Shown one piece after another: positions 1 to 64,000 of a stretch of DNA of 64,000 nt. The position numbers and the translations under genes were made by a program. The notes beneath the pieces are model-generated. The model had not been told where the DNA came from and did not search any database. It worked only from the letters and a program-made list of their open reading frames with translations. The DNA is from Thermodesulfobacteriota bacterium (GTDB lineage: Bacteria > Desulfobacterota_D > UBA1144 > Nemesobacterales > UBA2774), in NCBI GenBank assembly GCA_963422265.1, contig OY729416.1, positions 277,681 through 341,680 of the forward strand. The letters are read 5' to 3'. Numbering within the stretch: the stretch's first letter is position 1; each line of letters begins with the position of its first letter.

Positions 1-120
1 TTCTTTCTGTACCATCTATACTAGTGATTGTAACTGACTGAAGCCTGCCAAACAATTTCTGTTTTGCTATTCATAACAAGAAGCAAATGTTTCGCAGGAT
101 AGCCTTTCAAGGTAAACCTA

Positions 121-149
121 AGCGCCTCCCAGCGGGGCGCTTTTTTTTT
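121..149 (+). terminator. Intrinsic terminator hairpin (GCGCC/GGCGC stem) followed by T9. Possibly bidirectional; it lies just past the 3' end of hisS.
   Basis: Read directly: agcgcctcccagcggggcgc then ttttttttt. Confidence 0.5.
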
Positions 150-294
150 ATAATGTGGTGGTTTTGCCCTTTGAAAATGGTGAGGTGGCGCTATTTAGCT
201 AGAAACGGTGAGAGGGGGGGTGTAGACAGGGTAGGGATGTATAAAGGTAGCCGTCATCCTTTTCCTATGGAATAAGTACCCGTAGCAAACCAGG

Positions 295-1557
295 TCAACT
301 TTTATACTTAACAGCCGACTTACAAATTTCCTCAATATCAACCTCTTCTTCAGAGCTTTTTCTCATATCTCGGACGGTTAGCTTGCCACGACTGAGTTCG
401 TCTTCTCCTATAATAAAAGCGTATTTAGCCCCTGATTTATCTGCTCGCCTAAGCTGGCTTTTGAGGCTTTTAGCGCCATAATCCATTTCTGTATGAACCC
501 CAATTCGCCTAAGTTCGTATGCCAATGAGAAGGATTTCTTCAGCGCTTCTTTGCCTAAGTGCGCGATGAATAAGTCAACCTCTTTTTCAAATCCGCTGGG
601 GGCGGTGAGCTTATGAAGGAGAATTATTCTATCAATACCCATAGCGAAGCCGACGGCTGGGGTCTTCGGTCCACCAAGCTCCTTTACAAGTCCGTCGTAT
701 CTTCCACCTGCGGCTACTGCGTTTTGCGCGCCTAGTCTATCCGTTGTGATCTCAAAAACCGTTCTATTGTAATAATCAAGACCCCTTACTATTCTGGGGT
801 TAATAGTGAATTGAACGCCTACCACGTTTAAGTTCTCCTTAACTGCTTCAAAGTGGTTTTTACATTCATCGCAAAGATTCTCTAGCATTGAAGGGGAATT
901 CCTAGCCATTGCCTCGCAACTGGGGTTTTTGCAGTCAAGTATTCTTAATGGGTTCGTCTTGAGCCTTCTTTGGCAGTCTTCGCATAAATCCCCTTTCAGT
1001 GGCGTGAAGTATTCTATTATCTTCTCTTTATGGCGGGGTTTGCAATTCTCATCTCCTAAAGAATTCAACTCAAGCGTAACGTATTGAGAGAGCCCTGTCG
1101 CTTCAAAAAAGCTCATTAGCATTGTGATTATCTCGGCGTCAGCGGTGGGATAGATTGATCCGAAAAGCTCAGCACCTATCTGATAGAATCCACGATACCG
1201 TCCCTTCTGGGGGCGTTCGTGCCTGAACATCATGCCTGAGTAGTAGAGCTTGGTTATGGACGACTTGGCGTGCATAGAGTGCTCTACGTAAGCTCTTACT
1301 ACTCCAGCGGTGCCTTCTGGGCGGAGGGTTATGGATGAATTGTCCCTGTCTGTAAAAGTGTACATCTCCTTTTCCACGACGTCGGTTGAGGTGCCTAGGC
1401 TTCGGACGAAAACTTCAGTAAACTCAACTATGGGAATCCTTATTTCAGAAAATCCGTAAGGTTCAAATGTAGCCTTTGCCTTTTCCTCTACATAGCACCA
1501 TCTAGTGGTATCCTCAGGCAGTATGTCGTTGAACCCTCTGATTGATTTTGCTTTCAT
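295..1557 (-). CDS. hisS: Histidine--tRNA ligase (class II aaRS)
   Basis: 420-aa ORF. N-terminus MKAKSIRGFNDILPED..W and class II HisRS motifs throughout (RPEGT, GGRYD, FAMGIDR). Confidence 0.93.
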   Translation of the reverse strand: MKAKSIRGFNDILPEDTTRWCYVEEKAKATFEPYGFSEIRIPIVEFTEVFVRSLGTSTDVVEKEMYTFTDRDNSSITLRPEGTAGVVRAYVEHSMHAKSSITKLYYSGMMFRHERPQKGRYRGFYQIGAELFGSIYPTADAEIITMLMSFFEATGLSQYVTLELNSLGDENCKPRHKEKIIEYFTPLKGDLCEDCQRRLKTNPLRILDCKNPSCEAMARNSPSMLENLCDECKNHFEAVKENLNVVGVQFTINPRIVRGLDYYNRTVFEITTDRLGAQNAVAAGGRYDGLVKELGGPKTPAVGFAMGIDRIILLHKLTAPSGFEKEVDLFIAHLGKEALKKSFSLAYELRRIGVHTEMDYGAKSLKSQLRRADKSGAKYAFIIGEDELSRGKLTVRDMRKSSEEEVDIEEICKSAVKYKS

Positions 1558-1804
1558 AAAGTTTGCTCGCTTATCGTAAATTCAATATGTTTGCTTGTGG
1601 AAGGCTGGAGTCTTGAAAACTCCACATGGATAAACACTTATCATATCTTACAATATAGCCGATTTCTATTCTACGGGAGAGTTTAGAGTGTGTGGTCGCC
1701 GCTCTATAAGGTTGCTTTGCCGTCGCGGAGTCTTTACTTTAGCATAATCCACGTGTATTTTGTCTCACCTTAAATTCCTCCTGATTTTACTTAGCGCTTC
1801 TATT

Positions 1805-3331
1805 ATGAAAAGAGAAATAATCAAGAGAGTTTTAACTCTGAGCCTAGTTCTATTGCTCCTGACGGCTTTCACTAAGCAGTCATTTGGTGATGACAAACTG
1901 GAGTTTCAGGATGTACCCATACAAATTGATGGAGATGGTATTCATAGTCGAAATGGGCAGACGTTTCTTGATGATGACAATAGCCGGAGATGGAACGGTG
2001 CCCCTGGTCTAGGAGTGAAGGAGTTTGCTAGAGATACCGGAATAGCCTACGCCTCGGTATGGACGGCGAGGTGGTTCTACGTGAGAAACAAGAACAGTAG
2101 AATGTTTGATACCTCTCTTTCCGACTGGTGGAATAATATCTCACAGTTGCCAGAGGAGGATGACGGCGATGAGTTTTTCACAAACTTCATAGTTCATCCA
2201 GTTGTAGGTTCTCAATACTACCTTTACTACCGTGCTATGGGTCATAGTTTTTGGGCATCGGCATTAGGGTCGTTCATTCAGAGCACGCTATTTGAATATA
2301 CAGTTGAGGGTCTTGTGGAGACCCCGTCTCTTCCTGACCTGGTCATTACCCCTCTTTTAGGGGTTCCACTAGGTTTCGGATTAGAAGAGACGTCTGACTT
2401 TCTTATAGAAACCGATTTTGTTCCTGCCAAAGTCCTCGCGCACGTGCTAAACCCTATGAGAAATTTAATCCATGACAGGCAGATAGGGGTTTATAACCCT
2501 TTTACAAAACAATTTATGTCCGTAGGGGGTCCCCTTACCTTTAACGCGAGTAGCGACGAATCTATAAAGCTCGCTTATCCGTTTTTTATTGAGTCTCCAC
2601 TTCCTATTGGGAGGTTTATGACGAGTATTGAATTTGTAAGTTTAGAGAAAAATCTGGGTGGCGAGTTTATCTTCTACTCTGCGAGGGTTGACATTCCATC
2701 AAGAAATGATATCTGGGAAGTTTACGTGCAGATTGCTCAGTCGGGCGTTAACGAGGTGGTCGTAAATGGAACCGATGTGAGTGATGGATTTGAGTTTGCC
2801 AATCTGTTAGTCGGCGGAAAACACCTGCTTTTCAGGTCTAGTAATTCTGCACTTTCTGCTGGACTCGATTTGCACCTCCCTACATCGTATAAAGATAATG
2901 TTAAGAGGCTTAGAACTTTGTTGCTTTATAGAAAACATTTTCCTATGAACCTTCAGAGAGCCTGGACGGTTACGCCTTATCTAACGGGCGCATACTGGCA
3001 AGGAGTTTTTAGCATTCAGGCAATGGCTGGAACCGATTGGGTATTGAACGCTGGCAGGCTAGAGGGGAACAGCGTTGAGTTCATGCTGAACTACGCTGCA
3101 TCCTTGGGGGCAAATATACCGACAACAATCTCCCCTGTCCTATTTGCGGAATTTAATGGTTACTCACTATTAACGGCTGATAATTATGAGAAGACGGACT
3201 TATTTGCGTCAACGGGAGTCAGGTTTGGTAGAAAGTTTAGTCCAGGTTTTGCAATGCAGTTCCCTCTCAGCGGTAGTGGTAAAGACGTGGCTAAATTGAG
3301 TTTCTTAATTGATTTTCAGGTTAGGCTTTAA
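1805..3331 (+). CDS. Secreted hypothetical protein of about 508 aa, possibly DUF3943-like. Start assigned to the internal MKREII Met, which is followed by a signal peptide.
   Basis: Long ORF transcribed divergently from hisS. Signal peptide LTLSLVLLLLTAFTKQSFG. The HPVVGSQYY..WAS..GS..EYT.E motif recalls DUF3943 from memory only. Confidence 0.6.
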   Translation: MKREIIKRVLTLSLVLLLLTAFTKQSFGDDKLEFQDVPIQIDGDGIHSRNGQTFLDDDNSRRWNGAPGLGVKEFARDTGIAYASVWTARWFYVRNKNSRMFDTSLSDWWNNISQLPEEDDGDEFFTNFIVHPVVGSQYYLYYRAMGHSFWASALGSFIQSTLFEYTVEGLVETPSLPDLVITPLLGVPLGFGLEETSDFLIETDFVPAKVLAHVLNPMRNLIHDRQIGVYNPFTKQFMSVGGPLTFNASSDESIKLAYPFFIESPLPIGRFMTSIEFVSLEKNLGGEFIFYSARVDIPSRNDIWEVYVQIAQSGVNEVVVNGTDVSDGFEFANLLVGGKHLLFRSSNSALSAGLDLHLPTSYKDNVKRLRTLLLYRKHFPMNLQRAWTVTPYLTGAYWQGVFSIQAMAGTDWVLNAGRLEGNSVEFMLNYAASLGANIPTTISPVLFAEFNGYSLLTADNYEKTDLFASTGVRFGRKFSPGFAMQFPLSGSGKDVAKLSFLIDFQVRL

Positions 3332-3357
3332 GCTTCTCGCGTTTTAATATGACAAAA

Positions 3358-3657
3358 TCACTTCTTCAAGCCTTTCTTGAGATTCTTCTCAAATTCGTCA
3401 ATGGGTATTGCAGCGAGGGTTGTCAGATGAACAGTTCCCCTGGCGCCTAGCTCGGTGGATACCTTTGTAATAGTTTCATTATCTGGGGCTTCCACTATGT
3501 TTATGAAGTCGTAGGGTCCAAGAACGGCGTATTGGGTTATTACCTTTACTCCCATTTTCTCCATTTCTTTGTTGACTTCAACAATCCTCTCGGGTCTCAT
3601 CTTAACCGTTTTTCTTCCTTCATCCGTTAGCACGCTCATCATTATATAAATTCCCAT
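3358..3657 (-). CDS. GYD domain-containing protein
   Basis: 99 aa. MGIYIMMSVLTDEG...GPYDFINIVEAPD pattern is typical of the GYD family. Confidence 0.65.
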   Translation of the reverse strand: MGIYIMMSVLTDEGRKTVKMRPERIVEVNKEMEKMGVKVITQYAVLGPYDFINIVEAPDNETITKVSTELGARGTVHLTTLAAIPIDEFEKNLKKGLKK

Positions 3658-3731
3658 GAGGTTCCTCCCGGTGTTTTAATAGAGAAGGTATAGTTTTTTG
3701 AATTAAGCATACTTTTATAGTCCCGACTTGC

Positions 3732-4031
3732 TCATTTAGTCTGAAGGGTAGCGTATTCTTCCACGTCGGCAGCGTATTTATCCTTTTCCCTCTGGCATCT
3801 GGATTCATCTCCTGAGTTGTCTGTTAAGCAATTATCTAGTTCTCTTCTTGATTTCTGAACTGCCTGTCTCGCCTCGTTAAGGGATAGCTTTTTTCTTGAT
3901 ACCCCTATAGGATTTTCGATTCCAACGTCCTTTCCACTTTCAATGAATTCTTTTCCCGTTCTGCTTATTGTGCTGCACCCTACAACGGGATAAGCCATCA
4001 GCAGAGTGGCTAGGATTAATAGACACCGCAT
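3732..4031 (-). CDS. Small lipoprotein; lipobox VVGC after a signal peptide
   Basis: MRCLLILATLLMAYPVVGCST at the internal Met. Charged Lys/Glu-rich mature region. Confidence 0.5.
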   Translation of the reverse strand: MRCLLILATLLMAYPVVGCSTISRTGKEFIESGKDVGIENPIGVSRKKLSLNEARQAVQKSRRELDNCLTDNSGDESRCQREKDKYAADVEEYATLQTK

Positions 4032-4161
4032 TAGATACACCCTCCTAGTTAATTTAGGCATGTTACCCATGGGTTAAGAAATAACGATAATTATCATACC
4101 TAAACGATTGGAAAGCTAAACACAAAAAGAGGGATTGACTCTACAACTTTTTATAAATTTC

Positions 4162-4190
4162 TTGACTAGAAAACGACGGTTGCTTATAGT
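4162..4190 (+). promoter_or_regulatory. Sigma70-type promoter TTGACT-17nt-TATAGT upstream of the small RHH gene
   Basis: ttgact at 4162-4167 and tatagt at 4185-4190 with an exact 17-nt spacer, read directly. Confidence 0.45.
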
Positions 4191-4267
4191 TGGAACTGAG
4201 AGTCAAGTATTATTATAATATTTATTTAGGTATAGGACAATTTGGGTTTTCCTAAGGAGATTAGAGA

Positions 4268-4474
4268 ATGCCTGACTATTCAATATATCTACCAGAGAAA
4301 ATAAATGATCGTCTTGCGGCAATTGCTGACCAAGAACAGATCAGTAAATCGGATGCGCTAGCGAGGGCTTTCGCATTGCTTGACATTGTATATGAGGCAA
4401 AACGAGGAGGCCACGTCATTGTCAAAATTGTAAACGATAATGATGATGTAATTTCACGTATAACTGATATATAA
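4268..4474 (+). CDS. Small ribbon-helix-helix (CopG/Arc-like) DNA-binding protein, 68 aa
   Basis: YSIYLPEKINDRLAAIADQEQISKSDALARAFALL fits a beta-strand plus two helices as in RHH proteins. SD-like ggaga lies upstream. The stop overlaps the next start (ATAATG). Confidence 0.45.
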   Translation: MPDYSIYLPEKINDRLAAIADQEQISKSDALARAFALLDIVYEAKRGGHVIVKIVNDNDDVISRITDI

Positions 4475-4617
4475 TGAAGCAGATAACAGAATCTGATAAA
4501 CGTATCCGTGATTATTATAGCGATATTGACGAATCAATTGCCCTAGATAATGAAGCTAAAAGACAAAAACAAAGTTTACGCAAGGACTGGACTACGCAAG
4601 TTGGGCAAAATGGGTAG
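4474..4617 (+). CDS. Translationally coupled 47-aa ORF (MKQITESDKRIRDYYSDIDE...). A 2-TM peptide is readable in a neighbouring frame at about 4620-4790.
   Basis: ATG overlaps the stop of the RHH gene. No homology recognised. Below the size threshold of the ORF track. Confidence 0.25.
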   Translation: MKQITESDKRIRDYYSDIDESIALDNEAKRQKQSLRKDWTTQVGQNG

Positions 4618-4924
4618 TTACCTTGTGGCTGATATTTATAGCGGTATATCTTGTAGTTATCACTGCATTGAAATTCTGTTATTCCGATAAAACAGTTGTT
4701 TCTGACAAGGTTTTAATGACGCTTTTAGCAACGACCACCGTCAATGTCATTGCACTGACCTTGGTTATTATAAAAGGACTTTTTAAGTCATAGACTAAAG
4801 CTTTTCATATTGCAATACGTCAACACCGCTAAACAACTTCTCCCCTTAAACCCCGATTAAACCAAATTTAACGACGCCATATTCATCATTCAAGAGAACC
4901 TAAATTACAACGACAAATTTCTCC

Positions 4925-5100
4925 CCATTCCTCAGTCTGGCTAGGGACATGCTTTCCACGTTAAAGAAAAGTGATAAAATGTATAGAAAAGTAAGGAGAA
5001 ATGACAGAAAAGTGCCGAAAACGTGCTGGAAAAGTGATAGAAAAGAGATGGCAAATGAAAGAGAATGGCTAGTTTTAGCAGTTTTCAACGTAACGCACTG
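4925..5100. repeat. About 170-bp dispersed repeat element, copy A, containing 5 GAAAAG(TG) iterons spaced 11-22 bp apart
   Basis: Aligns at about 75-80% identity, with indels, to the reverse complement of 45745-45925 (ccacgttaaagaaaag...atgaaagagaat(g/a)gctagtt). Confidence 0.65.
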
Positions 5101-5214
5101 TTAGTAGTGTCTCCCAATATTAGGAGGGCACCTCGCTTCATCTCACTGACGTAATAAGCAGATTTCAAGTAGCTAGCTCAATCTTTGGAACTAGTCAGGA
5201 TAGGCCTTAAAGCC

Positions 5215-5260
5215 GGGGAGGAGACGCTTTCCCCTCCCAGTTCTACTTTGTTTTTCTCGT
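5215..5260 (+). terminator. Weak hairpin gggagg/cctccc followed by a T-rich run
   Basis: ccggggaggagacgctttcccctcccagttctactttgtttttctc. Confidence 0.3.
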
Positions 5261-5272
5261 ATCTTAAAGGGC

Positions 5273-5707
5273 TTAGTTTACCTTAAAAAGGTCTAGGTAA
5301 TCACCGAAAAGACCAAAAGTTTTTTCAACGTTCCCATGGGTGACTGTATGAGCGTCTTTGGTCAATTTTTCAGATATGCTCCGCGTAGATTTGATTTGCT
5401 CTTTTTGGATGTCGATATATTTATTGAATTGACCCGCTACTTTTTTTGTGTTTCCATTTGCGAGTGGAATGTCTTTATAGAACTCGCTTACATTAGTTAC
5501 ACACTCCTTTTCGAGGTCAAACATCTTATCTACTTGTGTATTAAAGACCTTCATCCCCTGTTCTAAAATAGAGAAAGAAAAGTCCACGCCATTTAAGTAA
5601 TTTTCTTTAATTACACCTGAAAATTTCTTTGCAGGCTCTGTATATTCTTGATGTTCCTTACCTTTGGATGTGCTTTTTACCGCTGGGGTCGTTGTTGCTG
5701 CAGACAT
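5273..5707 (-). CDS. Hypothetical protein, possibly phasin-like. Start assigned to the Met preceded by a strong RBS (aggagga).
   Basis: ORF with gacaggaggaaattaaaATG. Lys/Glu-rich, predicted helical. The phasin resemblance is from memory only. Confidence 0.5.
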   Translation of the reverse strand: MSAATTTPAVKSTSKGKEHQEYTEPAKKFSGVIKENYLNGVDFSFSILEQGMKVFNTQVDKMFDLEKECVTNVSEFYKDIPLANGNTKKVAGQFNKYIDIQKEQIKSTRSISEKLTKDAHTVTHGNVEKTFGLFGDYLDLFKVN

Positions 5708-5929
5708 TTTAATTTCCTCCTGTCTAATTTTTTCTTGCTCATAATATAAACTTCTTTGAGGTATTGTCAAGGGTTTTTGTTCGCATCTGCACAATTCAAT
5801 TGTATAATAATTTAAGTAAGTTATGAGATTTTATCAATTTTTCTAAATGCGTATGCTGATTAAAGGGATATCGGCTATAGAAATCCTTGATAAACATTCC
5901 GACTATATATTCACTCAACCGTAACTAGA

Positions 5930-6600
5930 AGATTAGAATCTGAAACAAGTTTAGAATGATGTAAGAGCTCAAATAGATATGAGACTGTGTGTGGTAGATG
6001 TCCTGCTGAGTGGTCAGTGAGTTATCCTGAGTTTGCTGAAGCGAGCGCAACCGACAAATCCCATCCTTTTCCTCTCTCCCTCTAGGAGAGGGTTGGGGTG
6101 AGGGTGCTTTTCCGTCATTCTCGCCTCCGCCTGTCCCCGCAGTCTTTTGAGCGGGGAACTGGGAATCCAGGAATGGTTCGGCAGGCTCACCAACCAGGGG
6201 GACGGGGAACGTGAACTCCTTCCTCACATAATCCCCCTTTAGAGAAAAGGGGGATACAGGGGGATTTGTTCCTTATCCTTTTAATCATGGCTCATCATTT
6301 AATCCCAAGAATCACAGTTCAGACATCTCTCCCCATCTAGATTCCTGCTTTCGCAGGAATGACAACTGCCACGCATCACTCCATCTTTTCTCCCTCTCCC
6401 TCTGGGAAAGAGCAGGGGTGAGGGTATTTTCGTCATTCCCGCCTCCGAGCGGGAATCCAGGAAGAGGGTTGGGGACATGCGTGGTTACCCTTGCCTTTGT
6501 CTTAGGGGGACTACCCTTCAAAAGGTTCAGGGCGTCGCTAGGGCTGTCCCTACAGGTAAAAAGAAAATCCATACTAACCCTCCTTTAGGAAAGGAGAGAA
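5930..6600. repeat. Mosaic of REP/NIME-like palindromic repeats
   Basis: About 80-bp direct repeats at ~6067-6140 and ~6386-6465. Palindromes gtcattcccgcctccgagcgggaatccagg, attcctgctttcgcaggaatgac, ccctctaggagaggg and cccccttttagagaaaaggggg. ORFs 5925..6227 and 6312..6572 lie inside the repeats. Confidence 0.55.
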
Positions 6601-6693
6601 AAAGCTAAAAAAGGTCGGAGAGTAGAAGAAGGGGGATCCTACTCCACGTTTCCATAAGTATGTCGGCAAATGACCCTCCAATCTAGCCAATTA

Positions 6694-8100
6694 TTAGCTT
6701 TTTATTCCGGGCTCGGTCATTGACCATGGGTCAAGGAGTTCATTTAATTTTGAAGCGGGTAGGACGTTTTTCTCAAGAGCGACTTCTCTTACGGTCTTTC
6801 CCGTAGCATAGGCTTCCTTGGCGATCTTCGCCGCGTTGTCGTAACCGATAACTGGGGCGAGGCTCGTGCACATAGCTAGGCTTTTCTCAATCATTTCCTC
6901 ACAGCGCTTTTTATCCGCTTTTATCCCTTTTATACATTTGTCCGCGAATACGTCAGAAGCCCTTGCTAGAAGCCCAATTGACTGGAGGAGGTTATGACCT
7001 TTGACGGGCATCATTACGTTCAGCTCAAAGTTTCCGAATTGTCCGCCAATTGTAATAGTAAGATCGTTTCCCATGACTTGCGCCGCCACTTGGCACACAG
7101 CTTCTGGAATAACGGGATTTACTTTGCCGGGCATAATAGATGATCCGGGCTGAACGGGGGGTATGTGTATTTCTCCTATACCGCAGCGCGGGCCACTGCC
7201 GAGCCATCTTATATCGTTAGCTATTTTCATTAGGCTCACGGCAAGAGTTTTAAGAGCACCGCTCGCTTCAACTACTGCGTCCTTGGATCCTTGCGCTTCA
7301 AAGTGATTGTCTGCTTCTCTGAGTTTAGCCCTTGTCATCTTACTCAATCGTCTGGCTACTAGCTTTGCAAATCTCGGATGGGTGTTTATACCAGTTCCCA
7401 CTGCGGTTCCGCCGATAGCAAGCTCGCATAGCTCTTCTTTTACGCGCTGCACCCTTCCTGCTCCGTGATCAATCATGCTTGCGTAACCACCAAATTCCTG
7501 ACCTAGCCTTATAGGCGTCGCGTCTTGCAAGTGAGTGCGTCCAATTTTTACTATTTTATCGAACTGGCGCGCTTTTGAGGCAAGGGCTTTTTGCAATTTC
7601 TTAAGCGATGGTATTAGGTGCTTATCTATTGCTAGGATGGCTGATACGTGTATGGCAGTTGGATAAACGTCGTTACTTGATTGTCCCATGTTGACGTGGT
7701 CATTCGGGTGCACGCTAGATTTATCACCTCTTTTAGCTCCAAGTATTTCGTTAGCCCTGTTTGCAATTACTTCATTCGTATTCATGTTTGTCGACGTGCC
7801 TGAGCCCGTCTGAAATACGTCAAGAACAAAGTGACCGTCAAGGTTTCCATCTACTACCTCCTGAGAGGCTTTTACAATTGCCTTGCCGAGTTTTTCGTTC
7901 AGTAGTCCGAGTTCCATATTAGACTCAGCCGCTGACTGTTTAATCATTCCCAAAGCCTTCACTAAGAGGCTATGCTTACGGATTCCACTTATAGGAAAAT
8001 TTTCTATCGCCCTGGCCGTTTGGGCTCCATAGTAAGCGTCAGCAGGGACAGTCATTTCCCCCATTGAATCGCTTTCAACTCTAAAATCTTTGCCGTCCAT
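6694..8100 (-). CDS. fumC: Class II fumarate hydratase / aspartate ammonia-lyase family enzyme (fumarase-like)
   Basis: GSSIMPGKVNP signature; KIGRTHLQDATP; IANDIRWLGSGPRCGIGEI. Start set at the ATG 13 nt after a gaggtg RBS. The PADAYYG N-terminus is aspartase-like, so assignment within the family is uncertain. Confidence 0.85.
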   Translation of the reverse strand: MDGKDFRVESDSMGEMTVPADAYYGAQTARAIENFPISGIRKHSLLVKALGMIKQSAAESNMELGLLNEKLGKAIVKASQEVVDGNLDGHFVLDVFQTGSGTSTNMNTNEVIANRANEILGAKRGDKSSVHPNDHVNMGQSSNDVYPTAIHVSAILAIDKHLIPSLKKLQKALASKARQFDKIVKIGRTHLQDATPIRLGQEFGGYASMIDHGAGRVQRVKEELCELAIGGTAVGTGINTHPRFAKLVARRLSKMTRAKLREADNHFEAQGSKDAVVEASGALKTLAVSLMKIANDIRWLGSGPRCGIGEIHIPPVQPGSSIMPGKVNPVIPEAVCQVAAQVMGNDLTITIGGQFGNFELNVMMPVKGHNLLQSIGLLARASDVFADKCIKGIKADKKRCEEMIEKSLAMCTSLAPVIGYDNAAKIAKEAYATGKTVREVALEKNVLPASKLNELLDPWSMTEPGIKS

Positions 8101-8578
8101 AATTGTGTTACACCTCGCTTGCAATTGAATTTAGAAGTTTTAATTATGCCACAGGGAAGATTTTTTTCTATTTTGTGCTAATATATAATAGCTGTCCAAG
8201 AGTATTGGTTTCTCCAGACCTTAAAGTCTTATAAGAGGATCATTTTAATGGTTGTTGGCGCTGCGGCAGGGACCTTCCCGTTCGGGTGGATAAGGGGTTT
8301 TAGGGAGGACAATTGGCAAATTATCTGGGATCCTAGCAGTAAAGCAGTTTTTGCAAAAGCTGCTGTCTCAAAAGAGGTTGTTCCATTGGGCGAGTGCTCG
8401 ACTTGGCAAGAGGCAAAGGTTTTTGCCGATTCTGCCATAGATGATATTAACGTATTAATAAAAGCTATTTAATCTCCTTGTTGTAGCTTTGAAATCTGTC
8501 GCGGCTTGCCTTTGAGTCTTATGCTTCTCTTTGTAGTTCAATTGTAAAATTTCTATATCAAGTTAGCTTTATCTGCTC

Positions 8579-9511
8579 GTGATGCCTAACCTGAGTCAGG
8601 ATGTAACTATGAGTTACATGGAGCAGGAATTAGTATCTATTTCGTTCGGGAAAAGCAAGATAGACGGGCTTTATTATAATAGCACTGTTGGATGTGGTGA
8701 AGCGCCCAAGAGTAGAACTATCGTAATTCACGTCCATGGATTTTTGGGCAATTTTCTTGACGGTAGCCAACGTTTTCTTCCCCCTATTCTTGCAGGAAGC
8801 GGTTACTCTTCACTCGCGGTTAATACGCGTATGGCCAACTTCGGTCTCTTTTTTGGATACGGCATCTTGAACGATACGATTCCCCAAATGGACCGCGTGA
8901 TGGAATACGCTTATGAGCTAGGATACGAGAATATAGTATTATCAGGCTACAGTCTCGGCTCGAGCATCGTCTTGAGGTACGCTTCTTTGAGAAATGATCT
9001 GAGAAAAAATTCGCGCTTAAAAGGGGTGGTAACTTTAGCCTCCCCCTACTCTATGCCTGATTCCATACGCAGAAGATGGGACTATTTTCAGAGTGAGCCT
9101 AGCTATGAAGAGGTTTATGAAGAAGCTAAGGAGATCATAAAACCCGGCAAAGAGGGGACTGGGCAGGATCGGACGGTTCTCATACACAAAGCGCGGGGCA
9201 ATTCTTATCGCCCTGAGCATACGGAGATATATACGTATAGGACGTGGTGGCACCTTGCTGGTCCAGAGGCAAAGTATGCGATGGGTTATAAGAAGATCGG
9301 CAAGATAAATGTTCCTATTCTTCTGATTCAGGGTTGGCATGACGAAGTAGTTAAACCCGAAGAAGCGCATGGTTTGGCACAGATTGCAATCAAAGCAGGC
9401 AACCAAGACGTCTCGGCAATTTACGTTAACGCTGGGCACGCCTTTAAGGGAAAAGAGGAAGAGCTTGGGGATATCATTGCAGGGTGGCTCGATAGAAGGT
9501 TCAAGGGCTAA
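8579..9511 (+). CDS. Alpha/beta hydrolase (GYSLG nucleophile elbow)
   Basis: HGFLGNF...GYSLGSS...GWHDEVV pattern of HGG / GxSxG / acid-His. Confidence 0.75.
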   Translation: MMPNLSQDVTMSYMEQELVSISFGKSKIDGLYYNSTVGCGEAPKSRTIVIHVHGFLGNFLDGSQRFLPPILAGSGYSSLAVNTRMANFGLFFGYGILNDTIPQMDRVMEYAYELGYENIVLSGYSLGSSIVLRYASLRNDLRKNSRLKGVVTLASPYSMPDSIRRRWDYFQSEPSYEEVYEEAKEIIKPGKEGTGQDRTVLIHKARGNSYRPEHTEIYTYRTWWHLAGPEAKYAMGYKKIGKINVPILLIQGWHDEVVKPEEAHGLAQIAIKAGNQDVSAIYVNAGHAFKGKEEELGDIIAGWLDRRFKG

Positions 9512-9519
9512 AGACGTAA

Positions 9520-10410
9520 ATGGTTTCCAGACAGAGAAGACTTTTAACGTTTCCCGCAGAGGATGGATTCTCTATAAACGGTCTGCTGGTTTGCGGAGAA
9601 TTTGAGAAGGCAAGAGATTTATACGACGCTCCAATAGTGCTTCTTATACATGGAGTGCTTGGGCACTTTCTTGCAAGGGGAACCCCCAGGCTGCTGCCCA
9701 ACGCGCTTGTAGAGAGGGGTTTCAACTCGCTATCAATAAATACAAGAATGGCGTTTACGGGTCAGATTTTCGGTGGTGGCATACTAGACGAAGCGGTAAT
9801 GGACGTAGATGCGGCGGTTAAAGAGCTGATTAAAGAGGGATTTAATAAAATCATAATTCTGGGTTGGAGCCTGGGTGCCAATCTCTCGATTTATTACTCC
9901 GTTGATAGGATTCACCCTAACGTCAAGGGCTTTATACTAGAAGGGTGCTCATATTCCCTTCCTGAATCAAATAGGAAGAGACTTGAAAAATGGGACAGCA
10001 TTCCCTCTTACGATCATGTTTACGATGTAGCGAAAAAAGTTCTTCATCCCGATCCTCGCGATCCTAAGAATGATAGAATATTCATAGTCTATAGGGCTTG
10101 GGGACCTACATTTGAGCCTTCTGACGCTGAGCTCTTTACTTATAGGACTTGGTGGTTTATGAGGGGTCCCGAAGCTCATAACGCTAAGACGAACGAAATT
10201 ATTAAAGGGGTGAAAGCACCTGTTCTCTTTATACACGGCGAGGAAGATTACATTGTTGGTGCTGAAGAGCCTAGGGGACTAATCTCAATCTTAAATGAGT
10301 CGGGGAATGATAACGTGGATATTAGATTCATACCAGAGGCAAGACACGACTGTATGGAAAATCCGGACTTTACAGTGGATGTTCTGGTTGATTGGCTTTC
10401 CCAGTTTTAA
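9520..10410 (+). CDS. Alpha/beta hydrolase, tandem paralog of the preceding gene (GWSLG)
   Basis: Same architecture as the upstream gene: HGVLGHF, GWSLGAN, TYRTWW conserved in both. Confidence 0.75.
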   Translation: MVSRQRRLLTFPAEDGFSINGLLVCGEFEKARDLYDAPIVLLIHGVLGHFLARGTPRLLPNALVERGFNSLSINTRMAFTGQIFGGGILDEAVMDVDAAVKELIKEGFNKIIILGWSLGANLSIYYSVDRIHPNVKGFILEGCSYSLPESNRKRLEKWDSIPSYDHVYDVAKKVLHPDPRDPKNDRIFIVYRAWGPTFEPSDAELFTYRTWWFMRGPEAHNAKTNEIIKGVKAPVLFIHGEEDYIVGAEEPRGLISILNESGNDNVDIRFIPEARHDCMENPDFTVDVLVDWLSQF

Positions 10411-10495
10411 CATTATTTTTGATTTCGCTTGCCAACGCTTCTAAACCCTATTATAAAATTACCTTTGATTAAATACTTGCCCGCCGAGGAATTGA

Positions 10496-11785
10496 ATGCC
10501 TGAGCTCAAGATAATTCGTAATTATTCTGGAGTAGCCGATTCGCACACTATTGACTCATATATGTCCAGAGGGGGCTATATGGCTCTTCCTAAGGTGCTT
10601 AAGAATGACCCCGAAGAGGTGATTGAAGAAATAAGAAAGTCAGAGCTAAGGGGGCGGGGTGGGGCGGGTTTTCCTACTGGGATGAAGTGGGGATTTATAC
10701 AGCGAGACTCGAAGAAACCCATATACCTTTGCTGCAATGCGGATGAAAGCGAGCCGGGAAGTTTTAAGGATAGAGAGATAATTGAGCAGGATCCACATCA
10801 GTTATTAGAGGGAATTATTATTGCCTGCTATGCTATAAACTCACGTAAATCTTATATATACATCAGGGGAGAGATGCCTTATGGAGCGTCTATTATTGAG
10901 AATGCTATCAGCGAGGCTTATAACAAAGGTTATCTAGGCAATAATATACTCAACTCGGGGTTCAACCTGGACGTGTCTTTATTCAGAGGCGCAGGGGCAT
11001 ATATATGCGGAGAAGAGACCGGTCTTCTAGAATCTATAGAGGGTAAAAACGGAGAACCTAGACCTAAACCCCCATTCCCCGCGCAGATCGGACTTTTCGG
11101 ATGTCCGACGATTGTTAATAACGTGGAAACTCTTGCCTGCGTTCCTCATGTTATGAATAGGGGGGCGGATTGGTTTTTGGGTATAGGCATGCCTAAGAAT
11201 ACCGGGACTAAAATATACGGCTTGTGCGGGAACGTTCGCAAGCCTGGGCTTTACGAGCTACCTTTAGGAATATCTCTTCGTCGGTTAATTGATGAGTACG
11301 GAGAGGGCGTGCCAAACGGCAGGAAGATCAAAGCGATCTCTCCTGGCGGTTCTTCAGCACCTCTTCTGACTGCCGAGGAGATTGGTATAAGGATGGATTT
11401 TGATTCTCTATCAAAAGTAGGTTCAATGCTCGGAACGGCGGGAGTAACCGTGATGGACGATACTGCCTGCATGGTAAGGGTCGCTCAGAATCTGGCGCAC
11501 TTTTATAGAGACGAGTCTTGCGGTCAGTGCGTTCAGTGTAGAGAGGGAACGTGGTGGCTTGAAAAGATGCTTACGATGATTGAGCAGGGAAAGGGTAGGA
11601 TGGAGTATATAGATACTTTGCTTGATGCCTGCTCTCAAATGAGGGGAACGACTATATGCGCCCTTGCAGATGGTTGCGCTATGCCAGTTGAGTCTATTGT
11701 GAAAAAATTCCGGGGTGAGTTTGAAGATCACGTAAAGCTTGGCAAATGTCCTTTTGAAAGGGCTTCTATGGGTAGCTGGTCTTGA
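10496..11785 (+). CDS. nuoF: NADH dehydrogenase flavoprotein subunit, NuoF/HoxF-like (51-kDa family)
   Basis: GRGGAGFPTGMKW NADH/FMN motif and ESCGQCVQCREGT 4Fe-4S motif. Stands alone, not in a nuo operon. Confidence 0.8.
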   Translation: MPELKIIRNYSGVADSHTIDSYMSRGGYMALPKVLKNDPEEVIEEIRKSELRGRGGAGFPTGMKWGFIQRDSKKPIYLCCNADESEPGSFKDREIIEQDPHQLLEGIIIACYAINSRKSYIYIRGEMPYGASIIENAISEAYNKGYLGNNILNSGFNLDVSLFRGAGAYICGEETGLLESIEGKNGEPRPKPPFPAQIGLFGCPTIVNNVETLACVPHVMNRGADWFLGIGMPKNTGTKIYGLCGNVRKPGLYELPLGISLRRLIDEYGEGVPNGRKIKAISPGGSSAPLLTAEEIGIRMDFDSLSKVGSMLGTAGVTVMDDTACMVRVAQNLAHFYRDESCGQCVQCREGTWWLEKMLTMIEQGKGRMEYIDTLLDACSQMRGTTICALADGCAMPVESIVKKFRGEFEDHVKLGKCPFERASMGSWS

Positions 11786-11839
11786 GTGAACTATTTGTCA
11801 ATTTTGAGTTGTTAAATACTAACAACTGGAAACTATAAG

Positions 11840-12067
11840 CTATTGAGATTTTCCGTTTTTCCCAGAGCTAGCACTTGGGGGTTCGGCATCCTTATCCTGA
11901 ATAGACGTTTGGTCATCCTGGGGTTCATCGTCTTTAAGGGATTTTCTAAAGCCTTTTATCCCCTTTCCTAATGACGAACCTATGTCTCCTAGTCTGCTAG
12001 GCCCAAAAATCAAAAGTAGGATCACCAGTACAATTATAAGTTCCCAAATTCCGAAGCCGCCTATCAT
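11840..12067 (-). CDS. tatA: Twin-arginine translocase subunit TatA/E
   Basis: [42 protein letters not shown]. Confidence 0.85.
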
Positions 12068-12192
12068 TGTGAATACAACCTCATAATGATGTATATTAAC
12101 GATATGCTTAGTTAAAGTCAACTAGCCATATAGGATTCAATTGTGCAAGCTATGATATTACTTGTATAATGTTGTTAGGATGGAAGTGACTT

Positions 12193-12594
12193 ATGAGTCA
12201 AGATAGCTCTAATAGATCTGGGGAACGCGGAGTTGGAAAGCAAAGAGACATTTCGGACGTGGCGAGACAAGCGGGTCTGCTTATTCCCGTGTACGTTACT
12301 TCAACGGTGTGGGACAATTGGGTAACGCCTGACAGAAAGAGTATTGAGGATGGGGAAAATGAGGGAACGAGGGTAAGAAGCGTATTAGATAAACTCCTAT
12401 ACTATATCAGGGTACACCGCCAAACCAGCAGGTCAAACCTAATTTATTTTCCTGTCCCGCTAACAAAAGACGGGAAGTCAGAGAACGTGCAGTTGTTGTC
12501 CCATTTAGGTCCAGTGGATCAAGGTGATGATAGACCCTGTATCACTATAATGATGCCAGAAGACTATGATTCACTGCCAACGACTGCTCACTGA
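12193..12594 (+). CDS. Hypothetical protein, 133 aa
   Basis: ORF only; no recognised domain. Confidence 0.35.
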   Translation: MSQDSSNRSGERGVGKQRDISDVARQAGLLIPVYVTSTVWDNWVTPDRKSIEDGENEGTRVRSVLDKLLYYIRVHRQTSRSNLIYFPVPLTKDGKSENVQLLSHLGPVDQGDDRPCITIMMPEDYDSLPTTAH

Positions 12595-12924
12595 TTTACA
12601 ATCCCTTCACACTATTTTTACGAACAGGCTTAATTCCTTGCATGGGTTCTTGCTGAATTATTGAGGTTCAATTCATAACGGCTGCGGTAGCGAAAATGAG
12701 ACTTATGAGTATAAACAATGAGATTATGATAATCATAATAATTGGGAGATCAGAATTGTATCCCTTGTGCGCATTTGGAACGCTTGATTGCGCAAAACTC
12801 TGCCTTCTTTCCATTAGCCCTTTAGGAGCAATAGTGTTTTCTTTTGTTTTTATATCTTTTTTTGTTCCTTCGTTAGGCATCTTATCCTCACTTTATCACT
12901 TCTCCATTTATGAGCGGATTCAGT

Positions 12925-13377
12925 TCATGTCAGGGGTCCGAAAGCGTATTCCTGAGCTACCTTGAGCTGATATTCGAGCTCTTTAGTTAGCCTTCTTTGC
13001 AAGTCGCTCCATGCGATCATACCGTGGTAATCTCCATTTTTGTCCAGTATGAAAAGGTGTGATATGTTATGCGTGTTCATTAACCCAAGACATTCTACAA
13101 AGGTAGAATCAAGTCTAACGGTGTGCATTGTGGTGGTCATTATATCTTTTACCCTTATCTCGGATGGTTTTCGCCCCAGGGCTACTACCTTGGTTGAGAA
13201 ATCGGTGTGGCCTATGACACCTACCATTTTTCCATTACTGTTTACGCCCGTAGTCCTTATTTTGAAATTCCTTAGCTTGAGTGCTGCTACATCGGCAGTA
13301 TCTTCAGCATCCACGAAAAACAATTTGTCTCTAAGTCCTATTAGATCACGCACTTTCAAGTTTTCTAGCATTGACAC
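12925..13377 (-). CDS. CBS domain pair protein
   Basis: Two CBS-like units (VRDLI..FFVDAEDT; VKDIMTTTMHTV..). Confidence 0.75.
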   Translation of the reverse strand: MSMLENLKVRDLIGLRDKLFFVDAEDTADVAALKLRNFKIRTTGVNSNGKMVGVIGHTDFSTKVVALGRKPSEIRVKDIMTTTMHTVRLDSTFVECLGLMNTHNISHLFILDKNGDYHGMIAWSDLQRRLTKELEYQLKVAQEYAFGPLT

Positions 13378-13637
13378 TACCTCCTAATCAGTGGATTTGA
13401 TATACGAATAATTATATCCATTAAACTATATTTATTTATATCTAGCCATACTTAATCACTGATCTCACGAAACATTATAACAAAAAGTCTATAATTTTGC
13501 ACCCCTTTTTACAGAACTATTTCTTGAACTCTCCTAACGCACTGCTTGAGAAACTCAAGGCGATGGCTAGATAAGCTAGTCTGGGTACTAAGCTTCACAT
13601 TGATTTTAAATTTTTATTAGGTAACATTCTAATATGG

Positions 13638-13665
13638 AAAGCGGGCGCGTCCCGCTTTTTGATTT
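13638..13665 (+). terminator. Leader hairpin/attenuator upstream of rimP (aaagcgggcgcgtcccgcttt + T5)
   Basis: Read directly. Followed by 2 x 15-bp direct repeats aggtcgtgtaaaaat (13669-13683 and 13685-13699) that abut the rimP ATG. Confidence 0.45.
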
Positions 13666-13699
13666 TGTAGGTCGTGTAAAAATTAGGTCGTGTAAAAAT

Positions 13700-14167
13700 A
13701 TGAGTTCTGTTGGAGATATAATTTTTGACGTTAAGGAGCTTCTTGAGCCGCTTCTATTGGATAGAAGCCTAGAGCTTTGTGATATTGAGCTTAAAGGGCG
13801 AAATAAAAAGAAGCTCTTAAGAATATTTATAGATAAAGAAGGTGGCGTAACAATTGATGATTGTGCGGCTGTAAGTAGGGATCTTGGCACATTGCTTGAT
13901 GTGCATGATATAATGCCCGATTCTTCATATACTCTTGAGATTTCTTCTCCTGGGGTTACGAGAGCCCTTAAAAAACCTAGTGATTACGTAAGGTTCAGAG
14001 GTAAGAAAGTGAAGATAGAAACGGACACTCTTATAAAAGATAAAGGCGTGTTTGTTGGTATTCTGGGTGGGTTTAGTGATGACGTTGTGAGTGTCGAGAT
14101 TGAAGAAGTAACTTATTTAATACCCTATGATCAAATACGAAGGGCTAATCTGGAGTTGGATTTTTAG
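13700..14167 (+). CDS. rimP: Ribosome maturation factor RimP
   Basis: LELCDIELKG..LRIFIDKEGGVTIDDCAAVSRDL; conserved position upstream of nusA. Confidence 0.85.
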   Translation: MSSVGDIIFDVKELLEPLLLDRSLELCDIELKGRNKKKLLRIFIDKEGGVTIDDCAAVSRDLGTLLDVHDIMPDSSYTLEISSPGVTRALKKPSDYVRFRGKKVKIETDTLIKDKGVFVGILGGFSDDVVSVEIEEVTYLIPYDQIRRANLELDF

Positions 14168-14181
14168 AAGGAGACTGACAA

Positions 14182-15525
14182 ATGGTGCTAAGCACTGAGC
14201 TAACGCGTGTTATGGATTCTTTATGTAGGGATAAAGGCATAGATAGAGAGGAGATCGTTCTTGCGGTTGAGGATGCAGTGCTCTCTGCCGCGCAGAAACT
14301 CTTTCGTATGCGGGATAAAGATAAGGAGCTTGAAGTGCACTTTAATGGCGAGGAAGGTGACATTGAGCTCTTTGAGTTTAAGGTAGTCGTCAGTGATATA
14401 GAGGATCCTGACGTGGAGATAAGTATTGATGACGCTACTAGACTCGATCCCGAAGCGGAGATTGGCGATCAGATCGGCGTGAAAATCAATCCTGATTTCA
14501 CGAGAATTGCGATACAAAATGCGAAGCAAAGAATACTTCAGAGTATCAAAGAAATTGAGGGAAGGATTATCTCTGAGGAGTTTAAGAACAGAAAGGGAGA
14601 ACTTATTAGCGGTATTGTTAGAAGGATTGAAAGAAGGAATATTATTGTCGATCTGGGAAAGACGGAAGCCATTCTACTCCCTGAGCATCAGGTGCCAAGG
14701 GAATATTACAAACCTAAAGAGCGTCTAAGGGCTCTACTTGTTGACATTAAGGAAACAAAACGAGGTCCCCAGCTAATACTTTCCCGTTCGGATAAGGATT
14801 TTGTGAGAAAGCTCTTTGAATCTGAAGTTCCTGAGCTCGGAGAGCAGATCCTTCAGATTAAATCAATAGCAAGAGACCCCGGAGGTAGGACTAAAATTGC
14901 AGTTGCCTCAATAGATCAAGATGTGGATCCTGTGGGTGCTTGCGTAGGTATGCGTGGCGTTAGAGTTCAAAACGTTATACAAGAGTTAAGGGGCGAGAAG
15001 ATAGATATAATAGCTTGGTCTCCTGACCCTGCGAAGTTCGCGTGTAACGCCTTATCCCCTGCGCAGGTCAGTAAAGTGATTATAGACGATGGAAATAAAT
15101 CGCTCGAAGTTATAGTAGATGATGACCAGTTGTCATTGGCTATTGGCAGGAGGGGGCATAACGTCCGGCTTGCCTCTCAGTTGGCCGATTGGAAAATTGA
15201 TATTAAAACTGAATCCCAAATTAAACAAGAGCAGCATGATATTGTAGCTTTGTTCATGTCACTGCCCAACGTTAAAGAAGTTACGGCGAACTTGTTGTAT
15301 GGAGAGGGTTTTCAAAGCTTAGAGGACGTGGCTTTTTCAGATCCAGAGACACTAATACGCGCCGGGGGTTTAAAAGATCAAGATGGAGCAGAGGAGCTAC
15401 AGACAGCGGCACGACTGGCATTAAAAGATAGATTAGACCAGATATCCGTTGAGGAGACGGAGCAGTTAAGCCTAGGGGACGAATCAGAATCAGAACCTCA
15501 GGGAGAGGGACTTTCGGGACAGTAA
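14182..15525 (+). CDS. nusA: Transcription termination/antitermination factor NusA
   Basis: 447 aa; S1 and KH regions (GRRGHNVRLASQL); synteny with rimP and infB. Confidence 0.95.
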   Translation: MVLSTELTRVMDSLCRDKGIDREEIVLAVEDAVLSAAQKLFRMRDKDKELEVHFNGEEGDIELFEFKVVVSDIEDPDVEISIDDATRLDPEAEIGDQIGVKINPDFTRIAIQNAKQRILQSIKEIEGRIISEEFKNRKGELISGIVRRIERRNIIVDLGKTEAILLPEHQVPREYYKPKERLRALLVDIKETKRGPQLILSRSDKDFVRKLFESEVPELGEQILQIKSIARDPGGRTKIAVASIDQDVDPVGACVGMRGVRVQNVIQELRGEKIDIIAWSPDPAKFACNALSPAQVSKVIIDDGNKSLEVIVDDDQLSLAIGRRGHNVRLASQLADWKIDIKTESQIKQEQHDIVALFMSLPNVKEVTANLLYGEGFQSLEDVAFSDPETLIRAGGLKDQDGAEELQTAARLALKDRLDQISVEETEQLSLGDESESEPQGEGLSGQ

Positions 15526-15602
15526 TATGACGTTGTAGTATGTTTATGGTAACATCCTTCCACAGAGTAAGTTGAGAAATAGTTAAATTGGTGAATTCAA
15601 AT

Positions 15603-18284
15603 ATGGCAAACGTTAGAGTTTATGAGCTCGCTCGCAGATTATTGAACGAGTGGAAACAAGAGATAACCCAGAAAATCTTGAGAGAAACGAATAAAAGGGT
15701 ATTAGAAGTTGCGAGAGGGCTTGGGATTTCTGTAAAAGGTTCTACTAGTTCTGTTTCTTTGGATGAAGCGAAAAAGATAGAGAATAGAATCAATAACTCG
15801 CATAGTGCGAAAGCCCAATCGCAGGAGCCTATAGCCGAGCAAGAAGAGAAAGTGCGAGTTTTTAAGTCTGAGAGCGGCGCCGAGGTTGTTGAAAGACGCA
15901 AGGGTGGGAGGGTGATATTACGCAGAAAGAAAAAAGTGATAGAGGAGCCTGAGCAGGTTGATTTGGTAAAACAGAGAGTTGAACTGGAAGTGGGTTCTGA
16001 ACAAGAGGAAGGAGCTTCTGTAATAGTTAGAGAGGCTACTAGCGTTGGAGAGAAAATGGAAATGTCTGGGAGTCCCGTAATTGAGGTCGAGGCTGATAAT
16101 GCTCTAGTGGATGGGTCTAAGAGCAGTGACGTTATTGAGGAATCAGAACAAGGTAAGGGTTTAGAAGATGCCAGCGTAGGATCGTCTTTAGATGAGGAAA
16201 GGAATGAACGGTCTGCGAAAGAGGGTGTAGAGGATGCTGGTAAAAAGTCTAAGAAAAAAGGGAAAAAAGCTAAACCTGTAAGGGAAGAAATTATAGATGA
16301 AGACGCCCTGGAGGAGCTTAGAAAAGCCTTCAGAGCTAAATTGCCTGGTAGAAGAAGAGAGTATTTAGTTGAAGATAGACCTTCAAAGAATAGCCCTTCC
16401 GTTAGTCATGTTCGCAGCAGGGGGAGAGCTTTTAATAAAGATGTAAGAAAAGCGACTGGGGTAAGGAGATCCAATATAAAGGGTGCGGAATCCGCCGAGG
16501 TAATACCATTTCCTTCTGTTAAACCCGGGAAGAGAAACATTAGGATTGGCGAGTCAGTTCAAGTTGCTGAGCTCGCTAAGTTAATGGGAGTTAAAGCGGG
16601 AAAACTGATAAAGAGGCTAATTTCTCTGGGTGTCAAAGCTACTATTAATCAGGCTTTGGATCCCGAGACTGCTACAATAGTGGCAGAAGATTTCGGTTAT
16701 AATGTCCTAGTTGACGTCTTTAAGGAAGAGCATCATCTTTTAGAAGAAACTCGGGATTTGTCCGAACAGAATTTAACCCCTCGCCCACCAGTGGTTACTG
16801 TTATGGGGCACGTGGATCACGGTAAGACTACTCTTCTAGATTCTATTAGACAAACGAACGTCGTTGAGGGAGAAGCTGGTGGCATAACGCAGCACATTGG
16901 GGCGTATTCCGTGGATGTGGATGGGAGGAAGGTATCGTTTATAGATACGCCGGGTCACGAAGCTTTTACTGCTATGAGAGCACGCGGCGCCAAGGTTACG
17001 GACGTTGTAGTGCTGGTTGTAGCTGCTGATGACGGCGTAATGCCGCAGACAGTGGAAGCTGTGAACCATGCGAGGTCTGCCGACGTTCCTATCATAGTGG
17101 CTATAAATAAAATTGATAAACCTGAAGCCGACAAGGATAAGATCCTCAGGCAGTTGTCTGAGATAGGTCTGGTTTCAGAAGAGTGGGGGGGCGATGCTTT
17201 ATTTGCTGAGGTGTCAGCAAAGCGGAAGACAGGTATTAAAGAGTTATTAGATTTGATTTTACTGCAGGCGGATATTCTAGAGCTAAGGGCAGATAGTGCA
17301 ATTAGGGCAAATGGTTTTGTAGTTGAGGCGGTGCTTGATAAGGGCAGGGGTCCTATAGCCACCGTATTAGTAATTGAAGGGACGCTGAATATAGGGGATT
17401 ACCTCGTTGCAGGCACGACTTACGGAAAGGTGAGGGCGTTAATTAACGATAAGGGAGTTAGGGTAAATAGCTCTGGACCCTCAATGCCCGTTGAAATAAT
17501 GGGTCTTTCAGGAGTTCCTGAAGCTGGAGAGAGATTTTACGTTGTTAAAGATGAGAAGTCAGCCAAAGGAGTCGTTACTTACAGAGAGATGAAACAAAGG
17601 GAGAGGGCTGCGGCTAAAGAAAAGAAACCTTCACTTGAGAATTTGTTTGATTCGCTTGAGGGGGATGAAGCGAAAGAGCTTGCACTGATAATTAAGGCGG
17701 ATACTCAGGGATCCGTAGAAGCGATAGCTGAGTCGGTCAATAAGCTGAGCACGGAGAAATGTCAGGTAAAGATAATCCATACCGGGGTTGGGAGCGTGAG
17801 CGAAACGGACGTGAATCTCGCGAGCGCATCCTGCGCTGTAATTTTAGGGTTCAATATCAGACCTGATCATAAGGTCCTTGATGCCTCCGCTAGACAAGGC
17901 ATCTCACTTGAACTGCATACCATTATATATGAGGTCATAGATAGGGTAAGAAGCGCAATGGAAGGACTGCTTGATCCTATCTTAGAAGAAAAAATTACGG
18001 GTCACGCGGAAGTGAAGGATACTTTCAACATATCTAAAGTAGGCACCATAGCGGGATGTATGATTAGTGATGGAAAGGTAACAAGAGACAGTAAAATAAG
18101 GCTTTTGAGGGATGGCGTGATTGTTTTTGACGGGCAGATCGATTCGCTTAGGCGTTTTAAGGATGATGTAGGGGAGGTAGTAGCGGGTTTTGAATGCGGA
18201 ATTGGGATTAAAAGGTTTAATGACATAAAGGTTGGCGACACGCTTGAATTTCACACTGTTGAAGAGTTCAAGCAGGAACTCTGA
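15603..18284 (+). CDS. infB: Translation initiation factor IF-2
   Basis: GTPase motifs VMGHVDHGKTTLLD, DTPGHEAF, NKIDK. Long charged N-terminal region. Confidence 0.95.
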   Translation: MANVRVYELARRLLNEWKQEITQKILRETNKRVLEVARGLGISVKGSTSSVSLDEAKKIENRINNSHSAKAQSQEPIAEQEEKVRVFKSESGAEVVERRKGGRVILRRKKKVIEEPEQVDLVKQRVELEVGSEQEEGASVIVREATSVGEKMEMSGSPVIEVEADNALVDGSKSSDVIEESEQGKGLEDASVGSSLDEERNERSAKEGVEDAGKKSKKKGKKAKPVREEIIDEDALEELRKAFRAKLPGRRREYLVEDRPSKNSPSVSHVRSRGRAFNKDVRKATGVRRSNIKGAESAEVIPFPSVKPGKRNIRIGESVQVAELAKLMGVKAGKLIKRLISLGVKATINQALDPETATIVAEDFGYNVLVDVFKEEHHLLEETRDLSEQNLTPRPPVVTVMGHVDHGKTTLLDSIRQTNVVEGEAGGITQHIGAYSVDVDGRKVSFIDTPGHEAFTAMRARGAKVTDVVVLVVAADDGVMPQTVEAVNHARSADVPIIVAINKIDKPEADKDKILRQLSEIGLVSEEWGGDALFAEVSAKRKTGIKELLDLILLQADILELRADSAIRANGFVVEAVLDKGRGPIATVLVIEGTLNIGDYLVAGTTYGKVRALINDKGVRVNSSGPSMPVEIMGLSGVPEAGERFYVVKDEKSAKGVVTYREMKQRERAAAKEKKPSLENLFDSLEGDEAKELALIIKADTQGSVEAIAESVNKLSTEKCQVKIIHTGVGSVSETDVNLASASCAVILGFNIRPDHKVLDASARQGISLELHTIIYEVIDRVRSAMEGLLDPILEEKITGHAEVKDTFNISKVGTIAGCMISDGKVTRDSKIRLLRDGVIVFDGQIDSLRRFKDDVGEVVAGFECGIGIKRFNDIKVGDTLEFHTVEEFKQEL

Positions 18285-18295
18285 TAATCTGTTAA

Positions 18296-18589
18296 TTGAT
18301 GATAATTGGGGTGCTTAGAGTTGATTTATATATCGATGGGGCTAGATCCTTAAAAGATAAGCGTCGGATATTAAAGGGGCTTATTCAGAGAGTAAGATCC
18401 AAGTTCAACAACGTTTCAATATCTGAAGTAGGGTCAAACGATCTTTGGCAGAAAGCTACTATAGGTGTTTCGGTCGTGAGTAATGAAACTCGTTTTGTAA
18501 ATTCAGTTTTGGATAAGGCTACGGACTTTATAAATTCTACGGGATTGGTTCGGATAGGAAACCGCAAGTTAGAGATAATTCATTTTTAG
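18296..18589 (+). CDS. DUF503 (YlxP-like) protein
   Basis: 97 aa between infB and rbfA, the conserved position for DUF503. Confidence 0.7.
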   Translation: MMIIGVLRVDLYIDGARSLKDKRRILKGLIQRVRSKFNNVSISEVGSNDLWQKATIGVSVVSNETRFVNSVLDKATDFINSTGLVRIGNRKLEIIHF

Positions 18590-18599
18590 GAGAGCAGAC

Positions 18600-18980
18600 T
18601 TGGTAGTTTCCTTCAAGAGGTCAGAAAGGGTCTCAGATGAAATAATGAAAGAAGTCTCCGGTATGATAGTGAGGGGTGAGATTAGAGATCCGCGCGTGTG
18701 TTCCGTATATGTTACAGGGGCTAAGGTCTCCGATAATCTTAGCGTTGCGGATTTATATTTTACTGTTATAGACGAAGGTGATGCTGATAAACATATTCCT
18801 TCATCCAAGCGGAGAGAAGAGGCGCTTAGAGGACTAGAGAGGGCAAAAGGATTCATTAAAAGCAAGCTTGCCAAGAGATTAAGAATGCGAAAGATTCCTG
18901 ATTTAAGATTTGGATTTGATTCTGCCCTTGAGGAGGCTTATAAAGTGGATGAGGCATTAAGGGGAATTAGCAGTGAATAG
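18600..18980 (+). CDS. rbfA: Ribosome-binding factor A
   Basis: RSERVSDEIMKEVS...DPRV..VYVTGAKVSDNLSVADLYFTV; synteny. Confidence 0.85.
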   Translation: MVVSFKRSERVSDEIMKEVSGMIVRGEIRDPRVCSVYVTGAKVSDNLSVADLYFTVIDEGDADKHIPSSKRREEALRGLERAKGFIKSKLAKRLRMRKIPDLRFGFDSALEEAYKVDEALRGISSE

Positions 18981-19986
18981 CGATCTCGAAAAAATTTCCT
19001 CTCTGGTGAGGAAATCGCGCAAATTTCTTATTACTTCCCATAGAAATCCAGACGCCGATGCTATAGGCTCGATGCTTAGTTTAGGCTTGGGTCTCGAGCA
19101 AATGGGGAAAGATGTCCTGTTCTACAATAAAGATGGAGTTCCAGAGGCTCTCAGGTTTTTGCCTTGCTCTGAGCGAGTTGTTAGCTCTTTAGAAAGAATA
19201 GAAGGGGATTTCGACGTTGCCATTGCGGTTGATTCCGCTGGGCTAAACAGGGTCGGACGGGAATTTGTAGATTTTACTAGTAGAGGAAGGTGTAGATATG
19301 CGGTGATTATTGATCATCATCAAACAAGCCATTCCTCGGTGGACGTCTGCTTGCTTGATAAAGGAGCACCCTCAACTGGGGTGATTATTTACGATATTCT
19401 ACAGTACTTATCAATAAAAATAGATGGCAGGGTTGCTACCAATCTTTATGCTACCATACTTGGCGACACGGGATCTTTTAGATATTCAAATGCGACCCAT
19501 AAAGCGTTTGTCGTCGCGGCGGAGCTGGTTCGATCAGGTGCTAAACCCGATGAAATTTCTCAGGCGCTCTATGAAAACGAGCCTCTTCGTAAATTCAAGC
19601 TTCTCGGCTTTGCCTTGCCTACGCTGGACGTCTTGGACGACTATGCAGTTGCTTACATTATCGTTGATAAAGCGATGTTTCGTAACGCAAGAGCCGGTAG
19701 GGAGGATACGGAAGGTATGGTGAACTTTCCTAGAAGTATTACGGGGGTTGAGGTTGCGGTGCTTTTCAGGCAAGAGGGGGATGATGGTAACGGGAGAGTT
19801 GACTGGAAAATAAGCCTTAGATCTAAGGGCAATGTTGACGTATCAAGTATAGCTGAGGGCTTTGGCGGTGGTGGACATAAAAACGCCGCGGGATGTTCTA
19901 TTATAGGGGATATAAAAACTGTCAAGGGTAAGGTGTTTGATTCTATAAGGCATGCACTTGACTACAATCGGGATAAGGTTTTTTGA
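18973..19986 (+). CDS. nrnA: DHH/DHHA1 phosphoesterase (NrnA-like oligoribonuclease/pAp phosphatase)
   Basis: ITSHRNPDADAIGS, DHH, GGGH motifs. Confidence 0.8.
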   Translation: MNSDLEKISSLVRKSRKFLITSHRNPDADAIGSMLSLGLGLEQMGKDVLFYNKDGVPEALRFLPCSERVVSSLERIEGDFDVAIAVDSAGLNRVGREFVDFTSRGRCRYAVIIDHHQTSHSSVDVCLLDKGAPSTGVIIYDILQYLSIKIDGRVATNLYATILGDTGSFRYSNATHKAFVVAAELVRSGAKPDEISQALYENEPLRKFKLLGFALPTLDVLDDYAVAYIIVDKAMFRNARAGREDTEGMVNFPRSITGVEVAVLFRQEGDDGNGRVDWKISLRSKGNVDVSSIAEGFGGGGHKNAAGCSIIGDIKTVKGKVFDSIRHALDYNRDKVF

Positions 19987-20900
19987 TGAACGGGGTATTA
20001 GTTCTTGACAAGCCTAAGGGCATTACTTCGCGAAGCGCTCTAAATAGGGTCAATACGCTTCTTAGGGTGAAGAGAGCAGGCCACACTGGCACGCTGGATC
20101 CCTTTGCTACGGGGGTTTTACCGATCTGCATCAACAAGGCTACCAAGATCATACCCTTTCTAAAAAATACGTTTAAGAGATACGATGCCCTAATCAGGCT
20201 TGGAGTATTGACGGATACTCTGGATTCTACGGGTCGGCTTTTGCGGGAGCGCAAGGTAAAGCATCATATAGATAATAATACTATCTTGGGCGTTCTATCA
20301 AATTACGAGGGAGAAATTGAGCAGGTTCCCCCGATGTTTTCCGCAGTGAAAAAGCGAGGGGTTAGATTATATAAGCTCGCCAGAATGGGAATAGAAGTAA
20401 TCAGACCTGCTAGGTCGGTGTTTATTAATAGGATAGAACTTCTGGGGTTTGATCCACCTTTTGTAAGAATTATGGTAGAATGCTCGCGTGGCACCTATAT
20501 ACGGGCGCTAGCATTGGATATTGCGGAGGATTTAGGATGCGGCGGCCACCTATCTGAGCTTAGAAGGATTCAGAGCGACGGTTTTACGATAGACGACGCA
20601 GTAACTATGGAAGACGTAGAAAAAAGGCGTGTTGAATTAGCTGATCTTGGTGAAGTTCTTTCACATATAAAAGAGGTGAAAATCTCAGCGGAGGTTGCTT
20701 CTCGGGTTAGAGATGGCAAGCAGATAAAAAAATCAGATTTAAATTCTTTATCCCTTCCATATTTTCAATCTGGAGATAGGTTGAAAATATGTGAGAGATC
20801 GGCTTTGGTATCAATAGCCGAGGCTAAAGTAAATTCTTCGGATTTCGATGACTTGGATGAAGAAACTATTGTTTTAAGATTACTCAGGGTTATTAACTGA
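19983..20900 (+). CDS. truB: tRNA pseudouridine(55) synthase
   Basis: GVLVLDKPKGITS..GHTGTLDPFATGVL. Confidence 0.9.
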   Translation: MMNGVLVLDKPKGITSRSALNRVNTLLRVKRAGHTGTLDPFATGVLPICINKATKIIPFLKNTFKRYDALIRLGVLTDTLDSTGRLLRERKVKHHIDNNTILGVLSNYEGEIEQVPPMFSAVKKRGVRLYKLARMGIEVIRPARSVFINRIELLGFDPPFVRIMVECSRGTYIRALALDIAEDLGCGGHLSELRRIQSDGFTIDDAVTMEDVEKRRVELADLGEVLSHIKEVKISAEVASRVRDGKQIKKSDLNSLSLPYFQSGDRLKICERSALVSIAEAKVNSSDFDDLDEETIVLRLLRVIN

Positions 20901-20962
20901 TTAAATTGTTTAAAAGTTCCTGCCCACTAGTAGGTTGGCACAGGTAGAAAGGAGGAGATTTT

Positions 20963-21232
20963 ATGACTCTTGATAAAGAGGAAAAGGCTAAATTGATAGG
21001 GGAGTTTGCTATAAACGATAGGGATGTTGGCTCGCCTGAAGTGCAGGTCGGGATATTTTCTCGTAGGATTGAATATTTATCCGAGCATATGAAAAAAGCG
21101 CCTAAAGATTTTCATTCGCGTCGAGGGCTTGTTTCCTTAGTCGCCAAAAGGAGAAGGCTTCTTAATTATATAAAAAGGGAAAGACCGGACACGTATCCGG
21201 ATCTTATTCAAAGACTAGGACTGAGAAAATAG
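20963..21232 (+). CDS. rpsO: 30S ribosomal protein S15
   Basis: 89 aa; GSPEVQVGIFSRRIEYLSEHMKKAPKDFHSRRGL. Confidence 0.95.
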   Translation: MTLDKEEKAKLIGEFAINDRDVGSPEVQVGIFSRRIEYLSEHMKKAPKDFHSRRGLVSLVAKRRRLLNYIKRERPDTYPDLIQRLGLRK

Positions 21233-21252
21233 GATTATAAGGAGGAGAAATT

Positions 21253-23382
21253 TTGATTAATGAAACTAAAGAGGTTGAGGCACAAATCTTTTCTAAACGC
21301 TTTGCGCTTCAGACCGGGAAGCTCGCTAAACAATCTAGTGGAGCTGTATTGGCTAGCTATGAAGACACAGTAGTATTGGCTACCGTAGTTGCCTCAGAGG
21401 AAAAGGCGGAAGGGGAAGATTTTCTTCCGCTAACAGTAAATTATCAGGAAAAGTCCGCCGCCGCCGGAAAAATACCGGGGGGATTTTTTAAAAGGGAAGG
21501 CAGACCGAGCGAAAAAGAAGTATTAACGTCTAGGCTGATTGACAGGACCATAAGACCCTTAATCCCTAAGGATTTCACGTATCAAACCCAAATCATTGTA
21601 ACGGTGTTTTCAGCCGATCCGGATCACGATACCGATGTCCTGTCAGTAACCGCTGCTTCAGCCGCGCTTATGGTTTCTGATGTTCCTTTCGATGGACCTT
21701 TGGCTGCGGTGAGGGTAGGCAGGGCAGGGGGTGAATTTATATGTAATCCTATTAAGAGTGAGCTTGAAGGGAGTGATATGAATATTATAGTCGCCGGAAC
21801 GAGGGATGCTATAGTTATGGTGGAAGGCGGCGCCCAGGAGGTGAGCGAAGCTGATATGGTTGATGCTCTTATGTTCGCTCATGGGAGTATTCAGGAGTTT
21901 ATTAGGCGTCAAGAAGAATTAGTTTCCGGGATGAATATTCAGAAAAGGGTTTTGATTCCACCAGAAGAGGATCAGACGCTTAACGAACAGGTAGTTTCTT
22001 TTGCTGCGGATAAACTCAAGGACACTATCGGAGTATCATCTAAAATAGAAAGAAGAGAGCAGACGCAAAGAATACGTCAAGAGACTCAAGCGTATGCCTC
22101 TTCATTATATCCTGACAGGGAAGTCGATATCTCAAAGTCGTTTGATAAATTGTTAAAAGATTTGGTCAGAGGGATGATAATAAATGATAAGAGAAGAATT
22201 GATGATAGGGGCTACACGGATATAAGGTCTATTAGTGGGGAGGTTGGTTTCCTTCCTCGCGTTCATGGTTCTTCTATCTTTACCAGGGGAGAGACGCAGG
22301 CTGCGGTTACAGCTACGCTTGGCACTAAATTTGATGAGCAGAGAATAGACTCCCTTGAAGGAGATACTACCAAAACATTTATGCTTCATTATAATTTTCC
22401 GCCTTACTCCGTTGGAGAGGTTGGGCATAGATTAGGCCCCGGTCGAAGAGAAATAGGTCACGGGGCGCTTGCCGAGAGAGCGCTTCGGGCGGTTATTCCT
22501 CAGAAAGCGGATTTTCCATATACGATACGCGTAGTATCAGAAGTCTTGGAATCAAATGGATCCTCATCAATGGCTACTATATGCGGTGGCTCTCTTGCGC
22601 TCTTGGATGCTGGCGTGCCTATGTCATCACCGGTGGCTGGTATAGCTATGGGATTGATTAAGGAAGGGGATGATTTTGTAATATTGTCTGATATTCTGGG
22701 TGACGAGGATCATTTGGGTGACATGGATTTCAAGGTAGCCGGAACGAGGGGCGGAGTAACCGCCCTTCAGATGGATATCAAAGTTGCCGGAGTTACTAAA
22801 GAGATTCTTACTAAAGCCTTGGATCAGGCTAAGGGTGCTAGAATGCATGTGCTGGATAAAATGGGTGAGATAATATCGGAACCGAGAGAAGATTTATCGC
22901 AATATGCTCCCAGAATTATGACCGTTCAGGTTAATCAGAACAAGATAAAAGACGTAATTGGTAGTGGTGGTAAGACGATTAAGAAAATCGTCGAGCTTAC
23001 AGGGGCGCAAGTTGATATTGACGACTCTGGGGTTGTGAGCATTTCCTCTCCCGATTTGGAGGCTTGTGATAAGGCTGTGAAGCTTGTTAACGGTATAGTT
23101 GAGGAAATTGAAGTAGGAAAGATTTATCTAGGGACAGTCAAAAGGGTGCTTGATTTCGGTGCCATTGTGGAGTTGGGAAGTGGGCTGGGCGGGGGGAAAG
23201 ACGGCTTGGTGCACATATCCGAGCTTGCGCCGAATAGGGTCAATAAGGTTACCGATGTGCTAAATGAAAATGACGAAGTGCTTGTTAAATGTATAAGTAA
23301 AGAGAATGATGGAAAGATCAGATTAAGTAGAAAGCGGGCATTAGATGAAAACATCGATGATTACAGGGAAAGAGCATTGTAG
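21253..23382 (+). CDS. pnp: Polynucleotide phosphorylase
   Basis: 709 aa; two RNase PH domains, a KH domain and a C-terminal S1 domain. Confidence 0.95.
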   Translation: MINETKEVEAQIFSKRFALQTGKLAKQSSGAVLASYEDTVVLATVVASEEKAEGEDFLPLTVNYQEKSAAAGKIPGGFFKREGRPSEKEVLTSRLIDRTIRPLIPKDFTYQTQIIVTVFSADPDHDTDVLSVTAASAALMVSDVPFDGPLAAVRVGRAGGEFICNPIKSELEGSDMNIIVAGTRDAIVMVEGGAQEVSEADMVDALMFAHGSIQEFIRRQEELVSGMNIQKRVLIPPEEDQTLNEQVVSFAADKLKDTIGVSSKIERREQTQRIRQETQAYASSLYPDREVDISKSFDKLLKDLVRGMIINDKRRIDDRGYTDIRSISGEVGFLPRVHGSSIFTRGETQAAVTATLGTKFDEQRIDSLEGDTTKTFMLHYNFPPYSVGEVGHRLGPGRREIGHGALAERALRAVIPQKADFPYTIRVVSEVLESNGSSSMATICGGSLALLDAGVPMSSPVAGIAMGLIKEGDDFVILSDILGDEDHLGDMDFKVAGTRGGVTALQMDIKVAGVTKEILTKALDQAKGARMHVLDKMGEIISEPREDLSQYAPRIMTVQVNQNKIKDVIGSGGKTIKKIVELTGAQVDIDDSGVVSISSPDLEACDKAVKLVNGIVEEIEVGKIYLGTVKRVLDFGAIVELGSGLGGGKDGLVHISELAPNRVNKVTDVLNENDEVLVKCISKENDGKIRLSRKRALDENIDDYRERAL

Positions 23383-23660
23383 AGTTTGCATATCTCTCTA
23401 GTGCGCTGCTAGATATAGTGGGGTGGGAACGTTATTATTTGTAATTAGGGAGTAGTATAATAATATTGAGCGGTGGAGTAATCATAGTGTAGTAATAAGT
23501 GTAGTAATAAATGGGGTAAATCAAGAAGTCAGAAAGCGGTCTGATTATTCTCATGAACTCGTTTCGAAACCTTTCTTCTGTTATTTTGAGCGGGGAGTGG
23601 TGGAGTCAAGAAATCTAACTTTGATTTTACAGCTAATAATTTGTAATTGAGGAGCTAAGT

Positions 23661-24617
23661 ATGTCCCCGAGTCTCGTCGGGGAAGAGAAGCCCAAGTTAA
23701 TTGTCGTTTTAGGACCTACCGCATCTGGAAAGAGCGAGATTGGCGTTCACATTGCCGAGTCTCTTGGTGCGGATGTAATAAGTGCTGACTCCCTTCAGGT
23801 CTATAAATATCTGAGTATAGGGACGGCGAAACCGACCTTGCAAGAGCAGGAAAGCGTTGCTCACCATCTTCTGGACGTGGTTGATCCCGACGAGGAATTT
23901 AACGCGGGTTTGTTCAGAAGGCTAGCTTCCTCGAAGATTGCAGAATTGCATAAAAGAGATAAAAAGGTTGTCATAATTGGAGGCACGTATCTATATATCA
24001 AGGTTTTACTTTCAGGACTTATTGAAGTTGTTCCCTCACCCAAAAACCTCAGGGACGAGCTTAAGAAATTAAGGTCTATATTTGGAACTTCCTACTTGTA
24101 TGGCAGGTTAGAGGCTATTGATCCCGAAGCCGCCTTAAAAATTCACTTTAACGACTACGTAAGAATTGAGAGGGCACTTGAGGTCAATTATCTTACGGGG
24201 AGGAAAATATCAGAGATACACTCCCTCCACGATTTTGGCGAGAATAGTTACGACTACGTTAAAGTGGGAATATCTATAGACCGAGGGTCTTTGATGAACA
24301 GGATTAGTCTCCGTGTAGATAGTATGATGGAGCAGGGGTTTGTGGAAGAGGTTAAGAGGCTAAGGCGCATGGGTTATAGTCCTCAACTCAAGCCAATGAG
24401 GTCTATAGGTTATAAAGAGATCAATAGCTACATAGACGGGGAGGTCTCCCTTGATGAAGCAGTTGAGCTTATAAAATTGAATACCAAGCGCTTAGCAAAG
24501 CGGCAGATGACCTGGCTTAGAAAAGACAATGAGATTAGGTGGTTTGATGTGCCAAGAGAGAACGATAAATTAGCGGATTTAACGACAGGTTTTTTCAGAC
24601 GCGGTAATATAGGCTAA
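23661..24617 (+). CDS. miaA: tRNA dimethylallyltransferase
   Basis: LGPTASGKSEIGVHIAESLGADVISADSLQVYKYLSIGTAKPT. Confidence 0.9.
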   Translation: MSPSLVGEEKPKLIVVLGPTASGKSEIGVHIAESLGADVISADSLQVYKYLSIGTAKPTLQEQESVAHHLLDVVDPDEEFNAGLFRRLASSKIAELHKRDKKVVIIGGTYLYIKVLLSGLIEVVPSPKNLRDELKKLRSIFGTSYLYGRLEAIDPEAALKIHFNDYVRIERALEVNYLTGRKISEIHSLHDFGENSYDYVKVGISIDRGSLMNRISLRVDSMMEQGFVEEVKRLRRMGYSPQLKPMRSIGYKEINSYIDGEVSLDEAVELIKLNTKRLAKRQMTWLRKDNEIRWFDVPRENDKLADLTTGFFRRGNIG

Positions 24618-24619
24618 TG

Positions 24620-25153
24620 CTAATCCTCGCGTTTTTCAAGTTCTTCATCTATCTTTCTTAGATAGTCTTTATTTTCAACCGATCTTAGGGAAACATCCTT
24701 TTTAGTGGGCTGTTGAGATTTACGTAGGAATAATCCTATTCCTATGCCTCCTAATGCTATAGCAACAATGGGTAACAACCACAGTGCCCAGTTTATTCCT
24801 TTAACGGGTGGTGCTCCTAATATGGATTCACCATAGCGATCAGTGAAGTAGGATATAATCTCCTGCTCAGATTTACCCTCCCTAAGTTGTTTTTTAATTA
24901 TATCTCTCATATCGTTAGCCAAGTTTGAATTGGACTCAGCAACGCTCTGCCCCTGACAAACCGGGCACATAAGCTGATGAGAGATCTGTTTAACCTGATC
25001 GTCTATACCATTTTGCTGACTCCTAACTATGTCTCTGCCCCCGAGCGGGGAAGGGCTTTGCGTTATTGATAGTGAGGAGTGTGGCAAGAAAATAAAAAAG
25101 AGTACGAGTATTACAGGTTTTCCAAAGCCGTATATTAGGGAGGGGCTTATCAT
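24620..25153 (-). CDS. ccmH: Cytochrome c-type biogenesis protein CcmH/NrfF family
   Basis: LMCPVCQGQSVAESNSNLANDMR heme-handling motif; signal peptide; C-terminal TM segment. Confidence 0.75.
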   Translation of the reverse strand: MISPSLIYGFGKPVILVLFFIFLPHSSLSITQSPSPLGGRDIVRSQQNGIDDQVKQISHQLMCPVCQGQSVAESNSNLANDMRDIIKKQLREGKSEQEIISYFTDRYGESILGAPPVKGINWALWLLPIVAIALGGIGIGLFLRKSQQPTKKDVSLRSVENKDYLRKIDEELEKRED

Positions 25154-25172
25154 CCGTCTTAATGTCCTATCT

Positions 25173-25742
25173 TTATGAACTGTTTTTTGAACTAATCGCC
25201 CTTAGGAGATAATAATCTATTATTTCTTCCGTAAGCTGGCCAGTGAATTTACCCGTTATAAGACCGGATGAATCTATGAAATAGGTTTCGGGGATTCCAC
25301 CTAACCCATAATTAACCTGAATTTCTTTTTCGGGATCAAAGCCGTGCTCGTAGCTTCCTCCGTATTTGTCGAGATAAGATAGAGCGCTAGAGTCGTCATC
25401 CCAGACGTTGACACCGATAAATACCACGTCTTTGTCTTTGTATTTTTTCCATGATCTTTCAAGTGCTGGCGCCTCTTGCCTACAAGGCTTGCACCATGAT
25501 GCCCAGAAGTTTAGGATCACGGTCTTTCCCTTAAGCTCTGATAGGGAAACGTTCTCTCCGCTCTCAGCCAGTGAACCTCCAGAACTGTAAAGCGTTAGCG
25601 TAAAATCGGGCGCTTCTTTGCCTGTCAGTGGGGAAGTCTTTATAATAACCCTGTCGCCGAATATTGCGTAACCTAATATACTTAGGAATAGCAATATAAT
25701 CGTAAGCGCCGCAAGTTTGGATACTGTCTTGAATACGTTCAT
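25173..25742 (-). CDS. Thiol:disulfide oxidoreductase, TlpA/ResA/CcmG-like thioredoxin
   Basis: NFWASWCKPCRQEAP (WCxxC); N-terminal membrane anchor. Adjacent to ccmH. Confidence 0.8.
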   Translation of the reverse strand: MNVFKTVSKLAALTIILLFLSILGYAIFGDRVIIKTSPLTGKEAPDFTLTLYSSGGSLAESGENVSLSELKGKTVILNFWASWCKPCRQEAPALERSWKKYKDKDVVFIGVNVWDDDSSALSYLDKYGGSYEHGFDPEKEIQVNYGLGGIPETYFIDSSGLITGKFTGQLTEEIIDYYLLRAISSKNSS

Positions 25743-26220
25743 ATCGTCCCGCTAGTATTGTTTTCAGTAGAACATTATAACTAAGGCTGATGCTATTTTC
25801 ATGTCAGCAAGTGAGGAATTATAGCCAAAGGCTACTCTTACAGAAAGGGTTATTCTCGTAAAATTTAAAATAGAGGCATATAGAGGACTGTAACACAATA
25901 TAGCACCGTTTTTCTTACTTTGAGGATATTTTCAGTGAAAACGCGTTACTCTTAAACAACTGCTTGTGTAAGAAGTAGGATTTTCCTTTGGTTAAGATGA
26001 CAAAAGAGGAATCTAGTTTTTTGTTCTTTTATACATATTTGATTTTTATGGGAGATGTGTTGAATTTAGGGTGGAAGGATGGGGTATGATTTGCTCACTT
26101 TAGTGTGGTAAAACGATGAAAATGATAATGATATGGTGGTGGACCCTTAATGAATGTCAGTCCTTTTGACAAAGGCTTAGGAAGTTATTAAAGTAAAAGG
26201 TATTATGATTATAAAAGTTA

Positions 26221-26242
26221 CCCCCCCCCCCCCCCCCCCCCC
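26221..26242. repeat. Homopolymeric tract C22, 28 nt upstream of the TTG start of the giant adhesin gene
   Basis: 22 consecutive C read directly. A possible TTGACA-17-TAAAGT promoter at 26166-26194 would put the tract in the 5' leader. Confidence 0.9.
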
Positions 26243-26269
26243 GAAATTCCTGTCCGGCAGGACAACGCC

Positions 26270-28495
26270 TTGATACCTCGTCAACACCTGCGGCGCCTCG
26301 CCGCCACCCTCGGCCTGATCTTCTTTATCATCTGTGTCCTGCCGGGCACTGCACAGGCCGCCAAAGGCTTCACATTTTCCAAACACACGCTGACTCTGGC
26401 AGAACCTGGAGGACTCGGAGGACTGTCGAGCACAGACACCTACACCGTGAAACTGAGGGAACAACCGAGCGGGAACGTGACCGTAGCAATTAGGAGCGCA
26501 GATAGTACTCTAGTTACTGTGTCACTGGCCTCCATGACCTTTACCACCAGCAACTGGGACCAACCGCAGGAGGTAACCGTCACCGGTGTGGATGACCAAA
26601 TAGATTATGGCGATCAACAGTCCATTGTCATCCTGCATAGTCCGTCCGGTAGTGGCTACAGTTCCCAGCAGAACACTACTATAGCAGTGCGATATAACGA
26701 CAACGACACCGCCGGTATCACCATCACCGAGACCGGTGGCAGCACCGTCACCACCGAAGCCGGCGGCACCGACACCTTCACGGTCGTGCTGGACACCGAG
26801 CCGTTAGAGGATGTCAGCATCGCCGTATCCAGTTCCGACCCCAGTGAAGGTACGGTTGACAAGAGCAGCTTACGTATTCACCTTCGACAACTGGAATACC
26901 CCGCAGACCGTCACCGTCACCGGTCAGGATGACAACCTGGCCGACGGGGATCAATCCTATAACATCGTACTGGACAAGGTCGTCAGTTTAGATCCTCCCT
27001 ACGGCGGCGATACCCCAGCGAACGCCATAGACCCACCGGACGTGTCGGTGACCAACACCGATGATGACCCCGGCGTCACCTTATCCAAGAGAAGTGTCAC
27101 CGTCACCGAAGCCAGTGGCCGGGCGCACCACCACCTACACCGTAGTGCTCAACACCCGGCCGAGTAGTAGCGTCACCGTCACCCCCACCAGCAGCGATAC
27201 CAGCGTGGCCAGAGTCTCCCCGGGACCCCTGACGTTTACTTCATCCGACTGGAATACCCCACAGAGGGTCACCGTCACCGGTATCGATGACAGCACCGTT
27301 GCGGATAGAAGCACCACCATCACCCATGCAGCCTCTGGCGGCGGCTACAACGCAGTGAGCATCGCCGACGTGTCGGTAAAGCTGACCGATGACGACACCA
27401 GCTTCACATTTTCCACATCCAGTCTGTCTCTGGCAGAAACTGCTGGACTCGGAGGACTGTCGAACACAGGCAGCTACACCGTGAAACTGAATGGAGCACC
27501 AAATGCGGACGTGACCGTAACAGTCCGTAATAATTTCCCTGATGAAATCACCGTCTCCCCGGCCTCCCTGACCTTTACCACCAGCGACTGGAATACCGCC
27601 GCAAGGGTCACCGTCACCGTCTTGGATAACCAGGTCGATAATGGCGATCAACGTACCATTCTTGTCTGGCATTTGCCGTCCGGTGGTGGCTACGGTTCTC
27701 AGCAGAACACTAATATAACAGTGCTATATAACGACAACGACACCGCCGGCGTCACCGTCACCGAGACCGGTGGCAGCACTGCCACCACCGAAGCCGGCGG
27801 CACCGACACCTTCACGGTCGTGCTGAACACCAAGCCGTTAGAGGGTGTCAGAATCGCCGTATCCAGTTCCGACATCAGTGAAGGTACGGTTGACAAGAGC
27901 AGCCTGGTCTTCACCGATTCCAACTGGGATACGGTACAGACCGTCACCGTCACCGGTCAGGATGACAGCCTGGTTGACGGGGATCGAGCCTATAACATCG
28001 TACTGGCCAAGGTCGTCAGCACTGATACCAACTACCACGGCATTGACCCAGCGGACGTATCGGTGACCAACACCGATGATGACGCCGGCGTCACCGTTAT
28101 CCAAGATGCAGTGTCACCGTCACCGAAGCCAGTGGCAACAGTAATACCACCACCTACACTGTCGTACTGGACGCCCAACCCTCGGGCGAAGTCACCGTCA
28201 CCCTCACCAGCGGCGATACCAGCGTGGCCAGAGTCTCCCCGGCCTCCCTGACCTTTACCACCAGCGACTGGAATACCGCACAGCAAGTCACCGTCACCGG
28301 TATCGATGACAGCACCGTTGCGGATAGAAGCACCACCATCACCCATGCAGCCTCTGGCGGCAGCTACAACGCAGTGGTCATTCCCAGTGTCGTGTCACCC
28401 TGACCGATGACGACACCAGCTTCACATTTTCCACATCCAGTCTGTCTCTGGCAGAAGGTGGACTCGGAGGACGGCCGAACACAGGCAGCTACACC
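26270..28495 (+). pseudogene. 5' portion of the giant adhesin gene (signal peptide plus Ig/Calx-like beta-sandwich domains), split across three overlapping ORFs by frameshifts
   Basis: ORFs 26270..26932, 26811..27167 and 27061..28251 encode contiguous homologous domains in different frames. Signal peptide MIPRQHLRRLAATLGLIFFIICVLPGTAQA. 27400-28410 is near-identical to the in-frame copy at 28410-29420 apart from indels such as the one at ~28105. Confidence 0.55.
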
Positions 28496-31400
28496 GTGAA
28501 ACTGAATGGAGCACCAAATGCGGACGTGACCGTAACAGTCCGTAATAATTTCCCTGATGAAATCACCGTCTCCCCGGCCTCCCTGACCTTTACCACCAGC
28601 GACTGGAATACCCCGCAGAGGGTCACCGTCACCGTCTTGGATAACCAGGTCGATAATGGCGATCAACGTACCATTCTTGTCTGGCATTTGCCGACCGGTG
28701 GTGGCTACGGTTCTCAGCAGAACACTAATATAACAGTGCAATATAACGACAACGACACCGCCGGCGTCACCGTCACCGAGACCGGTGACAGCACTGCCAC
28801 CACCGAAGCCGGCGGCACCGACACCTTCACGGTCGTGCTGAACACCGAGCCGTTAGAGGGTGTCAGAATCGCCGTATCCAGTTCCGACATCAGTGAAGGT
28901 ACGGTTGACAAGAGCAGCCTGACCTTCACCGCAGCCAACTGGGATACGGTACAGACCGTCACCGTCACCGGTCAGGATGACAGCCTGGTTGACGGGGATC
29001 GAGCCTATAACATCGTACTGGCCAAGGTCGTCAGCACTGATACCAACTACCACGGCATTGACCCAGCGGACGTATCGGTGACCAACACCGATGATGACGC
29101 CGGCGTTACGTTATCCAAGAGCAGTGTCACCGTCACCGAAGCCAGTGGCAACAGTAATACCAACACCTACACTGTAGTACTGGACGCCCAACCCTCGGGC
29201 ACCGTCACCGTCACCCTCACCAGCGGCGATACCAGCGTGGCCAGAGTCTCCCCGGCCTCCCTGACCTTTACCACCAGCGACTGGAATACCGCACAGCAAG
29301 TCACCGTCACTGGGGTGGACGACAGCACCGATGAGGACCGCAGCACCACCATCACCCATACAATCAGTGGTGGGGGATACGGCTCAGTGAGCATAGCCGA
29401 CGTCGCCGTCACCCTGACCGATGACGATACCGCCCGCGTCACGCCGCCGAGCAAGCCCACCGGACTCGAGGCAGTGGGGGGCGACAGTCAGGTGACGTTG
29501 ACCTGGAATAATCCGAATAACGCCGCCATCACCGGGTATCAGATCAGGCAGCGGAGTTATGTCAACGGGGCATGGACTAAATTTCCTAAATTTTCTAACA
29601 TAATACCGGGCAGTGATGCCAGCACCACTAGCCACGTGGTGAGTGGTCTGACCAACGGCGTGAGGTATAGTTTCCAAATCCGTGAGATGGTGGGCAAAAA
29701 GGGAGGGAAACCGTCTGAGGCCAAAGCGACACCGGCGGCCCCGCCACCGCCGAAACCGAGCAAGCCCACCGGCCTCAGGACAGTAGCAGGGAACAATCAG
29801 GCGACGTTGATCTGGAATAATCCGAATAACGCCGCCATCACCAAGTATCAGTATAAGCAGTGGAATTCATCGTCTACCGAGAGCGGCGCGAAGTGGGCTG
29901 ACATACCGGGCAGTGATGCGAACACCACCAGCTACGTGGTGAGTGGTCTGACCAACACCTCTGTTATCTATAGATTCCGCATCCGTGCGGTGGCAGGCCC
30001 CTCTGTCGGGCTTCAGTCCAGCTCTGCCGGTGCGATCATTGCGGTACCGCCTGCTGCGCCTGTCGTGACGGCGACGCCGGGCGACGCTCAGGTGAGGTTA
30101 AGTTGGTCGGGGAGCATAGGCTATTATATCACCAGGTATCAGATCAAGCAGTGGACGGGCAGTAGCGAGCCGGCCAATGGCTGGAAGGACATTCCCGGGA
30201 GTCGATCGAGCACCACCAGCCACGTGGTTAGGGGTCTGACCAGCGGCGTGAGTTACAGTTTCCGCATCCGTGCGGTGGCAACATGTAGTTTTAATTCTGG
30301 GAGATTCATAGCTTCTGATTGCAGCGTTGCGGGGACGCCGTCCACTCCCGTCAGTCCGACGCTTGTGCCGGGCAAGCCTGTCGTGGCGCCAATGCCGGGC
30401 GACGCTCAGGTGACGTTGAGTTGGAGTAATCCGAATGATGTTGCCATCACCAAGTATCAGATCAAGCAGTGGACTGGCAGTAGCGAGAGTGGGAGCTGGA
30501 CTGACATATCGGGGAGTGGATCGAGCACCACCAGCCATGTGGTGAGTGGCCTGACCAGCGGCGTGAGGTATAGTTTCCGTATTCGTGCGGTGGCAGGTAC
30601 CAATGTTGCAGGGACGCCGTCCGATCCCGTCAGGGCAGTACTCCTGGACAAGCCTGTCGTCAGTGCCAGTGCGGGCGACACTCTGGTGACGTTGAGTTGG
30701 AGTGATCCGAATGACGATTCCATCACCAGGTATCAGATCAAGCAGTGGACTGGCAGTAGCGAGAGAGGGCGTTGGACTGACATATCGGGGAGTGGATCGA
30801 GCACCACCAGCCTCGTGGTGGGGCGCCTGACCAACGGCGTGAGGTATAGTTTCCGTATCCGTGCAATGGTGGGTCTTTTCCCGGGGGTGGAGTCAGCTTC
30901 CGTCAGTTCGACGCCTGTGCCGGGCAAGCCTGCCGTGACGGCGACGCCGGGCACCGCTCAGGTGACGTTAAGCTGGAGTAATCCGAATGATGCTTCCATC
31001 GCCAGGTATCAGATCAAGCAGTGGACTGGCAGTAGCGAGAGTGGGAGTTGGACTGACATATCGGGGAGTGGGGAGGACACCACCAGCCACGTGGTGAGGG
31101 GTCTGACCAACGGCGTTGAGTATAGTTTCCGTATCCGTGCGGTGACAGGTACCAACGCTTCAGGGACGCCGTCCGATCCCGTCAGTGAGACGCCAGCGGT
31201 ACAGCCGGACAAGCCTGCTGTTACAGCGGCGCCGGCGGGCGACAGTCTGGTGAGGTTGAGTTGGAGTAATCCGAATGACGCTTCCATCACCGGGTATCAG
31301 ATCAAGCGGTGGACTGGCAGTAGCGAGAGTGGGAGTTGGACTGACATATCGGGGAGTGGGAAGGACACGATCACATACACGGTACCGGGTCTGACCAACG

Positions 31401-34400
31401 GCGTTGAGTATAGTTTCCGTATCCGTGCGATGGCAGGTCGTGTTCCAGGGATGGAGTCGGATGTCGCCAGCGCGACGCCTGTGGCAGACAAGCCTATCGT
31501 TACGGCGACGCCGGGCAACGCTCTGGTGACGTTAAGCTGGAGTAATCCGAATGACGCTTCTATCACCGGGTATCAGATCAAGCAGTGGACTGGCAGTAGC
31601 GAGAGTGGGAGTTGGACTGACATATCGGGGAGTGGGGAGGACACCATCAGCCACGTGGTGAGTGGTCTGACCAACGGCGCCAGGTATGGTTTCCGTATCC
31701 GTGCGATGGTAGGCGCTGTTACAAGGACGCCGTCCGATCCCGTCAGTGCGACGCCTGTGTCGCCGCCTGTCGGACTCACGGCGACGCCGGGAGACTCTCA
31801 GGTGACGTTGACCTGGAATAATCCGAACAATCCCACCATCACCGGGTATCAGCTCAAAAAGTATCGTTTCACGATTGAGACCGGTTTTAACGAGGGTTCT
31901 TGGACTGACATACCAGGGAGTGGAAAGGACACCACCAGCTACGTGGTAACGAGTCTGACCAACGGCGCCAGGTATGGTTTCGAGATTCGTGCGGTGGTAG
32001 GCAGTGTTACAGGAGAGGAGTCCGAGTTCGTGCCCGTCACCCTGAGCAGCATCTTCACCATTACCGGGACGGTGACCCAGGGAGAGACACTGACCGCGGA
32101 TACCAGCACGATCTCCGACCCCGACGGCCCGAAGAGTCTGACGTTCACCTACCAATGGAAGCGCGGCGGGACTGCCATAGGCGGTGCCACCGGCCGCACC
32201 TACGTTCTGACGCAGGCCGACGTCGGGAAGGCTATCACCGTCATCGTGAGCTGGACCAATGCTCGTGGGACATTAAAGTCTCTCACCTCGACTGCGACTG
32301 CGAACGTGGCGAACGTGAATGAATCACCAACCGGGGCCGTTACCATCACCGGCACCGCCACCAGGGGACAGACGTTGACTGCGGATACCAGCACGATCGT
32401 CGACCCGGACGGCCCTGCCCGTCTGACGTTCACCTATCAATGGAATCGCGGCGGGACTGCCATAGGCGGTGCCACCGGCCGCACCTACGTTCTGACGCCG
32501 GCCGACGTCGGGAAGGCCATCAGCGTCACCGTGAGCTGGACCGATGCTGGCAGCACCGCGGAGTCATTCATCTCTGCTGCTACCACGAGTGTAACAAACA
32601 CCAACCAATCACCGACCGGGGCCGTCGCCATCACCGGCACCGCCACCCAGAAGCAGACACTGACCGCGGTTACCAGCACGATCGTCGACCCGGACGGCCC
32701 CAGCAGTCTAACGTTCAGCTACCAGTGGAACCGCGATGGGTCTGCCATCAGCAGTGCCACCGGCAGCACCTACGTGCTGACGCAAGCCGACGTCGGGGCC
32801 AAGATCACCGTCACCGTGAGCTGGACCGATGCTGGCAGCACCGCGGAGTCGTTCAACTCTGCTGCGACGGCGAAGGTGGCGAACGTGAATGACCTGCCGA
32901 CCGGGGCCGTCACCATCACCGGCACCGTCACCCAGAAGCAGACGTTGACCGCGGTGACCAGCACGATCTCCGACCCGGACGGCCCGAGTAATTTGGTTTT
33001 TAGCTATCAATGGAAGCGAGATGGGAATAACATCAGCAGCGCCACCGGCCGCACCTACGTTCTGACGCAGGCTGACGTCGGGAAGGCCATCATCGTCACC
33101 GTGAGCTGGACCGATGCTTATGGGGCATCAGAGTCTCTCACCTCTGCTGCGACAGCGAAGGTGGTGAACGTGAACGACCGGCCGACCGGGGCCGTCACCA
33201 TCACCGGCACCCCCATCCAGGGACAGATACTGACCGCGGACACCTCCGGCATTTCCGACCCGGACGTCCCTGACACTGACAGTCTGACCTTTACCTACCA
33301 GTGGACGCGTGGCCCGGATACTGTCAGCCGCACCAGCACTTACACCCTGACGCAGGCTGACGTCGGGGAGATCATCACCGTAGTCGTGGCTTATCAAGAT
33401 GGTGGGCGTAGGCAGCTTTTCCTTGCTAGAACTCCAAAGGTAGCGAACCTAAACGACGCACCGACCGGGGCCGTTACCATCACCGGCACCCCCACCCAGG
33501 GAGAGACACTGACCGCGGTGACCAGCACGATCTCCGACCCGGATGGCCCGAGTGATTTGGTGTTCAGCTACCAGTGGAAGCGCGATAGGATTGCCATCAG
33601 CAGCGCCACCGGCAGCACCTACACCCTGACGCAAGCCGACGTCGGGAAGGCCATCAGCGTCATTGTGAGCTGGACCGATGCTGGCAGCACCGCGGAGACC
33701 CTCACCTCTGTTGCTACCGCGAGTGTAACCAACATAAACGACTCACCGACCGGCAGCGTCACCATCACCGGCACCGTGACCCAGGGCCAGACACTGACCG
33801 CAGACACCTCCGGCATCTCCGACCCCGACGGCCCCGCCAGTCTGACCTTCAGCTACCAATGGAAACGCGATGGGTCTGACATCAGCAGTGCCACCAGTAG
33901 AACCTACATTCTGACGCAAGCCGACGTCGGGAAGGCCATCAGCGTCACCGTCAGCTGGACCGATGCCGGCAGCATCGTGGAGACCCTCACCTCTGCTGCG
34001 ACAGCGAACGTAGCGAACCTAAACGACTCGCCGACCGGTAGCGTCACCATCAGCGGCACGGTGACCCAGGGCCAGACCCTGACCGCAGTGACCAGCACGA
34101 TCGTCGACCCGGACGGCCCGGCCAGTCTGACCTTCAGCTACCAATGGAAACGCGATAGCACTGACATCAGCAGTGCCACCAGTAGAACCTACATTCTGAC
34201 GCAAGCCGACGTCGGGAAGGCCATCACCGTCATCGTGAGTTGGACCGATGCCGGCAGCATCGTGGAGACCCTTACCTCGACTGCGACAGCGAAGGTGGCG
34301 AACATGAATGACCCGCCGACCGGGGCTGTCACCATCAGCGGCACCGTGACCCAGGGCCAGACCCTGACCGCGGTGACCAGCACGATCGTCGACCCCGACG

Positions 34401-37400
34401 GCCCCAGCAGTCTAACCTTCACCTACCAATGGAACCGTGGCGGGAATCCCATCAGCAGCGCCACCGGCAGCACCTACACCCTGACACAAGCCGACGTCGG
34501 TAAGGCCATCAGCGTCATTGTGAGCTGGACCGATGCTGGCAGCACCGCGGAGACCCTCACCTCGGCGGCGACAGCGAACGTAACCAACGCGAACGATCCG
34601 CCGACCGGGGCTGTCACCATCAGCGGCACCGTGACCCAGGGCCAGACACTGACCGCAGACACCTCCGGCATCTCCGACCCCGACGGCCCCAGCAATCTGA
34701 CGTTCACCTACCAATGGAAGCGCGATGGGTCTGACATCAGCAGTGCCACCAGTAGAACCTACATTCTGACGCAAGCCGACGTCGGGAAGGCTATCACCGT
34801 CATCGTGAGTTGGACCGATGCCGGCAGCATCGTGGAGACCCTCACCTCTGCTGCGACAGCGAACGTAGCGAACCTAAACGACTCGCCGACCGGTAGCGTC
34901 ACCATCAGCGGCACGGTGACCCAGGGCCAGACCCTGACCGCAGTGACCAGCACGATCGTCGACCCGGACGGCCCGGCCAGTCTGACCTTCAGCTACCAAT
35001 GGAAACGCGATAGCACTGACATCAGCAGTGCCACCAGTAGAACCTACATTCTGACGCAAGCCGACGTCGGGAAGGCTATCACCGTCATCGTGAGTTGGAC
35101 CGATGCCGGCAGCATCGTGGAGACCCTTACCTCGACTGCGACAGCGAAGGTGGCGAACATGAATGACCCGCCGACCGGGGCTGTCACCATCAGCGGCACC
35201 GTGACCCAGGGCCAGACCCTGACCGCGGTGACCAGCACGATCGTCGACCCCGACGGCCCCAGCAGTCTAACCTTCACCTACCAATGGAACCGTGGCGGGA
35301 ATCCCATCAGCAGCGCCACCGGCAGCACCTACACCCTGACACAAGCCGACGTCGGTAAGGCCATCAGCGTCACCGTGAGTTGGACCGATGCCGGCAGCAT
35401 CGTGGAGACCCTCACCTCGGCGGCGACAGCGAACGTAACCAACGCGAACGATCCGCCGACCGGGGCGGTCACCATCACCGGCACCGTGACCCAGGGCCAG
35501 ACACTGACCGCGGATACCAGCACGATAGTTGACCCGGACGGCCCGGCCAGTCTGACCTTCAGCTACCAATGGAAACGCGATAGCACTGACATCAGCAGTG
35601 CCACCAGTAGAACCTACATTCTGACGCAAGCCGACGTCGGGAAGGCTATCACCGTCATCGTGAGTTGGACCGATGCCGGCAGCATCGTGGAGACCCTCAC
35701 CTCTGCTGCGACAGCGAACGTAGCGAACCTAAACGACTCGCCGACCGGTAGCGTCACCATCAGCGGCACGGTGACCCAGGGCCAGACCCTGACCGCAGTG
35801 ACCAGCACGATCGTCGACCCGGACGGCCCGGCCAGTCTGACCTTCAGCTACCAATGGAAACGCGATAGCACTGACATCAGCAGTGCCACCAGTAGAACCT
35901 ACATTCTGACGCAAGCCGACGTCGGGAAGGCTATCACCGTCATCGTGAGTTGGACCGATGCCGGCAGCATCGTGGAGACCCTTACCTCGACTGCGACAGC
36001 GAAGGTGGCGAACATGAATGACCCGCCGACCGGGGCTGTCACCATCAGCGGCACCGTGACCCAGGGCCAGACCCTGACCGCGGTGACCAGCACGATCGTC
36101 GACCCCGACGGCCCCAGCAGTCTAACCTTCACCTACCAATGGAACCGTGGCGGGAATCCCATCAGCAGCGCCACCGGCAGCACCTACACCCTGACACAAG
36201 CCGACGTCGGTAAGGCCATCAGCGTCACCGTGAGTTGGACCGATGCCGGCAGCATCGTGGAGACCCTCACCTCGGCGGCGACAGCGAACGTAACCAACGC
36301 GAACGATCCGCCGACCGGGGCGGTCACCATCACCGGCACCGTGACCCAGGGCCAGACACTGACCGCGGATACCAGCACGATAGTTGACCCGGACGGCCCG
36401 GCCAGTCTGACCTTCAGCTACCAATGGAAACGCGATAGCACTGACATCAGCAGTGCCACCAGTAGAACCTACATTCTGACGCAAGCCGACGTCGGGAAGG
36501 CTATCACCGTCATCGTGAGTTGGACCGATGCCGGCAGCATCGTGGAGACCCTTACCTCGACTGCGACAGCGAAGGTGGCGAACATGAATGACCCGCCGAC
36601 CGGGGCTGTCACCATCAGCGGCACCGTGACCCAGGGCCAGACCCTGACCGCAGACACCTCCGGCATCTCCGACCCCGACGGCCCCAGCAATCTGACGTTC
36701 ACCTACCAATGGAACCGTGGCGGGAATCCCATCAGCAGCGCCACCGGCAGCACCTACACCCTGACACAAGCCGACGTCGGTAAGGCCATCAGCGTCACCG
36801 TGAGTTGGACCGATGCCGGCAGCATCGTGGAGACCCTCACCTCGGCGGCGACAGCGAACGTAACCAACGCGAACGATCCGCCGACCGGGGCGGTCACCAT
36901 CACCGGCACCGTGACCCAGGGCCAGACACTGACCGCGGATACCAGCACGATAGTTGACCCGGACGGCCCGGCCAGTCTGACCTTCAGCTACCAATGGAAA
37001 CGCGATAGCACTGACATCAGCAGTGCCACCAGTAGAACCTACATTCTGACGCAAGCCGACGTCGGGGCGGCCATCAGCGTCGCCGTCAGCTGGACCGATG
37101 CCGGCAGCATCGTGGAGACCCTCACCTCTGATGCGACAGCGAACGTAGCGAACCTAAACGACTCGCCGACCGGTAGCGTCACCATCAGCGGCACGGTGAC
37201 CCAGGGCCAGACCCTGACCGCAGTGACCAGCACGATCGTCGACCCGGACGGCCCGGCCAGTCTGACCTTCAGCTACCAATGGAAACGCGATAGCACTGAC
37301 ATCAGCAGTGCCACCAGTAGAACCTACATTCTGACGCAAGCCGACGTCGGGGCGGCCATCAGCGTCGCCGTCAGCTGGACCGATGCCGGCAGCATCGTGG

Positions 37401-39310
37401 AGACCCTTACCTCGACTGCGACAGCGAAGGTGGCGAACATGAATGACCCGCCGACCGGGGCTGTCACCATCAGCGGCACCGTGACCCAGGGCCAGACCCT
37501 GACCGCGGTGACCAGCACGATCGTCGACCCCGACGGCCCCAGCAGTCTAACCTTCACCTACCAATGGAACCGTGGCGGGAATCCCATCAGCAGCGCCACC
37601 GGCAGCACCTACACCCTGACACAAGCCGACGTCGGTAAGGCCATCAGCGTCACCGTGAGTTGGACCGATGCCGGCAGCATCGTGGAGACCCTCACCTCGG
37701 CGGCGACAGCGAACGTAACCAACGCGAACGATCCGCCGACCGGGGCGGTCACCATCACCGGCACCGTGACCCAGGGCCAGACACTGACCGCAGACACCTC
37801 CGGCATCTCCGACCCCGACGGCCCCAGCAATCTGACGTTCACCTACCAATGGAAGCGCGATGGGTCTGACATCAGCAGTGCCACCAGTAGAACCTACGTT
37901 CTGACGCAGGCCGACGTCGGGAAGGCCATCAGCGTCATTGTGAGCTGGACCGATGCTGGCAGCACCGCGGAGACCCTCACCTCTGCTGCGACAGCGAACG
38001 TAACCAACGCGAACGATCCGCCGACCGGGGCTGTCACCATCACCGGCACCGTGACCCAGGGCCAGACACTGACCGCGGATACCAGCACGATAGTTGACCC
38101 CGACGGCCCCGCCAATCTGACGTTCACCTACCAATGGAAGCGCGATGGGTCTGACATCAGCAGTGCCACCAGTAGAACCTACGTTCTGACGCAGGCCGAC
38201 GTCGGGAAGGCCATCAGCGTCATTGTGAGCTGGACCGATGCTGGCAGCACCGTGGAGACCCTCACCTCTGCTGCGACAGCGAACGTAACCAACGCGAACG
38301 ATCCGCCGACCGGCAGCGTCACCATCAGCGGCACCGTGACCCAGGGCCAGACCCTGACCGCGGATACCAGCACGATAGTTGACCCCGACGGCCCCGCCAG
38401 TCTGACGTTCACCTACCAATGGAAGCGCGATGGGTCTGACATCAGCAGTGCCACCAGTAGAACCTACATTCTGACGCAAGCCGACGTCGGGAAGGCTATC
38501 ACCGTCATCGTGAGCTGGACCGATGCCGGCAGCATCGTGGAGACCCTTACCTCGGCGGCGACAGCGAAGGTGGTGAACGTGAACGACCCGCCGACCGGCA
38601 GCGTCACCATCACCGGCACCGTGACCCAGGGCCAGACACTGACCGCGGATACCAGCACGATAGTTGACCCCGACGGCCCCGCCAGTCTGACGTTCACCTA
38701 CCAATGGAAGCGCGATGGGTCTGACATCAGCAGTGCCACCAGTAGAACCTACGTTCTGACGCAGGCCGACGTCGGGAAGGCCATCAGCGTCATTGTGAGC
38801 TGGACCGATGCTGGCAGCACCGTGGAGACCCTCACCTCTGCTGCGACAGCGAACGTAACCAACGCGAACGATCCGCCGACCGGCAGCGTCACCATCAGCG
38901 GCACCGTGACCCAGGGCCAGACCCTGACCGCGGATACCAGCACGATAGTTGACCCCGACGGCCCCGCCAATCTGACGTTCACCTACCAATGGAAGCGCGA
39001 TGGGTCTGACATCAGCAGTGCCACCAGTAGAACCTACGTTCTGACGCAGGCCGACGTCGGGAAGGCCATCAGCGTCATTGTGAGCTGGACCGATGCTGGC
39101 AGCACCGTGGAGACCCTCACCTCTGCTGCGACAGCGAACGTAACCAACGCGAACGATCCGCCGACCGGCAGCGTCACCATCAGCGGCACCGTGACCCAGG
39201 GCCAGACCCTGACCGCGGATACCAGCACGATAGTTGACCCCGACGGCCCCGCCAGTCTGACGACCTACCAATGGAAGCGCGATGGGTCTGACATCAGCTG
39301 CCACCAGTAG
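28496..39310 (+). CDS. Giant repetitive surface adhesin-like protein, main 3604-aa ORF: beta-sandwich domains, 11 fibronectin type III domains, then about 25 tandem 95-aa repeats
   Basis: Continuous 10.8-kb ORF. FN3 consensus P..L.A..GD.QVTLSW..PND..ITGYQIKQW......W.DI.GS...TTS..V.GLTNGV.YSFRIRAV. 95-aa unit PTGAVTITGTVTQGQTLTADTS.I.DPDGP..LTF.YQWKR.G..ISSAT..TY.LTQADVGK.I.V.VSWTD.GS..E.L.S.AT..V.N.ND. Confidence 0.8.
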   Translation: MKLNGAPNADVTVTVRNNFPDEITVSPASLTFTTSDWNTPQRVTVTVLDNQVDNGDQRTILVWHLPTGGGYGSQQNTNITVQYNDNDTAGVTVTETGDSTATTEAGGTDTFTVVLNTEPLEGVRIAVSSSDISEGTVDKSSLTFTAANWDTVQTVTVTGQDDSLVDGDRAYNIVLAKVVSTDTNYHGIDPADVSVTNTDDDAGVTLSKSSVTVTEASGNSNTNTYTVVLDAQPSGTVTVTLTSGDTSVARVSPASLTFTTSDWNTAQQVTVTGVDDSTDEDRSTTITHTISGGGYGSVSIADVAVTLTDDDTARVTPPSKPTGLEAVGGDSQVTLTWNNPNNAAITGYQIRQRSYVNGAWTKFPKFSNIIPGSDASTTSHVVSGLTNGVRYSFQIREMVGKKGGKPSEAKATPAAPPPPKPSKPTGLRTVAGNNQATLIWNNPNNAAITKYQYKQWNSSSTESGAKWADIPGSDANTTSYVVSGLTNTSVIYRFRIRAVAGPSVGLQSSSAGAIIAVPPAAPVVTATPGDAQVRLSWSGSIGYYITRYQIKQWTGSSEPANGWKDIPGSRSSTTSHVVRGLTSGVSYSFRIRAVATCSFNSGRFIASDCSVAGTPSTPVSPTLVPGKPVVAPMPGDAQVTLSWSNPNDVAITKYQIKQWTGSSESGSWTDISGSGSSTTSHVVSGLTSGVRYSFRIRAVAGTNVAGTPSDPVRAVLLDKPVVSASAGDTLVTLSWSDPNDDSITRYQIKQWTGSSERGRWTDISGSGSSTTSLVVGRLTNGVRYSFRIRAMVGLFPGVESASVSSTPVPGKPAVTATPGTAQVTLSWSNPNDASIARYQIKQWTGSSESGSWTDISGSGEDTTSHVVRGLTNGVEYSFRIRAVTGTNASGTPSDPVSETPAVQPDKPAVTAAPAGDSLVRLSWSNPNDASITGYQIKRWTGSSESGSWTDISGSGKDTITYTVPGLTNGVEYSFRIRAMAGRVPGMESDVASATPVADKPIVTATPGNALVTLSWSNPNDASITGYQIKQWTGSSESGSWTDISGSGEDTISHVVSGLTNGARYGFRIRAMVGAVTRTPSDPVSATPVSPPVGLTATPGDSQVTLTWNNPNNPTITGYQLKKYRFTIETGFNEGSWTDIPGSGKDTTSYVVTSLTNGARYGFEIRAVVGSVTGEESEFVPVTLSSIFTITGTVTQGETLTADTSTISDPDGPKSLTFTYQWKRGGTAIGGATGRTYVLTQADVGKAITVIVSWTNARGTLKSLTSTATANVANVNESPTGAVTITGTATRGQTLTADTSTIVDPDGPARLTFTYQWNRGGTAIGGATGRTYVLTPADVGKAISVTVSWTDAGSTAESFISAATTSVTNTNQSPTGAVAITGTATQKQTLTAVTSTIVDPDGPSSLTFSYQWNRDGSAISSATGSTYVLTQADVGAKITVTVSWTDAGSTAESFNSAATAKVANVNDLPTGAVTITGTVTQKQTLTAVTSTISDPDGPSNLVFSYQWKRDGNNISSATGRTYVLTQADVGKAIIVTVSWTDAYGASESLTSAATAKVVNVNDRPTGAVTITGTPIQGQILTADTSGISDPDVPDTDSLTFTYQWTRGPDTVSRTSTYTLTQADVGEIITVVVAYQDGGRRQLFLARTPKVANLNDAPTGAVTITGTPTQGETLTAVTSTISDPDGPSDLVFSYQWKRDRIAISSATGSTYTLTQADVGKAISVIVSWTDAGSTAETLTSVATASVTNINDSPTGSVTITGTVTQGQTLTADTSGISDPDGPASLTFSYQWKRDGSDISSATSRTYILTQADVGKAISVTVSWTDAGSIVETLTSAATANVANLNDSPTGSVTISGTVTQGQTLTAVTSTIVDPDGPASLTFSYQWKRDSTDISSATSRTYILTQADVGKAITVIVSWTDAGSIVETLTSTATAKVANMNDPPTGAVTISGTVTQGQTLTAVTSTIVDPDGPSSLTFTYQWNRGGNPISSATGSTYTLTQADVGKAISVIVSWTDAGSTAETLTSAATANVTNANDPPTGAVTISGTVTQGQTLTADTSGISDPDGPSNLTFTYQWKRDGSDISSATSRTYILTQADVGKAITVIVSWTDAGSIVETLTSAATANVANLNDSPTGSVTISGTVTQGQTLTAVTSTIVDPDGPASLTFSYQWKRDSTDISSATSRTYILTQADVGKAITVIVSWTDAGSIVETLTSTATAKVANMNDPPTGAVTISGTVTQGQTLTAVTSTIVDPDGPSSLTFTYQWNRGGNPISSATGSTYTLTQADVGKAISVTVSWTDAGSIVETLTSAATANVTNANDPPTGAVTITGTVTQGQTLTADTSTIVDPDGPASLTFSYQWKRDSTDISSATSRTYILTQADVGKAITVIVSWTDAGSIVETLTSAATANVANLNDSPTGSVTISGTVTQGQTLTAVTSTIVDPDGPASLTFSYQWKRDSTDISSATSRTYILTQADVGKAITVIVSWTDAGSIVETLTSTATAKVANMNDPPTGAVTISGTVTQGQTLTAVTSTIVDPDGPSSLTFTYQWNRGGNPISSATGSTYTLTQADVGKAISVTVSWTDAGSIVETLTSAATANVTNANDPPTGAVTITGTVTQGQTLTADTSTIVDPDGPASLTFSYQWKRDSTDISSATSRTYILTQADVGKAITVIVSWTDAGSIVETLTSTATAKVANMNDPPTGAVTISGTVTQGQTLTADTSGISDPDGPSNLTFTYQWNRGGNPISSATGSTYTLTQADVGKAISVTVSWTDAGSIVETLTSAATANVTNANDPPTGAVTITGTVTQGQTLTADTSTIVDPDGPASLTFSYQWKRDSTDISSATSRTYILTQADVGAAISVAVSWTDAGSIVETLTSDATANVANLNDSPTGSVTISGTVTQGQTLTAVTSTIVDPDGPASLTFSYQWKRDSTDISSATSRTYILTQADVGAAISVAVSWTDAGSIVETLTSTATAKVANMNDPPTGAVTISGTVTQGQTLTAVTSTIVDPDGPSSLTFTYQWNRGGNPISSATGSTYTLTQADVGKAISVTVSWTDAGSIVETLTSAATANVTNANDPPTGAVTITGTVTQGQTLTADTSGISDPDGPSNLTFTYQWKRDGSDISSATSRTYVLTQADVGKAISVIVSWTDAGSTAETLTSAATANVTNANDPPTGAVTITGTVTQGQTLTADTSTIVDPDGPANLTFTYQWKRDGSDISSATSRTYVLTQADVGKAISVIVSWTDAGSTVETLTSAATANVTNANDPPTGSVTISGTVTQGQTLTADTSTIVDPDGPASLTFTYQWKRDGSDISSATSRTYILTQADVGKAITVIVSWTDAGSIVETLTSAATAKVVNVNDPPTGSVTITGTVTQGQTLTADTSTIVDPDGPASLTFTYQWKRDGSDISSATSRTYVLTQADVGKAISVIVSWTDAGSTVETLTSAATANVTNANDPPTGSVTISGTVTQGQTLTADTSTIVDPDGPANLTFTYQWKRDGSDISSATSRTYVLTQADVGKAISVIVSWTDAGSTVETLTSAATANVTNANDPPTGSVTISGTVTQGQTLTADTSTIVDPDGPASLTTYQWKRDGSDISCHQ
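29440..32040 (+). repeat. Array of 11 FN3-domain-coding repeats, about 270-290 bp each, moderately diverged
   Basis: Periodic protein motif in the 28496..39310 ORF. Confidence 0.75.
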
Positions 39311-40140
39311 AACCTACATTCTGACGCAAGCCGACGTCGGGAAGGCTATCACCGTCATCGTGAGCCGCATCGTGGAGACCCTTACCTCGGCGGCGACCGA
39401 AGGTGGTGAACGGAACGACCCGCGACCGGCAGCGTCACCATCACCGGGTGACCCAGGGCCAGACACTGACGGATACCAGCACGATAGTTGACCCCGACGG
39501 CCCCGCCAGTCTGACGTTCACCTACCAATGGAAGCGCGATGGGTCTGACATCAGCAGTGCCACCAGTAGAACCTACGTTCTGACGCAGGCCGACGTCGGG
39601 AAGGCCATCAGCGTCATTGTGAGCTGGACCGATGCTGGCAGCACCGCGGAGACCCTCACCTCTGCTGCGACAGCGAACGTAACCAACGCGAACGATCCGC
39701 CGACCGGGGCTGTCACCATCACCGGCACCGTGACCCAGCAATCTGACGTTCAGCTACCAATGGAAGCGCGATGGGTCTGACATCAGCAGTGCCACCAGTA
39801 GAACCTACGTTCTGACGCAGGCCGACGTCGGGAAGGCCATCAGCGTCATTGTGAGCTGGACCGATGACCGCGGAGACCCTCACCTCTGATGCGACAGCGA
39901 ACGTAACCAACGCGATCCGCCGACCGGGGCGGTCACCATCACCGGCACCGTGACCCAGGGCCAGACACTGACACCTCCGGCATCTCCGACCCCGACGGCC
40001 CCAGCAATCTGACGTTCAGCTACCAATGGAAGCGCGATGGGTCTGACATCAGCAGTGCCACCAGTAGAACCTACGTTCTGACGCAGGCCGACGTCGGGAA
40101 GGCCATCACCGTCACCGTCAGCTGGACCGACAGCGGCGGT
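32040..40140 (+). repeat. Tandem 285-bp (95-aa) repeat array A, about 28 units including 855-bp higher-order repeats that are near-identical at the DNA level
   Basis: Antisense ORFs recur at exact 285- and 855-bp spacing (e.g. 33904, 34759, 35614). Long stretches (33961-34250 versus 34816-35105) are identical. Confidence 0.85.
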
Positions 40141-40254
40141 ACCGCGGAGACCCTCACCTCTGCGGCTACTTCGGTCGCCGGCGTCACGTTATCCACGAGA
40201 GCGGTCACCGTCACCGAAGCCAGTGGCAGCAGTAATACCAACACCTACACCGTA
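39230..40254 (+). pseudogene. Degenerate or collapsed segment of repeat array A: several short ORFs in different frames. Relative to neighbouring copies it differs by many 1-17 nt deletions and almost no substitutions.
   Basis: E.g. cagacactgacacctccggc versus canonical cagacactgaccgcagacacctccggc; tgagccgcatcgtggagaccc versus tgagctggaccgatgccggcagcatcgtggagaccc. Confidence 0.5.
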
Positions 40255-43200
40255 GTGCTCGACACCCAACCCTCGGGCAACGTCACCGTCACGCCCACCA
40301 GCGGCGATAGCGACGTGGCGACCGTATCCCCGGTCTCCCTGACGTTTACCACGAGCAACTGGAGTACGGCACAGATCGTCACCGTCACCGGTGTGGACGA
40401 CAGCAGCGATGGTGATAGAAGTACCACCATCACCCATGCAGCCTCTGGTGGTGGCTACGACTCAGTGGTCATTGCCAGCGTCAGTGTAACGCTGACCGAT
40501 GACGACACCGCCGGTGTCACCGTGTCCGAGAGCGGTGTCACGGTAACCGAAGCCAGTGGCAGCAGTAATACCAACACCTACACCGTAGTACTCAACACCC
40601 GGCCGAGTGGCAACGTCACCGTCACGCCGACCAGCGGCGATACCAATGTGGCGACCGTATCTGGGGCCCTGACCTTTACCACCAGCAACTGGAGTACGGC
40701 ACAGTCCATCACCGTCACCGGTGTGGACGACAGCAGCGATGGTGATAGAAGCACCACCATCACCCATGCAGCCTCTGGCGGCGGCTACAACGCAGTGGTC
40801 ATCTCCGACGTAGCGGTAACGCTGACCGATGACGACACCGCCGGTGTCACCGTGTCCGAGAGCAGCGTCACGGTAACCGAAGCCAGTGGCAGCAGTAATA
40901 CCAACACCTACACCGTAAAACTTAACACCCGGCCGAGTGGCACCGTCACCGTCACGCCCACCAGCGGCGATAGCGACGTGGCGACCGTATCCCCGGTCTC
41001 CCTGACGTTTACCACGAGCAACTGGGGTACGGCACAGTCCATCACCGTCACCGGTGTGGACGACAGCAGCGATGGGGATAGAAGCACCACCATCACCCAT
41101 GCAGCCTCTGGCGGCGGCTACAACGCAGTGGTCATCTCCGACGTAGCGGTAACGCTGACCGATGACGATAACAACTCGCCGACGGGTTCGGTAACCATTA
41201 CTGGGGCGGCGACGCAGGGGCAGAGGCTTACGGCAGATACCAGCACGATCGTTGATCCAGACGGTCCGAGTAATCTGACGTTCAGCTATCAATGGAAGCG
41301 GGGCGGGACTGACATCAGCGGGGCGACCAGTAGCACCTACGTTCTAACACAGGCGGACGTCGGTTCTATGATCACAGTAGTAGTGAGTTGGACGGACAGC
41401 GGTAGTACAGTGGAATCTCTGACCTCTGCTGCTACAGCAAGTGTAGCGAACTTAAACGACTTGCCGACTGGTGCAGTAACCATTACGGGGACGGTGACGC
41501 AGGGGCAGACACTGACCGCGGATACCGGCACGATTGTTGACCCAGACGGTCCGAGTAATCTGACGTTCAGCTATCAATGGAAGCGGGGTGGGACTGATAT
41601 CAACGGGGCGACCAGTAGCACCTACGTTCTGACACAGGCGGACGTAGGTTCTGTGATCACAGTAGTAGTGAGTTGGACGGACGCTGGTGGGGCATCGGAA
41701 TCCCTCACCTCTGCTGCTACAGCAAGTGTGGCAAACACCAACAACTTGCCGACTGGTGCAGTAACCATTACTGGGACGGTGACGCAGGGGCAGACGCTTA
41801 CGGCGGATACCGGCACGATCGTTGATCCAGACGGTCCGAGTAGTCTGACGTTCAGCTATCAGTGGAAGCGAGGTGGGACTGATATCAGCGGGGCGACCAG
41901 TAGCACCTACGTTCTGACACAGGCGGACGTCGGTTCTGTGATCACAGTAGTAGTGAGTTGGACGGACAGCGGTAGTACAGTGGAGACTCTTACCTCTGCT
42001 GCTACAGCAAGTGTAGCGAACGTAAACGACTTGCCGACTGGTGCGGTAACCATCACCGGGACGGCGACCCAGGGCCAGACACTGACCGCGGATACCAGCA
42101 CGATTGTTGACCCAGACGGTCCGAGTAATCTGACGTTCAGCTATCAGTGGAAGCGAGGTGGGACTGACATCAGCGGGGCGACCAGTAGCACCTACGTTCT
42201 GACACAGGCGGACGTCGGTTCTGTGATCACAGTAGTAGTGAGTTGGACGGACAGCGGTAGTACAGTGGAGACTCTTACCTCTGCTGCTACAGCAAGTGTA
42301 GCGAACGTAAACGACTCGCCGACTGGTGCAGTCACCATCACCGGCACGGCGACCCAGGGCCAGACACTGACCGCGGATACCAGCACGATCGTTGATCCAG
42401 ACGGCCCGAGTAATCTGACGTTCAGCTATCAATGGAAGCGAGGTGGGACTGACATCAGCGGCGGCGCCAGTAGCACCTACGTTCTGACACAGGCGGACGT
42501 CGGGGCGGCAATCACCGTCACTGTGAGCTGGACTGACGCTGGTGGGGCATCGGAATCTCTTACCTCTGCTGCTACAGCAAGTGTAGCGAACGTAAACGAC
42601 TTGCCGACTGGTGCGGTAACCATTACGGGGACGGCAACCCAGGGGCAGACACTGACCGCGGATACCAGCACGATTGTTGACCCAGACGGTCCGAGTAATC
42701 TGACGTTCAGCTATCAATGGAAGCGGGGTGGGACTGACATCAGCGGGGCGACCAGTAGCACCTACATTCTGACACAGGCGGACGTCGGTTCTGTGATCAC
42801 AGTAGTAGTGAGTTGGACGGACGCTGGTGGGACATCGGAATCCCTCACCTCTGCTGCTACAGCAAGTGTAGCGAACGTAAACGACTTGCCGACTGGTGCG
42901 GTAACCATTACGGGGACGGCAACCCAGGGGCAGACGCTTACAGCGGATACCGGCACGATCGTTGATCCAGACGGTCCGAGCAGTCTGACGTTCAGCTATC
43001 AATGGAAGCGAGGCGGGACTGATATCAACGGGGCGACCAGTAGCACCTACATTATGACACAGGCGGACGTCGGTTCTGTGATCACAGTAGTAGTGAGTTG
43101 GACGGACAGCGGTAGTACAGTGGAATCTCTGACCTCTGCTGCTACAGCAAGTGTAGCGAACGTAAACGACTCGCCGACTGGTGCGGTAACCATTACGGGG

Positions 43201-45618
43201 ACGGCGACCCAGGGCCAGACACTGACCGCGGATACCGGCACGATTGTTGACCCAGACGGTCCGAGTAATCTGACGTTCAGCTATCAATGGAAGCGAGGCG
43301 GGACTGACATCAGCGGCGCCACTACTAGCACCTACGTTCTGACACAGGCGGACGTAGGTTCTGTGATCACAGTAGTAGTGAGTTGGACGGACGCTGGTGG
43401 GGCATCGGAATCTCTTACCTCGACTGCCACTGCGAAGGTGATTAACATCAGCGGTGCTGACTCTGGCACGATTATTGATGTAGTAGAGGACGGTGGTCGC
43501 AGCATCATCACGGCAACGGTTGACGAGACGGCTGTGAAGCTGACGCTGCCATCTGGACACGGCGTGACGGAGATTGAGTTTTCACCGGCGGCGCCCACTG
43601 TTACTGAGCCGTCGGGCGTGAGCTTTGGGGGTAAACCGTCTTACGTGGATATAGATCTGGACGTGGAGCTCTCGTCATCATCAAGTGCCATCGTCTGTCT
43701 GGAGGAGCCCGAAGAGCTGTCAGGTAATCTATCGGTATATCATCTTGCCGATGTAGAAGGTGCGGGGTGGAGGAAGCTGCCGTCGCCTGCATCGGTGCCC
43801 AGCGGTTATGTATGCGGTAAAACGAGTAGTTTTTCTACTTTTGTATTGGGTTCGCCAAAGCCGACTTTCGGTTCAGAATCCATTGGGGACTATGTCTGGA
43901 CGGTTGGTGTGGAAGTTGTTGATGTTGTTCTACCTGAGGCTACTGGTGGTGACGGTGTTATTACCTACAGTCTGAGACCGTCTCTACCATTGGATCTTAA
44001 GTTTAATGATGATTCTCCTCGCGCTATCACTGGCAAGCCGACTGAGGCGTTAGCTAAGACGAAGTTCACCTACAAGGCTGAGGACGTAGATGGCGATACA
44101 AGTGAGTTGTCATTTAGCATAACGGTTCGTGCAGCCGAGGAAAAGGAGCGAGCGCGTGTTCTTTCTGTAGTGTTAGCTTCTTTTGGACGGGCAGCTGCAA
44201 CCGGAGCGGTGGACGTAATAGGTGAACGTTTTGTTTCTTCTTCTTCTCTGGCAGGTAGTCCTAAATTGACATTGGGTGGTGTTTCTATGACATCGTTTGA
44301 CACTCGTTCTGTGGCAGGAGCTGTGGATGGGGTGTTGGGTCTGAGTGGTGGTTCAGATATTGAATTGTTGGAGGGTTTAGATCGAGAGCCTGTTGAGTTA
44401 CGGCGTGTTTCTGGGAGGGATTTGTTTGCGCAGAGCGAATTTTCTATTCCTTTGAGTAGTAGTGGTGATATGGGAGGAGTGATGCGAGGTTGGACGTTAT
44501 GGGGCAGTGGTGCGGGTAGTGGATTTTCTGGTAGTAATTTGGATGGAGATATAGATACAGAGGGTGAGTTGTATACGGGCTACATGGGATTGGACTATAG
44601 GTTTGGTAATAGGGGTTTGGCGGGAGTAGCGATATCTCGTAGTGTTGGAGAGGTGGACTATGAGGTGGATGGTAGCTTTCATCTTATGGGTGGAGAGACA
44701 GGTAGTATCCGAGGGGAGGTAGATTTGGAGTTGACGAGCGTTCTTCCATATGCGCACTACACTATTCGTCCTGGTCTTAGTATATGGGGTTTGTTTGGAG
44801 CGGGTATAGGCGATATTGAGTTGGAGGATGGGGCAGGAGAAGTAGAGGCGGACGTAAATATGCTGATGGTAGCGTTGGGAGTGCGTCAGGAGTTGGCTAG
44901 ATGGGGAGATATAGATTTTGGGTTAAAGAGTGATGGTTTTGCAGTGCAGTTAAAGACAGAGGGGGTGGAAGGTCTTTCTGGTGTTAGTGGAGTAGCGCGT
45001 CGTTTGCGATTAGGTTTAGAGATGAGCCGTGACGTGTATGTGACAGGAGATTCTTTGTTGCTACCAAGTGTGGAGATAGGGGGGCGATGGGACGGCGGAG
45101 ATGCGGATAGTGGAGTAGGTATGGAGGTAGGCGGAGGTATAGAGTATGTTCATAGAGGTTTGGGTTTGAGCGTGGAGGTTCGAGGGAGGTATTTGTTGTT
45201 TCATGAGGAGTCTGAGTTTGAGGATTGGGGAGGTAGTTTTTCATTGCGGATGGGTGATGGAGTTCGGGGGCGTGGATTGTGGTTGAAGTTTGAGCCTGAG
45301 TGGGGTGAGGTAGCGAGTGGAGTAGAGCGAATGTGGCGAGGTGAGGTTGATAGTGGGTTAGGAGTAGGGAAGCGGGGTTTATCTCCTGGGCGTGTGAAGT
45401 TTGACGTTGGATATGGTATGGAGACGCGAGGTAGTGGGTGGCTTGTAACGCCGTATAGTGGCGTATCTATTATGAGGGAGGGGGAGCGCGAGTATAGGTT
45501 GGGTGGCAAGGTAGGTGTAGGGGAGTGGATGGATATAAGTTTGGAGGGGGAGCGTCGAGAGGTTTCTAATGGAGTTGTGGATCACGGAATACTATTATGG
45601 TGGAAGCTGTTATTGTAG
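40255..45618 (+). CDS. C-terminal 1787-aa ORF of the giant adhesin: 3 beta-sandwich domains, 8 more 95-aa repeats (array B), a cadherin-like domain and a C-terminal autotransporter-like beta-barrel
   Basis: Frame is open from 39891; the first start codon is a GTG at 40255, inside a domain. The tail GWTLWGSGAGSGFSGSNLDGDIDTEGELYTGYMGLDYRFGNRGLAGVAISRS has a type Va beta-domain-like pattern. YSLRPSLPLDLKFNDDSPRAITGKPTE..FTYKAEDVDGDTS resembles He_PIG/dystroglycan-type cadherin domains. Confidence 0.75.
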   Translation: MLDTQPSGNVTVTPTSGDSDVATVSPVSLTFTTSNWSTAQIVTVTGVDDSSDGDRSTTITHAASGGGYDSVVIASVSVTLTDDDTAGVTVSESGVTVTEASGSSNTNTYTVVLNTRPSGNVTVTPTSGDTNVATVSGALTFTTSNWSTAQSITVTGVDDSSDGDRSTTITHAASGGGYNAVVISDVAVTLTDDDTAGVTVSESSVTVTEASGSSNTNTYTVKLNTRPSGTVTVTPTSGDSDVATVSPVSLTFTTSNWGTAQSITVTGVDDSSDGDRSTTITHAASGGGYNAVVISDVAVTLTDDDNNSPTGSVTITGAATQGQRLTADTSTIVDPDGPSNLTFSYQWKRGGTDISGATSSTYVLTQADVGSMITVVVSWTDSGSTVESLTSAATASVANLNDLPTGAVTITGTVTQGQTLTADTGTIVDPDGPSNLTFSYQWKRGGTDINGATSSTYVLTQADVGSVITVVVSWTDAGGASESLTSAATASVANTNNLPTGAVTITGTVTQGQTLTADTGTIVDPDGPSSLTFSYQWKRGGTDISGATSSTYVLTQADVGSVITVVVSWTDSGSTVETLTSAATASVANVNDLPTGAVTITGTATQGQTLTADTSTIVDPDGPSNLTFSYQWKRGGTDISGATSSTYVLTQADVGSVITVVVSWTDSGSTVETLTSAATASVANVNDSPTGAVTITGTATQGQTLTADTSTIVDPDGPSNLTFSYQWKRGGTDISGGASSTYVLTQADVGAAITVTVSWTDAGGASESLTSAATASVANVNDLPTGAVTITGTATQGQTLTADTSTIVDPDGPSNLTFSYQWKRGGTDISGATSSTYILTQADVGSVITVVVSWTDAGGTSESLTSAATASVANVNDLPTGAVTITGTATQGQTLTADTGTIVDPDGPSSLTFSYQWKRGGTDINGATSSTYIMTQADVGSVITVVVSWTDSGSTVESLTSAATASVANVNDSPTGAVTITGTATQGQTLTADTGTIVDPDGPSNLTFSYQWKRGGTDISGATTSTYVLTQADVGSVITVVVSWTDAGGASESLTSTATAKVINISGADSGTIIDVVEDGGRSIITATVDETAVKLTLPSGHGVTEIEFSPAAPTVTEPSGVSFGGKPSYVDIDLDVELSSSSSAIVCLEEPEELSGNLSVYHLADVEGAGWRKLPSPASVPSGYVCGKTSSFSTFVLGSPKPTFGSESIGDYVWTVGVEVVDVVLPEATGGDGVITYSLRPSLPLDLKFNDDSPRAITGKPTEALAKTKFTYKAEDVDGDTSELSFSITVRAAEEKERARVLSVVLASFGRAAATGAVDVIGERFVSSSSLAGSPKLTLGGVSMTSFDTRSVAGAVDGVLGLSGGSDIELLEGLDREPVELRRVSGRDLFAQSEFSIPLSSSGDMGGVMRGWTLWGSGAGSGFSGSNLDGDIDTEGELYTGYMGLDYRFGNRGLAGVAISRSVGEVDYEVDGSFHLMGGETGSIRGEVDLELTSVLPYAHYTIRPGLSIWGLFGAGIGDIELEDGAGEVEADVNMLMVALGVRQELARWGDIDFGLKSDGFAVQLKTEGVEGLSGVSGVARRLRLGLEMSRDVYVTGDSLLLPSVEIGGRWDGGDADSGVGMEVGGGIEYVHRGLGLSVEVRGRYLLFHEESEFEDWGGSFSLRMGDGVRGRGLWLKFEPEWGEVASGVERMWRGEVDSGLGVGKRGLSPGRVKFDVGYGMETRGSGWLVTPYSGVSIMREGEREYRLGGKVGVGEWMDISLEGERREVSNGVVDHGILLWWKLLL
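41160..43440 (+). repeat. Tandem 285-bp repeat array B (8 units). Same protein repeat as array A but with a different synonymous codon set.
   Basis: E.g. ccgaccggggccgtcaccatcaccggcacc (A) versus ccgactggtgcggtaaccattacggggacg (B); both encode PTGAVTITGT. Confidence 0.8.
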
Positions 45619-45633
45619 AAAGAATAAAGATTA

Positions 45634-45668
45634 AATCCCCCCCCCTTCCCTTTACAAAAGGGGGGATT
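45634..45668 (+). terminator. GC hairpin aatccccccccc...ggggggatt just after the giant gene stop. The loop is long and no U-tract follows.
   Basis: C9 at 45637-45645 and G6 at 45660-45665. Confidence 0.3.
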
Positions 45669-45744
45669 GTATAGGGAATGAACTCTCGTCCCCCGATGCT
45701 CTATCTGGATTCCTAGTCGAGCTGGTAATGATGGGCAAGTTGGT

Positions 45745-45925
45745 AATGACGGGTTGTTAAAAGCTGTTAGAACTAGCTATTCTCTTTCATTTTCCATCTT
45801 TTTTCTGTTACTTTCTCGGCACTTTTCTTTAACTTTTCTATTCATTTTCTATCCTTTTTATCTCTTTTCTTTAACGTGGTAAGCACGTCTCTATGAGGCA
45901 TGTCCTCATAATAATTTAAGCTCTC
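45745..45925. repeat. About 170-bp dispersed repeat element, copy B, inverted relative to copy A at 4925-5100
   Basis: The reverse complement aligns with 4925-5100, including the ccacgttaaagaaaag and atgaaagagaatagctagtt ends. Confidence 0.65.
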
Positions 45926-46042
45926 TTGGGTGGCAAATATGACGTCGCTAATTGAGGCCTAATTAAGGCGGCAGACGCTTTCCTTTCAACTCCCACTAGG
46001 TTAAACTTGCTTATCAATAGGATATAAAAATTGAGGAGGTAA

Positions 46043-46810
46043 ATGGAGATGAGGCTTACAGGCAAGATCGCCTTGATCACGGGTGGGGGTGAAGGCATAG
46101 GCAGGGCTACGGCTCTGTTATTTTCCGAGTCGGGGGTGGATGTTGGTATAATGGGTAGAACCGAGTCTAAACTTGATGGTGTAGTGCAGGAAGCCCAGGG
46201 TCCGGGGGAAATTACGGCTTATCAGGGAGACGTTTCGGTTGAGGGAGACGTAAAGAGGGTAGTCAATAGCTTTTATGATAAACACGGAAAGATAGACATA
46301 CTTTTTAATAATGCGGGAATTCTCGAAGGTGGGACGGTAGTTACGACTTCCGTGGATACGTGGGATCGGACAATGAATATAAATGTAAAGGGAATATTTC
46401 TGATGAGTAAACACGTTCTACCTCTTATGGTAAAGCACGGCGGGGGCGCTGTCATAAATAATTCTTCCGTTCTGGGAATGGTAGGAATGGAAGGATGTGT
46501 AGCTTATAATGCCTCTAAAGGGGCAGTGAGGCAGATAACGAGAAGTATGGCGATTGATCACGCTGGTGATAATATACGCGTGAATTCAGTTTGTCCGGGG
46601 TATATCAAGACCAAGATGGATCCAGAGTTTATGGGCAATCCTCCTGATGCTGAAGAGCAGCTTGACAAGATCGCTGCGGATATGATTCCCTTGGTTAGAA
46701 GAGCGGAAGCCGTTGAAGTGGGTCACGCCGTGTTATATCTGGCAAGTGACGAGGCAAGATACGTAACGGGTTCCGATTTGGTCATTGATGGAGGATGGAC
46801 AGCCGTCTAA
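46043..46810 (+). CDS. SDR-family oxidoreductase (classical short-chain dehydrogenase)
   Basis: TGGGEGIGRA Rossmann motif, NNAG, and the YNASK catalytic YxxxK. Confidence 0.85.
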   Translation: MEMRLTGKIALITGGGEGIGRATALLFSESGVDVGIMGRTESKLDGVVQEAQGPGEITAYQGDVSVEGDVKRVVNSFYDKHGKIDILFNNAGILEGGTVVTTSVDTWDRTMNINVKGIFLMSKHVLPLMVKHGGGAVINNSSVLGMVGMEGCVAYNASKGAVRQITRSMAIDHAGDNIRVNSVCPGYIKTKMDPEFMGNPPDAEEQLDKIAADMIPLVRRAEAVEVGHAVLYLASDEARYVTGSDLVIDGGWTAV

Positions 46811-46912
46811 ATTTCGTTGCTACTCAACTGATGTTCGCGTAGAAATTACGTAAGCGCATCCTCAACTCCGATTGGGGAACGATGACGGAATTAGGTGTAA
46901 TCTTAACTTTGC

Positions 46913-47980
46913 CTATAGTTTCTCAACGGTATCAAGTACCTTCTCGGCAATTTTCGTAAAAGACTTAGCTGCTGTGCTCTCGGGATAAGACTCTACTATT
47001 GGCACTCCCGAATCTCCGCCCTTTCTGATCTTTGGGTCTATAGGTATCTCGCCTAGGAACGGCACGCCGAATTTTTCAGCCATTTTTCTCCCTCCGCCTC
47101 TACCAAAGATATCTATCGGCTCACCCCCACCGGCGTTTTCAAGGTAGCTCATGTTTTCTACTATACCGATTATGGGAACGTTTAATTTTCTGAACATCTG
47201 CACGCCACGCTTAACGTCTATAAGCGCTACGTCTTGAGGAGTGGTTATGATTAACCCCCCGCTTATAGGCACGGTTTGCGCTAGGGACAGTTGGGCGTCA
47301 CCCGTTCCAGGAGGAAGGTCTATTACAAGGTGCTCCGTATCGCCCCACCTAACGTCTTCTATAAACTGCTTAATCGCCCCGTGAACCATAGGACCACGCC
47401 ATATTACCGTTTCATCTTCATTGATCAGGAAGCCGATTGACATAAGTTTAAGGCCGAATTTGGAGAGCGGTATTATTTTGTTGTCTTCGGTTGCTCTGGG
47501 TCTTTCTTTTACACCTAGCATTATAGGCGTGCTCGGACCCCAGATGTCCGCGTCCATAAGTCCTACTCTATCTCTCATCTGAGCAAGCGCTACGGCTACG
47601 TTCACCGCGACGGTGGATTTGCCCACCCCGCCTTTGCCGCTCGCAACAGCAATGTAGTATTTAACGTCCGGCAGCTTCCCCGCTTGTGGCTTGGCTTGCC
47701 CACGTTCCCGTCCTTGTACAGGAGGGCTTTTAGGTTGTCTTGCCGATATGTGAATTGCTACATCGGAAACCCCCGATATGCTCGTAACGACGGATCTTAT
47801 GGATTTCTCAATCTCAGTCCCAATACGTTTATCAGACTTCGGTAGCACAAGAGACAACTCTACTTTATTGCCTTGTATGTTTATATCTTTTACGATACCA
47901 AACGATACGATGTCTCTTGTAAATCCGGGATATTTTACGTTTTTAAGGACTCTGCGGATTTCGTCAACGTTAAGCTCCAT
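46913..47980 (-). CDS. Mrp/NBP35 (ApbC) iron-sulfur cluster carrier ATPase with an N-terminal DUF59 domain
   Basis: SGKGGVGKST deviant Walker A; CxxC near the C-terminus. Confidence 0.9.
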   Translation of the reverse strand: MELNVDEIRRVLKNVKYPGFTRDIVSFGIVKDINIQGNKVELSLVLPKSDKRIGTEIEKSIRSVVTSISGVSDVAIHISARQPKSPPVQGRERGQAKPQAGKLPDVKYYIAVASGKGGVGKSTVAVNVAVALAQMRDRVGLMDADIWGPSTPIMLGVKERPRATEDNKIIPLSKFGLKLMSIGFLINEDETVIWRGPMVHGAIKQFIEDVRWGDTEHLVIDLPPGTGDAQLSLAQTVPISGGLIITTPQDVALIDVKRGVQMFRKLNVPIIGIVENMSYLENAGGGEPIDIFGRGGGRKMAEKFGVPFLGEIPIDPKIRKGGDSGVPIVESYPESTAAKSFTKIAEKVLDTVEKL

Positions 47981-48001
47981 TATATTCTTGTTGCGCTCCT
48001 T

Positions 48002-48418
48002 TTAAGCTATGCCCAGCTTTTGTTTAGCTTCCTCTGTCATCATGTCAGGATTCCAAGGTGGATCCCATACTACTTCAACGAGCACGTTCTTGGCTCCCGC
48101 TTCCTTTATCGCCTCTTCGGCCTGACTGGCTATCATAGCCCCCATACCACATCCCGGGGTAGTCAAGGTCATTTTAAGGTTGACGTTCTTACCCGAAGAG
48201 ATAGCTACGTTATAGATAAGCCCTAAGTCAACTATACTTACAGGGATCTCTGGATCATATACTTTCCCAAGCGCTTCATATACGCGGTTCTCAGTTAATG
48301 GATGCTGGGTCTCGCTTTTTTCAGGCTTTTCAAACTTCTTAAAGGTTACGCCCTTTTCCGAAGGGACCGCAGGCGGGTCTTTCTTTATACTTATTATTTT
48401 CCTCATTCCCATTTTCAA
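48002..48418 (-). CDS. DUF59 (MIP18/SufT-like) Fe-S cluster assembly protein
   Basis: VYDPEIPVSIVDLGLIY...TTPGCG motif. Confidence 0.7.
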   Translation of the reverse strand: MKMGMRKIISIKKDPPAVPSEKGVTFKKFEKPEKSETQHPLTENRVYEALGKVYDPEIPVSIVDLGLIYNVAISSGKNVNLKMTLTTPGCGMGAMIASQAEEAIKEAGAKNVLVEVVWDPPWNPDMMTEEAKQKLGIA

Positions 48419-48522
48419 TACCCTCCTATTCCTAAAATATCATATCACTTCTAAGGTTACCTGCTTTATCTAAAGATAGTTAGCTCCATGCGTTAGATAT
48501 AATACATGTCTAATTATATGTT

Positions 48523-49722
48523 ATGCTACATAAAATGGAACTGCTAAAATTACGTGATTCAGAGCAGGTCAAACTTTTATCAAACGTTCAGTTTCTCTAC
48601 GAATTACACCTTGCATCCTTAGAATTATCGTCTTTTTGTTCCCAATGGGAATTTCTTTCCGACTTCCGTTCTTTTGCAGTCAAAGATCCTGAGATTGATA
48701 ATATCCTCACGCGTTCTGCTTACATATCAGGAGCGAACGGGGTTTCCTCTGACTATGCGAAGCTCACGAATTACAATATAACGCGATCTTTCAATCAATA
48801 TATAACGCACTGGTTTTATCCATACAAAGGTAAATACCATCCTCAGATGGTTCGCTCTCTTGCAAATATAATAGGATTGAAATCGGGAGATACTCTGCTT
48901 GATCCCTTTATAGGGAGTGGTACAACTGCACTAGAAGGGGCTTTGCTCAATTTGAGAGTAGTAGGGTTTGATATATCCCCCTTATGCGTCTTAATTAGCA
49001 AAGTCAAAACCAATGCCGTTCATCATCTCCCCGAAATTAGTCAATACTATCCTAATGACCTTGAGAAAGGTAGCCGTATAAGAATGGGCGATATGGTTGA
49101 GTGTATGAGTGACCACGTCAAGAGTTTTGGTTTGTTAGCAAAGATGATTGCAACCAGTGATAACGCCAGGCGTAATCGTGATTTTACCGAAATGCTTATT
49201 CATAATGAGAATAAAATGATTAAAAGCATACAGCTAATGAAAAACGCCTGTGCAGAAATACAAATTTCGCCAACACTGGCGGACATAAGGATAGGAGATG
49301 CTCGTTGCTTGCCTTTACCTGATAATAGCGTGGATGGAATAATAACCTCTCCACCTTACTCGTTAGCCCTGGACTATGTTGCTAATGATTCTCATTCACT
49401 AGAAGCACTTGGATATGACTTGAGTACAATCAGGGAGAATTTTATAGGTGTTAGAGGCAAAGGAAAGAAGCGAATTGAATTTTATGAGCGGGATATGCTC
49501 CGTGCTTACAGTGAGATGGGTAGGGTGTTAAAACCATCGGGCAAAGCTGTCATCGTCATCGGTGATGCTACCGTTAATGGAAATAAGGTACATACAACGG
49601 AAAAGTGTATTGAGACCTTTGCTAAACTCGGATTCAAGCTCATTCATACTGTGGATAAGCTAATTTATGGTCTATACAATGTAATGCAAAGAGAGTTTAT
49701 ACTTATTTTTGAAAGATATTAG
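48523..49722 (+). CDS. Putative N6-adenine/N4-cytosine DNA methyltransferase, alpha-like motif order (I then IV)
   Basis: Motif I LLDPFIGSGTTALEG (~aa 116) and motif IV IITSPPY (~aa 275). Lower GC than flanking genes. Adjacent to a PD-(D/E)XK ORF. Confidence 0.6.
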   Translation: MLHKMELLKLRDSEQVKLLSNVQFLYELHLASLELSSFCSQWEFLSDFRSFAVKDPEIDNILTRSAYISGANGVSSDYAKLTNYNITRSFNQYITHWFYPYKGKYHPQMVRSLANIIGLKSGDTLLDPFIGSGTTALEGALLNLRVVGFDISPLCVLISKVKTNAVHHLPEISQYYPNDLEKGSRIRMGDMVECMSDHVKSFGLLAKMIATSDNARRNRDFTEMLIHNENKMIKSIQLMKNACAEIQISPTLADIRIGDARCLPLPDNSVDGIITSPPYSLALDYVANDSHSLEALGYDLSTIRENFIGVRGKGKKRIEFYERDMLRAYSEMGRVLKPSGKAVIVIGDATVNGNKVHTTEKCIETFAKLGFKLIHTVDKLIYGLYNVMQREFILIFERY

Positions 49723-49731
49723 GGATTACCG

Positions 49732-50362
49732 ATGAAGCGAGAGCAAATAGAAGGAAAGCAACTTGAGCAGCTTAAAGAAGCGGCAAAGATTTTTATAAAA
49801 CCGATGGAAAAGCTTCCTTTTCCTGTTGTGATAGAGGCGATGACTGGTTACCAACTGATTCCGTACATTGAAGAAGATGACAAAGGATTAATAGATGCCC
49901 TTTCCAAATGTTGTATCAAGACAGTGGACGATTCTGAAAGACACCCGATAACTGCCAATCGTCCAAATGATGTTAAGCACTCAAGTAGAAAAGATGATTC
50001 AAAAAAATCTAAATGCCGGTGGGATCACTTCTGAGAAACCAAAATCGCAAGTGAAGGGATCCGCTTTCCCGCAAGGCTATCCTGATTTGTTACTTTGGGA
50101 GGGGGTGAGGCCAACCTACTTAGAAGTAAAGGTCTCTAGGGTGGAAAATATTTCTAGGGGTTCTGCGAGAAATTTTTTCTATCAGCCAACGCGGAATTCA
50201 AAAATTGCGTATAGTGCTAGACATATTTTATGCGGCTTTTCAATCTCTGAACAAAGCGAGAAAAAATGGGTATTAAAGAGATGGAAAATTACGGACTTAT
50301 GGTTTCTCAGGGTTAAGCTCAAACCTGAATACAATGCAGACAATCTTGGCAGACAATCTTGA
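49732..50362 (+). pseudogene. Candidate Type II restriction endonuclease (PD-(D/E)XK), split into two overlapping ORFs by a frameshift at an A7 tract (50001-50007)
   Basis: ORFs 49732..50034 and 49967..50362 fuse into a ~209-aa protein if the A7 tract were A6. GYPDLLLWEGVRPTYLEVKV fits PD-x(n)-E-x-K. Confidence 0.4.
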
Positions 50363-50649
50363 AATTTATAGACAGGAAGCAATTATATTGGAAGGGGACG
50401 GGAAGAAAATTACGAGTTGATTTTGATAAATGCTTATATGAGGTATCACCCGACATGGTGCTAGGTTCCATAAGATACTATTCAGAGGGCAAAAGTCATT
50501 TATTAAAAATGTCTGATTAGACCATGTTGGGCAAGAACGTCATATAATTCCCAAATTACACCTGCATCCTTGAAACGACAACGCCTTAGAGTATATTTAC
50601 ACCCCGAATGTCTCTAATGATTTATTTTCCTTTGAGGAATGCATCTTAA

Positions 50650-52167
50650 ATGGATTTGCTTTTAAGTGGTAACCTGTCGTTAATAATTTTCTTTCCCCTA
50701 GTGGGAATACCACTCATTATTTTTGTCTCTTATTTATACAATAACGATGAAGAGTCCATAAAGAGAAGCGCTTTGGTAGTAACTCTTATTGAGTTCTTAT
50801 TGTCAATCCCTCTATTTACGGCTTTTGAAACGGGGGATGCTGATATGCAGTTTGTAACCAAAATCCCGTGGATTGAAAGTCTTGGCGTCAGCTACCACGT
50901 CGGCGTTGACGGTATCAGCCTTCTATTAGTTCTTCTTACGACCTTTATTATGCCCATTACTATCCTGAGTTCATGGCGGGCTATCAATAAGGGTATGCGT
51001 GAATTCTTGATACTTACGCTATTACTTGAGTCAGCCCTGATAGGCACATTCGCGGCGCTGGATATGATCCTGTTTTTCGTATTTTGGGAAGCCGTGCTTA
51101 TACCGATGTACTTTATAATAGGTATATGGGGTACTGAGCGGAGAGTTTACGCCGCAATCAAGTTTTTTATCTATACGGCGTTCGGAAGCGCCCTTATGCT
51201 CATAGCTATTTTTTACCTTTTCTTCGCTCACTTAAATCAGTTCGGCTTCTCTTCAATGAACGTGCTTGATTTTTATAGAGTGTCTCTCCCCTATTACGGC
51301 GTAATTAGCCCGCAGGGGCTAGCGTTTCTAGCGTTTTTACTCGCTTTCGCGATCAAGGTGCCAATGTTTCCATTTCATACTTGGCTTCCTGACGCGCACG
51401 TTGAAGCCCCCACGGCTGGAAGCGTAATACTCGCAGCCGTGCTTCTTAAGATGGGAACCTACGGTTTTTTAAGGTTCTTGCTGCCATTTTTTCCTGAGGC
51501 GACGGTAGCTTATCTACCCCTTCTCCTCACTATTGCGATAGTGGGGATAATCTATGGTGCTATGGTCGCGTTTGCTCAGAAGGACCTTAAAAAGCTAGTG
51601 GCTTACTCTAGCGTGAGTCACCTAGGTATGGTTATGCTTGGGATTCTTGTTCTTAACTTTCATGGTATTCAGGGTGGAATTTATCATATGGTAAATCACG
51701 GGCTTTCTACGGGCGCGCTCTTTTTAATGGTTGGAATGATTTACGAAAGGCGACACACTAAGAAAATCGCTGATTTTGGGGGTATTGCTAAAGTAATGCC
51801 GATATTCGCAGCGTTTTTCATGCTTGCTACGCTTTCATCCATAGGACTTCCCCTCTTAAATGGCTTTGTAGGTGAGTTCCTGATACTTCTTGGGGCATTT
51901 GAGTTTAACTACGTGTGCGCCATACTAGGCGCAACCGGCGTGGTGCTAGGAGCGGTTTACATGCTCTGGGCATATCAAAAGGTTATGTTTGGATCTCTAT
52001 CTAGTCCAGCTAATAAAGTTCTTATGGATGTAAATATAAGGGAAATTTTGGTTCTTCTTCCGCTTGCCGTTATGATGTTTGTAATGGGGGTTTATCCTGC
52101 ACCGTTTCTATCTAGGATTGAGCCTTCGGTTCGGGCTTTGTTGGATAGTAAACTATTACTCTATTGA
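50650..52167 (+). CDS. nuoM: NuoM/ND4-family proton-pumping subunit, standalone (complex I subunit M or MrpD-like)
   Basis: 505 aa, about 14 TM helices; WLPDAHVEAPTAGSVILAAVLLKMGTYG signature. Confidence 0.75.
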   Translation: MDLLLSGNLSLIIFFPLVGIPLIIFVSYLYNNDEESIKRSALVVTLIEFLLSIPLFTAFETGDADMQFVTKIPWIESLGVSYHVGVDGISLLLVLLTTFIMPITILSSWRAINKGMREFLILTLLLESALIGTFAALDMILFFVFWEAVLIPMYFIIGIWGTERRVYAAIKFFIYTAFGSALMLIAIFYLFFAHLNQFGFSSMNVLDFYRVSLPYYGVISPQGLAFLAFLLAFAIKVPMFPFHTWLPDAHVEAPTAGSVILAAVLLKMGTYGFLRFLLPFFPEATVAYLPLLLTIAIVGIIYGAMVAFAQKDLKKLVAYSSVSHLGMVMLGILVLNFHGIQGGIYHMVNHGLSTGALFLMVGMIYERRHTKKIADFGGIAKVMPIFAAFFMLATLSSIGLPLLNGFVGEFLILLGAFEFNYVCAILGATGVVLGAVYMLWAYQKVMFGSLSSPANKVLMDVNIREILVLLPLAVMMFVMGVYPAPFLSRIEPSVRALLDSKLLLY

Positions 52168-52212
52168 TTCCACTGATTCCACAGTTGCGGAAATGGTGTT
52201 TGGATACTGTAA

Positions 52213-52635
52213 ATGGCGTCAAGAAAACTTCTTACTAAAAAGATGGAATTCTCGGCTTCGCACAGCTACTGGCGTCCTGAATGGAACGAGGAGAGAAATA
52301 AAGATATGTTTGGCAAGTTCGCGAGTCCCCATGGACACGGACACAACTACAGCCTTGAAGTTACAGTAGAGGGGGAGATTGATACGGAGACAGGCATGAT
52401 AGTTAACCTGTATGACCTAAAAACATTAATGAAAGAGGTGTTAATTGACTTTGACCATAAGCACTTGAATAAGGATAATCCGAGATTCGAGAAACTAATT
52501 CCTACTACTGAAAACGTGGCTAAGGTGCTGTGGGAGATTTTTCAGGAAAAACTTTCCGACAATGGACAGTGTAGTCTTTACAGGATAAGGCTTTACGAGA
52601 CACCGGACCTATACGTTGATTACTGGAGGAGCTAA
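52213..52635 (+). CDS. 6-pyruvoyl-tetrahydropterin synthase family protein (PTPS-like; no Cx5HGH cysteine)
   Basis: FSASHSY...SPHGHGHNYSLEV; EVLIDFDHKHLN. Confidence 0.75.
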   Translation: MASRKLLTKKMEFSASHSYWRPEWNEERNKDMFGKFASPHGHGHNYSLEVTVEGEIDTETGMIVNLYDLKTLMKEVLIDFDHKHLNKDNPRFEKLIPTTENVAKVLWEIFQEKLSDNGQCSLYRIRLYETPDLYVDYWRS

Positions 52636-52637
52636 CC

Positions 52638-53069
52638 TTGAGGGAAGTCATTTGCGTTACGAAGAGGTACCGTTTTTCAGCCGCGCATAGGCTATACGTT
52701 AAGGGGTTTTCTGATGAAGAGAACGCAAGGATTTTTGACGCTTGCTCTAATCCAAACGGGCACGGGCACGATTACTACCTAGAGTGTAGAATATCGGGAG
52801 ATATAAACCCGGAGACGGGTATGCTAATGAATCCTGAGGAGCTTGACCGTATAGTAGATCCGGTGATCGGGGAACTCGACAACAAACGACTTGATGTGGA
52901 GGTGGCATATTTTAGGGAGTATCAGCCAACGGGCGAGAACATTTTAAGATATTTATGGGAGCGGTTGCGCGGGCAGCTTGGAGATAGGCAGATTCATTTG
53001 AGGCTTAGTGAGACGTCTAGTAGTTATTTTGAATATTTTGAGGAGAGTAATTATCCCTATGAGTGTTAA
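52638..53069 (+). CDS. queD: 6-carboxy-5,6,7,8-tetrahydropterin synthase, QueD-like (Cx5HGH present)
   Basis: FSAAHRL...CSNPNGHGHDYYLE. Confidence 0.7.
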   Translation: MREVICVTKRYRFSAAHRLYVKGFSDEENARIFDACSNPNGHGHDYYLECRISGDINPETGMLMNPEELDRIVDPVIGELDNKRLDVEVAYFREYQPTGENILRYLWERLRGQLGDRQIHLRLSETSSSYFEYFEESNYPYEC

Positions 53070-53622
53070 GAAAGCCATCAGGCAAATTCTAGTTGATATA
53101 GGTGAAGATCCAAACAGGGAAGGGCTAAAGGACACGCCGGATAGGATGTCTAGGATGTTCAAAGAACTCACGTGGGGCTACGACGCTTCCCCCCAAGACA
53201 TTATAAATGAGGCTTTGTTCAACATAGATTTTGACGAGATGGTTGTGGTTAAAGACATAGAATTCTATAGCCTTTGCGAACACCACATGCTTCCTTTTTT
53301 CGGGACGTGCAACGTGGCTTATATTCCTAACGGAAAGATAATTGGGCTTAGTAAAATCCCGCGAATCGTAGAAGTCTTTTCAAGAAGGCTTCAGGTTCAG
53401 GAAAGGATGACAACGCAGATCGCCGACTTTATAGATAACGCTCTTGATCCCATTGGGGTCGCCGTAGTAGCCGAAGCCCGGCACCTGTGCATGGCTATGA
53501 GGGGAATAATGAAAGCTGACGCGAGTATGCTGACAAGCTCAATGAGGGGGGCTTTTAAGACCGATAAGAAAACCAGAGGTGAGTTCCTTAGTTTTCTAGG
53601 TAAGCGTTACCATAATACTTAA
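53059..53622 (+). CDS. folE: GTP cyclohydrolase I
   Basis: EDPNREGLKDTPDRM...YSLCEHHMLPFFG...ARHLCMAMRG. Start at MSVKKAIRQIL, overlapping the queD end by 11 nt. Confidence 0.9.
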   Translation: MSVKKAIRQILVDIGEDPNREGLKDTPDRMSRMFKELTWGYDASPQDIINEALFNIDFDEMVVVKDIEFYSLCEHHMLPFFGTCNVAYIPNGKIIGLSKIPRIVEVFSRRLQVQERMTTQIADFIDNALDPIGVAVVAEARHLCMAMRGIMKADASMLTSSMRGAFKTDKKTRGEFLSFLGKRYHNT

Positions 53623-53801
53623 ATCTTTGTTGTTTTCTATACAGGTTATATTTTTCAGCTCAGCCACCCTGAACTTATGTTATCTGCGTCCATCTTTGTC
53701 TTTAGGCATCGCCCATAGGCTTTCTACTATAGAAATAGCTTGTAGATAGTATATAATTCACGTGTTGAATTTATAGTTGGAACCGAAAGAGGAATGGTTC
53801 T

Positions 53802-55124
53802 ATGTTGCAAGTAGTCGTCGTCGGGTTAAGTTACAGGACGGCGCCAGTAGAATTGAGAGAGCGTTTTAGCGTTGCTCAGGACGAGCTTGAATCAAAGCTT
53901 GTCAACCTGAGCGATGAGGGCAAAGTTGAAGAGTGCTTGATACTTTCTACCTGCAACAGGATAGAGGTGTACGCAGTATCCAAGGACGTATATTCCTCCG
54001 TTGAAGAAATTAACGGTTTTCTCGCAGAATCCGCTGGGGTTCCTACGAAGAGCTTGTCTCAGTGCGTGTATGTGTCGGTCGGAGGTATGGCTGTGAAGCA
54101 TTTATATAGGGTCGCATCCGGTATAGATTCCATGGTCATTGGGGAACCACAAATATTGGGGCAGGTAAAGCAAGCCTATAAAACCTCTGTCCTGAGGGGG
54201 ACTGCGGGGCTTATTCTTAACAGGCTCTGCCATTCTGCGTTCTTCGTGGCAAAAAAAGTGCGTTCCGAGACTGGTATAGGTTCAAGGGCAGTTTCAGTGA
54301 GTTATGTTGCGGTAGAACTGGCGAAGAGAATCTTTGACGACTTGTCTAAAAGAGCCGTTATGCTTATAGGTTCGGGTGACATGGCTGAACTTGCGGCGAA
54401 AAATCTTCTTAGATCGGGTGTGGGCGAGTTGTTGATAGCGAGTAGAAATTTTGATCACTCGTCTTCGCTGTCTCGTAAGCTCAACGGCAAGCCAATTAAG
54501 TATGACGAGCGTCTTTATTTCTTAAAGGATGTAGATATAGTGATCACGGCTACGGGCTCTCCAGATTTCATTATCAAGCCCAGTCACGTTCGGCAGGCGC
54601 TCAAGTTAAGAAGAAACGAGCCTATATTTATGATAGATATAGCCGTCCCTCGGAATATAGATCCCAGGGTAGAGGAGCTTTCTGATATCTATTTATACGA
54701 TATAGATGACTTAAAAAACGTTCTGGATAAGAACGTAAAGACAAGGCGTGCAGACGCTGAGAAGGCTGAGGAGATCGTGTCTGACGCGGAAAAAGCCTTT
54801 GGAGCGTGGATCAATAGTCTCAAGGTCGTCCCAACTATTATAGATCTTAAAAATAGATTTGAGTCTATCAAAAAAACTGAGGTTGAACGGACGCTTGTAA
54901 AACTAGGCAGTTTTACCGATAGGGATAAAGATGCCGTTAATCTCATGGCTTCCAGAATCATAGATAAAATCCTACATAACCCTCTGACCAATCTGAAAAA
55001 AGAGGCTTCTACCTCTTTAGGAGCCTTATACGTAGATTCAGTGAAAAGGCTATTTGAGCTTGAGAGCAAAATTCTCGTGGTTGAGGAAGAGGAAGATGAA
55101 TTGGCCATTCAGAATTGGAACTAG
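53802..55124 (+). CDS. hemA: Glutamyl-tRNA reductase
   Basis: VVGLSYRTAPVELRE, ILSTCNRIEVY, GEPQILGQVK. Confidence 0.9.
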   Translation: MLQVVVVGLSYRTAPVELRERFSVAQDELESKLVNLSDEGKVEECLILSTCNRIEVYAVSKDVYSSVEEINGFLAESAGVPTKSLSQCVYVSVGGMAVKHLYRVASGIDSMVIGEPQILGQVKQAYKTSVLRGTAGLILNRLCHSAFFVAKKVRSETGIGSRAVSVSYVAVELAKRIFDDLSKRAVMLIGSGDMAELAAKNLLRSGVGELLIASRNFDHSSSLSRKLNGKPIKYDERLYFLKDVDIVITATGSPDFIIKPSHVRQALKLRRNEPIFMIDIAVPRNIDPRVEELSDIYLYDIDDLKNVLDKNVKTRRADAEKAEEIVSDAEKAFGAWINSLKVVPTIIDLKNRFESIKKTEVERTLVKLGSFTDRDKDAVNLMASRIIDKILHNPLTNLKKEASTSLGALYVDSVKRLFELESKILVVEEEEDELAIQNWN

Positions 55125-56022
55125 AGGGAGCAGTCTAGCTTTATGGCAGGCTAGTTTCATAGAGCATTTACTATTAAAAGAATTTCCAAACCTTAAATCC
55201 GAAATAATAGCCATAAAAACGACAGGCGATAAAATGAGCGCCTCTCCTCTTTCAAAGATTGGGGGGAAAGGCGTTTTTGTTAAAGAGATAGAAGAAGCTC
55301 TTATTTCTAAGAGTATAGATATAGCTGTTCATAGTATGAAGGACTTGCCTACTTTACTTCCGACGAACCTCGCGATCGGTGGTGTGGCTAAAAGGTATGA
55401 GCCAAGGGACGCGTTGATTTCAGCGAACGGGTTTAAGCTTGCCGAACTCCCTCAGGGGGCGAGGGTAGGTACGGGAAGTTTAAGGCGTGCCTCACAATTG
55501 ATTTATAGCTTTCCCGGGCTCAGGATTGTTCCTATAAGGGGTAACGTGGATACCAGAATCAGAAGGTTGAAAGAATCTGGTGAGTTTGACGCGATAATTC
55601 TGGCGATGGCGGGTCTTGAACGTATGGGGTTGAGTAGTGAGGCGAGCGAAGTAGTATCGGCAGATTTGCTTTTACCTGCACCTGGACAGGGGGCGATCGC
55701 CGTTGAATGCAGAAAAGGGGATGAGCGGGTTTTTGAGATGCTTTTACGAATTAGCCACGAGGAGACTAGAATTGAGGTAGCGGCTGAGAGGGCTTTCCTT
55801 AGAGAGCTTTCGGCAGATTGCAACGTTCCAGTGGGAGCTTACGCTTCAATTGATAAGGATTCGTTAAGTATTACAGGGCTAGTTGCCTCTCCTGATGGTA
55901 AGGAGATTATTAGAAAAGAAAAAAGGGGTTCTAGGGAAGAAGCTGAGGCTCTCGGTCAGGGGTTAGCGGGGCTTATATTAAGTGACGGTGGAGATAAGAT
56001 ACTAGCGAAACTTAGATTGTAA
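55096..56022 (+). CDS. hemC: Hydroxymethylbilane synthase (porphobilinogen deaminase)
   Basis: IGTRGSSLALWQA...AVHSMKDLPT...GQGAIAVECR. Overlaps the hemA end. Confidence 0.9.
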   Translation: MNWPFRIGTRGSSLALWQASFIEHLLLKEFPNLKSEIIAIKTTGDKMSASPLSKIGGKGVFVKEIEEALISKSIDIAVHSMKDLPTLLPTNLAIGGVAKRYEPRDALISANGFKLAELPQGARVGTGSLRRASQLIYSFPGLRIVPIRGNVDTRIRRLKESGEFDAIILAMAGLERMGLSSEASEVVSADLLLPAPGQGAIAVECRKGDERVFEMLLRISHEETRIEVAAERAFLRELSADCNVPVGAYASIDKDSLSITGLVASPDGKEIIRKEKRGSREEAEALGQGLAGLILSDGGDKILAKLRL

Positions 56023-56064
56023 TAGTCTCTCCATCTGTTATTATCTGTATAAGGGAGATGTTGG

Positions 56065-56916
56065 ATGTATTCTCAAAATCCTTCGGAGGTCTGTTTTTCT
56101 TTTCTGGACGTTGAGACGACTGGACTCGATCCTTATTCGGGCGATAAAATCTGTGAAATAGCGATACTGAAAACGATAGATGAAAAGGTTATAGACGATT
56201 ACGTTACGCTTGTTAATCCCGGGAAATCCATTTCTACAGGGGCGAGTGCAGTTAATGGTATAACTGATGATATGATTAGAGGAGCACCGTTCTTTAGAGA
56301 TATTGCCGAGGACGTTGTATCTTTTCTAAACAACACCGTGATTGTCGCTCATAATGCGAAGTTTGATATGCACTTTTTAAGTATGGAGCTAGGCGCACTT
56401 AGGCTTTCCTCGCCTGAATTTCACGTTATAGATACCCTGCGAATAGCAAGAAGATATTACAAGTTTTATAGTAATAGCCTCGGACAGATAGCACGGTGTA
56501 TAGGGCTTCCCGCTCGTTATGAACATCGTGCGCTTGCGGACGTGCAGACTACCAAGAAAGTTTTTGAATACTTTCTCATGGATTTAGGTAAAAGAAGAGG
56601 AATAAGGTTAAACAAGTTAAAAGACGTGCTAAAGTTACAAGGGGTGGACTTTGAGTCTCAAGAGGAACCAAACAGGCTAGCAATTCCCCCCGAGATAACG
56701 ATTCCCTCTGAGATAGAGAATGCTCTTAGGACTAAGGGTAAACTCCAAATCACGTATGTTTCGGCTTGTGAAGAAAAGACTACGAGAGTGATAGAACCCC
56801 TTGGTATAAGCGTGGATATGGAGAATGTTTGCCTACACGCCTTTTGTCCTCTGAGAAAGAAGAAACGCACTTTCAGGCTAGACAGAATATTGGAAATTAA
56901 GCCCTTAAGCGCATAG
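56065..56916 (+). CDS. DnaQ/epsilon-like DEDD 3'-5' exonuclease fused to a C-terminal WYL-like domain
   Basis: FLDVETTGLDP (Exo I) and HNAKFDMHFL (Exo II). The C-terminus LQITYVSACEEKTTRVIEPLGI...RTFRLDRILEIKPL matches the WYL-domain pattern. Confidence 0.7.
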   Translation: MYSQNPSEVCFSFLDVETTGLDPYSGDKICEIAILKTIDEKVIDDYVTLVNPGKSISTGASAVNGITDDMIRGAPFFRDIAEDVVSFLNNTVIVAHNAKFDMHFLSMELGALRLSSPEFHVIDTLRIARRYYKFYSNSLGQIARCIGLPARYEHRALADVQTTKKVFEYFLMDLGKRRGIRLNKLKDVLKLQGVDFESQEEPNRLAIPPEITIPSEIENALRTKGKLQITYVSACEEKTTRVIEPLGISVDMENVCLHAFCPLRKKKRTFRLDRILEIKPLSA

Positions 56917-56967
56917 TGGCTTGAGATACTGCATCTATTCTGAGTATCGAGATAAATACGGAAAGAC

Positions 56968-56996
56968 TTGACAGTAATTATTATTTCTAATAATAT
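56968..56996 (+). promoter_or_regulatory. Sigma70 promoter TTGACA-17-TAATAT, about 18 nt upstream of tRNA-Met
   Basis: ttgaca 56968-56973; 17-nt spacer; taatat 56991-56996. Confidence 0.5.
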
Positions 56997-57013
56997 ATAT
57001 TTTCCTATTCAGA

Positions 57014-57090
<77 letters not shown>

Positions 57091-57135
57091 ATACTATCAG
57101 TATTATTCCTCTTTTTGGATTAAAGGAGGGTATGA

Positions 57136-58803
57136 TTGAACGCTGCTGTTTTAGCCGTCTTCGTAATTATTTTATATTTCCTAGGTTACCGCTACTATTC
57201 TAAGTTCATTGCTACAAAGGTTTTTCAACTTTCGGATGATGAGGTTACCCCAGCCCACAAAGTAAACGACGGGGTTGACTTTGTCCCTACTAATAAACAC
57301 GTGCTATTCGGACACCATTTTGCGTCCATTGCTGGGGCAGCACCGATAATAGGTCCCGCAATCGCCGTATTCTGGGGGTGGCTTCCCGCCATAGTCTGGG
57401 TTGTTTTGGGCACCATTTTTATGGGAGCGGTGCACGATTTCAGTACCCTCGTAATATCTGCAAGAAAAGGAGGAGGATCAATAGGAAGCCTTGCCGGAAC
57501 TTTAGTAAACCACAGGGCTAGGACTCTCTTTTTACTAATCGTATATTTTCTGGTTTTTTTTGTTATAGCAGTATTCGCTTATGCAATAGCGTCTTTGTTT
57601 GTTAGCTTTCCCACCAGCGTTTTGCCTGTTAATTTCCAGATTTTAGTAGCTGTTATCATCGGTTTTTTATTTCATAAAAGAGGGATGCCTATTTTGTATC
57701 CGTCAATCTTTGCGCTGATAAGTCTCTACATTATGATATGGGTAGGCGCTAGACTACCTATTGAAATACCATCTTTAATGGGAAGTCAGGTTGTAACTTG
57801 GTTATTACTTCTTATGGTTTACTCGTTTATAGCTTCGGTACTTCCCGTATGGACGTTGCTTCAGCCACGGGACTATATAAATGGTCATCAACTTTTTTTA
57901 GGCCTCGGACTTTTGCTTGTAGGTCTTCTGGTAGCGCAGCCCGAAATGCAGGCTCCTGCTTTTAATAGGAATGCTGAAGGGGGGATTCCTATTTTTCCAT
58001 TCATATTCGTCACTATAGCGTGCGGGGCTATAAGTGGCTTCCACGGGCTTGTATCTAGTGGCACTACTTCAAAGCAGCTTAACCGTATTGGTGATTCAAG
58101 GATAATAGGTTACGGTGGGATGTTAGGTGAGGGGACGCTTGCGATGATAGCGACGCTTGCCGTTGCGGCTGGCATCGCCAAAGGGGATTGGCTCAATCAC
58201 TATAAAAGCTGGGAAATCGCCGCTAAAGGTGGCATCAGTAATTTTGTAGAAGGCGCGTCTACTTTCTTGCGCGCTCTAAGCTTGCCAGAGACTTTTTCTC
58301 AAACCCTAATGAGCGTTATAGTCATAAGCTTTGCTGCAACCTCGCTTGACACAGCGACCCGAATTCAAAGATTGATATTGGGAGAGCTTGGAACCGCATA
58401 CAAGATAGAGCCCCTTAAAAACCGCTACGTCGGTTCTCTGCTTGCGGTTGTTCCTGCTCTGATACTTGCTCTGATGGCTCAGGCTCCTGGCAAAGGGCTG
58501 GGGTCAGGTGGTTTTTTACTATGGCCACTTTTTGGCGCTACTAACCAATTAGTGGCTGGGCTCTCCTTAATGGTAGTAACGATTTATCTCTGGAGATCTG
58601 GACGCTCAGTTCTCTATACTCTAATACCTATGGTTTTTCTAGTACTAGTGACTGTAGCTTCTATGGTTTGGAACTTTAAGGCTTTCTCAAATACCCCCCT
58701 TTTGCTAGTTCTATCCGCTATTGTGCTCGCTCTTTCCCTCTGGATCGTGCTGGAAGCATTTTTGGTTTATAAAGAACAGAGAAACCAGTTTACAGACCCG
58801 TAA
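57136..58803 (+). CDS. cstA: Carbon starvation protein A (CstA) family transporter
   Basis: TTG start after an aaaggaggg RBS. FGHHFASIAGAAPIIGPAIAVFWGWLPA signature. Confidence 0.85.
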   Translation: MNAAVLAVFVIILYFLGYRYYSKFIATKVFQLSDDEVTPAHKVNDGVDFVPTNKHVLFGHHFASIAGAAPIIGPAIAVFWGWLPAIVWVVLGTIFMGAVHDFSTLVISARKGGGSIGSLAGTLVNHRARTLFLLIVYFLVFFVIAVFAYAIASLFVSFPTSVLPVNFQILVAVIIGFLFHKRGMPILYPSIFALISLYIMIWVGARLPIEIPSLMGSQVVTWLLLLMVYSFIASVLPVWTLLQPRDYINGHQLFLGLGLLLVGLLVAQPEMQAPAFNRNAEGGIPIFPFIFVTIACGAISGFHGLVSSGTTSKQLNRIGDSRIIGYGGMLGEGTLAMIATLAVAAGIAKGDWLNHYKSWEIAAKGGISNFVEGASTFLRALSLPETFSQTLMSVIVISFAATSLDTATRIQRLILGELGTAYKIEPLKNRYVGSLLAVVPALILALMAQAPGKGLGSGGFLLWPLFGATNQLVAGLSLMVVTIYLWRSGRSVLYTLIPMVFLVLVTVASMVWNFKAFSNTPLLLVLSAIVLALSLWIVLEAFLVYKEQRNQFTDP

Positions 58804-58927
58804 GAACAAAGCTAGGTTGATTTGTCAGTAAGTCGTAGGTCTTTCCTTTCAGTGGCTACGAGCCTTACTTTAGCAGACTCAAGATACCAAGTTGACCCCA
58901 ATGTGGAGTCTTGCTATCATTTTCTAA

Positions 58928-59998
58928 ATGCGCACCGGATATGCCCAGCTTTCACTTCACGGGGGAAAAGCTCCCAAGTGGCTCTTTAACCGTATGATTA
59001 GACTCTCAAGAGAGATTGTTTGCCATATAGTGTCTGAATACGGTGCGAATGAAGTTCTCGTCCGTCTTTCAGATCCGCACTGGTTTCAGGCTTTGGGGTG
59101 CGTTTTAGGTTTTGACTGGCATTCAAGCGGCGTCACTACGACCACGTGCGGAGCTATAAAGGAGGGCATAAAAGGACTTGAGGAAGAACTCGGTCTATTC
59201 GCGGCGGGTGGTAAGGGTAAAGCATCGCGCAGGACGCCCGATGAAATAGCCCAGGCCTCTGATAAGTTGTCCAGCAAGTCAGATAACCTTGTGTATGCAA
59301 GCAGTTTATCCGCTAAAGTTGATAGCTCAGCCGTTCAGGACGGTTATCAACTCTATCATCATAGCTTCTTTTTTTCGAGCAGTGGCGAGTGGTGCGTTGT
59401 TCAGCAGGGTTTTAACGATGCCGCTCGGTCGGCAAGAAGATACCATTGGCTCAGCAGTAGGCTGGACAGCTTCGTCAATGAGCCTCACGCTGCTATATGC
59501 AGCAATTATCGATCAAAGACCCTTGACCTTGTATCCCAAGAGAGTTTGGAAACCAGAAAGGCAGTTACGGAGATTGCACGGCAGCCTGATAAGGGGGTGC
59601 TCAAGGACGTTGGGCATTTACCAGAGCTTATAATGCCAAGCTATCACGGGATTAACTTAACTGACATTAACCCCAAGTATCTTAATAAGGTTTTGTTAAA
59701 GACTTACGAGAAAAAGCCAGAGAATTTTGAAGGGCTTCTTAGCATAAATGGGGTTGGACCCAAGACGCTTCGCGCGCTTACTCTTACATCAGAGCTTATA
59801 TACGGTACGAAAGCAAGCGTTAATGACCCTGCAAGATTTTCATTCGCTCATGGTGGCAAGGACGGTACTCCTTTCCCCGTAAATAGGGAAACTTACGAGA
59901 TTAGCATATCAGTGCTTCACGATGCCCTTAGAAGAGCTAAAATAGGCAGAAGTGAAAGGCTTGGAGCAATAAGAAGGTTGTCCAAACTGCAAGTATGA
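58928..59998 (+). CDS. DUF763 family protein
   Basis: LHGGKAPKWLFNRM N-terminal signature. Confidence 0.7.
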   Translation: MRTGYAQLSLHGGKAPKWLFNRMIRLSREIVCHIVSEYGANEVLVRLSDPHWFQALGCVLGFDWHSSGVTTTTCGAIKEGIKGLEEELGLFAAGGKGKASRRTPDEIAQASDKLSSKSDNLVYASSLSAKVDSSAVQDGYQLYHHSFFFSSSGEWCVVQQGFNDAARSARRYHWLSSRLDSFVNEPHAAICSNYRSKTLDLVSQESLETRKAVTEIARQPDKGVLKDVGHLPELIMPSYHGINLTDINPKYLNKVLLKTYEKKPENFEGLLSINGVGPKTLRALTLTSELIYGTKASVNDPARFSFAHGGKDGTPFPVNRETYEISISVLHDALRRAKIGRSERLGAIRRLSKLQV

Positions 59999-60199
59999 TC
60001 TTGTTTTTATTATATAAGAAGGAAAGCCGAACTTGAAAGAATACTCCCTAGCCTTCCTTCACAAAAAAAAGGGGGGGGAACATCTCATCAATCACTAAGT
60101 TTTTCAAAGTGGTTGGGGAGGGTGTTTATCCATCTCTTAAATGTCCTTCGAAGTGAGTTTAGCCTCTTCTATACTCGTCCCATAATATATAACGTTGGC

Positions 60200-61195
60200 T
60201 TACTCTAGTTTACTAAAAACTTCGTTTATAGATGATGCGACGGAGTTGTGAAGAGTGCCGTTTGTTGCTAAGATCCCCGTATTGTTAAAGAGCGTCCTTC
60301 CTAAGGAAAAGTCCAAATCCTTGCCAAAAATGTCAGTTACCTTTCCCCCGGCTTCTTTAACTATTATACTACCTGCCGCATGATCCCAAATTTTCTCCTC
60401 GTAGTCTTTCTTTGTAGGCAGCCTGAGGTATATGGAAGCGTCCCCCCTTGCAATAACCGCGTATTTACATTGACTGTCAATTCTTATAAATTCTCTCTCA
60501 ACTCCAAGCATTTTGGCAATCCTTTCCGAGTCGCCGTGTGACGAGTGCTCTGATTCTACAGATTCACAAAAAAGGGCATCCTTTGCGTTGTTAGTAAAAG
60601 ATACTCTGACCTTGGTCGCATTACCTCCGTCAAGAAGTTCTAGTATAGAGCCTTGTCCTTTTACCGCGCTTATGACGCAGCCCCTTATGCTATTAGGATC
60701 GTGCACGTCCAGAGGTAGGCTAGGACATCCTAACACGCCTAAGACGACCTCTCCGTTTTCTATAAGGGCTAGTGCGACTGCATATTGGTCACCCCTCAAG
60801 AAACCTTTCGTTCCGTCTATTGGGTCAAGCGTCCAGAACCTCCCCCCTGTCCCTCCGCAGTGGTTACCACTATCTATTAGTTCCAGCATCTCTTCCTCGT
60901 CGATATCCGGCGTCACTGCGTTTACGTGTCTCAGTATTTCCGCTCTTAGTATTTTAGCTTTTTCCGTTCTTAGCTCTGACGAGTCTTCTTCTCCTACGAT
61001 AGGGTCTCTCGAGAAAGTCTTTTTAAGCTCGTGGCAAATCACGGCTTGCGCTCCAAAATCGGCAATCGTAACGGGGGAGTTATCCTTCTTTGTAATGATG
61101 TCTTGAGACTCCCTTTCCGATTGAAAGTCAATACAAATGCGACATGCTTTAATTACGGCGCCAATTGCCACTCTCCGCTCTACGTTGTATAGCAT
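60200..61195 (-). CDS. cysQ: 3'(2'),5'-bisphosphate nucleotidase / inositol monophosphatase family (HAL2/CysQ-like)
   Basis: WTLDPIDGTKGF and VLGVLGCPSL metal-binding motifs. Confidence 0.8.
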   Translation of the reverse strand: MLYNVERRVAIGAVIKACRICIDFQSERESQDIITKKDNSPVTIADFGAQAVICHELKKTFSRDPIVGEEDSSELRTEKAKILRAEILRHVNAVTPDIDEEEMLELIDSGNHCGGTGGRFWTLDPIDGTKGFLRGDQYAVALALIENGEVVLGVLGCPSLPLDVHDPNSIRGCVISAVKGQGSILELLDGGNATKVRVSFTNNAKDALFCESVESEHSSHGDSERIAKMLGVEREFIRIDSQCKYAVIARGDASIYLRLPTKKDYEEKIWDHAAGSIIVKEAGGKVTDIFGKDLDFSLGRTLFNNTGILATNGTLHNSVASSINEVFSKLE

Positions 61196-61227
61196 TTGAT
61201 TCTCCTATGACTGTTAACTTACGGCTC

Positions 61228-64000
61228 TTATTTGACTTTGGCTTTATATATCCACTGCGAGGCGCGTGTTTTCGCGTCTAAAACAAGACTGAACACGGAA
61301 GGAACCAAAATTAGAGTGAACATGGTCGATACGATGAGACCGCCTACGACAACGCTTCCAAGCCCCCTGTAGAACTCCGATCCCGATCCCGGCAGTAGTA
61401 TTAGGGGGATCATGCCAAACACGCTTGTAGTAGTACTCATGAATATGGGCCTTATACGTGTTTTTACCGACTCACTTATGGCTTCTTCGTATCCTACTCC
61501 ATGCTCTTTTACGTTGTTAAGAGCCTGATGAACTATAAGAATTGCATTATTAACGACGATCCCTATTAATATGATGAACCCAAGCATGGTTAGCACATTG
61601 AGCGGCATGTATGTGAAGAGGTTCAGTATAAGAAGTCCCAAGAATCCACCGAACGAAGCCAGTGGCACGCTGAGCATAATGACAAAGGGGTAAACAAAGC
61701 TTTCAAACAAAGATGCCATCAGGAGGAATGCGATCATAGCCGCCAGTAGAAAATTCCATTGAAGCGCCTGTCTAGTTACAGTGAGATCATCGGCTGACCC
61801 TGTGAGAATTGCGTTGTATGCCCTGCCTAAGTCCCCCTTTTCTCTGAGCGGGATCAGTATTTCATCGTTTATTAGCTCTATTGCACTTTCAAGTGCCATT
61901 TGCTCAGGGGGCACAACTGAGATAGCTATAGTTCTTTGACGCTCGTAGTGGTTTATCTGCTCGGGTCCGGTCGTAAAAATTACATCGGCTACCGAGCCTA
62001 GACTTACCATCTTGCCACTTTCCGTATTTATGACAAGGTCTTTAATCTCGTCCGTGCTGCTTGAGTACTTATCTTCTCCCCTTAGAGTAAGGTCTATCTC
62101 GTCGCCATCAATCTGGTAATTGCTTACTATCGTGCCATCTACAAGGACGTTCAGCAAAAAACCTAGCTCTTCATTTGTTATACCTAAATCAGCCGCGCGC
62201 TTTCCTTTAAGCTTTAGCTGCACCTCGGGATTGCCTAGATCGAGACTTGGGATCGGGCGAACCTGAGCCTCTGGTATTTTCTGCATAGCGGTAAAGAATA
62301 CGTTTTGGGCAATCCCCACGAGCTTTCCAAGCTCAGGTCCCGTTATCTGGACGTTTATGGCTCTTCCCTCACCTATCCCTCTTTGAAATATGCTTGACTG
62401 GGATACAATTGCTATCATACCCGGTATTTTACTAAGAGAACTCTGCATTACCGGTATTATCTCGCGTATTCTATCGGGCTCTTTTACCCGCGCCCCCATG
62501 AAAGCTTGACGTCCTGTCGCTACGTAAAAGAAGTTTTTAATCGGGGGTCCGTCGAGCCTTGCGGCTTCATCCGAACCGACTTCTGCTTCCCAATACTGCC
62601 GCAGATCTTCTTCTATTCCCTTGCCGATATTGGTAAATTCTTCAACGTTGTATCCCGGCGGCGGTATTAGTATTCCAAATACCAAATTCCTGTTGCCTTC
62701 AGGCAGATATTCCGCTTTGGGTATCATTACTAAACTCAAGATAATTGCCCCAAAGGTAAAACCGCACACCACAGCTATCTTGGTGAGCGTATTCGAGAGT
62801 ATGTGGCTTACTAGGCTTGAAATGCTATTCGCTAGCGCTTCTGCTTTCTGGGTTAAGCCCCATAGGTTTGAGAAGTTCCAGCCCGGTCTCCTTGTAGCTA
62901 CGTTAAGGATCTTAGCTGAGATAGAGGGTATTACAGTTATAGAGACTATGAGACTTAATACTACGGATACGCTGATGGCGATTGCAATGTCACGGAAAAG
63001 TTGTCCTGCCTGATCTTTTACGAATATCACTGGAATGAACACTGCGGCAGTGGTTAGCGTGCTAGCGAGTACCGCTCCCCATACCTCAGTTGTGCCATCA
63101 TAAGCCGCTTGAACTCGCGATTTACCCATCTGCATGTGTCGGTAAACGTTCTCAAGCACGACAATTGAGTTATCTATTATCATTCCGACGGCAAATGCCA
63201 TACCGGCTAAGCTGATCACGTTTATTGTTCTTCCGAGAAAAGCCATCATTACAAACGTTCCGATTATGCTTATCGGTATAGCGATAGCTACGGTAAGGGT
63301 GCTGCTTGCGCTTCTTAAGAATAGAAGGAGGACGGCTATGGCTAACAGCCCGCCTATAATAATGTTCTGCTGAACTAGGTCAATTGCATTTATTATGTAG
63401 CCTGTTTCCTCATAGACGTTAAATAGGGTGAGATTTCTTTCTTTCAATTCTCCTTCATTGAGTTCTTTCATCGCTTGCATGATGCTTGACATGACTTCAA
63501 TTGTATTTGCCCCGCTTTCCTTCACGACGTTTACCGCGATTGAAGGCTCACCGTTCTGTCTTACTGCATGCTCAGGGTCTTTATAGCCTAGCCTTACGCG
63601 GGCTACATCGCCTACGTAAACCGGGGAGCCGTTTCTGTTGGCAATAACGACCTTTTCAATATCTTTGGGTGATTGATATTCACCAACGGTCCTTACTATG
63701 TAACGTCTCTTACCCTCGTCGAACTTTCCAGCGCTGTAGTTATCGTTCTCGGCGTTGATTGCATGCGCCATTTGCTGAATGGTGATTCTTCTCGAAGCGA
63801 GCGCGTTCGAATCTACGATGACCTGCATTTCACGCTCATAACCGCCATAAACATTGGAAGAGCCGACCCCAGAAACGCGCTCGAATCTAGGTTTAATAAA
63901 ATCCTCGGCAAAGTCGCGAAACTGATAAATGTCAATATCCTGCTGCTCTTTATCGGGTTTTAGAATGAACCATGCCATAGCGCTTGACGTAACGTCCGTG
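61228..64000 (-). CDS. RND-family multidrug efflux transporter, AcrB-like. Truncated at the window edge: the N-terminal ~110 aa lie beyond 64000.
   Basis: 916-aa ORF. No in-frame stop upstream before the window end. Confidence 0.9.
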   Translation of the reverse strand, partial: TDVTSSAMAWFILKPDKEQQDIDIYQFRDFAEDFIKPRFERVSGVGSSNVYGGYEREMQVIVDSNALASRRITIQQMAHAINAENDNYSAGKFDEGKRRYIVRTVGEYQSPKDIEKVVIANRNGSPVYVGDVARVRLGYKDPEHAVRQNGEPSIAVNVVKESGANTIEVMSSIMQAMKELNEGELKERNLTLFNVYEETGYIINAIDLVQQNIIIGGLLAIAVLLLFLRSASSTLTVAIAIPISIIGTFVMMAFLGRTINVISLAGMAFAVGMIIDNSIVVLENVYRHMQMGKSRVQAAYDGTTEVWGAVLASTLTTAAVFIPVIFVKDQAGQLFRDIAIAISVSVVLSLIVSITVIPSISAKILNVATRRPGWNFSNLWGLTQKAEALANSISSLVSHILSNTLTKIAVVCGFTFGAIILSLVMIPKAEYLPEGNRNLVFGILIPPPGYNVEEFTNIGKGIEEDLRQYWEAEVGSDEAARLDGPPIKNFFYVATGRQAFMGARVKEPDRIREIIPVMQSSLSKIPGMIAIVSQSSIFQRGIGEGRAINVQITGPELGKLVGIAQNVFFTAMQKIPEAQVRPIPSLDLGNPEVQLKLKGKRAADLGITNEELGFLLNVLVDGTIVSNYQIDGDEIDLTLRGEDKYSSSTDEIKDLVINTESGKMVSLGSVADVIFTTGPEQINHYERQRTIAISVVPPEQMALESAIELINDEILIPLREKGDLGRAYNAILTGSADDLTVTRQALQWNFLLAAMIAFLLMASLFESFVYPFVIMLSVPLASFGGFLGLLILNLFTYMPLNVLTMLGFIILIGIVVNNAILIVHQALNNVKEHGVGYEEAISESVKTRIRPIFMSTTTSVFGMIPLILLPGSGSEFYRGLGSVVVGGLIVSTMFTLILVPSVFSLVLDAKTRASQWIYKAKVK

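What the first reader, a model, noticed from the sequence alone, without database searches (positions are those of the whole stretch)
39230..40000. Deletion-only degenerate segment splits the giant gene
Within about 770 bp the 285-bp repeat copies differ from flanking copies by many 1-17 nt deletions and essentially no substitutions, producing six or more frame changes. Biological decay would also accumulate substitutions. The pattern suggests a collapsed or low-coverage consensus in the repeat, meaning the gene is probably one contiguous ORF with an underestimated repeat number. The alternative is very recent slippage-driven inactivation.
Basis: seen in the sequence. Interest (0 to 1): 0.6.

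Follow-up and report, generated by a model that had tools for sequence, protein, structure and literature searches.

The report
Assembly-damaged repeats in giant adhesin gene
A 0.8-kb stretch near the end of a long repeat array in a huge surface-protein gene carries twelve small deletions and almost no other change, which most likely reflects a local sequence-assembly error rather than real gene decay, so it matters mainly for annotation.

Summary
Repeat landmarks are spaced exactly 285 nt apart through both arrays, but 282, 257, 232 and 266 nt apart here. Compared with their nearest intact sister units, the last four units of array 1 (39170-39975) carry 12 deletions totalling 103 nt. Sizes are 3, 2, 15, 2, 1, 1, 4, 3, 53, 8, 4 and 7 nt. 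There are no insertions and at most one substitution not already present in another unit. The deletions show no microhomology and no homopolymer context, and the same contexts are intact elsewhere in the gene. They all fall within 810 nt, while 16.5 kb of the same reading frame and more than 20 flanking genes are clean. Restoring the 103 nt gives one 5,775-codon ORF. Neutral decay and slippage do not fit this pattern. A local consensus failure in the most self-similar tail of the array fits best (about 0.72), but I could not test it because no reads or independent assembly were available. There is no evidence of an underestimated repeat number. The gene also has five more frameshifts at its 5' end and a poly-C(22) tract, so repairing this segment alone does not make it one ORF.

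The parts
26166..26194 (+). Promoter-like site TTGACA-17-TAAAGT upstream of the giant gene
   Evidence: Consensus scan, 10 of 12 matches. This is only a consensus match, not shown to function.
26221..26242 (+). Poly-C tract of 22 bases. It lies between a possible ATG start (26205) and the signal-peptide coding region.
   Evidence: Sequence read. It is the only homopolymer longer than 9 in the 64-kb window. With C22 the ATG is out of frame with the signal peptide; C20 or C23 would be in frame (read from the sequence).
26270..26359 (+). Alternative TTG start with AGGA upstream, followed by the signal-peptide coding region (MIPRQHLRRLAATLGLIFFIICVLPGTAQA)
   Evidence: ORF list and sequence. The signal peptide was judged by inspection; no predictor was run.
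26348..29415 (+). Three copies of a roughly 1015-bp repeat (three beta-sandwich domains each). They carry five frameshifting indels at about 26873 (+1), 27119/27120 (-2), 28094 (+1), 28107 (+1) and 28393 (-1).
   Evidence: Repeat families, alignment A1, and the tblastn frame path f1 to f2 to f0 to f2 to f1.
29411..32050 (+). Fibronectin type III repeat region, in frame
   Evidence: Pfam fn3, 9 stretches, 248 bits. Tandem repeat of period 276.
32051..39169 (+). Array 1, intact part: 24 units of exactly 285 nt plus one of 279 nt. Each encodes a 95-aa Ig-like domain. The units are in frame and include exact duplicates.
   Evidence: Pfam IG_AIR9, 292 bits. The longest exact repeat is 967 bp at an offset of 855.
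39170..39975 (+). The degenerate block: units 25-28 of array 1 with 12 deletions (103 nt), no insertions and at most 1 private substitution. This is the finding.
39976..40165 (+). Undamaged remainder of the terminal unit of array 1. It is read in frame 0, continuous with the downstream ORF.
40166..41187 (+). Three 330-bp beta-sandwich repeats, in frame
   Evidence: Tandem repeat of period 330, 2.9 copies. Translation.
41188..43467 (+). Array 2: eight intact 285-nt units of the same family, about 75% identical to array 1
   Evidence: dN/dS between the two arrays is 0.12.
43468..45618 (+). Unique C-terminal part: a He_PIG-like Ig domain and an outer-membrane beta-barrel, then the stop codon
   Evidence: Pfam Autotransporter 25.0 bits (cut-off 26) and He_PIG 22.8 bits. 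AlphaFold model with pLDDT 73. The best PDB fold match is the BrkA beta-domain, E 9e-6.

Best explanation
Positions 39170-39975 are four genuine 285-nt repeat units, numbers 25-28 of the first Ig-like repeat array. They belong to a roughly 19.4-kb gene for a giant, autotransporter-like surface protein of about 6,480 aa. Their consensus sequence was most likely corrupted during assembly or polishing. The proposed mechanism is inferred, not shown. This tail of the array is its most self-similar part; neighbouring units differ by only 3-5 nt. Long reads therefore cannot be placed uniquely there. If effective coverage is low, or if the reads and the draft disagree in copy number, each read has to open gaps at arbitrary positions. 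A column-wise or graph-based consensus then drops every column where gaps happen to be in the majority. That process yields scattered deletions of arbitrary length with no insertions, no substitutions and no need for microhomology. It would be confined to one patch, while unique sequence and the rest of the array stay correct. On this reading the split of the gene at 39.3-40.0 kb is not biological.
For: (1) There are 12 deletions, no insertions and at most 1 private substitution. Across all 19 core units of array 1 there is only 1 private base in total. The deletions are therefore practically the only unshared changes in 6.5 kb. (2) There is no microhomology excess (0.54 against 0.62 expected, P=0.67) and no homopolymer context. 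(3) Each junction 16-mer is unique, while the matching intact contexts occur 1-22 times elsewhere in the gene without error. The cause therefore depends on position, not on sequence context. (4) All 12 deletions lie within 810 nt (P about 8e-12). Meanwhile 10.9 kb upstream and 5.6 kb downstream of the block are stop-free in single frames. (5) Restoring the 103 nt from sister units gives one ORF of 5,775 codons with no other lesion. (6) dN/dS between the arrays is 0.12, so the protein was under purifying selection until very recently. (7) More than 20 flanking genes match their family profiles over their full length. The indels are specific to the repetitive gene. (8) The literature reports that errors persist in repeats after polishing (PMC8812927, PMC9980784). 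It also reports that unique frameshifts in long, repetitive adhesin genes of long-read assemblies are frequent and often suspected to be artefacts (bioRxiv 10.1101/2025.09.30.679566).
Against: No reads, quality values or independent assembly could be examined, so this is inference from sequence alone. The usual residual long-read errors are homopolymer-length errors (PMC8812927), and these deletions are not of that type. Deletions of 15 and 53 nt are unusual for simple base-calling error. The core of the array contains exact repeats up to 967 bp. It should be at least as hard to place reads there, yet it is error-free. The damaged units keep coherent, unit-specific variant patterns. The gene has five other frameshifts and a poly-C tract, so it could be a genuinely decaying contingency gene.
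Confidence: 0.72

Rival explanations
1. The inactivation is genuine and very recent, caused by a single mutational burst. One error-prone repair or gene-conversion synthesis tract copied the neighbouring units and skipped template bases 12 times. This left a real deletion-riddled patch that splits the gene.
For: The block is a near-perfect copy of sister units apart from the deletions. That is what a single recent templated event would give. The rest of the assembly is clean. The gene carries other frameshifts and a poly-C tract typical of dispensable or switchable surface genes. Genuine frameshifts do occur in repetitive adhesin genes (PMC8859334).
Against: I know of no bacterial mechanism that produces a dozen untemplated deletions of 1-53 nt in 0.8 kb without substitutions or insertions. 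Microhomology is absent. Known genuine cases are single frameshifts (PMC8859334).
Confidence: 0.13
2. The gene is a pseudogene undergoing ordinary neutral decay with the usual bacterial bias toward deletions.
For: All 12 events are deletions, as a deletional bias would predict. Sizes that are multiples of three are not favoured (3 of 12). The gene has additional frameshifts at its 5' end.
Against: Substitutions should outnumber indels. Even if indels made up 20-30% of neutral events, the probability that at least 12 of 13 events are indels is 4e-8 to 5e-6. Decay should also be spread along the gene. Instead 16.5 kb of it is stop-free and all 12 deletions lie within 810 nt (P about 1e-11 to 1e-14). 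dN/dS between the arrays is 0.12.
Confidence: 0.02
3. Replication slippage (slipped-strand mispairing) within the repeat produced the deletions, as a form of phase variation.
For: The locus is a tandem repeat in a surface-protein gene that also carries a classic slippage-prone poly-C tract.
Against: Slippage in arrays removes whole units, or segments bounded by direct repeats. Here the deletions lie within units, have no microhomology above chance and avoid homopolymers. Twelve independent events within 0.8 kb and none elsewhere in 36 units is not expected.
Confidence: 0.03

Closest known systems
Residual consensus or polishing errors in repeats of long-read bacterial assemblies (PMC8812927, PMC9980784), and unique frameshifts in giant repetitive RTX adhesin genes (bioRxiv 10.1101/2025.09.30.679566)
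   Same: The indels are confined to a very long, highly repetitive surface-protein gene while the unique sequence around it is clean. The frameshifts are unique to their positions. The gene ends up split and absent from protein databases.
   Different: Typical residual errors are single-base homopolymer-length errors. Here the deletions are non-homopolymer, range from 1 to 53 nt, and are densely clustered (about 1 per 60 nt) in one patch.
Genuine frameshift pseudogenes of repetitive autotransporter adhesins, for example Bartonella henselae badA (PMC8859334)
   Same: A modular, highly repetitive outer-membrane adhesin gene with a frameshifted copy, a related copy elsewhere in the genome, and evidence of recombination among the repeats.
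   Different: The badA cases are single frameshift mutations backed by expression data. Here there are 12 deletions without accompanying substitutions in 0.8 kb.
Homopolymer-tract contingency loci (phase-variable surface genes of Neisseria, Haemophilus, Campylobacter and Bordetella; from my own knowledge)
   Same: A poly-C(22) tract lies at the 5' end of the same gene, between a possible ATG and the signal peptide.
   Different: That tract lies 13 kb from the finding. The deletions in the finding are not at simple-sequence tracts.
Type Va (classical) autotransporters with repetitive Ig-like or fn3 passengers
   Same: An N-terminal signal-like sequence, a long repetitive passenger, and a C-terminal outer-membrane beta-barrel. 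The barrel's best fold matches are the BrkA, Hbp, NalP, EspP and AIDA-I beta-domains.
   Different: The Pfam Autotransporter score is just under the cut-off (25.0 against 26 bits). The model shows about 20 strands rather than 12, and also matches TonB-dependent receptors and LptD.

Membership tests
Assembly/consensus artefact in a tandem repeat | Errors are confined to repetitive sequence while unique flanks are accurate | tested here: met
   All 17 frameshifting or deleting indels lie in the repetitive gene. More than 20 flanking genes match their family profiles over their full length.
Assembly/consensus artefact in a tandem repeat | The change pattern is incompatible with the mutational spectrum that shaped the rest of the array | tested here: met
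   The 32 intact units differ by up to 95 substitutions yet all are exactly 285 nt long. The block has 12 deletions and at most 1 private substitution.
Assembly/consensus artefact in a tandem repeat | Abnormal read depth, mapping quality or indel pile-up, with reads that do not reproduce the indels | not testable with these tools
   No reads are available. No independent copy of the locus was found in the genome, metagenome or protein collections.
Neutrally decaying bacterial pseudogene | Substitutions accompany and outnumber indels | tested here: not met
   Zero or one private substitution against 12 deletions. P is at most 5e-6 even if 30% of neutral events were indels.
Neutrally decaying bacterial pseudogene | Lesions are spread along the gene | tested here: not met
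   All 12 deletions lie within 810 nt (P about 1e-11), while 16.5 kb is stop-free.
Slipped-strand mispairing / phase variation | Indels occur at homopolymers or short tandem repeats, or are bounded by direct repeats | tested here: not met
   Mean microhomology is 0.54 nt against a null of 0.62 (P=0.67), and none of the deletions lies in a homopolymer. A separate poly-C(22) tract at 26221-26242 does meet this feature.
Diversity-generating retroelement variable region | Adenine-specific substitutions relative to a template repeat, with a reverse transcriptase gene nearby | tested here: not met
   The changes are deletions, not A-to-N substitutions. None of the window proteins scanned against Pfam or NCBIfam was a reverse transcriptase, but not every ORF was scanned.
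AIR9 A9 Ig-like domain family (Pfam PF23197) | Score above the Pfam gathering threshold | tested here: met
   292.3 bits against a cut-off of 27.5 for the 3604-aa ORF, and 115.7 bits for the downstream ORF.
Type Va autotransporter | C-terminal autotransporter beta-domain (PF03797; a 12-stranded barrel) | tested here: inconclusive
   25.0 bits against a cut-off of 26, covering profile positions 1-103 of 255. The paralog P0001 carries a precomputed PF03797 hit. The best Foldseek hits are the BrkA and Hbp beta-domains (TM 0.53-0.57 by target). The model has about 20 strands and also matches 22-26-strand barrels.
Type Va autotransporter | N-terminal Sec signal peptide | tested here: inconclusive
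   MIPRQHLRRLAATLGLIFFIICVLPGTAQA|AKG has the expected charged, hydrophobic and AXA-type cleavage features on inspection. No signal-peptide predictor was available.

The most novel reading that the evidence does not exclude
The deletions are real and arose in one step. On this reading, a localized burst of untemplated template-skipping occurred during repair or gene-conversion synthesis at the distal end of a concertedly evolving repeat array. It inactivated a 6,480-aa surface protein in a deep-branching bacterium. This would be a deletion-only clustered mutation signature not described for bacteria.
Probability: 0.1. Interest if true: 0.6.

Novelty: not a real feature. Interest (0 to 1): 0.15.

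Why it matters
The main consequence is for annotation. As the sequence stands, the gene is broken into pieces. Its products are absent from the protein collection even though neighbouring proteins from the same contig are present. If the patch is an artefact, a roughly 6,480-aa repetitive outer-membrane protein is being hidden. It would probably be the largest protein of an organism with no close relative among GTDB species representatives (the best PNPase identity is 57%). Repeat counts and pseudogene counts taken from this assembly would also be unreliable at this locus. If the deletions were real, they would point to an unknown clustered-deletion process. The case also gives a simple, reusable diagnostic. 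Within a concertedly evolving array, private indels without private substitutions, without microhomology, and clustered in one patch indicate a consensus error rather than decay.

Tried and rejected
(1) Independent copies of the locus.
- Two genome-contig scans were run. The C-terminal domain found nothing, and PNPase found only relatives at 57% identity or less.
- Two metagenome scans were run, one with protein patterns and one with an exact 30-mer of the repeat. Both found nothing.
- Three protein-database searches used the C-terminal domain, the ORF across the 53-nt junction, and the N-terminal region. They returned only distant relatives and one paralog from a contig of the same length as the window's (P0001, 83% identical).
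- A Logan contig from run ERR11641160 is 99% identical to the flank at 46.9-48.0 kb. No piece of the giant gene from that strain could be found.
- P0001 and the window's own proteins could not be looked up by the look-up of encoding contigs.

(2) Microhomology or slippage: rejected.

(3) Systematic, context-dependent base-calling error: rejected. The same contexts are intact 1-22 times elsewhere in the gene.

(4) A generally error-prone assembly: rejected, because the flanking genes are intact.

(5) Neutral pseudogene decay: rejected on the indel-to-substitution ratio and on clustering.

(6) The block as a spurious exact duplicate of the preceding 855 bp: not supported. Its units carry their own combination of legitimate variants.

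(7) GC-biased gene conversion as the cause of the high GC3: not clearly supported. The less homogenised units 1-4 are as GC3-rich as the core.

(8) A literature search for the run accession returned nothing.
Full report
THE LOCUS. The finding lies inside a very large plus-strand gene that runs from about 26.2 kb to 45,618.

Its parts, in order:
- a promoter-like site (26166-26194)
- a possible ATG at 26205
- a poly-C(22) tract (26221-26242)
- a signal-peptide-like sequence that can be read from a TTG at 26270
- three copies of a roughly 1015-bp repeat
- fibronectin type III repeats
- a first array of 28 units of 285 nt, each encoding a 95-aa Ig-like domain of the AIR9 A9 family (292 bits)
- three 330-bp repeats
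- a second array of eight 285-nt units
- a unique C-terminal part that ends in an outer-membrane beta-barrel

The barrel scores 25.0 bits against the Pfam Autotransporter model, just under the cut-off of 26. An AlphaFold model (pLDDT 73) matches the BrkA autotransporter beta-domain best (E 9e-6). It has about 20 strands and also resembles larger barrels. The gene is 58-64% G+C in a 43% G+C neighbourhood. More than 20 flanking genes match their family profiles over their full length. They include infB, pnp, nusA, nuoF, nuoM, hemA and hisS.

THE OBSERVATION. A conserved 20-mer recurs every 285 nt through both arrays. At 38984-40021 the spacings are 282, 257, 232 and 266 nt. I aligned the region to sister units. 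It contains 12 deletions of 3, 2, 15, 2, 1, 1, 4, 3, 53, 8, 4 and 7 nt between 39262 and 39970, totalling 103 nt, and no insertions.

The four damaged units are recognisable copies of particular unit types. Unit 39170-39430 matches unit 38315 with one substitution. Unit 39431-39707 matches unit 38600 with one substitution. The third unit is of the 38030 type and the terminal one is of the 37745 type. Seven substitutions separate the block from a composite template. Six are variants that also occur in other intact units. The seventh (39366) vanishes if the 15-nt gap is aligned as 11+4.

Nine of the deletions shift the frame. The first eleven sum to 96 nt, so the frame is back in register by 39920. 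The twelfth (7 nt) moves it from frame 1 to frame 0. This produces the ORFs 28496-39310 and 40255-45618. Two details need correcting: the largest deletion is 53 nt, and there are nine frame changes.

WHAT THE PATTERN EXCLUDES.
- Slippage. The deletions have no more flanking microhomology than randomly placed ones (mean 0.54 nt against 0.62, P=0.67). None lies in a homopolymer.
- Systematic, sequence-dependent error. Every junction 16-mer is unique. The corresponding intact contexts occur 1-22 times elsewhere in the same gene without error.
- Ordinary neutral decay.
  - The 19 core units of array 1 contain one private base in total. All other variation is shared among units in mosaic fashion. 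The 12 deletions are thus practically the only unshared changes in 6.5 kb.
  - Even if 20-30% of neutral events were indels, the chance that at least 12 of 13 events are indels is 4e-8 to 5e-6. The chance that all 12 fall within 810 nt is about 1e-11.
  - The 10.9 kb before the block and the 5.6 kb after it are stop-free in single frames.
  - dN/dS between the two arrays is 0.12.
- Other lesions between 28.4 and 45.6 kb. Restoring the 103 nt from sister units gives a single ORF of 5,775 codons from 28394 to 45618.

BEST EXPLANATION. Two kinds of event could give this pattern. One is a one-step biological event of an unknown kind. The other is a fault in building the consensus sequence. I favour the consensus fault (about 0.72).

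The block sits in the most self-similar tail of the array. Units 38030, 38600 and 38885 differ from one another by 3-5 nt. Exact repeats up to 967 bp in the core show that only long reads can have assembled this array. If few reads could be placed uniquely in the tail, or if the reads and the draft differed in copy number, each read would open gaps at arbitrary positions. A majority or graph consensus would then delete the columns where gaps happened to dominate. This accounts for the deletion-only pattern, the lack of substitutions and insertions, the arbitrary lengths, the absence of microhomology, and the confinement to one patch. This mechanism is inferred, not shown.

The literature agrees in general terms. 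Errors in repeats persist after polishing (PMC8812927, PMC9980784). Unique frameshifts in very long repetitive adhesin genes are common in long-read assemblies and are often suspected to be artefacts (bioRxiv 10.1101/2025.09.30.679566).

Four points argue against this view:
- The usual residual long-read errors are homopolymer-length errors, which these are not.
- Deletions of 15 and 53 nt are unusual for base-calling error.
- The core of the array, with its exact duplicates, is clean.
- I had no reads to examine.

RIVALS. A genuine single burst, such as error-prone repair synthesis copying the neighbouring units, cannot be excluded. I give it about 0.13. It has no known mechanism. Genuine frameshifts in comparable genes such as badA are single events (PMC8859334). 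Neutral decay (0.02) and slippage or phase variation (0.03) fail the tests above.

There is no evidence that the repeat number is underestimated. Four units are present and only within-unit bases are missing. The gene is also not one ORF after repairing this block. Alignment of the three 1015-bp copies, together with a tblastn frame path, shows five more frameshifting indels. They lie at about 26873 (+1), 27119/27120 (-2), 28094 (+1), 28107 (+1) and 28393 (-1). The two insertions at 28094 and 28107 lie just after a 172-nt stretch that is identical to the next copy, so they may share the same cause. They include insertions, however, and lie among real substitutions, so I cannot tell. With C22, the ATG at 26205 is out of frame with the signal peptide. 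The TTG at 26270 would bypass that problem.

SEARCH FOR INDEPENDENT DATA.
- The window's ApbC-like protein is in the protein collection on a contig of 1,783,595 bp.
- The giant gene's own products are absent from that collection. That would fit the gene being annotated as a pseudogene at the source, though other reasons for their absence cannot be excluded.
- Genome, metagenome and protein searches gave no second copy of the locus. They found only a paralog (P0001) on a contig of the same length and distant relatives.
- A Logan contig from run ERR11641160 is 99% identical to the flank. A sister strain therefore exists in public reads and could be used for a k-mer test.

VERDICT. The segment is most probably not a biological feature but a local consensus error that splits a giant surface-protein gene. 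Interest is low. The decisive test is read-level inspection, or a junction k-mer count.

Noticed in passing
window 26221-26242: A poly-C tract of 22 bases lies right after a possible ATG start (26205) and a promoter-like site, and just before the signal-peptide coding region of the giant gene. With C22 the ATG is out of frame, and C20 or C23 would restore it. This looks like a phase-variation switch, or else a homopolymer whose assembled length is unreliable. It is the only homopolymer longer than 9 in the window.
   Followed up: partly
window about 26873, 27119/27120, 28094, 28107, 28393: Five further frameshifting indels (+1, -2, +1, +1, -1) lie in the three roughly 1015-bp repeats at the 5' end of the same gene. 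The gene therefore stays fragmented even if the 39.2-40.0 kb block is repaired. The two +1 insertions are 13 nt apart and lie just after a 172-nt stretch identical to the next copy.
   Followed up: partly
window 28400-45615: There is a strong codon-composition gradient within one gene. GC3 is 0.67-0.82 in the passenger repeats, 0.60 in array 2 and 0.44 in the C-terminal barrel. Housekeeping genes have 0.41-0.45. This suggests a mosaic gene with a passenger region imported from a GC-rich donor, or biased gene conversion.
   Followed up: partly
window 33755-39169: The core of array 1 evolves in concert. The 19 units have one private base in total, and several units are identical. There is an 855-bp (3-unit) higher-order repeat with exact repeats up to 967 bp. 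All variation is shared among units in mosaic combinations.
   Followed up: yes
P0001 (on a contig of the same length as the window's, 1,783,595 bp; outside the window): A 1106-aa paralog is 83% identical over the C-terminal barrel region. It begins directly in an fn3 domain without a signal peptide, so it may also be a fragment of a larger broken repetitive gene.
   Followed up: no
window 21253-23382 (pnp) and the whole window: The best PNPase match among GTDB species representatives is only 56-57% identical (Geobacteraceae, Binatia and Nitrospiraceae MAGs). The 95-aa repeat has almost no close relatives in 5.8 billion proteins (2 hits, at most 62% identity). The organism appears to be deep-branching or poorly sampled.
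   Followed up: partly
L082 (Logan contig, run ERR11641160) against window 46885-48010: A short contig from an independent public run is about 99% identical in nucleotides to the flank next to the giant gene. A sister strain therefore exists in public reads. No fragment of the giant gene from it was found in the protein database.
   Followed up: partly
window 45637-45645: A C9 run lies 19 nt after the stop codon of the giant gene. No terminator-like hairpin was looked for there.
   Followed up: no
window 33191-33469: One unit of array 1 is 279 nt (93 codons) instead of 285 nt and is much more divergent than its neighbours. It is an in-frame natural length variant, in contrast with the out-of-frame deletions of the finding.
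   Followed up: partly

Follow-up and report, generated by a model that had tools for sequence, protein, structure and literature searches.

Type Va autotransporters (PF03797) end a very long, repeat-rich passenger with a helix followed by a C-terminal beta-barrel. The barrel has 12 strands and about 250-300 residues, and its beta-signal closes on an aromatic residue. Solved beta-domains of this type include NalP (1uyn), EspP (2qom), Hbp (3aeh), BrkA (3qq2), and AIDA-I (4mee). The translocator module described below recurs at 30-48% identity in a MAG family spread over Binatia, Nitrospirales, Gammaproteobacteria, Latescibacterota, Spirochaetia, and Poriferihabitaceae, where like passenger domain types undergo like modular shuffling. 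The members of that family are multi-copy Calx-beta/FN3/cadherin autotransporters of uncultured organisms. A literature search returned no description of an autotransporter gene with a cytosine-depleted coding strand.

Strand asymmetry of base composition is familiar from other settings. In replication-associated asymmetry, the leading strand carries a G+T excess. An excess of C>T changes on the non-transcribed strand has reportedly been observed as well, and GC-skewed, R-loop-prone regions are said to lie at the ends of eukaryotic genes.

The window, the whole stretch of 64,000 nucleotides that was analysed, carries a giant adhesin gene with a signal-peptide-like start near 26225-26300, a 17 kb passenger, and a C-terminal module whose sense strand is strongly depleted of C. 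The reading frame between start and module is broken several times, with frame hops at 26.2-28.5 kb and 39.15-40.25 kb. In window coordinates, its features are:

26270..45618, + strand: giant autotransporter-like adhesin gene (from the ORF list, Pfam hits, frame hops, and composition)
26270-26932, 27061-28251, 28496-39310, 39403-39780, and 40255-45618, + strand: ORFs of the adhesin gene, at least five (from the ORF list)
43546..44151, + strand: non-repeated pre-barrel block, including a He_PIG-like Ig domain (Pfam He_PIG, 22 bits)
44152..45618, + strand: translocator module, which is the C-purged segment (from composition and homology to PF03797-bearing proteins)
44155..44235, + strand: predicted alpha-helix, module residues 2-28, at the autotransporter linker-helix position (AlphaFold2)
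44437..45609, + strand: predicted outer-membrane beta-barrel, residues 96-486, ~16-18 strands (model and Foldseek)
45616..45618, + strand: stop codon and end of C depletion (from the sequence)
45637..45666, no strand assigned: C9/G8 stem-loop directly 3' of the gene, with a terminator-like score on the - strand only

The passenger is built from arrays of Calx-beta-like, FN3, and AIR9-type Ig repeats (GC 0.57-0.63), whose domains are 37-62% identical to passengers of the MAG family. Third-position C (C3) in these arrays is 0.33-0.48, and the first-pass annotation was right to call the upstream part of the gene C-rich. The pre-barrel block is intermediate in its C depletion (fourfold C.10-.15, T.25-.52). 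It is inherited jointly with the barrel: positions 5598-7667 of the related locus L170 match window positions 43546-45618 at 93.7%.

By the structural model, the segment is the predicted C-terminal translocator, a linker helix plus a large beta-barrel, of an autotransporter-like gene. A barrel had already been proposed for this 3' end, and homologues and model bear the proposal out. PF03797 is precomputed for about 60 of 107 homologues, while the segment's own Pfam Autotransporter match is partial (profile positions 1-103) and sub-threshold, at 24.5 bits vs a cut-off of 26. A profile search of PDB sequences gave no match. The AlphaFold2 model of the module (pLDDT 77, pTM.72) places a helix at residues 2-28 and then a barrel at residues 96-486, and its first 20 residues reach pLDDT 94. 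Foldseek matches the model to the BrkA, Hbp, EspP, NalP, and AIDA-I beta-domains (E 2e-5 to 8e-4), and the model superposes partly on these solved structures, with TM normalised to target of.47-.59. However, 22-strand TonB-dependent receptors and LptD match equally well, at low TM. The putative barrel also departs from the type Va plan in its size, with ~16-18 strands and ~390 residues (figures from the model only), and in its end, since the protein terminates in …HGILLWWKLLL with Leu as the last residue. The C-terminal residue is W or F in GC-rich homologues and is likewise L in the 51-55% relatives.

Base counts over 44150-45618 give A 20.4%, C 10.3%, G 39.3%, and T 29.9%, a GC skew of +0.584, and the core (44300-45618) reaches C 9.5%, G 40.5%, and skew +0.62. 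The first-pass annotation had put C at about 9% and G at about 40%, which was accurate, and the counted C lies below the 18% that it had set as an upper bound for this interval. It had also placed the skew far beyond normal intragenic variation. The comparison with all 1469-base windows outside the region agrees (mean |skew| 0.12, sd 0.08, maximum 0.34), and within the region 300-base windows reach +0.71. C depletion sets in gradually from about 43600 and is complete by about 44200, with fourfold C falling from.19 through.10-.15 to.02-.06; it ends at the stop codon, and the spacer beyond has C 21%. All three codon positions of the segment are depleted (C1 0.12, C2 0.14, C3 0.06). Its fourfold sites are A.29, C.036, G.25, and T.415. 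The segment holds 41 runs of G3 or longer, which together with a skew of +0.6 gives no more than the sequence precondition of an R-loop. No canonical G4 motifs occur in the C-purged segment, and searches for an internal + strand promoter and for Rfam families found none. The antisense ORFs, described earlier as long, measure only 68-102 aa.

The asymmetry has the direction of replication and transcription asymmetry, with G exceeding C and T exceeding A on the coding strand, which is probably the leading one, and the host's other + strand genes show a mild version of it. Here, however, it is several-fold larger (skew of +0.75 vs about +0.1 at fourfold sites), is not C>T-dominated, and is limited to one module of 1.5-2 kb. 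It is absent from the adjacent spacer, the neighbouring genes, and the passenger of the same transcript; in a test for replication-associated skew, the bias did not extend to the neighbours (non-coding C is 18.7%, besides the spacer value above). The R-loop regions of eukaryotic gene ends likewise have kb-scale positive skew on the non-template strand at a 3' end. The present segment differs from them in being bacterial, protein-coding, under purifying selection, and devoid of canonical G4, and the likeness is a resemblance only.

Comparison with relatives separates what is common to the family from what is peculiar to this clade. All family barrels have positive skew, and Gly, Val, Glu, Asp, Arg, and Trp are abundant in them. 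Across eighty-odd homologues in 52-72% GC genomes, skew is +0.08 to +0.29 and C 23-33%. In the window clade, by contrast, C is 9-10%, skew is +0.58, and the Ala/Thr/Pro/Gln/His content is halved, these residues making up ~10% of the translocator module vs 24% in the family. The segment's amino-acid composition is a 3.7-4.5 sd outlier within the family, and the family-invariant residues are retained.

Relatives at 89-97% identity were recovered only by exhaustive protein search, not by word-indexed search. The three DNA copies, those of the window and of L170 (copies A and B, from an independent ENA assembly), are 95-96% identical in nucleotides, have skews of +0.54 to +0.70, and evolve with dN/dS of 0.16-0.22. 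The proteins P0228, P0229, and P0230 have the same amino-acid make-up. A 55% relative in a different host, L169, is intermediate (skew +0.35), so that C forms a graded series from.29 in the family through.19 in L169 to.10 in the window, with G constant at.40-.41. The asymmetry of the segment is real and heritable. It has three layers: a G-rich family barrel, the G+T bias of the host + strand, and a clade-specific removal of C from the sense strand. The feature is peculiar to one bacterial lineage, in which it is old, passed on by descent, and kept up by selection.

Comparison with the GC-rich homologues finds the fourfold sites saturated, and the path of change is therefore unreadable from them. 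Against L169, forward and reverse changes number 64/20 for C>T, 65/17 for C>G, and 45/8 for C>A (net 44, 48, and 37), and 37% of C sites are conserved, vs 70% of G and 76% of T sites. The replacement classes that lose C run at 1.9-3.0x their reverse. Balanced G>A-type replacements (0.93x) show the strand specificity of the loss to be real. C>G leads the amino-acid spectrum, with Ala>Gly as the main route, and C>T makes up half of C losses at silent sites only. In the long term, substitutions have stripped C from the sense strand at each of the three codon positions. T, A, or G took the place of silent C, and Ala, Thr, Pro, Gln, and His gave way to Gly, Ser, Val, and Glu, while purifying selection retained the G-bearing codons (Gly, Arg, Trp, Asp, Glu, and Val) and the fold.

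Recent changes were polarised among the three copies, as L169, being a distant outgroup, would make C look ancestral too often. The 48 changes obtained include four losses and eight gains of C, with one C>T vs four T>C, and per-site loss is alike for C (.033), G (.034), and T (.034).

Tentatively, we favour a resident translocator module in which an inherited, clade-specific purge of sense-strand C was laid upon a G-rich barrel by a local strand-asymmetric driver. The module belongs to a giant autotransporter-like adhesin that recombines, and the host genome is small, Dadabacteria-like, and 44% GC. The driver would most likely be local, strand-asymmetric cytosine loss from a G-rich non-template strand, possibly through prolonged single-stranded exposure in transcription (R-loops) or as lagging-strand template. 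Such loss might reinforce itself, the process growing stronger as the strand becomes more G-rich. Silent-site G exceeds C in 66 of 71 family loci, and a G-rich non-template strand would thus be the starting condition. The driver would have acted on the translocator module because the lineage retains that module; recombination repeatedly exchanges and multiplies the passenger modules, which therefore would never equilibrate. At present, the composition may be stationary or slowly relaxing.

Several observations sit poorly with such a driver. It left no identifying signature, given that C>T is no more frequent than C>G or C>A and dinucleotide context bias is absent. Over the last 4-5% of divergence C has not been hypermutable, with the eight gains against four losses counted above. 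Arg is still encoded by CGN (78% in the segment vs 73% AGR in the host), although CGR>AGR would be silent, C-removing, and host-preferred. The lack of canonical G4 motifs weighs against it too. To our knowledge, no local mutational ratchet of this kind has been demonstrated in bacteria.

Selection at the nucleic-acid level might instead hold the translocator's sense strand or mRNA C-poor, an alternative that is possible but on the unlikely side. A C-poor message may avoid self-folding where a Gly-rich protein forces 40% G, or its 3' end may be a poor Rho substrate whose antisense is an excellent one. The composition is stable under purifying selection and C mutability is not elevated; C decreased along every mutational route, the pattern expected where the base itself is at a disadvantage, and silent-site G>C is family-wide. 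A G-ending dialect is kept in the barrels of two hosts (GAG 84-88%, also TTG), one of which prefers GAA at 75%. Selection on mRNA structure had been among the first suggestions for this segment and may have played a part. The natural message folds at -0.210 kcal/mol/nt vs -0.263 when recoded with host codons (z 5.9), and its structure is thus at or below the level of host genes (-0.23 to -0.25). Loss of C weakens folding automatically, however, and against its own codons shuffled (-0.221), the composition-controlled comparison, the message is only marginally weaker-folding (z 1.9). No gene-wide pressure against structure exists, since the most strongly structured part of this mRNA is its passenger (-0.31), which is C3-rich. 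CGN Arg codons have not been swapped for the C-free, host-preferred AGR, and we know of no barrel-specific functional reason for a C-poor sense strand.

A historical origin, in which the composition was gained elsewhere (in an unsampled donor, on another replicon, or in an earlier lineage state of extreme bias) and is now ameliorating, we regard as unlikely. The gene is a mosaic with exchanged passengers. The same barrel (89-97% aa) is attached to different passengers, and L170 and L169 agree at 94-98% of nucleotides in the N-terminal passenger but at only 62-69% in the barrel. Codon usage, which the first-pass annotation had proposed comparing with the genome average, indeed differs from the host's in Arg (CGN), Leu (TTG 56% vs 15% in the host), Glu (GAG), and fourfold C (3.6%). 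The 2:1 ratio of C gains to losses is as expected for relaxation towards about 18% C, but 8 to 4 is not significantly different from 1:1. The mosaic structure and the foreign-looking composition and codon usage thus fit the earlier suggestion of a different source, whereas the homologue search yielded no donor lineage: none with this composition appeared among 79 GTDB loci, 6 further loci, 254 proteins, the JGI metagenome, and IMG/VR. In the ~85 homologous DNAs and 254 proteins, the composition is common only to the segment's own orthologues and paralogues. The intermediate state of the 55% relative, found in a different host and shifted in the same direction, speaks more for a persistent gene-specific force than for one past stay elsewhere. 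A JGI metagenome scan with the barrel found no close relatives, and IMG/VR held no relative and hence no sign of phage carriage. With the neighbouring FabG-like gene as probe, 80 loci were found with no synteny and no barrel; the Mrp neighbour led to related contigs (L167 and L168) without an autotransporter at that place.

It is very improbable that the coding strand is undergoing, or has recently undergone, enzymatic C-to-T hypermutation, whether by a deaminase toxin, by transcription-coupled deamination, or by a RIP-like process on a multi-copy module. The module is indeed multi-copy, and its C deficit is strand-coordinated with T enriched (T 30%, fourfold T.42). Nevertheless, T, G, and A replaced C about equally, with no recent excess loss of C, and ongoing C-to-T deamination is therefore not supported. 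The 48 polarised changes contradict it for the recent past; an episode long ago is conceivable. The segment carries no TC, CC, CpA, CpG, or other deaminase context signature and no CpG depletion (observed/expected TC 1.05, CC.85, GC 1.00, AC 1.02, CG 1.09). The ORF is intact, dN/dS is about 0.2, and Gln and CGA codons have not been converted to stops. Of the early proposal of strand-specific C-to-T deamination, the strand specificity survives (G>A 0.93x) but an ongoing or exclusively C>T process does not (one C>T in 48).

It is equally hard to credit that a Gly/Val/Glu-rich barrel, host codon usage, and leading-strand G+T bias suffice. These factors account for the larger part of the skew, lifting it from +0.18 in host + strand genes to +0.41, and every family barrel is positively skewed. 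Yet host codon usage with the protein sequence predicts C 15.3% at that +0.41, and the observed +0.58 is 8.4 sd above expectation (z = 8.4); a context-aware (next-base) codon model expects 224 C where 152 are seen. Codon usage and amino-acid composition, with or without next-base context, do not reproduce the skew. Fourfold C is 3.6% vs about 19% in the host, where genes range over.11-.29 and fourfold C is independent of skew at codon positions 1 and 2 (r -0.13). A neutral, genome-wide C-poor equilibrium is ruled out by the C content of host non-coding DNA (18.7%). So is a trend with host GC across the family, since the regression predicts C.275 and has G, not C, falling with host GC. Codon models, fourfold C, and this regression together contradict the explanation, and the amino-acid outlier status of the segment adds to the case.

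A sequencing or assembly artefact, for which several frame breaks in the passenger repeats might speak, has practically no chance of being the cause, contradicted as it is by the same composition in two more copies from an independent assembly and in three proteins from another contig, and by purifying selection (retained family-invariant residues, dN/dS 0.16-0.22).

The wider meaning of the locus depends on which cause applies. If the cause is historical, the segment is a compositional curiosity of one uncultured lineage. A bolder reading, which we consider doubtful, is that a force tied to the module drove a bacterial coding module to a nearly cytosine-free sense strand and now holds it there. 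That force may be a self-reinforcing single-strand or R-loop ratchet of C loss, or selection for a C-poor message, and the change may have rewritten a quarter of the protein's amino acids with the fold kept. If true, prokaryotes would show a new kind of local compositional evolution, in which nucleotide-level pressure remodels a membrane protein far beyond what genome GC predicts (Ala/Thr/Pro/Gln/His halved and Gly raised), and local GC skew in bacteria would not be solely a replication signal. One gene here joins a C-rich passenger that is often exchanged to a C-poor barrel that stays, which makes the locus a natural experiment, and population data on such a locus could separate mutation bias from selection.

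Base counting over 44150-45618 (+), the 3' end of the ORF at 40255-45618, gives A 20.4%, C 10.3%, G 39.3%, and T 29.9%, with a GC skew of +0.584. Same-length windows in the rest of the 64 kb have a mean |skew| of 0.12 (sd 0.08) and a maximum of 0.34, which upholds the first-pass claim of a skew near +0.6, far beyond normal. The claimed base fractions (C about 9%, G about 40%) are borne out by the core at 44300-45618 (C 9.5%, G 40.5%), and C over the full segment lies below the 18% set as the upper bound for that claim. Skew stays between +0.53 and +0.71 across 44300-45650 (300-base windows), and C is 21% in the spacer directly after the stop codon. The segment encodes the translocator module of a giant autotransporter-like gene (26270-45618, +), which has the following features:

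26.2-44.1 kb, + strand: passenger of Calx-beta-like, FN3, and AIR9-type Ig arrays
39778-39780, + strand: in-frame stop within the giant gene, from frame analysis
44437-45609, + strand: predicted barrel, about 16-18 strands in the AlphaFold2 model

C is depleted at all three codon positions of the segment (0.12, 0.14, and 0.06). Fourfold-degenerate sites of the barrel have A.29, C.036, G.25, and T.415, while Ala, Pro, Thr, His, and Gln, whose codons necessarily contain C, account for 9.8% of the final 400 residues; silent and replacement sites are both affected. The dinucleotide AA is depleted in the barrel (0.44), and the segment's antisense ORFs are 68-102 aa long. The opposite bias reported for the upstream repeat arrays is also present, with a third-position C (C3) of 0.33-0.48 there against 0.06 here. 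The asymmetry does not extend beyond the translocator module and the short block upstream of it.

Host composition explains part of this pattern. The neighbours are housekeeping genes (hisS, rimP-nusA-infB, truB, pnp, miaA, ccmH, FabG-like, mrp, hemA/hemC), and the Mrp protein has its closest named matches, at 72-76% identity, in Thermodesulfobacteriota and Candidatus Dadabacteria MAGs. Host DNA is 44% GC, and non-coding DNA has C 18.7%. Host + strand genes have a skew of about +0.18 (C3 about.17, G3.26, T3.33), and because - strand genes are their mirror image, + is probably the leading strand. When the barrel's own protein sequence is encoded with codons drawn from host + strand usage, the expected skew is 0.41 ± 0.02 with C 15.3%; the actual value of 0.58 exceeds this by 8.4 sd. 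A model also conditioned on the next base expects 224 C, against 152 seen. Fourfold C is.11-.29 in every host gene, above the barrel's value, and among host genes it does not vary with skew at the first two codon positions (r = -0.13). A Gly-rich protein and host bias account for roughly half of the excess. A module-specific depletion remains, specific to sense-strand C and unexplained by host usage. The silent-site bias of the passenger is opposite to that of the barrel and equally unlike the host; the arrays at 26000-43500 have GC 0.57-0.64 with the high C3 noted above, and the FN3 repeats at 30000-32000 have positive skew.

The last 488 residues score 24.5 bits against Pfam Autotransporter, under the 26-bit cut-off. 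A word-indexed search recovers 107 homologues, about 60 of them with PF03797, and an exhaustive protein search recovers 6861. The AlphaFold2 model (pLDDT 77) places a helix at residues 2-28 before the barrel and partly superposes on the BrkA, Hbp, EspP, NalP, and AIDA-I beta-domains. Because the predicted strand number exceeds the 12 of the type Va barrels that the model partly matches, the family may represent a translocator variant in its own right. The barrel ends (45589-45618) in …LLWWKLLL, with Leu as the last residue. The last residue of outer-membrane beta-signals is usually aromatic. Relatives at 51-55% identity also end in Leu (RWKFLL, SWKLQL, SWTVGL), and GC-rich homologues end in W or F. 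The passenger reading frame is broken several times (26200-28560 and 39150-40300), through either decay of the gene or indel errors in repeats that are hard to polish. A signal-peptide-like start (…RRLAATLGLIFFIICVLPGTAQA) lies near 26225-26300. The close relatives P0228, P0229, and P0230 likewise begin without a signal peptide.

An exhaustive search places these relatives at 97%, 94%, and 89% identity, respectively. All three share the barrel's C-poor amino-acid composition and its …WWKLLL end, joined to differing passengers. P0228 and P0230 are encoded on a single 1.78 Mb contig (1,783,595 bp; also P0377) that carries a ≥90% identity cluster member of the window's Mrp protein, so the window probably derives from that genome or one closely related to it. 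Several C-poor barrel paralogues occur per genome. The DNA of P0229 (L170; ENA sample ERZ21742408) holds two barrel copies, A and B, in tandem genes, and that of P0231, a 55% relative (L169), lies on a 2.9 Mb contig with local GC of about.53:

L170 1-1320 and 6200-7667: C-poor barrel copies
L170 2271-4070 and L169 6170-7970: matching N-terminal passenger segments of two genes from one metagenome

An artefact is rejected because both L170 copies share the composition (skew +0.54 to +0.70, C 8-11%). The window copy, copy A, and copy B are 95-96% identical in pairwise nucleotide comparison (dS 0.11-0.14, dN 0.02-0.03), and their dN/dS of 0.16-0.22 shows purifying selection on the module. The L169 barrel is intermediate (skew +0.35, up to +0.46; C.19, G.405) and its passenger C-rich (skew -0.05 to -0.31, C3.38-.68); the five C-requiring residues total 23-31% in P0231, P0233, and P0235 (51-55% identity). 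Over their first 600 codons, the L170 and L169 genes share 87-98% nucleotide identity, against 62-69% for the barrels, which indicates recent passenger DNA exchange between lineages. In the L170 comparison, the block 43546-45618 is inherited as one unit. Given such exchange and block inheritance, the passenger would not need to share the barrel's composition.

The wider family does not approach this composition. In 79 homologous loci from GTDB genomes (Binatia, Nitrospirales, Gammaproteobacteria, Halieaceae, Latescibacterota, Spirochaetia, Poriferihabitaceae, and others), all in 52-72% GC DNA, barrel skew is +0.08 to +0.29 and C 23-33%; six further loci follow the same pattern. The family often has ten or more copies per genome and occurs in MAGs of at least eight phyla. 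Homologue means over aligned codons are G.406, C.286, T.152, and A.156; the window barrel is equal in G, 0.18 lower in C, 0.14 higher in T, and 0.05 higher in A. In a regression on host GC the falling base is G, not C, and at 44.5% GC the prediction is C.275 and G.338, with the C of the window barrel 8.7 residual sd lower. The C-requiring residues average 23.8 ± 3.1% in the 107 homologues, against 9.8% in the window barrel, and only the window's own clade, among 254 relatives, falls below 16.5%.

Replacements that remove C outnumber the reverse against the family (C>T type 2.6x, C>G type 1.9x, C>A type 3.0x), whereas the G>A type is balanced (0.93x), and in all three C-loss classes the window barrel ranks as the most extreme of 33 sequences. 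Against three closer outgroups, 36 of 50 ancestral Ala and 14 of 23 ancestral Thr are replaced, with Gly, Trp, and Tyr retained; among one-step classes, C>G (Ala>Gly) ranks first. Conservation relative to L169 is 37% for C, 58% for A, 70% for G, and 76% for T, and changes in each direction number 64/20 (C>T), 65/17 (C>G), 45/8 (C>A), 87/21 (G>T, mostly third positions), and 68/72 (G>A). TTG supplies 56% of barrel Leu, against 15% in the host. For Glu, the barrels of both hosts use GAG at 84-88%, and one of these hosts prefers GAA.

Among 48 recent changes polarised by these three copies (window, A, and B), C is lost 4 times and gained 8 times, and loss per site is nearly equal (C.033, G.034, T.034); there is therefore no present-day C hypermutation. 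A stationary state and a slow relaxation to about 17% C are equally compatible with the counts. Strand-specific C-to-T deamination, raised as one possibility by the first-pass annotation, is not supported as an ongoing process: C>T occurs once (T>C four times), and the barrel has no TC, CC, or CpG context signature. A gene resembling N6/N4 DNA methylases sits 3 kb downstream (48523-49722); CpG is not depleted in the barrel, and no link between this gene and the composition is seen.

Three drivers might account for the C loss, with evidence against each, and the retained CGN codons (78% of barrel Arg, although the host uses AGR, 73%) are explained by none of them. Local strand-asymmetric C loss on the G-rich non-template strand is the tentative first choice. 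It would act across the module's long residence in the lineage, and passenger turnover would account for the barrel/passenger contrast within the gene. Selection for a C-poor message is somewhat less probable. The natural message has a predicted folding of -0.210 kcal/mol/nt, against -0.263 when recoded with host codons (z 5.9) and -0.221 with its own codons shuffled (z 1.9); host genes range from -0.23 to -0.25, and the passenger is about -0.31. A compositional history elsewhere is the most doubtful of the three: the mosaic gene and a composition unlike the host agree with the proposed different source, but an identifiable donor is not supported, and IMG/VR yields no relative.

The spacer at 45637-45936 is 95-97% identical to L170 and carries, both on the - strand, a promoter-like site (45936 to 45908) and a terminator-like C9/G8 hairpin (45666 to 45637). 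A small transcript from it aimed at the barrel is possible; no internal + strand promoter-like sites were found, and an Rfam search gave no match. The FabG-like short-chain dehydrogenase at 46043-46810 has relatives at 73-88% aa identity on >50 metagenome contigs, none of which has a neighbouring gene in common with the window.

The module is functional and multi-copy, and the asymmetry maintained in it is real, old, and inherited. At fourfold sites the family prefers G over C (+0.16, against -0.05 in flanking genes; 66 of 71 loci), and the window clade is therefore the extreme of a family-wide tendency.

What the first reader, a model, noticed from the sequence alone, without database searches (positions are those of the whole stretch)
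43440..45618. C-terminal He_PIG/cadherin-like domain plus autotransporter-like barrel on a 6,000-aa passenger
The tail (GW.LWGSGAGSGFSG...YTGYMGLDYRFG..LAGVAISRS...) resembles type Va translocator domains and is preceded by a helix-rich linker (AAEEKERARVLSVVLASFGRAAATG). If real, this would be among the largest autotransporter passengers. The tail ends in LLWWKLLL rather than a canonical terminal aromatic residue. It is therefore worth checking against Bam-dependent barrel, intimin/invasin-like (inverse) and T9SS C-terminal alternatives.
Basis: inference. Interest (0 to 1): 0.55.

Follow-up and report, generated by a model that had tools for sequence, protein, structure and literature searches.

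The report
Oversized autotransporter-like barrel on giant adhesin
The end of this giant, repeat-filled surface-protein gene encodes a confidently predicted outer-membrane barrel from a very large, unstudied family that is distantly related to autotransporters; the barrel looks about half as large again as the classical kind, and the gene as sequenced is broken by frameshifts.

Summary
The quoted motifs are present, and the last ~375 aa (44491-45609) fold into a beta-barrel in two AlphaFold2 runs (pLDDT 85/82, pTM 0.81/0.74). A conserved 42-residue helix precedes it. The query's PF03797 score is 25.1 bits against a cutoff of 26, and covers only profile positions 1-103 of 255. Eight of ten homologues tested pass the cutoff (33.9-40 bits).

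The barrel belongs to a family of at least 10,566 50%-identity clusters. The barrel is always C-terminal, and member proteins reach 7,203 aa. In genomes the family was found only in MAGs, from more than ten phyla.

The barrel is not classical. It has about 18 strand segments, and solved 12-strand autotransporter barrels superpose on only ~250 residues (TM 0.5-0.63). An ~80-aa spacer separates the helix from strand 1. The passenger is FN3 and Ig-like beads, not a beta-helix.

The query keeps 35 of 35 conserved family residues, but its terminal W is L (TGG to TTG); 90% of relatives end in W, F or Y.

The "6,000-aa passenger" is not one ORF. The 26270-45618 span is broken by clustered indels at 26.9-28.4 kb and 39.26-39.98 kb, which are either assembly artefact or decay. 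No T9SS, intimin or POTRA signal was found.

Verdict: a real autotransporter-like translocator or anchor, and a new variant of a known kind. Interest is moderate.

The parts
26270..26359 (+). Sec-type signal peptide of the giant gene (MIPRQHLRRLAATLGLIFFIICVLPGTAQA|AKG)
   Evidence: Read from the ORF translation: basic n-region, hydrophobic core, A-Q-A cleavage motif. No predictor was run.
26360..43440 (+). Passenger. It contains ~110-aa Ig-like units with no Pfam match, 9 FN3 domains, 27 tandem 285-nt AIR9-A9/Ig-like repeats, three 330-nt units, and 8 more 285-nt repeats. The reading frame is broken in two clusters.
   Evidence: Pfam fn3 260.5 bits in 9 stretches and IG_AIR9. Tandem Repeats Finder arrays at 30332-31857, 32055-39738, 40196-41168 and 41170-43421. 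Frame path.
39261..39980 (+). Damaged repeat zone: 12 deletions of 1-53 nt relative to the adjacent intact repeats, plus an in-frame stop at 39889
   Evidence: Pairwise alignment to the intact copies at 38406-39260; stop-to-stop frame map.
43441..43932 (+). Unassigned beta-rich domain between the last repeat and the He_PIG-like domain
   Evidence: No Pfam or NCBIfam hit.
43933..44127 (+). He_PIG-like Ig domain
   Evidence: PF05345 at 22.7 bits against a cutoff of 24, residues 165-229 of the 725-aa piece. The same segment is 36-55% identical to the region just upstream of the linker in L001-L005, L008, L010 and L011. PF05345 is precomputed on P0023, P0028, P0029, P0034, P0044 and P0082.
44119..44244 (+). 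Conserved 42-residue alpha-helix (family motif AWLARFGRTVA...R; query VVLASFGRAAA...R)
   Evidence: AF2 helix at residues 2-43, pLDDT 92-96 over residues 11-40. Column conservation G 98%, R 100%, R38 99%, F 91%.
44245..44490 (+). ~80-aa spacer between helix and barrel. The middle is low-confidence and variable. The conserved R[ED]LLxGSSF motif (query RDLFAQSEF, 44416-44442) sits just before strand 1.
   Evidence: pLDDT below 50 for residues 71-97; F109 conserved in 98% of sequences.
44491..45609 (+). Outer-membrane beta-barrel of ~375 aa with 18 DSSP strand segments. The invariant R-x-D-G-G-D-A-[ED]-x-G motif sits at the strand 9/10 hairpin.
   Evidence: AF2 models. Strand list. PF03797 match at 44497-44826. 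35 of 35 conserved family residues kept.
45577..45618 (+). Last strand, the beta-signal position, and the stop codon. The query reads HGILLWWKLLL* where the family reads HxVxLxGxLRW.
   Evidence: Alignments A1 and A2. The terminal codon is TTG where relatives have Trp (TGG), one G-to-T difference.
45637..45666 (.). G/C-rich hairpin directly after the stop codon, terminator-like
   Evidence: Consensus scan: 11-pair stem, called on the - strand. This is a pattern match only.

Best explanation
Window 43441-45618 encodes the membrane end of a giant cell-surface adhesin-like protein. The host is a small-genome bacterium related to Candidatus Dadabacteria. The order of parts is: an unassigned beta domain, a He_PIG-type Ig domain, a conserved 42-residue helix, an ~80-aa spacer, and a ~375-aa outer-membrane beta-barrel.

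The barrel belongs to a very large uncharacterised family whose first strands are recognisably homologous to autotransporter beta-domains (PF03797).

Proposed mechanism, which is inferred and not shown:
1. The protein is exported by Sec using the signal peptide at 26270.
2. The C-terminal barrel is inserted into the outer membrane by BAM, using its last strand as the beta-signal.
3. The chain of FN3 and Ig-like beads is threaded outward through or alongside the nascent barrel, C-terminus first.
4. The conserved FGR helix, and possibly the spacer, stay in the lumen as a plug and tether. The passenger therefore remains covalently anchored.

The barrel appears enlarged relative to classical 12-strand type Va domains, at 16-18 strands. 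In this assembly the gene is interrupted by clustered indels. The terminal Trp is replaced by Leu.
For: Barrel prediction:
- AF2 gave pLDDT 84.8 and pTM 0.81 for the last 500 aa.
- AF2 gave pLDDT 81.9 and pTM 0.74 for the barrel alone.
- Both runs gave the same strand pattern.

Homology to autotransporters:
- PF03797 scores 25.1 bits in the query and 33.9-40 bits, above the cutoff of 26, in 8 of the 10 homologues tested.
- Another homologue carries the NCBI name 'autotransporter outer membrane beta-barrel domain-containing protein'.
- The best superpositions by TM-score (target-normalised) and rmsd are autotransporter barrels: BrkA 3qq2 TMt 0.57-0.63 with rmsd 5.4-7.8, Hbp 3aeh 0.54, NalP 1uyn 0.49, AIDA-I 4mee 0.49.

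Family:
- 10,566 cluster representatives at E<=1e-3, and 6,071 at E<=1e-30.
- The barrel is at the extreme C-terminus in nearly all of the 150 listed.
- 236 of 262 members end in W, F or Y.
- The query keeps 35 of 35 invariant or near-invariant residues.
- The helix motif is conserved.

Other support:
- A signal peptide is present at 26270.
- No partner gene recurs in the flanks of 80 loci from many phyla, so the system looks self-contained.
- The host encodes an RND efflux permease, and the nearest named relatives of its PNPase (72-77% identical; unnamed hits reach 80%) are Dadabacteria and Thermodesulfobacteriota MAGs. Both are consistent with a two-membrane cell.
Against: - Nothing about translocation or surface exposure is tested.
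- The position of the helix inside the pore could not be checked, because the tools return no coordinates.
- Barrel closure could not be confirmed by covariation. Effective sequence number was 208 and there was no strand 1 to strand 18 signal.
- The query's PF03797 score is below the gathering threshold and covers only 40% of the profile.
- No solved autotransporter barrel is detectable by sequence profile.
- The terminal aromatic residue of the beta-signal is missing.
- The gene is not one ORF as sequenced.
- The passenger is beads-on-a-string, not the beta-helix usual for type Va.
Confidence: 0.7

Rival explanations
1. It is an ordinary classical type Va autotransporter. The barrel has 12 strands with a helix in the pore, and the apparent extra size is prediction or alignment noise.
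For: PF03797 is the only barrel family hit. Autotransporter beta-domains give the best TM-score and rmsd among PDB hits.
Against: - The barrel region is ~375 aa against the 255-position Pfam model.
- Pfam matches stop at profile position 97-208 in every homologue tested.
- Two independent AF2 runs give the same 18 strand segments at high confidence.
- Solved 12-strand barrels cover only ~250 columns, with query-normalised TM about 0.4.
- The conserved terminal beta-signal strand lies ~120 aa beyond the twelfth strand.
- The strand 12/13 hairpin has covariation support, z=2.8.
- An ~80-aa spacer separates the helix from strand 1.
Confidence: 0.08
2. This copy is a decaying pseudogene. The frameshifts and the lost terminal Trp are real, so no full-length anchored adhesin is made.
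For: - There are at least 8 frame changes and one in-frame stop.
- There are 12 deletions in 720 bp.
- There are 1-nt indels at 27376, 28094, 28107 and 28393.
- The terminal W is L, against 90% aromatic termini in the family.
Against: - The damage is confined to two short zones inside near-identical repeats.
- 11 kb (28328-39310) and 5.7 kb (39907-45618) stay open.
- All 12 events at 39.3-40.0 kb are deletions of mixed size and do not lie in homopolymers. From general knowledge, that pattern suggests poor long-read consensus in a repeat.
- The barrel keeps 35 of 35 conserved residues.
Confidence: 0.3
3. The barrel is only an anchor or channel. It would be a plugged porin-like or TonB-receptor-like barrel. 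The N-terminal repeats would either stay in the periplasm or reach the surface by another route.
For: By Foldseek E-value, TonB-dependent receptors and LptD rank as high as autotransporter barrels. The barrel is large enough to need a plug. The spacer and the RELLxGSSF motif could form one.
Against: - TM-scores to those 22-26-strand barrels are poor, 0.16-0.40 with rmsd 11-21 Å.
- No plug-domain or TonB-box family was hit.
- The architecture of Sec signal, long passenger, helix and C-terminal barrel is that of type V.
- From general knowledge, FN3, Ig and Calx-beta arrays are typical of extracellular adhesins.
Confidence: 0.12
4. The tail is a different sorting or anchoring device: a T9SS C-terminal domain, an inverse autotransporter (intimin/invasin), or a two-partner-secretion component.
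For: None found.
Against: - Pfam at E<=0.1 on the last 725 aa returned only PF03797 and He_PIG.
- NCBIfam at E<=0.1 returned nothing.
- So there was no T9SS sorting domain, no inverse-autotransporter beta-domain, and no POTRA or ShlB hit.
- The barrel is C-terminal, not N-terminal as in type Ve.
- No Omp85-like partner recurs in 80 loci.
- The tail is a ~375-aa barrel. From general knowledge, a T9SS C-terminal domain is a ~80-100-aa beta-sandwich.
Confidence: 0.02

Closest known systems
Classical (type Va) autotransporter beta-domain, Pfam PF03797 (solved examples NalP 1uyn, EspP 2qom, Hbp 3aeh, BrkA 3qq2, AIDA-I 4mee)
   Same: - Order of parts: N-terminal Sec signal, long passenger, alpha-helix, C-terminal outer-membrane barrel.
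- HMM homology over the first 4-10 strands.
- Family-wide terminal aromatic beta-signal.
- No partner gene.
- Best structural superposition among solved barrels.
   Different: - ~375 aa with about 18 predicted strand segments, against 12 strands in ~255-280 aa.
- The helix is separated from strand 1 by an ~80-aa spacer.
- Family-specific invariant motifs (FGR helix, RELLxGSSF, RxDGGDAExG).
- The passenger is FN3 and Ig-like beads rather than a beta-helix.
- The query ends in Leu.
Inverse autotransporters (type Ve; intimin, invasin)
   Same: The passenger is built of tandem Ig-like domains that must cross the outer membrane and stay anchored.
   Different: In type Ve the barrel is N-terminal, has 12 strands and belongs to a different Pfam family. 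Here the barrel is C-terminal and no such family is hit.
Giant repeat adhesins exported by type I secretion (LapA, SiiE and MpIBP type)
   Same: Multi-thousand-residue chains of near-identical Ig-like repeats. Calx-beta domains occur in relatives. A likely host- or surface-binding role.
   Different: Those proteins lack a Sec signal and a C-terminal barrel, and carry RTX repeats with a C-terminal T1SS signal. None of that is seen here.
Uncharacterised C-terminal barrel family found here (e.g. P0001-P0114, P0235-P0382; loci L001-L080)
   Same: 28-48% identity over the helix, spacer and barrel. All 35 conserved residues are shared. The architecture is the same, with giant passengers.
   Different: - The terminal W/F is replaced by L.
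- Strong depletion of cytosine and of Ala, Thr, Pro and Gln in the barrel.
- A He_PIG domain rather than the more common Calx-beta domain sits next to the helix.
- The frame is broken upstream.

Membership tests
Type Va autotransporter (PF03797) | C-terminal domain matches the autotransporter beta-domain model above the curated threshold | tested here: inconclusive
   The query scores 25.1 bits against a cutoff of 26, covering profile positions 1-103 of 255. Eight of ten homologues score 33.9-40 bits, but only over profile positions 1-97 or 1-208. NCBIfam gave no hit.
Type Va autotransporter (PF03797) | 12-stranded barrel | tested here: not met
   Two AF2 models show 18 strand segments over ~375 aa. 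Strand parity allows 16 or 18. Solved 12-strand barrels align to only ~250 columns.
Type Va autotransporter (PF03797) | Alpha-helical linker that occupies the barrel pore and runs straight into strand 1 | tested here: inconclusive
   A conserved 42-residue helix is predicted at pLDDT 92-96. It is ~80 aa upstream of strand 1, and its position relative to the lumen cannot be read from the tool output.
Type Va autotransporter (PF03797) | N-terminal Sec signal peptide on the same polypeptide | tested here: inconclusive
   A signal-like N-terminus is present at 26270. At least 8 frame breaks separate it from the barrel ORF.
Type Va autotransporter (PF03797) | C-terminal beta-signal ending in an aromatic residue | tested here: not met
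   The query ends KLLL. 236 of 262 relatives end in W, F or Y, most often RW. The terminal residue is still hydrophobic.
Type Va autotransporter (PF03797) | Self-sufficient, with no dedicated partner translocator | tested here: met
   No gene family other than the barrel gene recurs in the ±10 kb flanks of 80 loci from many phyla. This is absence of evidence only.
Uncharacterised enlarged autotransporter-like barrel family (this work) | FGR helix, RELLxGSSF motif, RxDGGDAExG hairpin and the other near-invariant barrel residues | tested here: met
   E=2.6e-104 to the best relative. 35 of 35 conserved residues are present. The helix and pre-barrel motifs are present.
Inverse autotransporter (type Ve) | N-terminal barrel of the intimin/invasin family followed by the passenger | tested here: not met
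   The barrel is C-terminal, and no such Pfam hit appeared at E<=0.1.
T9SS cargo | C-terminal sorting domain, a ~80-100-aa beta-sandwich | tested here: not met
   NCBIfam found 0 families at E<=0.1. Pfam found only PF03797 and He_PIG. The tail is a ~375-aa barrel.
Two-partner secretion (type Vb) | Separate Omp85-type transporter with POTRA domains, and a TPS domain on the cargo | tested here: not met
   No POTRA, ShlB or TPS hits. No recurrent neighbouring gene.

The most novel reading that the evidence does not exclude
The family may be a distinct, enlarged (16-18-strand) class of type V translocator. Its lumen would hold a conserved FGR helix plus an ~80-aa plug-like spacer. It would be specialised for exporting and anchoring multi-thousand-residue chains of Ig-like, FN3 and Calx-beta domains. 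It would be exchanged horizontally among uncultured, probably sponge-associated, bacteria of more than ten phyla as a modular host-interaction adhesin. The passenger modules would be swapped onto resident barrels.
Probability: 0.3. Interest if true: 0.7.

Novelty: new variant of a known kind. Interest (0 to 1): 0.45.

Why it matters
If the enlarged barrel is real, it extends type V secretion beyond the 12-strand rule (16 strands in types Vb and Vd, whose barrels are Omp85-like). It would also offer a natural system for asking how very long, non-beta-helical passengers cross the outer membrane.

The family is large, with more than 10,000 50%-identity clusters, and here it was seen only in metagenome-assembled genomes. 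Many of these appear to come from sponge microbiomes, which I infer from isolate names and my own knowledge, not from a test. It is therefore a candidate for a major, unstudied class of symbiont surface adhesins.

For this particular locus the practical message is more modest. The annotation 'autotransporter-like barrel' is right. The single 6,000-aa protein is not demonstrated.

Tried and rejected
- Profile searches of PDB sequences with A1 and A2 found only Calx-beta (from upstream parts of homologues) and chance hits. No autotransporter barrel was found.
- Mean-field DCA was run on 282 sequences with an effective number of 208. It supported hairpins 2-3, 6-7, 12-13, 15-16 and 17-18 (z>2.7) but was too weak to test barrel closure.
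- Exact-sequence look-ups of the neighbouring SDR and of PNPase found no contig record. Taxonomy therefore rests on the nearest named PNPase relatives at 72-77% identity.
- Four literature searches found no description of this family or of autotransporter barrels with more than 12 strands.
- The first Pfam and NCBIfam calls failed because the finding's start coordinate is one base out of frame.
- Calx-beta was expected in the query's ~110-aa units but is not detected by Pfam at E<=0.001.
Full report
**What is there**

The correct frame starts at 43441, not 43440.

Pfam on the last 725 aa returns two sub-threshold hits:
- PF03797 Autotransporter: E=1.8e-5, 25.1 bits against a cutoff of 26, profile positions 1-103 of 255, window 44497-44826.
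- PF05345 He_PIG: 22.7 bits against a cutoff of 24, window 43933-44127.

NCBIfam returns nothing at E<=0.1. There is therefore no T9SS tail, no autotransporter-barrel TIGRFAM, no intimin/invasin domain and no POTRA.

**Is it a barrel?**

A search of 5.8 billion proteins with the last 500 aa found 114 relatives. The best reached 47% identity at E=2.6e-104. Many carry precomputed PF03797, Calx-beta, FN3 or He_PIG domains.

I ran AlphaFold2 twice:

| Input | Alignment depth | pLDDT | pTM |
|---|---|---|---|
| Last 500 aa | 100 sequences | 84.8 | 0.81 |
| Last 400 aa | 34 sequences | 81.9 | 0.74 |

Both models give the same secondary structure:
- a 42-residue helix at residues 2-43 (pLDDT 92-96 over residues 11-40);
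- a short hairpin;
- a low-confidence stretch at residues 71-97;
- 18 beta-strand segments from residue 126 to 498, joined by short turns.

The connection that would face the periplasm is always short. One long variable loop at residues 398-425 falls on the outer face. Strand parity allows 16 or 18 wall strands. I could not inspect coordinates, so closure is inferred from the high pTM and from the conserved terminal strand.

**Relation to known barrels**

Ten homologues were scanned against Pfam. Eight pass the PF03797 threshold at 33.9-40 bits. The match always stops at profile position 97 or about 207 of 255.

Foldseek against the PDB gives two kinds of hit at E of about 1e-6 to 6e-4:
- 22-26-strand barrels (TonB-dependent receptors, LptD), with poor superposition: TM 0.16-0.40, rmsd 11-21 Å.
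- 12-strand autotransporter barrels, with the best superposition but covering only ~250 of the ~375 barrel residues: BrkA TMt 0.57-0.63 and rmsd 5.4-7.8 Å, Hbp 0.54, NalP 0.49, AIDA-I 0.49, EspP 0.56.

Sequence profiles of the family find no solved autotransporter barrel. The domain is therefore homologous to autotransporter beta-domains at its N-terminal strands. It is larger than every solved one, and no solved barrel matches it along its whole length.

**The family**

A profile search of 1.84 billion cluster representatives found 10,566 proteins at E<=1e-3 and 6,071 at E<=1e-30. The barrel sits at the very C-terminus in nearly all of the 150 listed. Total lengths reach 7,203 aa, with others at 5,075, 5,031 and 3,702 aa.

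In one-genome-per-species GTDB contigs, at least 350 relatives were found. The best 80 are all MAGs. They come from:
- Binatia
- Gamma- and Alphaproteobacteria
- Gemmatimonadota
- Nitrospirales
- Nitrospinaceae
- Latescibacterota
- Acidobacteriota
- Thermodesulfobacteriota
- Entotheonella
- Spirochaetia

Some genomes carry several copies. One Binatia chromosome has at least six.

From my own knowledge, isolate labels such as SB06xx_bin, IRC1_bin and RHO1_bin, and the UUID-named long-read MAGs, are sponge-microbiome assemblies. This was not tested here.

Eleven of 40 loci have open frames running more than 3,700 aa to the edge of the fetched DNA. No other gene family recurs next to the barrel gene across phyla. 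That fits a self-contained system.

Conserved family features:
- a helix motif AWLARFGRTVA...R (G 98%, R 100%, R38 99%);
- R[ED]LLxGSSF just before strand 1 (F 98%);
- an invariant RxDGGDAExG hairpin between strands 9 and 10;
- a terminal ...HxVxLxGxLRW; 236 of 262 members end in W, F or Y.

**This copy**

The query retains 35 of 35 invariant or near-invariant residues. It ends HGILLWWKLLL, aligned without gaps to HGIMLRGRLLW of P0001. The final codon is TTG where relatives have Trp (TGG).

From general knowledge, a hydrophobic terminal residue is tolerated by the degenerate BAM beta-signal consensus. It is nonetheless clearly atypical for this family.

**The passenger**

A Sec-type signal peptide opens an ORF at 26270, with an A-Q-A cleavage motif. 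The coding path then contains, in order:
- ~110-aa Ig-like units with no Pfam match;
- nine FN3 domains (260 bits);
- 27 tandem 285-nt AIR9-A9/Ig-like repeats;
- three 330-nt units;
- eight more 285-nt repeats.

The path changes frame at least eight times and has one in-frame stop. All of this falls in two zones, 26.9-28.4 kb and 39.26-39.98 kb.

The second zone has 12 deletions of 1-53 nt relative to the neighbouring intact repeats. None lies in a homopolymer. The first zone has scattered 1-nt indels. Elsewhere, 11 kb and 5.7 kb are open.

I read this clustering inside near-identical repeats as more likely a consensus or assembly problem than decay. I put real disruption at about 0.3. Only the reads can settle it.

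**Host and context**

The flanks are chromosomal housekeeping genes: infB, pnp, miaA, cytochrome c maturation, an SDR, apbC, nuoM and an RND permease. Flank G+C is about 43%.

The PNPase is 100% identical to a protein on a 1.78-Mb contig. Unnamed relatives reach 80% identity. The nearest named relatives, at 72-77%, are Candidatus Dadabacteria and Thermodesulfobacteriota MAGs.

**Mechanism**

Shown:
- the domain order;
- the barrel prediction;
- homology to PF03797;
- family conservation;
- absence of a recurrent partner gene.

Inferred:
- Sec export;
- BAM-dependent insertion via the last strand;
- C-to-N threading of the bead-like passenger;
- the FGR helix, with or without the spacer, retained in the lumen as a tether and plug;
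- the passenger displayed as an anchored adhesin.

Conserved lumen-facing charged residues (R296, R298, E302, E320, R324, D326, R358, H363) could hold the helix, as salt bridges do in classical autotransporters. This is speculation.

**Verdict**

The alternatives it raised are rejected.

Three corrections apply. The barrel is a non-classical, enlarged variant. The 6,000-aa protein is not a single ORF here. Such sizes are normal for the family.

Four full-text searches found no description of the family. Some members are already auto-annotated as autotransporter barrels. I rate it a new variant of a known kind, with interest 0.45.

Noticed in passing
window 40255-45618 (whole gene 26270-45618): Third-position cytosine falls in steps along one gene. 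It is 55-57% at 40255-41155, 24-32% in the A9 repeats, 16-17% at 43555-44150, and only 4-8% in the helix and barrel. Total C in the barrel is 9.2% and GC skew reaches 0.7. Neighbouring + strand genes have 18% C3. The barrel protein is correspondingly poor in Ala, Thr, Pro and Gln compared with homologues. This suggests a mosaic gene, with passenger modules of foreign composition on a resident barrel. The barrel being more C-poor than the background is unexplained.
   Followed up: partly
window 40177-41168 vs L052 5222-8208: Three 330-nt passenger units share about 75% nucleotide identity over ~1 kb with three tandem units in a Nitrospirales MAG (OY729426.1). That is a different phylum from the Dadabacteria-like host. 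It is consistent with horizontal exchange of passenger modules.
   Followed up: partly
window 39261-39980 and 27370-28417: Indels are clustered inside near-identical repeats. There are 12 deletions of 1-53 nt in 720 bp, and single-base indels at 27376, 28094, 28107 and 28393. The pattern looks like local consensus or assembly error, but could be decay.
   Followed up: partly
window 14000-24000 and 44000-46500: Strong coding-strand GC skew, +0.2 to +0.3, in + strand housekeeping genes (infB, pnp), against about 0 to -0.09 in - strand genes. This implies a marked strand-asymmetric C depletion in this genome.
   Followed up: no
window 45637-45666: A C9/G6-rich hairpin lies immediately after the stop codon. 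The scan scored it as terminator-like on the - strand, so it may be a bidirectional terminator. It is followed by an AT-rich 350-bp spacer before the SDR gene.
   Followed up: no
window 26360-29500 and 40255-41168: The ~110-aa units (consensus ...TYTVVLNTRPSGNVTVTPTSGD..VATVSP.SLTFTTSNW.TAQ.VTVTGVDD...DR.TTITH.ASGGGY...) resemble Calx-beta or Ig-like modules. They get no Pfam hit at E<=0.001. Homologues of the barrel carry bona fide Calx-beta domains in the equivalent place.
   Followed up: partly
loci L001-L080: hmmsearch found 91 barrel-bearing open frames in 80 loci, so some loci seem to hold more than one gene of the family. Long antisense ORFs overlapping the GC-rich barrel genes recur in 13-20 loci; they look like shadow ORFs, though this was not examined.
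   Followed up: no

What the first reader, a model, noticed from the sequence alone, without database searches (positions are those of the whole stretch)
49990..50040. Restriction endonuclease candidate is interrupted at an A7 homopolymer
ORFs 49732..50034 and 49967..50362 would merge into one ORF if the tract at 50001-50007 were A6 instead of A7. A mononucleotide tract at exactly the break point suggests either reversible phase variation of restriction activity, with the MTase intact, or a homopolymer sequencing error. Either way, the real gene is not the two fragments the ORF track shows.
Basis: seen in the sequence. Interest (0 to 1): 0.6.

Follow-up and report, generated by a model that had tools for sequence, protein, structure and literature searches.

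The report
Decayed GTAC-type restriction enzyme gene
This is an ordinary dead restriction-enzyme gene next to its intact protective methylase, broken by a one-base insertion and a 13-base duplication rather than at the run of seven A's, so there is no sign of an on/off switch.

Summary
The A7 tract (50001-50007) and the two overlapping ORFs exist. Deleting one A would merge them, but so would deleting almost any base in 49949-50034. Protein and DNA alignments with intact homologues (up to 75% identity, 222-232 aa, Pfam PF27324 "MjaV") put the real frame break 27 nt upstream. It is one extra base in GATG[T]TAAGC at 49973/49974. The A7 is in frame and encodes Gln-Lys-Asn, and an intact orthologue carries the same A7. 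A second lesion was missed: a perfect 13-bp tandem duplication (50336-50348 / 50349-50361). It shifts the frame again and removes the conserved C-terminal E-I-Y-R segment. The gene (49732-50420) is therefore a three-piece pseudogene of a MjaV-family Type II PD-(D/E)XK restriction endonuclease, with a predicted EcoRV-like fold. The upstream SPPY methyltransferase (48523-49722) is intact. GTAC, the MjaV site, is the most depleted tetranucleotide in the window. Going from A7 to A6 would misread nine codons, including invariant Glu86, and leave the protein truncated. Phase variation at A7 is not supported. Assembly error cannot be excluded without reads, but it is the less likely explanation. This is an ordinary case of restriction-gene decay with the methylase retained.

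The parts
48523..49722 (+). Intact DNA methyltransferase gene (399 aa; an alternative start at 48535 gives 395 aa). Motif I is DPFIGSGTT and motif IV is TSPPY. It is the presumed cognate M of the system.
   Evidence: Pfam PF01555 N6_N4_Mtase at 56 bits against a cut-off of 26.7. PADLOC MTase_II at 2e-36. Full-length, gap-free core alignment at 67-70% identity to the methylases that sit directly upstream of intact R homologues.
49732..50420 (+). Whole restriction-endonuclease pseudogene of the MjaV family. It is 689 nt, made of 675 nt of ancestral gene plus 1 nt plus 13 nt.
   Evidence: tblastn of the intact homologue P0001 gives three collinear HSPs in frames 2, 3 and 1, covering residues 1-87, 81-204 and 201-219. 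The restored 224-aa product scores 376.7 bits against the family HMM.
49732..49972 (+). Piece 1: codons 1-80 plus the first two bases of codon 81. This is the N-terminal helical region up to ...ANRPND(V). Its frame runs on to a stop at 50032-50034.
   Evidence: fragment 1 aligns to HMM positions 1-84.
49973..49974 (+). Lesion 1: one extra base. It is a T in the TT pair, or equivalently an A in AA at 49975-49976. Homologues read GAT GTA/GTG AGC (Asp-Val-Ser) here.
   Evidence: Single-column gap in all five homologous DNAs. The HMM score of the deletion scan peaks at 49973-49976.
50001..50007 (+). The A7 tract of the finding. It is in frame with piece 2, as codons CAA AAA AAT (Gln-Lys-Asn), and is not a lesion.
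   Evidence: It aligns without a gap to the homologues. The intact orthologue L006 has the identical CAAAAAAAT. The family consensus here is ..LQxNL...
50081..50131 (+). PD-(D/E)XK catalytic motif in piece 2: Pro117-Asp118 (50081-50086), then Glu131-Val-Lys133 (50123-50131).
   Evidence: E131 and K133 are invariant and D118 is at least 90% conserved in the alignments. Coordinates were read.
50336..50361 (+). Lesion 2: a perfect 13-bp tandem duplication, GCAGACAATCTTG twice. It shifts the frame by +1 and creates a TGA at 50360-50362.
   Evidence: the repeat finder family D8 at 100% identity with spacing 13. It appears as a 13-column insertion relative to all homologues. Removing one copy adds 32.6 bits.
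50362..50420 (+). Piece 3: the displaced C-terminal codons ...EIYRQEAIILEGDGKKITS and the ancestral stop TGA at 50418-50420.
   Evidence: Third tblastn HSP. E206, I207, Y208, R209 and G217 are conserved in at least 90% of 66 homologues.

Best explanation
The locus is a two-gene Type II restriction-modification cassette of the MjaV kind: methyltransferase first, then a small PD-(D/E)XK endonuclease. The probable target is GTAC, with m4C protection. The endonuclease gene has been inactivated and the methyltransferase gene is intact. Two independent lesions inactivate it. The first is a one-base insertion at 49973/4, which separates the N-terminal helical region (residues 1-81) from the catalytic core and cuts the helix that carries invariant Glu86. 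The second is a 13-bp tandem duplication at 50336-50361, which removes the conserved C-terminal strand. The A7 tract is ordinary coding sequence (Gln-Lys-Asn). Shown here: the positions of both lesions, family membership by homology, the intact partner methylase, the predicted fold, and GTAC depletion. Inferred: that the lesions are biological rather than assembly errors; that the target is GTAC; that the decay is recent, because no further damage is visible; and that losing R while keeping M is the viable order of loss, because a cell that loses M first is cut by the remaining R (post-segregational killing, established knowledge of Type II systems).
For: Homologues: 75 proteins, the best at E = 2.4e-104 and 75% identity, typically 222-232 aa, all carrying PF27324, which is named MjaV. 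DNA alignments put a 1-nt gap at 49973/4 and a 13-nt gap at the duplication, with the A7 gap-free. HMM scores: repairing at T49973 scores 19.2 bits more than repairing at the A7, and removing the duplicate copy adds 32.6 bits. The deletion scan peaks at 49973-49976. tblastn shows three frames. The restored protein departs from the consensus at only 2 of 75 columns that are at least 90% conserved, both Ile for Leu. The A6 version also loses S82, E86 (100% conserved) and L89. PADLOC gives REase_II at 3e-21 over 13-219. The AlphaFold model of P0001 has pLDDT 89.6. The best solved-structure matches are EcoRV, SfiI, SwaI, BglI, HincII and Hjc, all PD-(D/E)XK nucleases. The methylase is intact, and methylase-endonuclease adjacency is conserved in 16 related loci from bacteria and archaea. 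M.MjaV methylates GTAC as m4C (PMC11033074, PMC2588503). GTAC is the most depleted of all 256 tetranucleotides in the window (60 observed, 166 expected, z = -8.2), and O/E is 0.32 pooled over 16 homologue-bearing loci. Against artefact: no other split gene appears in about 45 kb of non-repeat coding sequence. An independent assembly of a 99.76%-identical strain shows 0 gaps over 4125 nt. Neither lesion lies in a long homopolymer. Other copies of this family have also lost R beside a full-length M: L009 has an ATA start codon and a 1-nt insertion, and L018/L019 have an in-frame deletion of about 68 aa.
Against: No reads are available, and only one record carries these exact proteins. The giant repeat gene in the same window has many small indels that look like unpolished long-read consensus, so the assembly is not error-free. 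The restored protein shows no further decay, which fits an artefact as well as it fits a very recent inactivation. GTAC specificity is inferred from the family name and from site avoidance, and specificities can differ within a family. PF27324 is absent from the local Pfam copy, so membership rests on homology to annotated members rather than on a direct model hit (one search found no family).
Confidence: 0.75

Rival explanations
1. One or both lesions are assembly or consensus errors, and the organism carries an intact, active MjaV-type endonuclease.
For: The source is a single 1.78-Mb contig and its proteins are singletons in the collection. The long, near-identical tandem repeats resolved in the giant gene suggest a long-read assembly. 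That gene shows clusters of small indels at 39250-40270. The restored protein is as well conserved as intact homologues.
Against: Two lesions fall in one 0.69-kb gene while about 40 other genes in about 45 kb of non-repeat sequence show none. A perfect 13-bp tandem duplication is not a usual base-calling error. The extra base sits in a TT/AA dinucleotide, not in a homopolymer. There is no indel against an independent assembly over 4.1 kb nearby. The R gene of an R-M pair is a common target of real decay, as seen in L009 and L018/19.
Confidence: 0.2
2. The A7 tract is a contingency locus, and slippage between A7 and A6 switches restriction on and off while the methylase stays on.
For: A7 lies inside the ORF overlap, and A6 would fuse the two ORFs. 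Homopolymer-driven phase variation of R-M genes is well documented in other bacteria (established knowledge).
Against: The A7 aligns in frame with all homologues and is present in an intact orthologue. The true break is 27 nt upstream. The A6 product misreads nine codons, including invariant Glu86. The 13-bp duplication would still truncate it. Seven A's is short for an efficient slippage tract, and such runs occur 12 times in this window.
Confidence: 0.02
3. The fragments are expressed on purpose, either by programmed ribosomal frameshifting or as a split two-chain enzyme, and restriction is still active.
For: The catalytic PD...EVK core lies wholly within piece 2, which has an internal ATG at 49994.
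Against: Two separate +1 events would be needed. There is no slippery heptamer or known +1 signal at GUU-AAG. No homologue is organised this way. The C-terminal conserved strand is lost in any case.
Confidence: 0.02

Closest known systems
MjaV / M.MjaV restriction-modification system of Methanocaldococcus jannaschii (Pfam PF27324 'MjaV'; GTAC, m4C)
   Same: All 75 homologues of the restored protein carry PF27324. The gene pair has the same make-up: a small endonuclease next to an SPPY-type N4/N6 methyltransferase. GTAC is strongly avoided in the window and around related loci, as reported for the M. jannaschii genome (PMC2588503).
   Different: This copy is bacterial. The nearest relatives are Thermodesulfobacteriota and other marine MAGs. 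It is not intact. Its specificity and cleavage position were not measured. The direct similarity to the MjaV protein itself was not measured here.
EcoRV-like branch of PD-(D/E)XK Type IIP endonucleases (EcoRV, HincII, SwaI, SfiI, BglI)
   Same: The predicted fold of the 75%-identical homologue matches EcoRV best (Foldseek E = 9e-5, probability 1.00, TM 0.39-0.46). It has a PD...(D/E)XK motif and an upstream conserved acidic residue on a helix (Glu86). Glu86 may be the counterpart of EcoRV Glu45; this is an inference.
   Different: Sequence identity is only 10-13%. The TM-scores are modest. There is no sequence-level match to any solved structure. The comparison rests on a model, not on a crystal structure.
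HpyAXII (GTAC) of Helicobacter pylori and other R-M systems with 'asymmetric conservation' of M and R
   Same: The evolutionary pattern is the same: the methylase is kept and the endonuclease is mutated (title and discussion of PMC2588503). Here it recurs in L009, L018/19 and L011.
   Different: R.HpyAXII and R.PabI belong to the half-pipe glycosylase family, not PD-(D/E)XK, and their methylases make m6A (PMC2588503).
Homopolymer phase-variable R-M genes (contingency loci of Helicobacter, Haemophilus, Neisseria, Campylobacter)
   Same: A mononucleotide run lies inside an R-M gene.
   Different: The run is in frame and is not at the lesion. It is short (7 nt). It is shared with an intact orthologue. 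Changing its length would not restore the protein.

Membership tests
MjaV-family Type II restriction endonuclease (PF27324) | Full-length significant sequence similarity to family members | tested here: met
   The best hit has E = 2.4e-104 at 75% identity and 98-100% coverage. All 75 hits carry PF27324. The restored protein scores 376.7 bits against an HMM of 62 members.
MjaV-family Type II restriction endonuclease (PF27324) | Direct hit to the Pfam model above its gathering score | not testable with these tools
   The local Pfam-A copy returned no family. PF27324 appears only as a precomputed annotation of homologues.
MjaV-family Type II restriction endonuclease (PF27324) | Catalytic PD-(D/E)XK residues present | tested here: met
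   Asp118, Glu131 and Lys133 are present in piece 2. E and K are invariant and D is at least 90% conserved in the family.
MjaV-family Type II restriction endonuclease (PF27324) | Uninterrupted reading frame (a functional member) | tested here: not met
   There is a one-base insertion at 49973/4 and a 13-bp duplication at 50336-50361. tblastn shows three frames.
MjaV-family Type II restriction endonuclease (PF27324) | Adjacent cognate DNA methyltransferase | tested here: met
   An intact PF01555 methylase ends 9 nt upstream. The same pairing is seen in 16 related loci.
MjaV-family Type II restriction endonuclease (PF27324) | Recognition of GTAC | tested here: inconclusive
   The evidence is indirect only. 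GTAC is the most depleted tetranucleotide in the window (O/E 0.36, z = -8.2), and O/E is 0.32 around homologues. M.MjaV is GTAC m4C in the literature (PMC11033074).
PD-(D/E)XK nuclease fold, EcoRV-like | Three-dimensional core similar to solved members | tested here: met
   The model of homologue P0001 has pLDDT 89.6 and pTM 0.84. Foldseek top hits are EcoRV, SfiI, SwaI, BglI, HincII and Hjc, with E down to 9e-5. The test was done on a 75%-identical relative, not on the window protein itself.
Simple-sequence-repeat phase-variable gene (contingency locus) | The repeat tract coincides with the frame break | tested here: not met
   The break is at 49973/4. The A7 at 50001-50007 aligns gap-free.
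Simple-sequence-repeat phase-variable gene (contingency locus) | A one-unit change of the tract restores the functional protein | tested here: not met
   The A6 product loses S82, invariant E86 and L89, scores 19 bits lower, and remains truncated by the duplication.
Simple-sequence-repeat phase-variable gene (contingency locus) | Tract-length polymorphism within the population | not testable with these tools
   There are no reads. The exact proteins occur on a single record.
N4-cytosine/N6-adenine DNA methyltransferase (PF01555), for the upstream gene | Pfam hit above the cut-off, with the AdoMet motif and the (S/D/N)PPY motif | tested here: met
   56 bits against a cut-off of 26.7. DPFIGSGTT and TSPPY are conserved in the alignment with partner methylases. 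SPPY is typical of m4C enzymes (established knowledge), but the modified base was not determined.

The most novel reading that the evidence does not exclude
The repeated loss of the endonuclease beside a full-length methylase in this family (the window, L009, L018/L019 and L011, among the roughly 17 distinct loci looked at) may not be neutral decay. It may reflect selection for a stand-alone GTAC m4C methyltransferase, for example as an epigenetic regulator or as lasting 'vaccination' against incoming GTAC-cutting systems. The 13-bp tandem duplication is also a lesion that could in principle revert by slippage.
Probability: 0.1. Interest if true: 0.35.

Novelty: new member of a known kind. Interest (0 to 1): 0.15.

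Why it matters
It matters mainly for annotation. The locus should be recorded as one pseudogene (49732-50420) of a MjaV-family restriction endonuclease with two defined lesions, next to an intact and probably orphaned m4C methyltransferase. It should not be recorded as two hypothetical proteins or as a phase-variable gene. It also gives a practical caution. A homopolymer inside the overlap of two ORFs does not locate a frameshift, because any base in the overlap gives the same fusion. Only alignment to intact relatives locates the break. Biologically it adds one more example of losing R first and keeping M. It also gives indirect support, through GTAC avoidance, for GTAC specificity across a family that has no solved structure.

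Tried and rejected
1. Local Pfam-A and NCBIfam scans of the fused protein gave no family. The family name came only from precomputed annotations of homologues.
2. Sequence searches of the PDB with the single protein and with a 57-sequence profile found nothing meaningful.
4. Look-ups of the window's own R fragment and methylase by exact sequence gave no retrievable contig. The source record, organism name and reads could therefore not be obtained. The genome is not among the GTDB representatives scanned.
5. I suspected that L016/L017 (a 137-aa gene call) was another pseudogene. Translation showed an intact 229-aa gene with a TTG start, so I rejected that.
6. The promoter and terminator scan of the locus was at chance level for promoters and uninformative.
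7. Rfam and tRNA scans found only a tRNA-Met at 57014, unrelated to the finding.
8. A search for flanking repeats that might mark a mobile element around the cassette found only short chance-level matches apart from the 13-bp duplication.
9. I considered programmed frameshifting and a split enzyme and rejected both, for lack of signals and because two events would be needed.

Full report
**Observation.** The sequence at 50000-50008 is C-AAAAAAA-T, so the A7 at 50001-50007 is real. ORFs 49732..50034 (100 aa) and 49967..50362 (131 aa) are on the + strand in different frames and overlap by 68 nt. Removing one A fuses them. The window holds 12 A or T runs of 7 or more, so a run inside an overlap of this size is uncommon but not remarkable.

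**Where the frame really breaks.** A search with the fused protein found 75 homologues. Most are 222-232 aa, with up to 75% identity over 98-100% of the length, and all are annotated with Pfam PF27324. In the alignment the family reads ...ANRPNDVSxxVExxLQxNL.... The second ORF already reads ...STQVEKMIQKNLNAGG... upstream of the A7. The frames must therefore hand over before the A7.

- DNA alignments with five homologous genes show a single one-base gap in every homologue at GATG-TAAGC against the window's GATGTTAAGC, at window position 49973/4. The A7 region aligns without any gap.
- I deleted each base from 49940 to 50044 in turn and scored the product against an HMM of 62 intact homologues. 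Deleting almost any base from 49949 to 50034 (83 of 86 positions) fuses the ORFs. The score peaks at 376.7 bits for 49973-49976 and falls to 357.5 bits in the A7.
- The intact orthologue in locus L006 (protein P0015, 225 aa, on a 1.9-Mb contig) has the identical CAAAAAAAT at the homologous place, read as Gln-Lys-Asn.
- The A6 product would replace S82, E86 (invariant in 66 homologues) and L89.

**A second lesion.** Positions 50336-50348 and 50349-50361 are a perfect tandem duplication of GCAGACAATCTTG. It appears as a 13-column insertion relative to all homologues. It shifts the frame and creates the TGA at 50360-50362 that ends the second ORF. Removing one copy restores ...NADNLEIYRQEAIILEGDGKKITS and the stop at 50418-50420. 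It adds 32.6 bits and recovers E206, I207, Y208, R209 and G217, all conserved in at least 90% of homologues. tblastn with an intact homologue shows three collinear pieces in three frames. The gene is therefore 49732-50420, in three pieces.

**What the gene is.**
- PF27324 is named MjaV in the contig annotations.
- PADLOC gives a Type II restriction enzyme model at 3e-21 over nearly the full length.
- The protein has the PD...(D/E)XK signature: Pro117-Asp118, then Glu131-Val-Lys133, at 50081-50131. E and K are invariant.
- An AlphaFold model of the 75%-identical homologue P0001 is confident (pLDDT 89.6, pTM 0.84). Its best solved-structure matches are EcoRV, SfiI, SwaI, BglI, HincII and the Hjc resolvase, all PD-(D/E)XK nucleases.
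- No solved structure matches by sequence.
- The upstream gene (48523-49722) is an intact PF01555 methyltransferase with DPFIGSGTT and TSPPY motifs. It is 67-70% identical, end to end, to the methylases that precede intact R homologues.
- The methylase-then-endonuclease pairing is found in 16 related loci from several bacterial phyla and DPANN archaea.

**Specificity.** M.MjaV methylates GTAC to m4C (PMC11033074, PMC2588503). The latter paper notes strong GTAC avoidance in genomes that carry such systems. In this window GTAC is the most under-represented of all 256 tetranucleotides: 60 observed against 166 expected from a second-order Markov model (z = -8.2). It ranks second after GGCC when the giant repeat gene is left out. 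Pooled over 16 homologue-bearing loci (118 kb), GTAC has O/E 0.32. This supports GTAC as the target but does not prove it.

**Real decay or artefact?** The exact proteins occur on one 1.78-Mb record only, and I could not reach reads.

For a real pseudogene:
- Two lesions fall in one 0.69-kb gene, while a scan for same-strand, frame-shifted ORF pairs found no other split gene in about 45 kb of non-repeat coding sequence.
- Neither lesion lies in a long homopolymer.
- A perfect 13-bp duplication is not a typical consensus error.
- An independent assembly of a 99.76%-identical strain has no gap against the window over 4125 nt nearby.

For an artefact:
- The giant repeat gene at 26270-45618 has clusters of small indels that look like unpolished consensus.
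- The restored protein shows no further decay. It differs at 2 of 75 conserved columns, both Ile for Leu, which is like intact members.

I put a real, recent pseudogene at about 0.75 and an assembly error at about 0.2.

**Other copies.** The R gene has been damaged independently beside a full-length methylase in other loci:
- L009 has an ATA in place of the start codon and a one-base insertion at a different site.
- L018/L019 have an in-frame deletion of about 68 residues that removes the ANRPNDVS..E segment.
- L011 lacks the first ~74 residues.
- L016/L017 looked truncated in the gene call but are intact, with a TTG start.

Loss of R with retention of M is the expected order of decay for a Type II system, because loss of M first exposes the chromosome to the remaining endonuclease (established knowledge). 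It matches the 'asymmetric conservation' described for another GTAC system (PMC2588503).

**Verdict.** It is indeed one restriction gene next to an intact methylase, but the A7 is not the break. Neither phase variation nor a homopolymer error at A7 explains the locus, and a second lesion was missed. This is an ordinary decayed member of a known family, so interest is low.

Noticed in passing
window 26221-26242: A run of 22 C's lies in an AT-rich intergenic stretch, 28 nt upstream of the TTG start (26270) of a signal-peptide-bearing giant repeat protein. A perfect TTGACA hexamer lies at about 26166. This is a far better candidate for a slippage tract, or for an assembly artefact, than the A7.
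   Followed up: partly
window 26270-45618: A very large, GC-rich (61% against about 44% elsewhere) tandem-repeat surface protein ends in an autotransporter beta-domain (PF03797). It is split over at least five reading frames. Small deletions and frame changes cluster at 26880, 27120, 28400 and 39250-40270. It is either a decayed gene or poorly polished repeat consensus.
   Followed up: partly
window 1-26000 and 45700-64000: GGCC is even more depleted than GTAC outside the giant gene: 21 observed against 105 expected, O/E 0.20, z = -8.2. This suggests past or present pressure from a GGCC-specific system elsewhere in the genome.
   Followed up: no
window 48523-50420: The R-M cassette has lower GC (about 40%) than its neighbours (43-48%). 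It contains four GTAC sites in 1.9 kb, about twice the window average density, as if it were less adapted to GTAC avoidance than the host genome. The genomic contexts of the homologues differ from this one, which is consistent with a mobile cassette.
   Followed up: partly
L009 4001-4690 (Thermodesulfobacteriota MAG, 238-kb contig): An independent pseudogene of the same endonuclease family lies beside an intact 397-aa methylase. Its start codon is ATA, and it has a one-base insertion (CATCCAAAAC against CAT-CAA) near codon 63.
   Followed up: yes
L018 and L019 2501-2974; L011 4001-4519: There are other damaged copies. Two related genomes carry an in-frame loss of about 68 residues of the N-terminal region. 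A Verrucomicrobia MAG lacks the first ~74 residues.
   Followed up: partly
L010 2840-3987 (Candidatus Zeuxoniibacter abyssi, complete genome CP136751.1): Here the methyltransferase, not the endonuclease, matches in two different frames, switching near residue 73-81, while the R homologue (P0062, 223 aa) looks intact. That would be an unexpected and potentially lethal configuration, or a sequencing error.
   Followed up: no
L001 3573-3785, L002 136-348, L003 3587-3802, L005 2567-2770: A conserved small ORF (about 70 aa, no Pfam family) sits directly upstream of the methylase in several related cassettes. It is absent from the window, where only 104 nt separate the methylase from the divergent FeS-assembly gene. 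It may be a regulator of the cassette.
   Followed up: partly
window 45637-45645 and 60063-60078: A C9 run lies immediately after the stop of the giant gene. An A8 run directly abuts a G8 run at 60063-60078.
   Followed up: no
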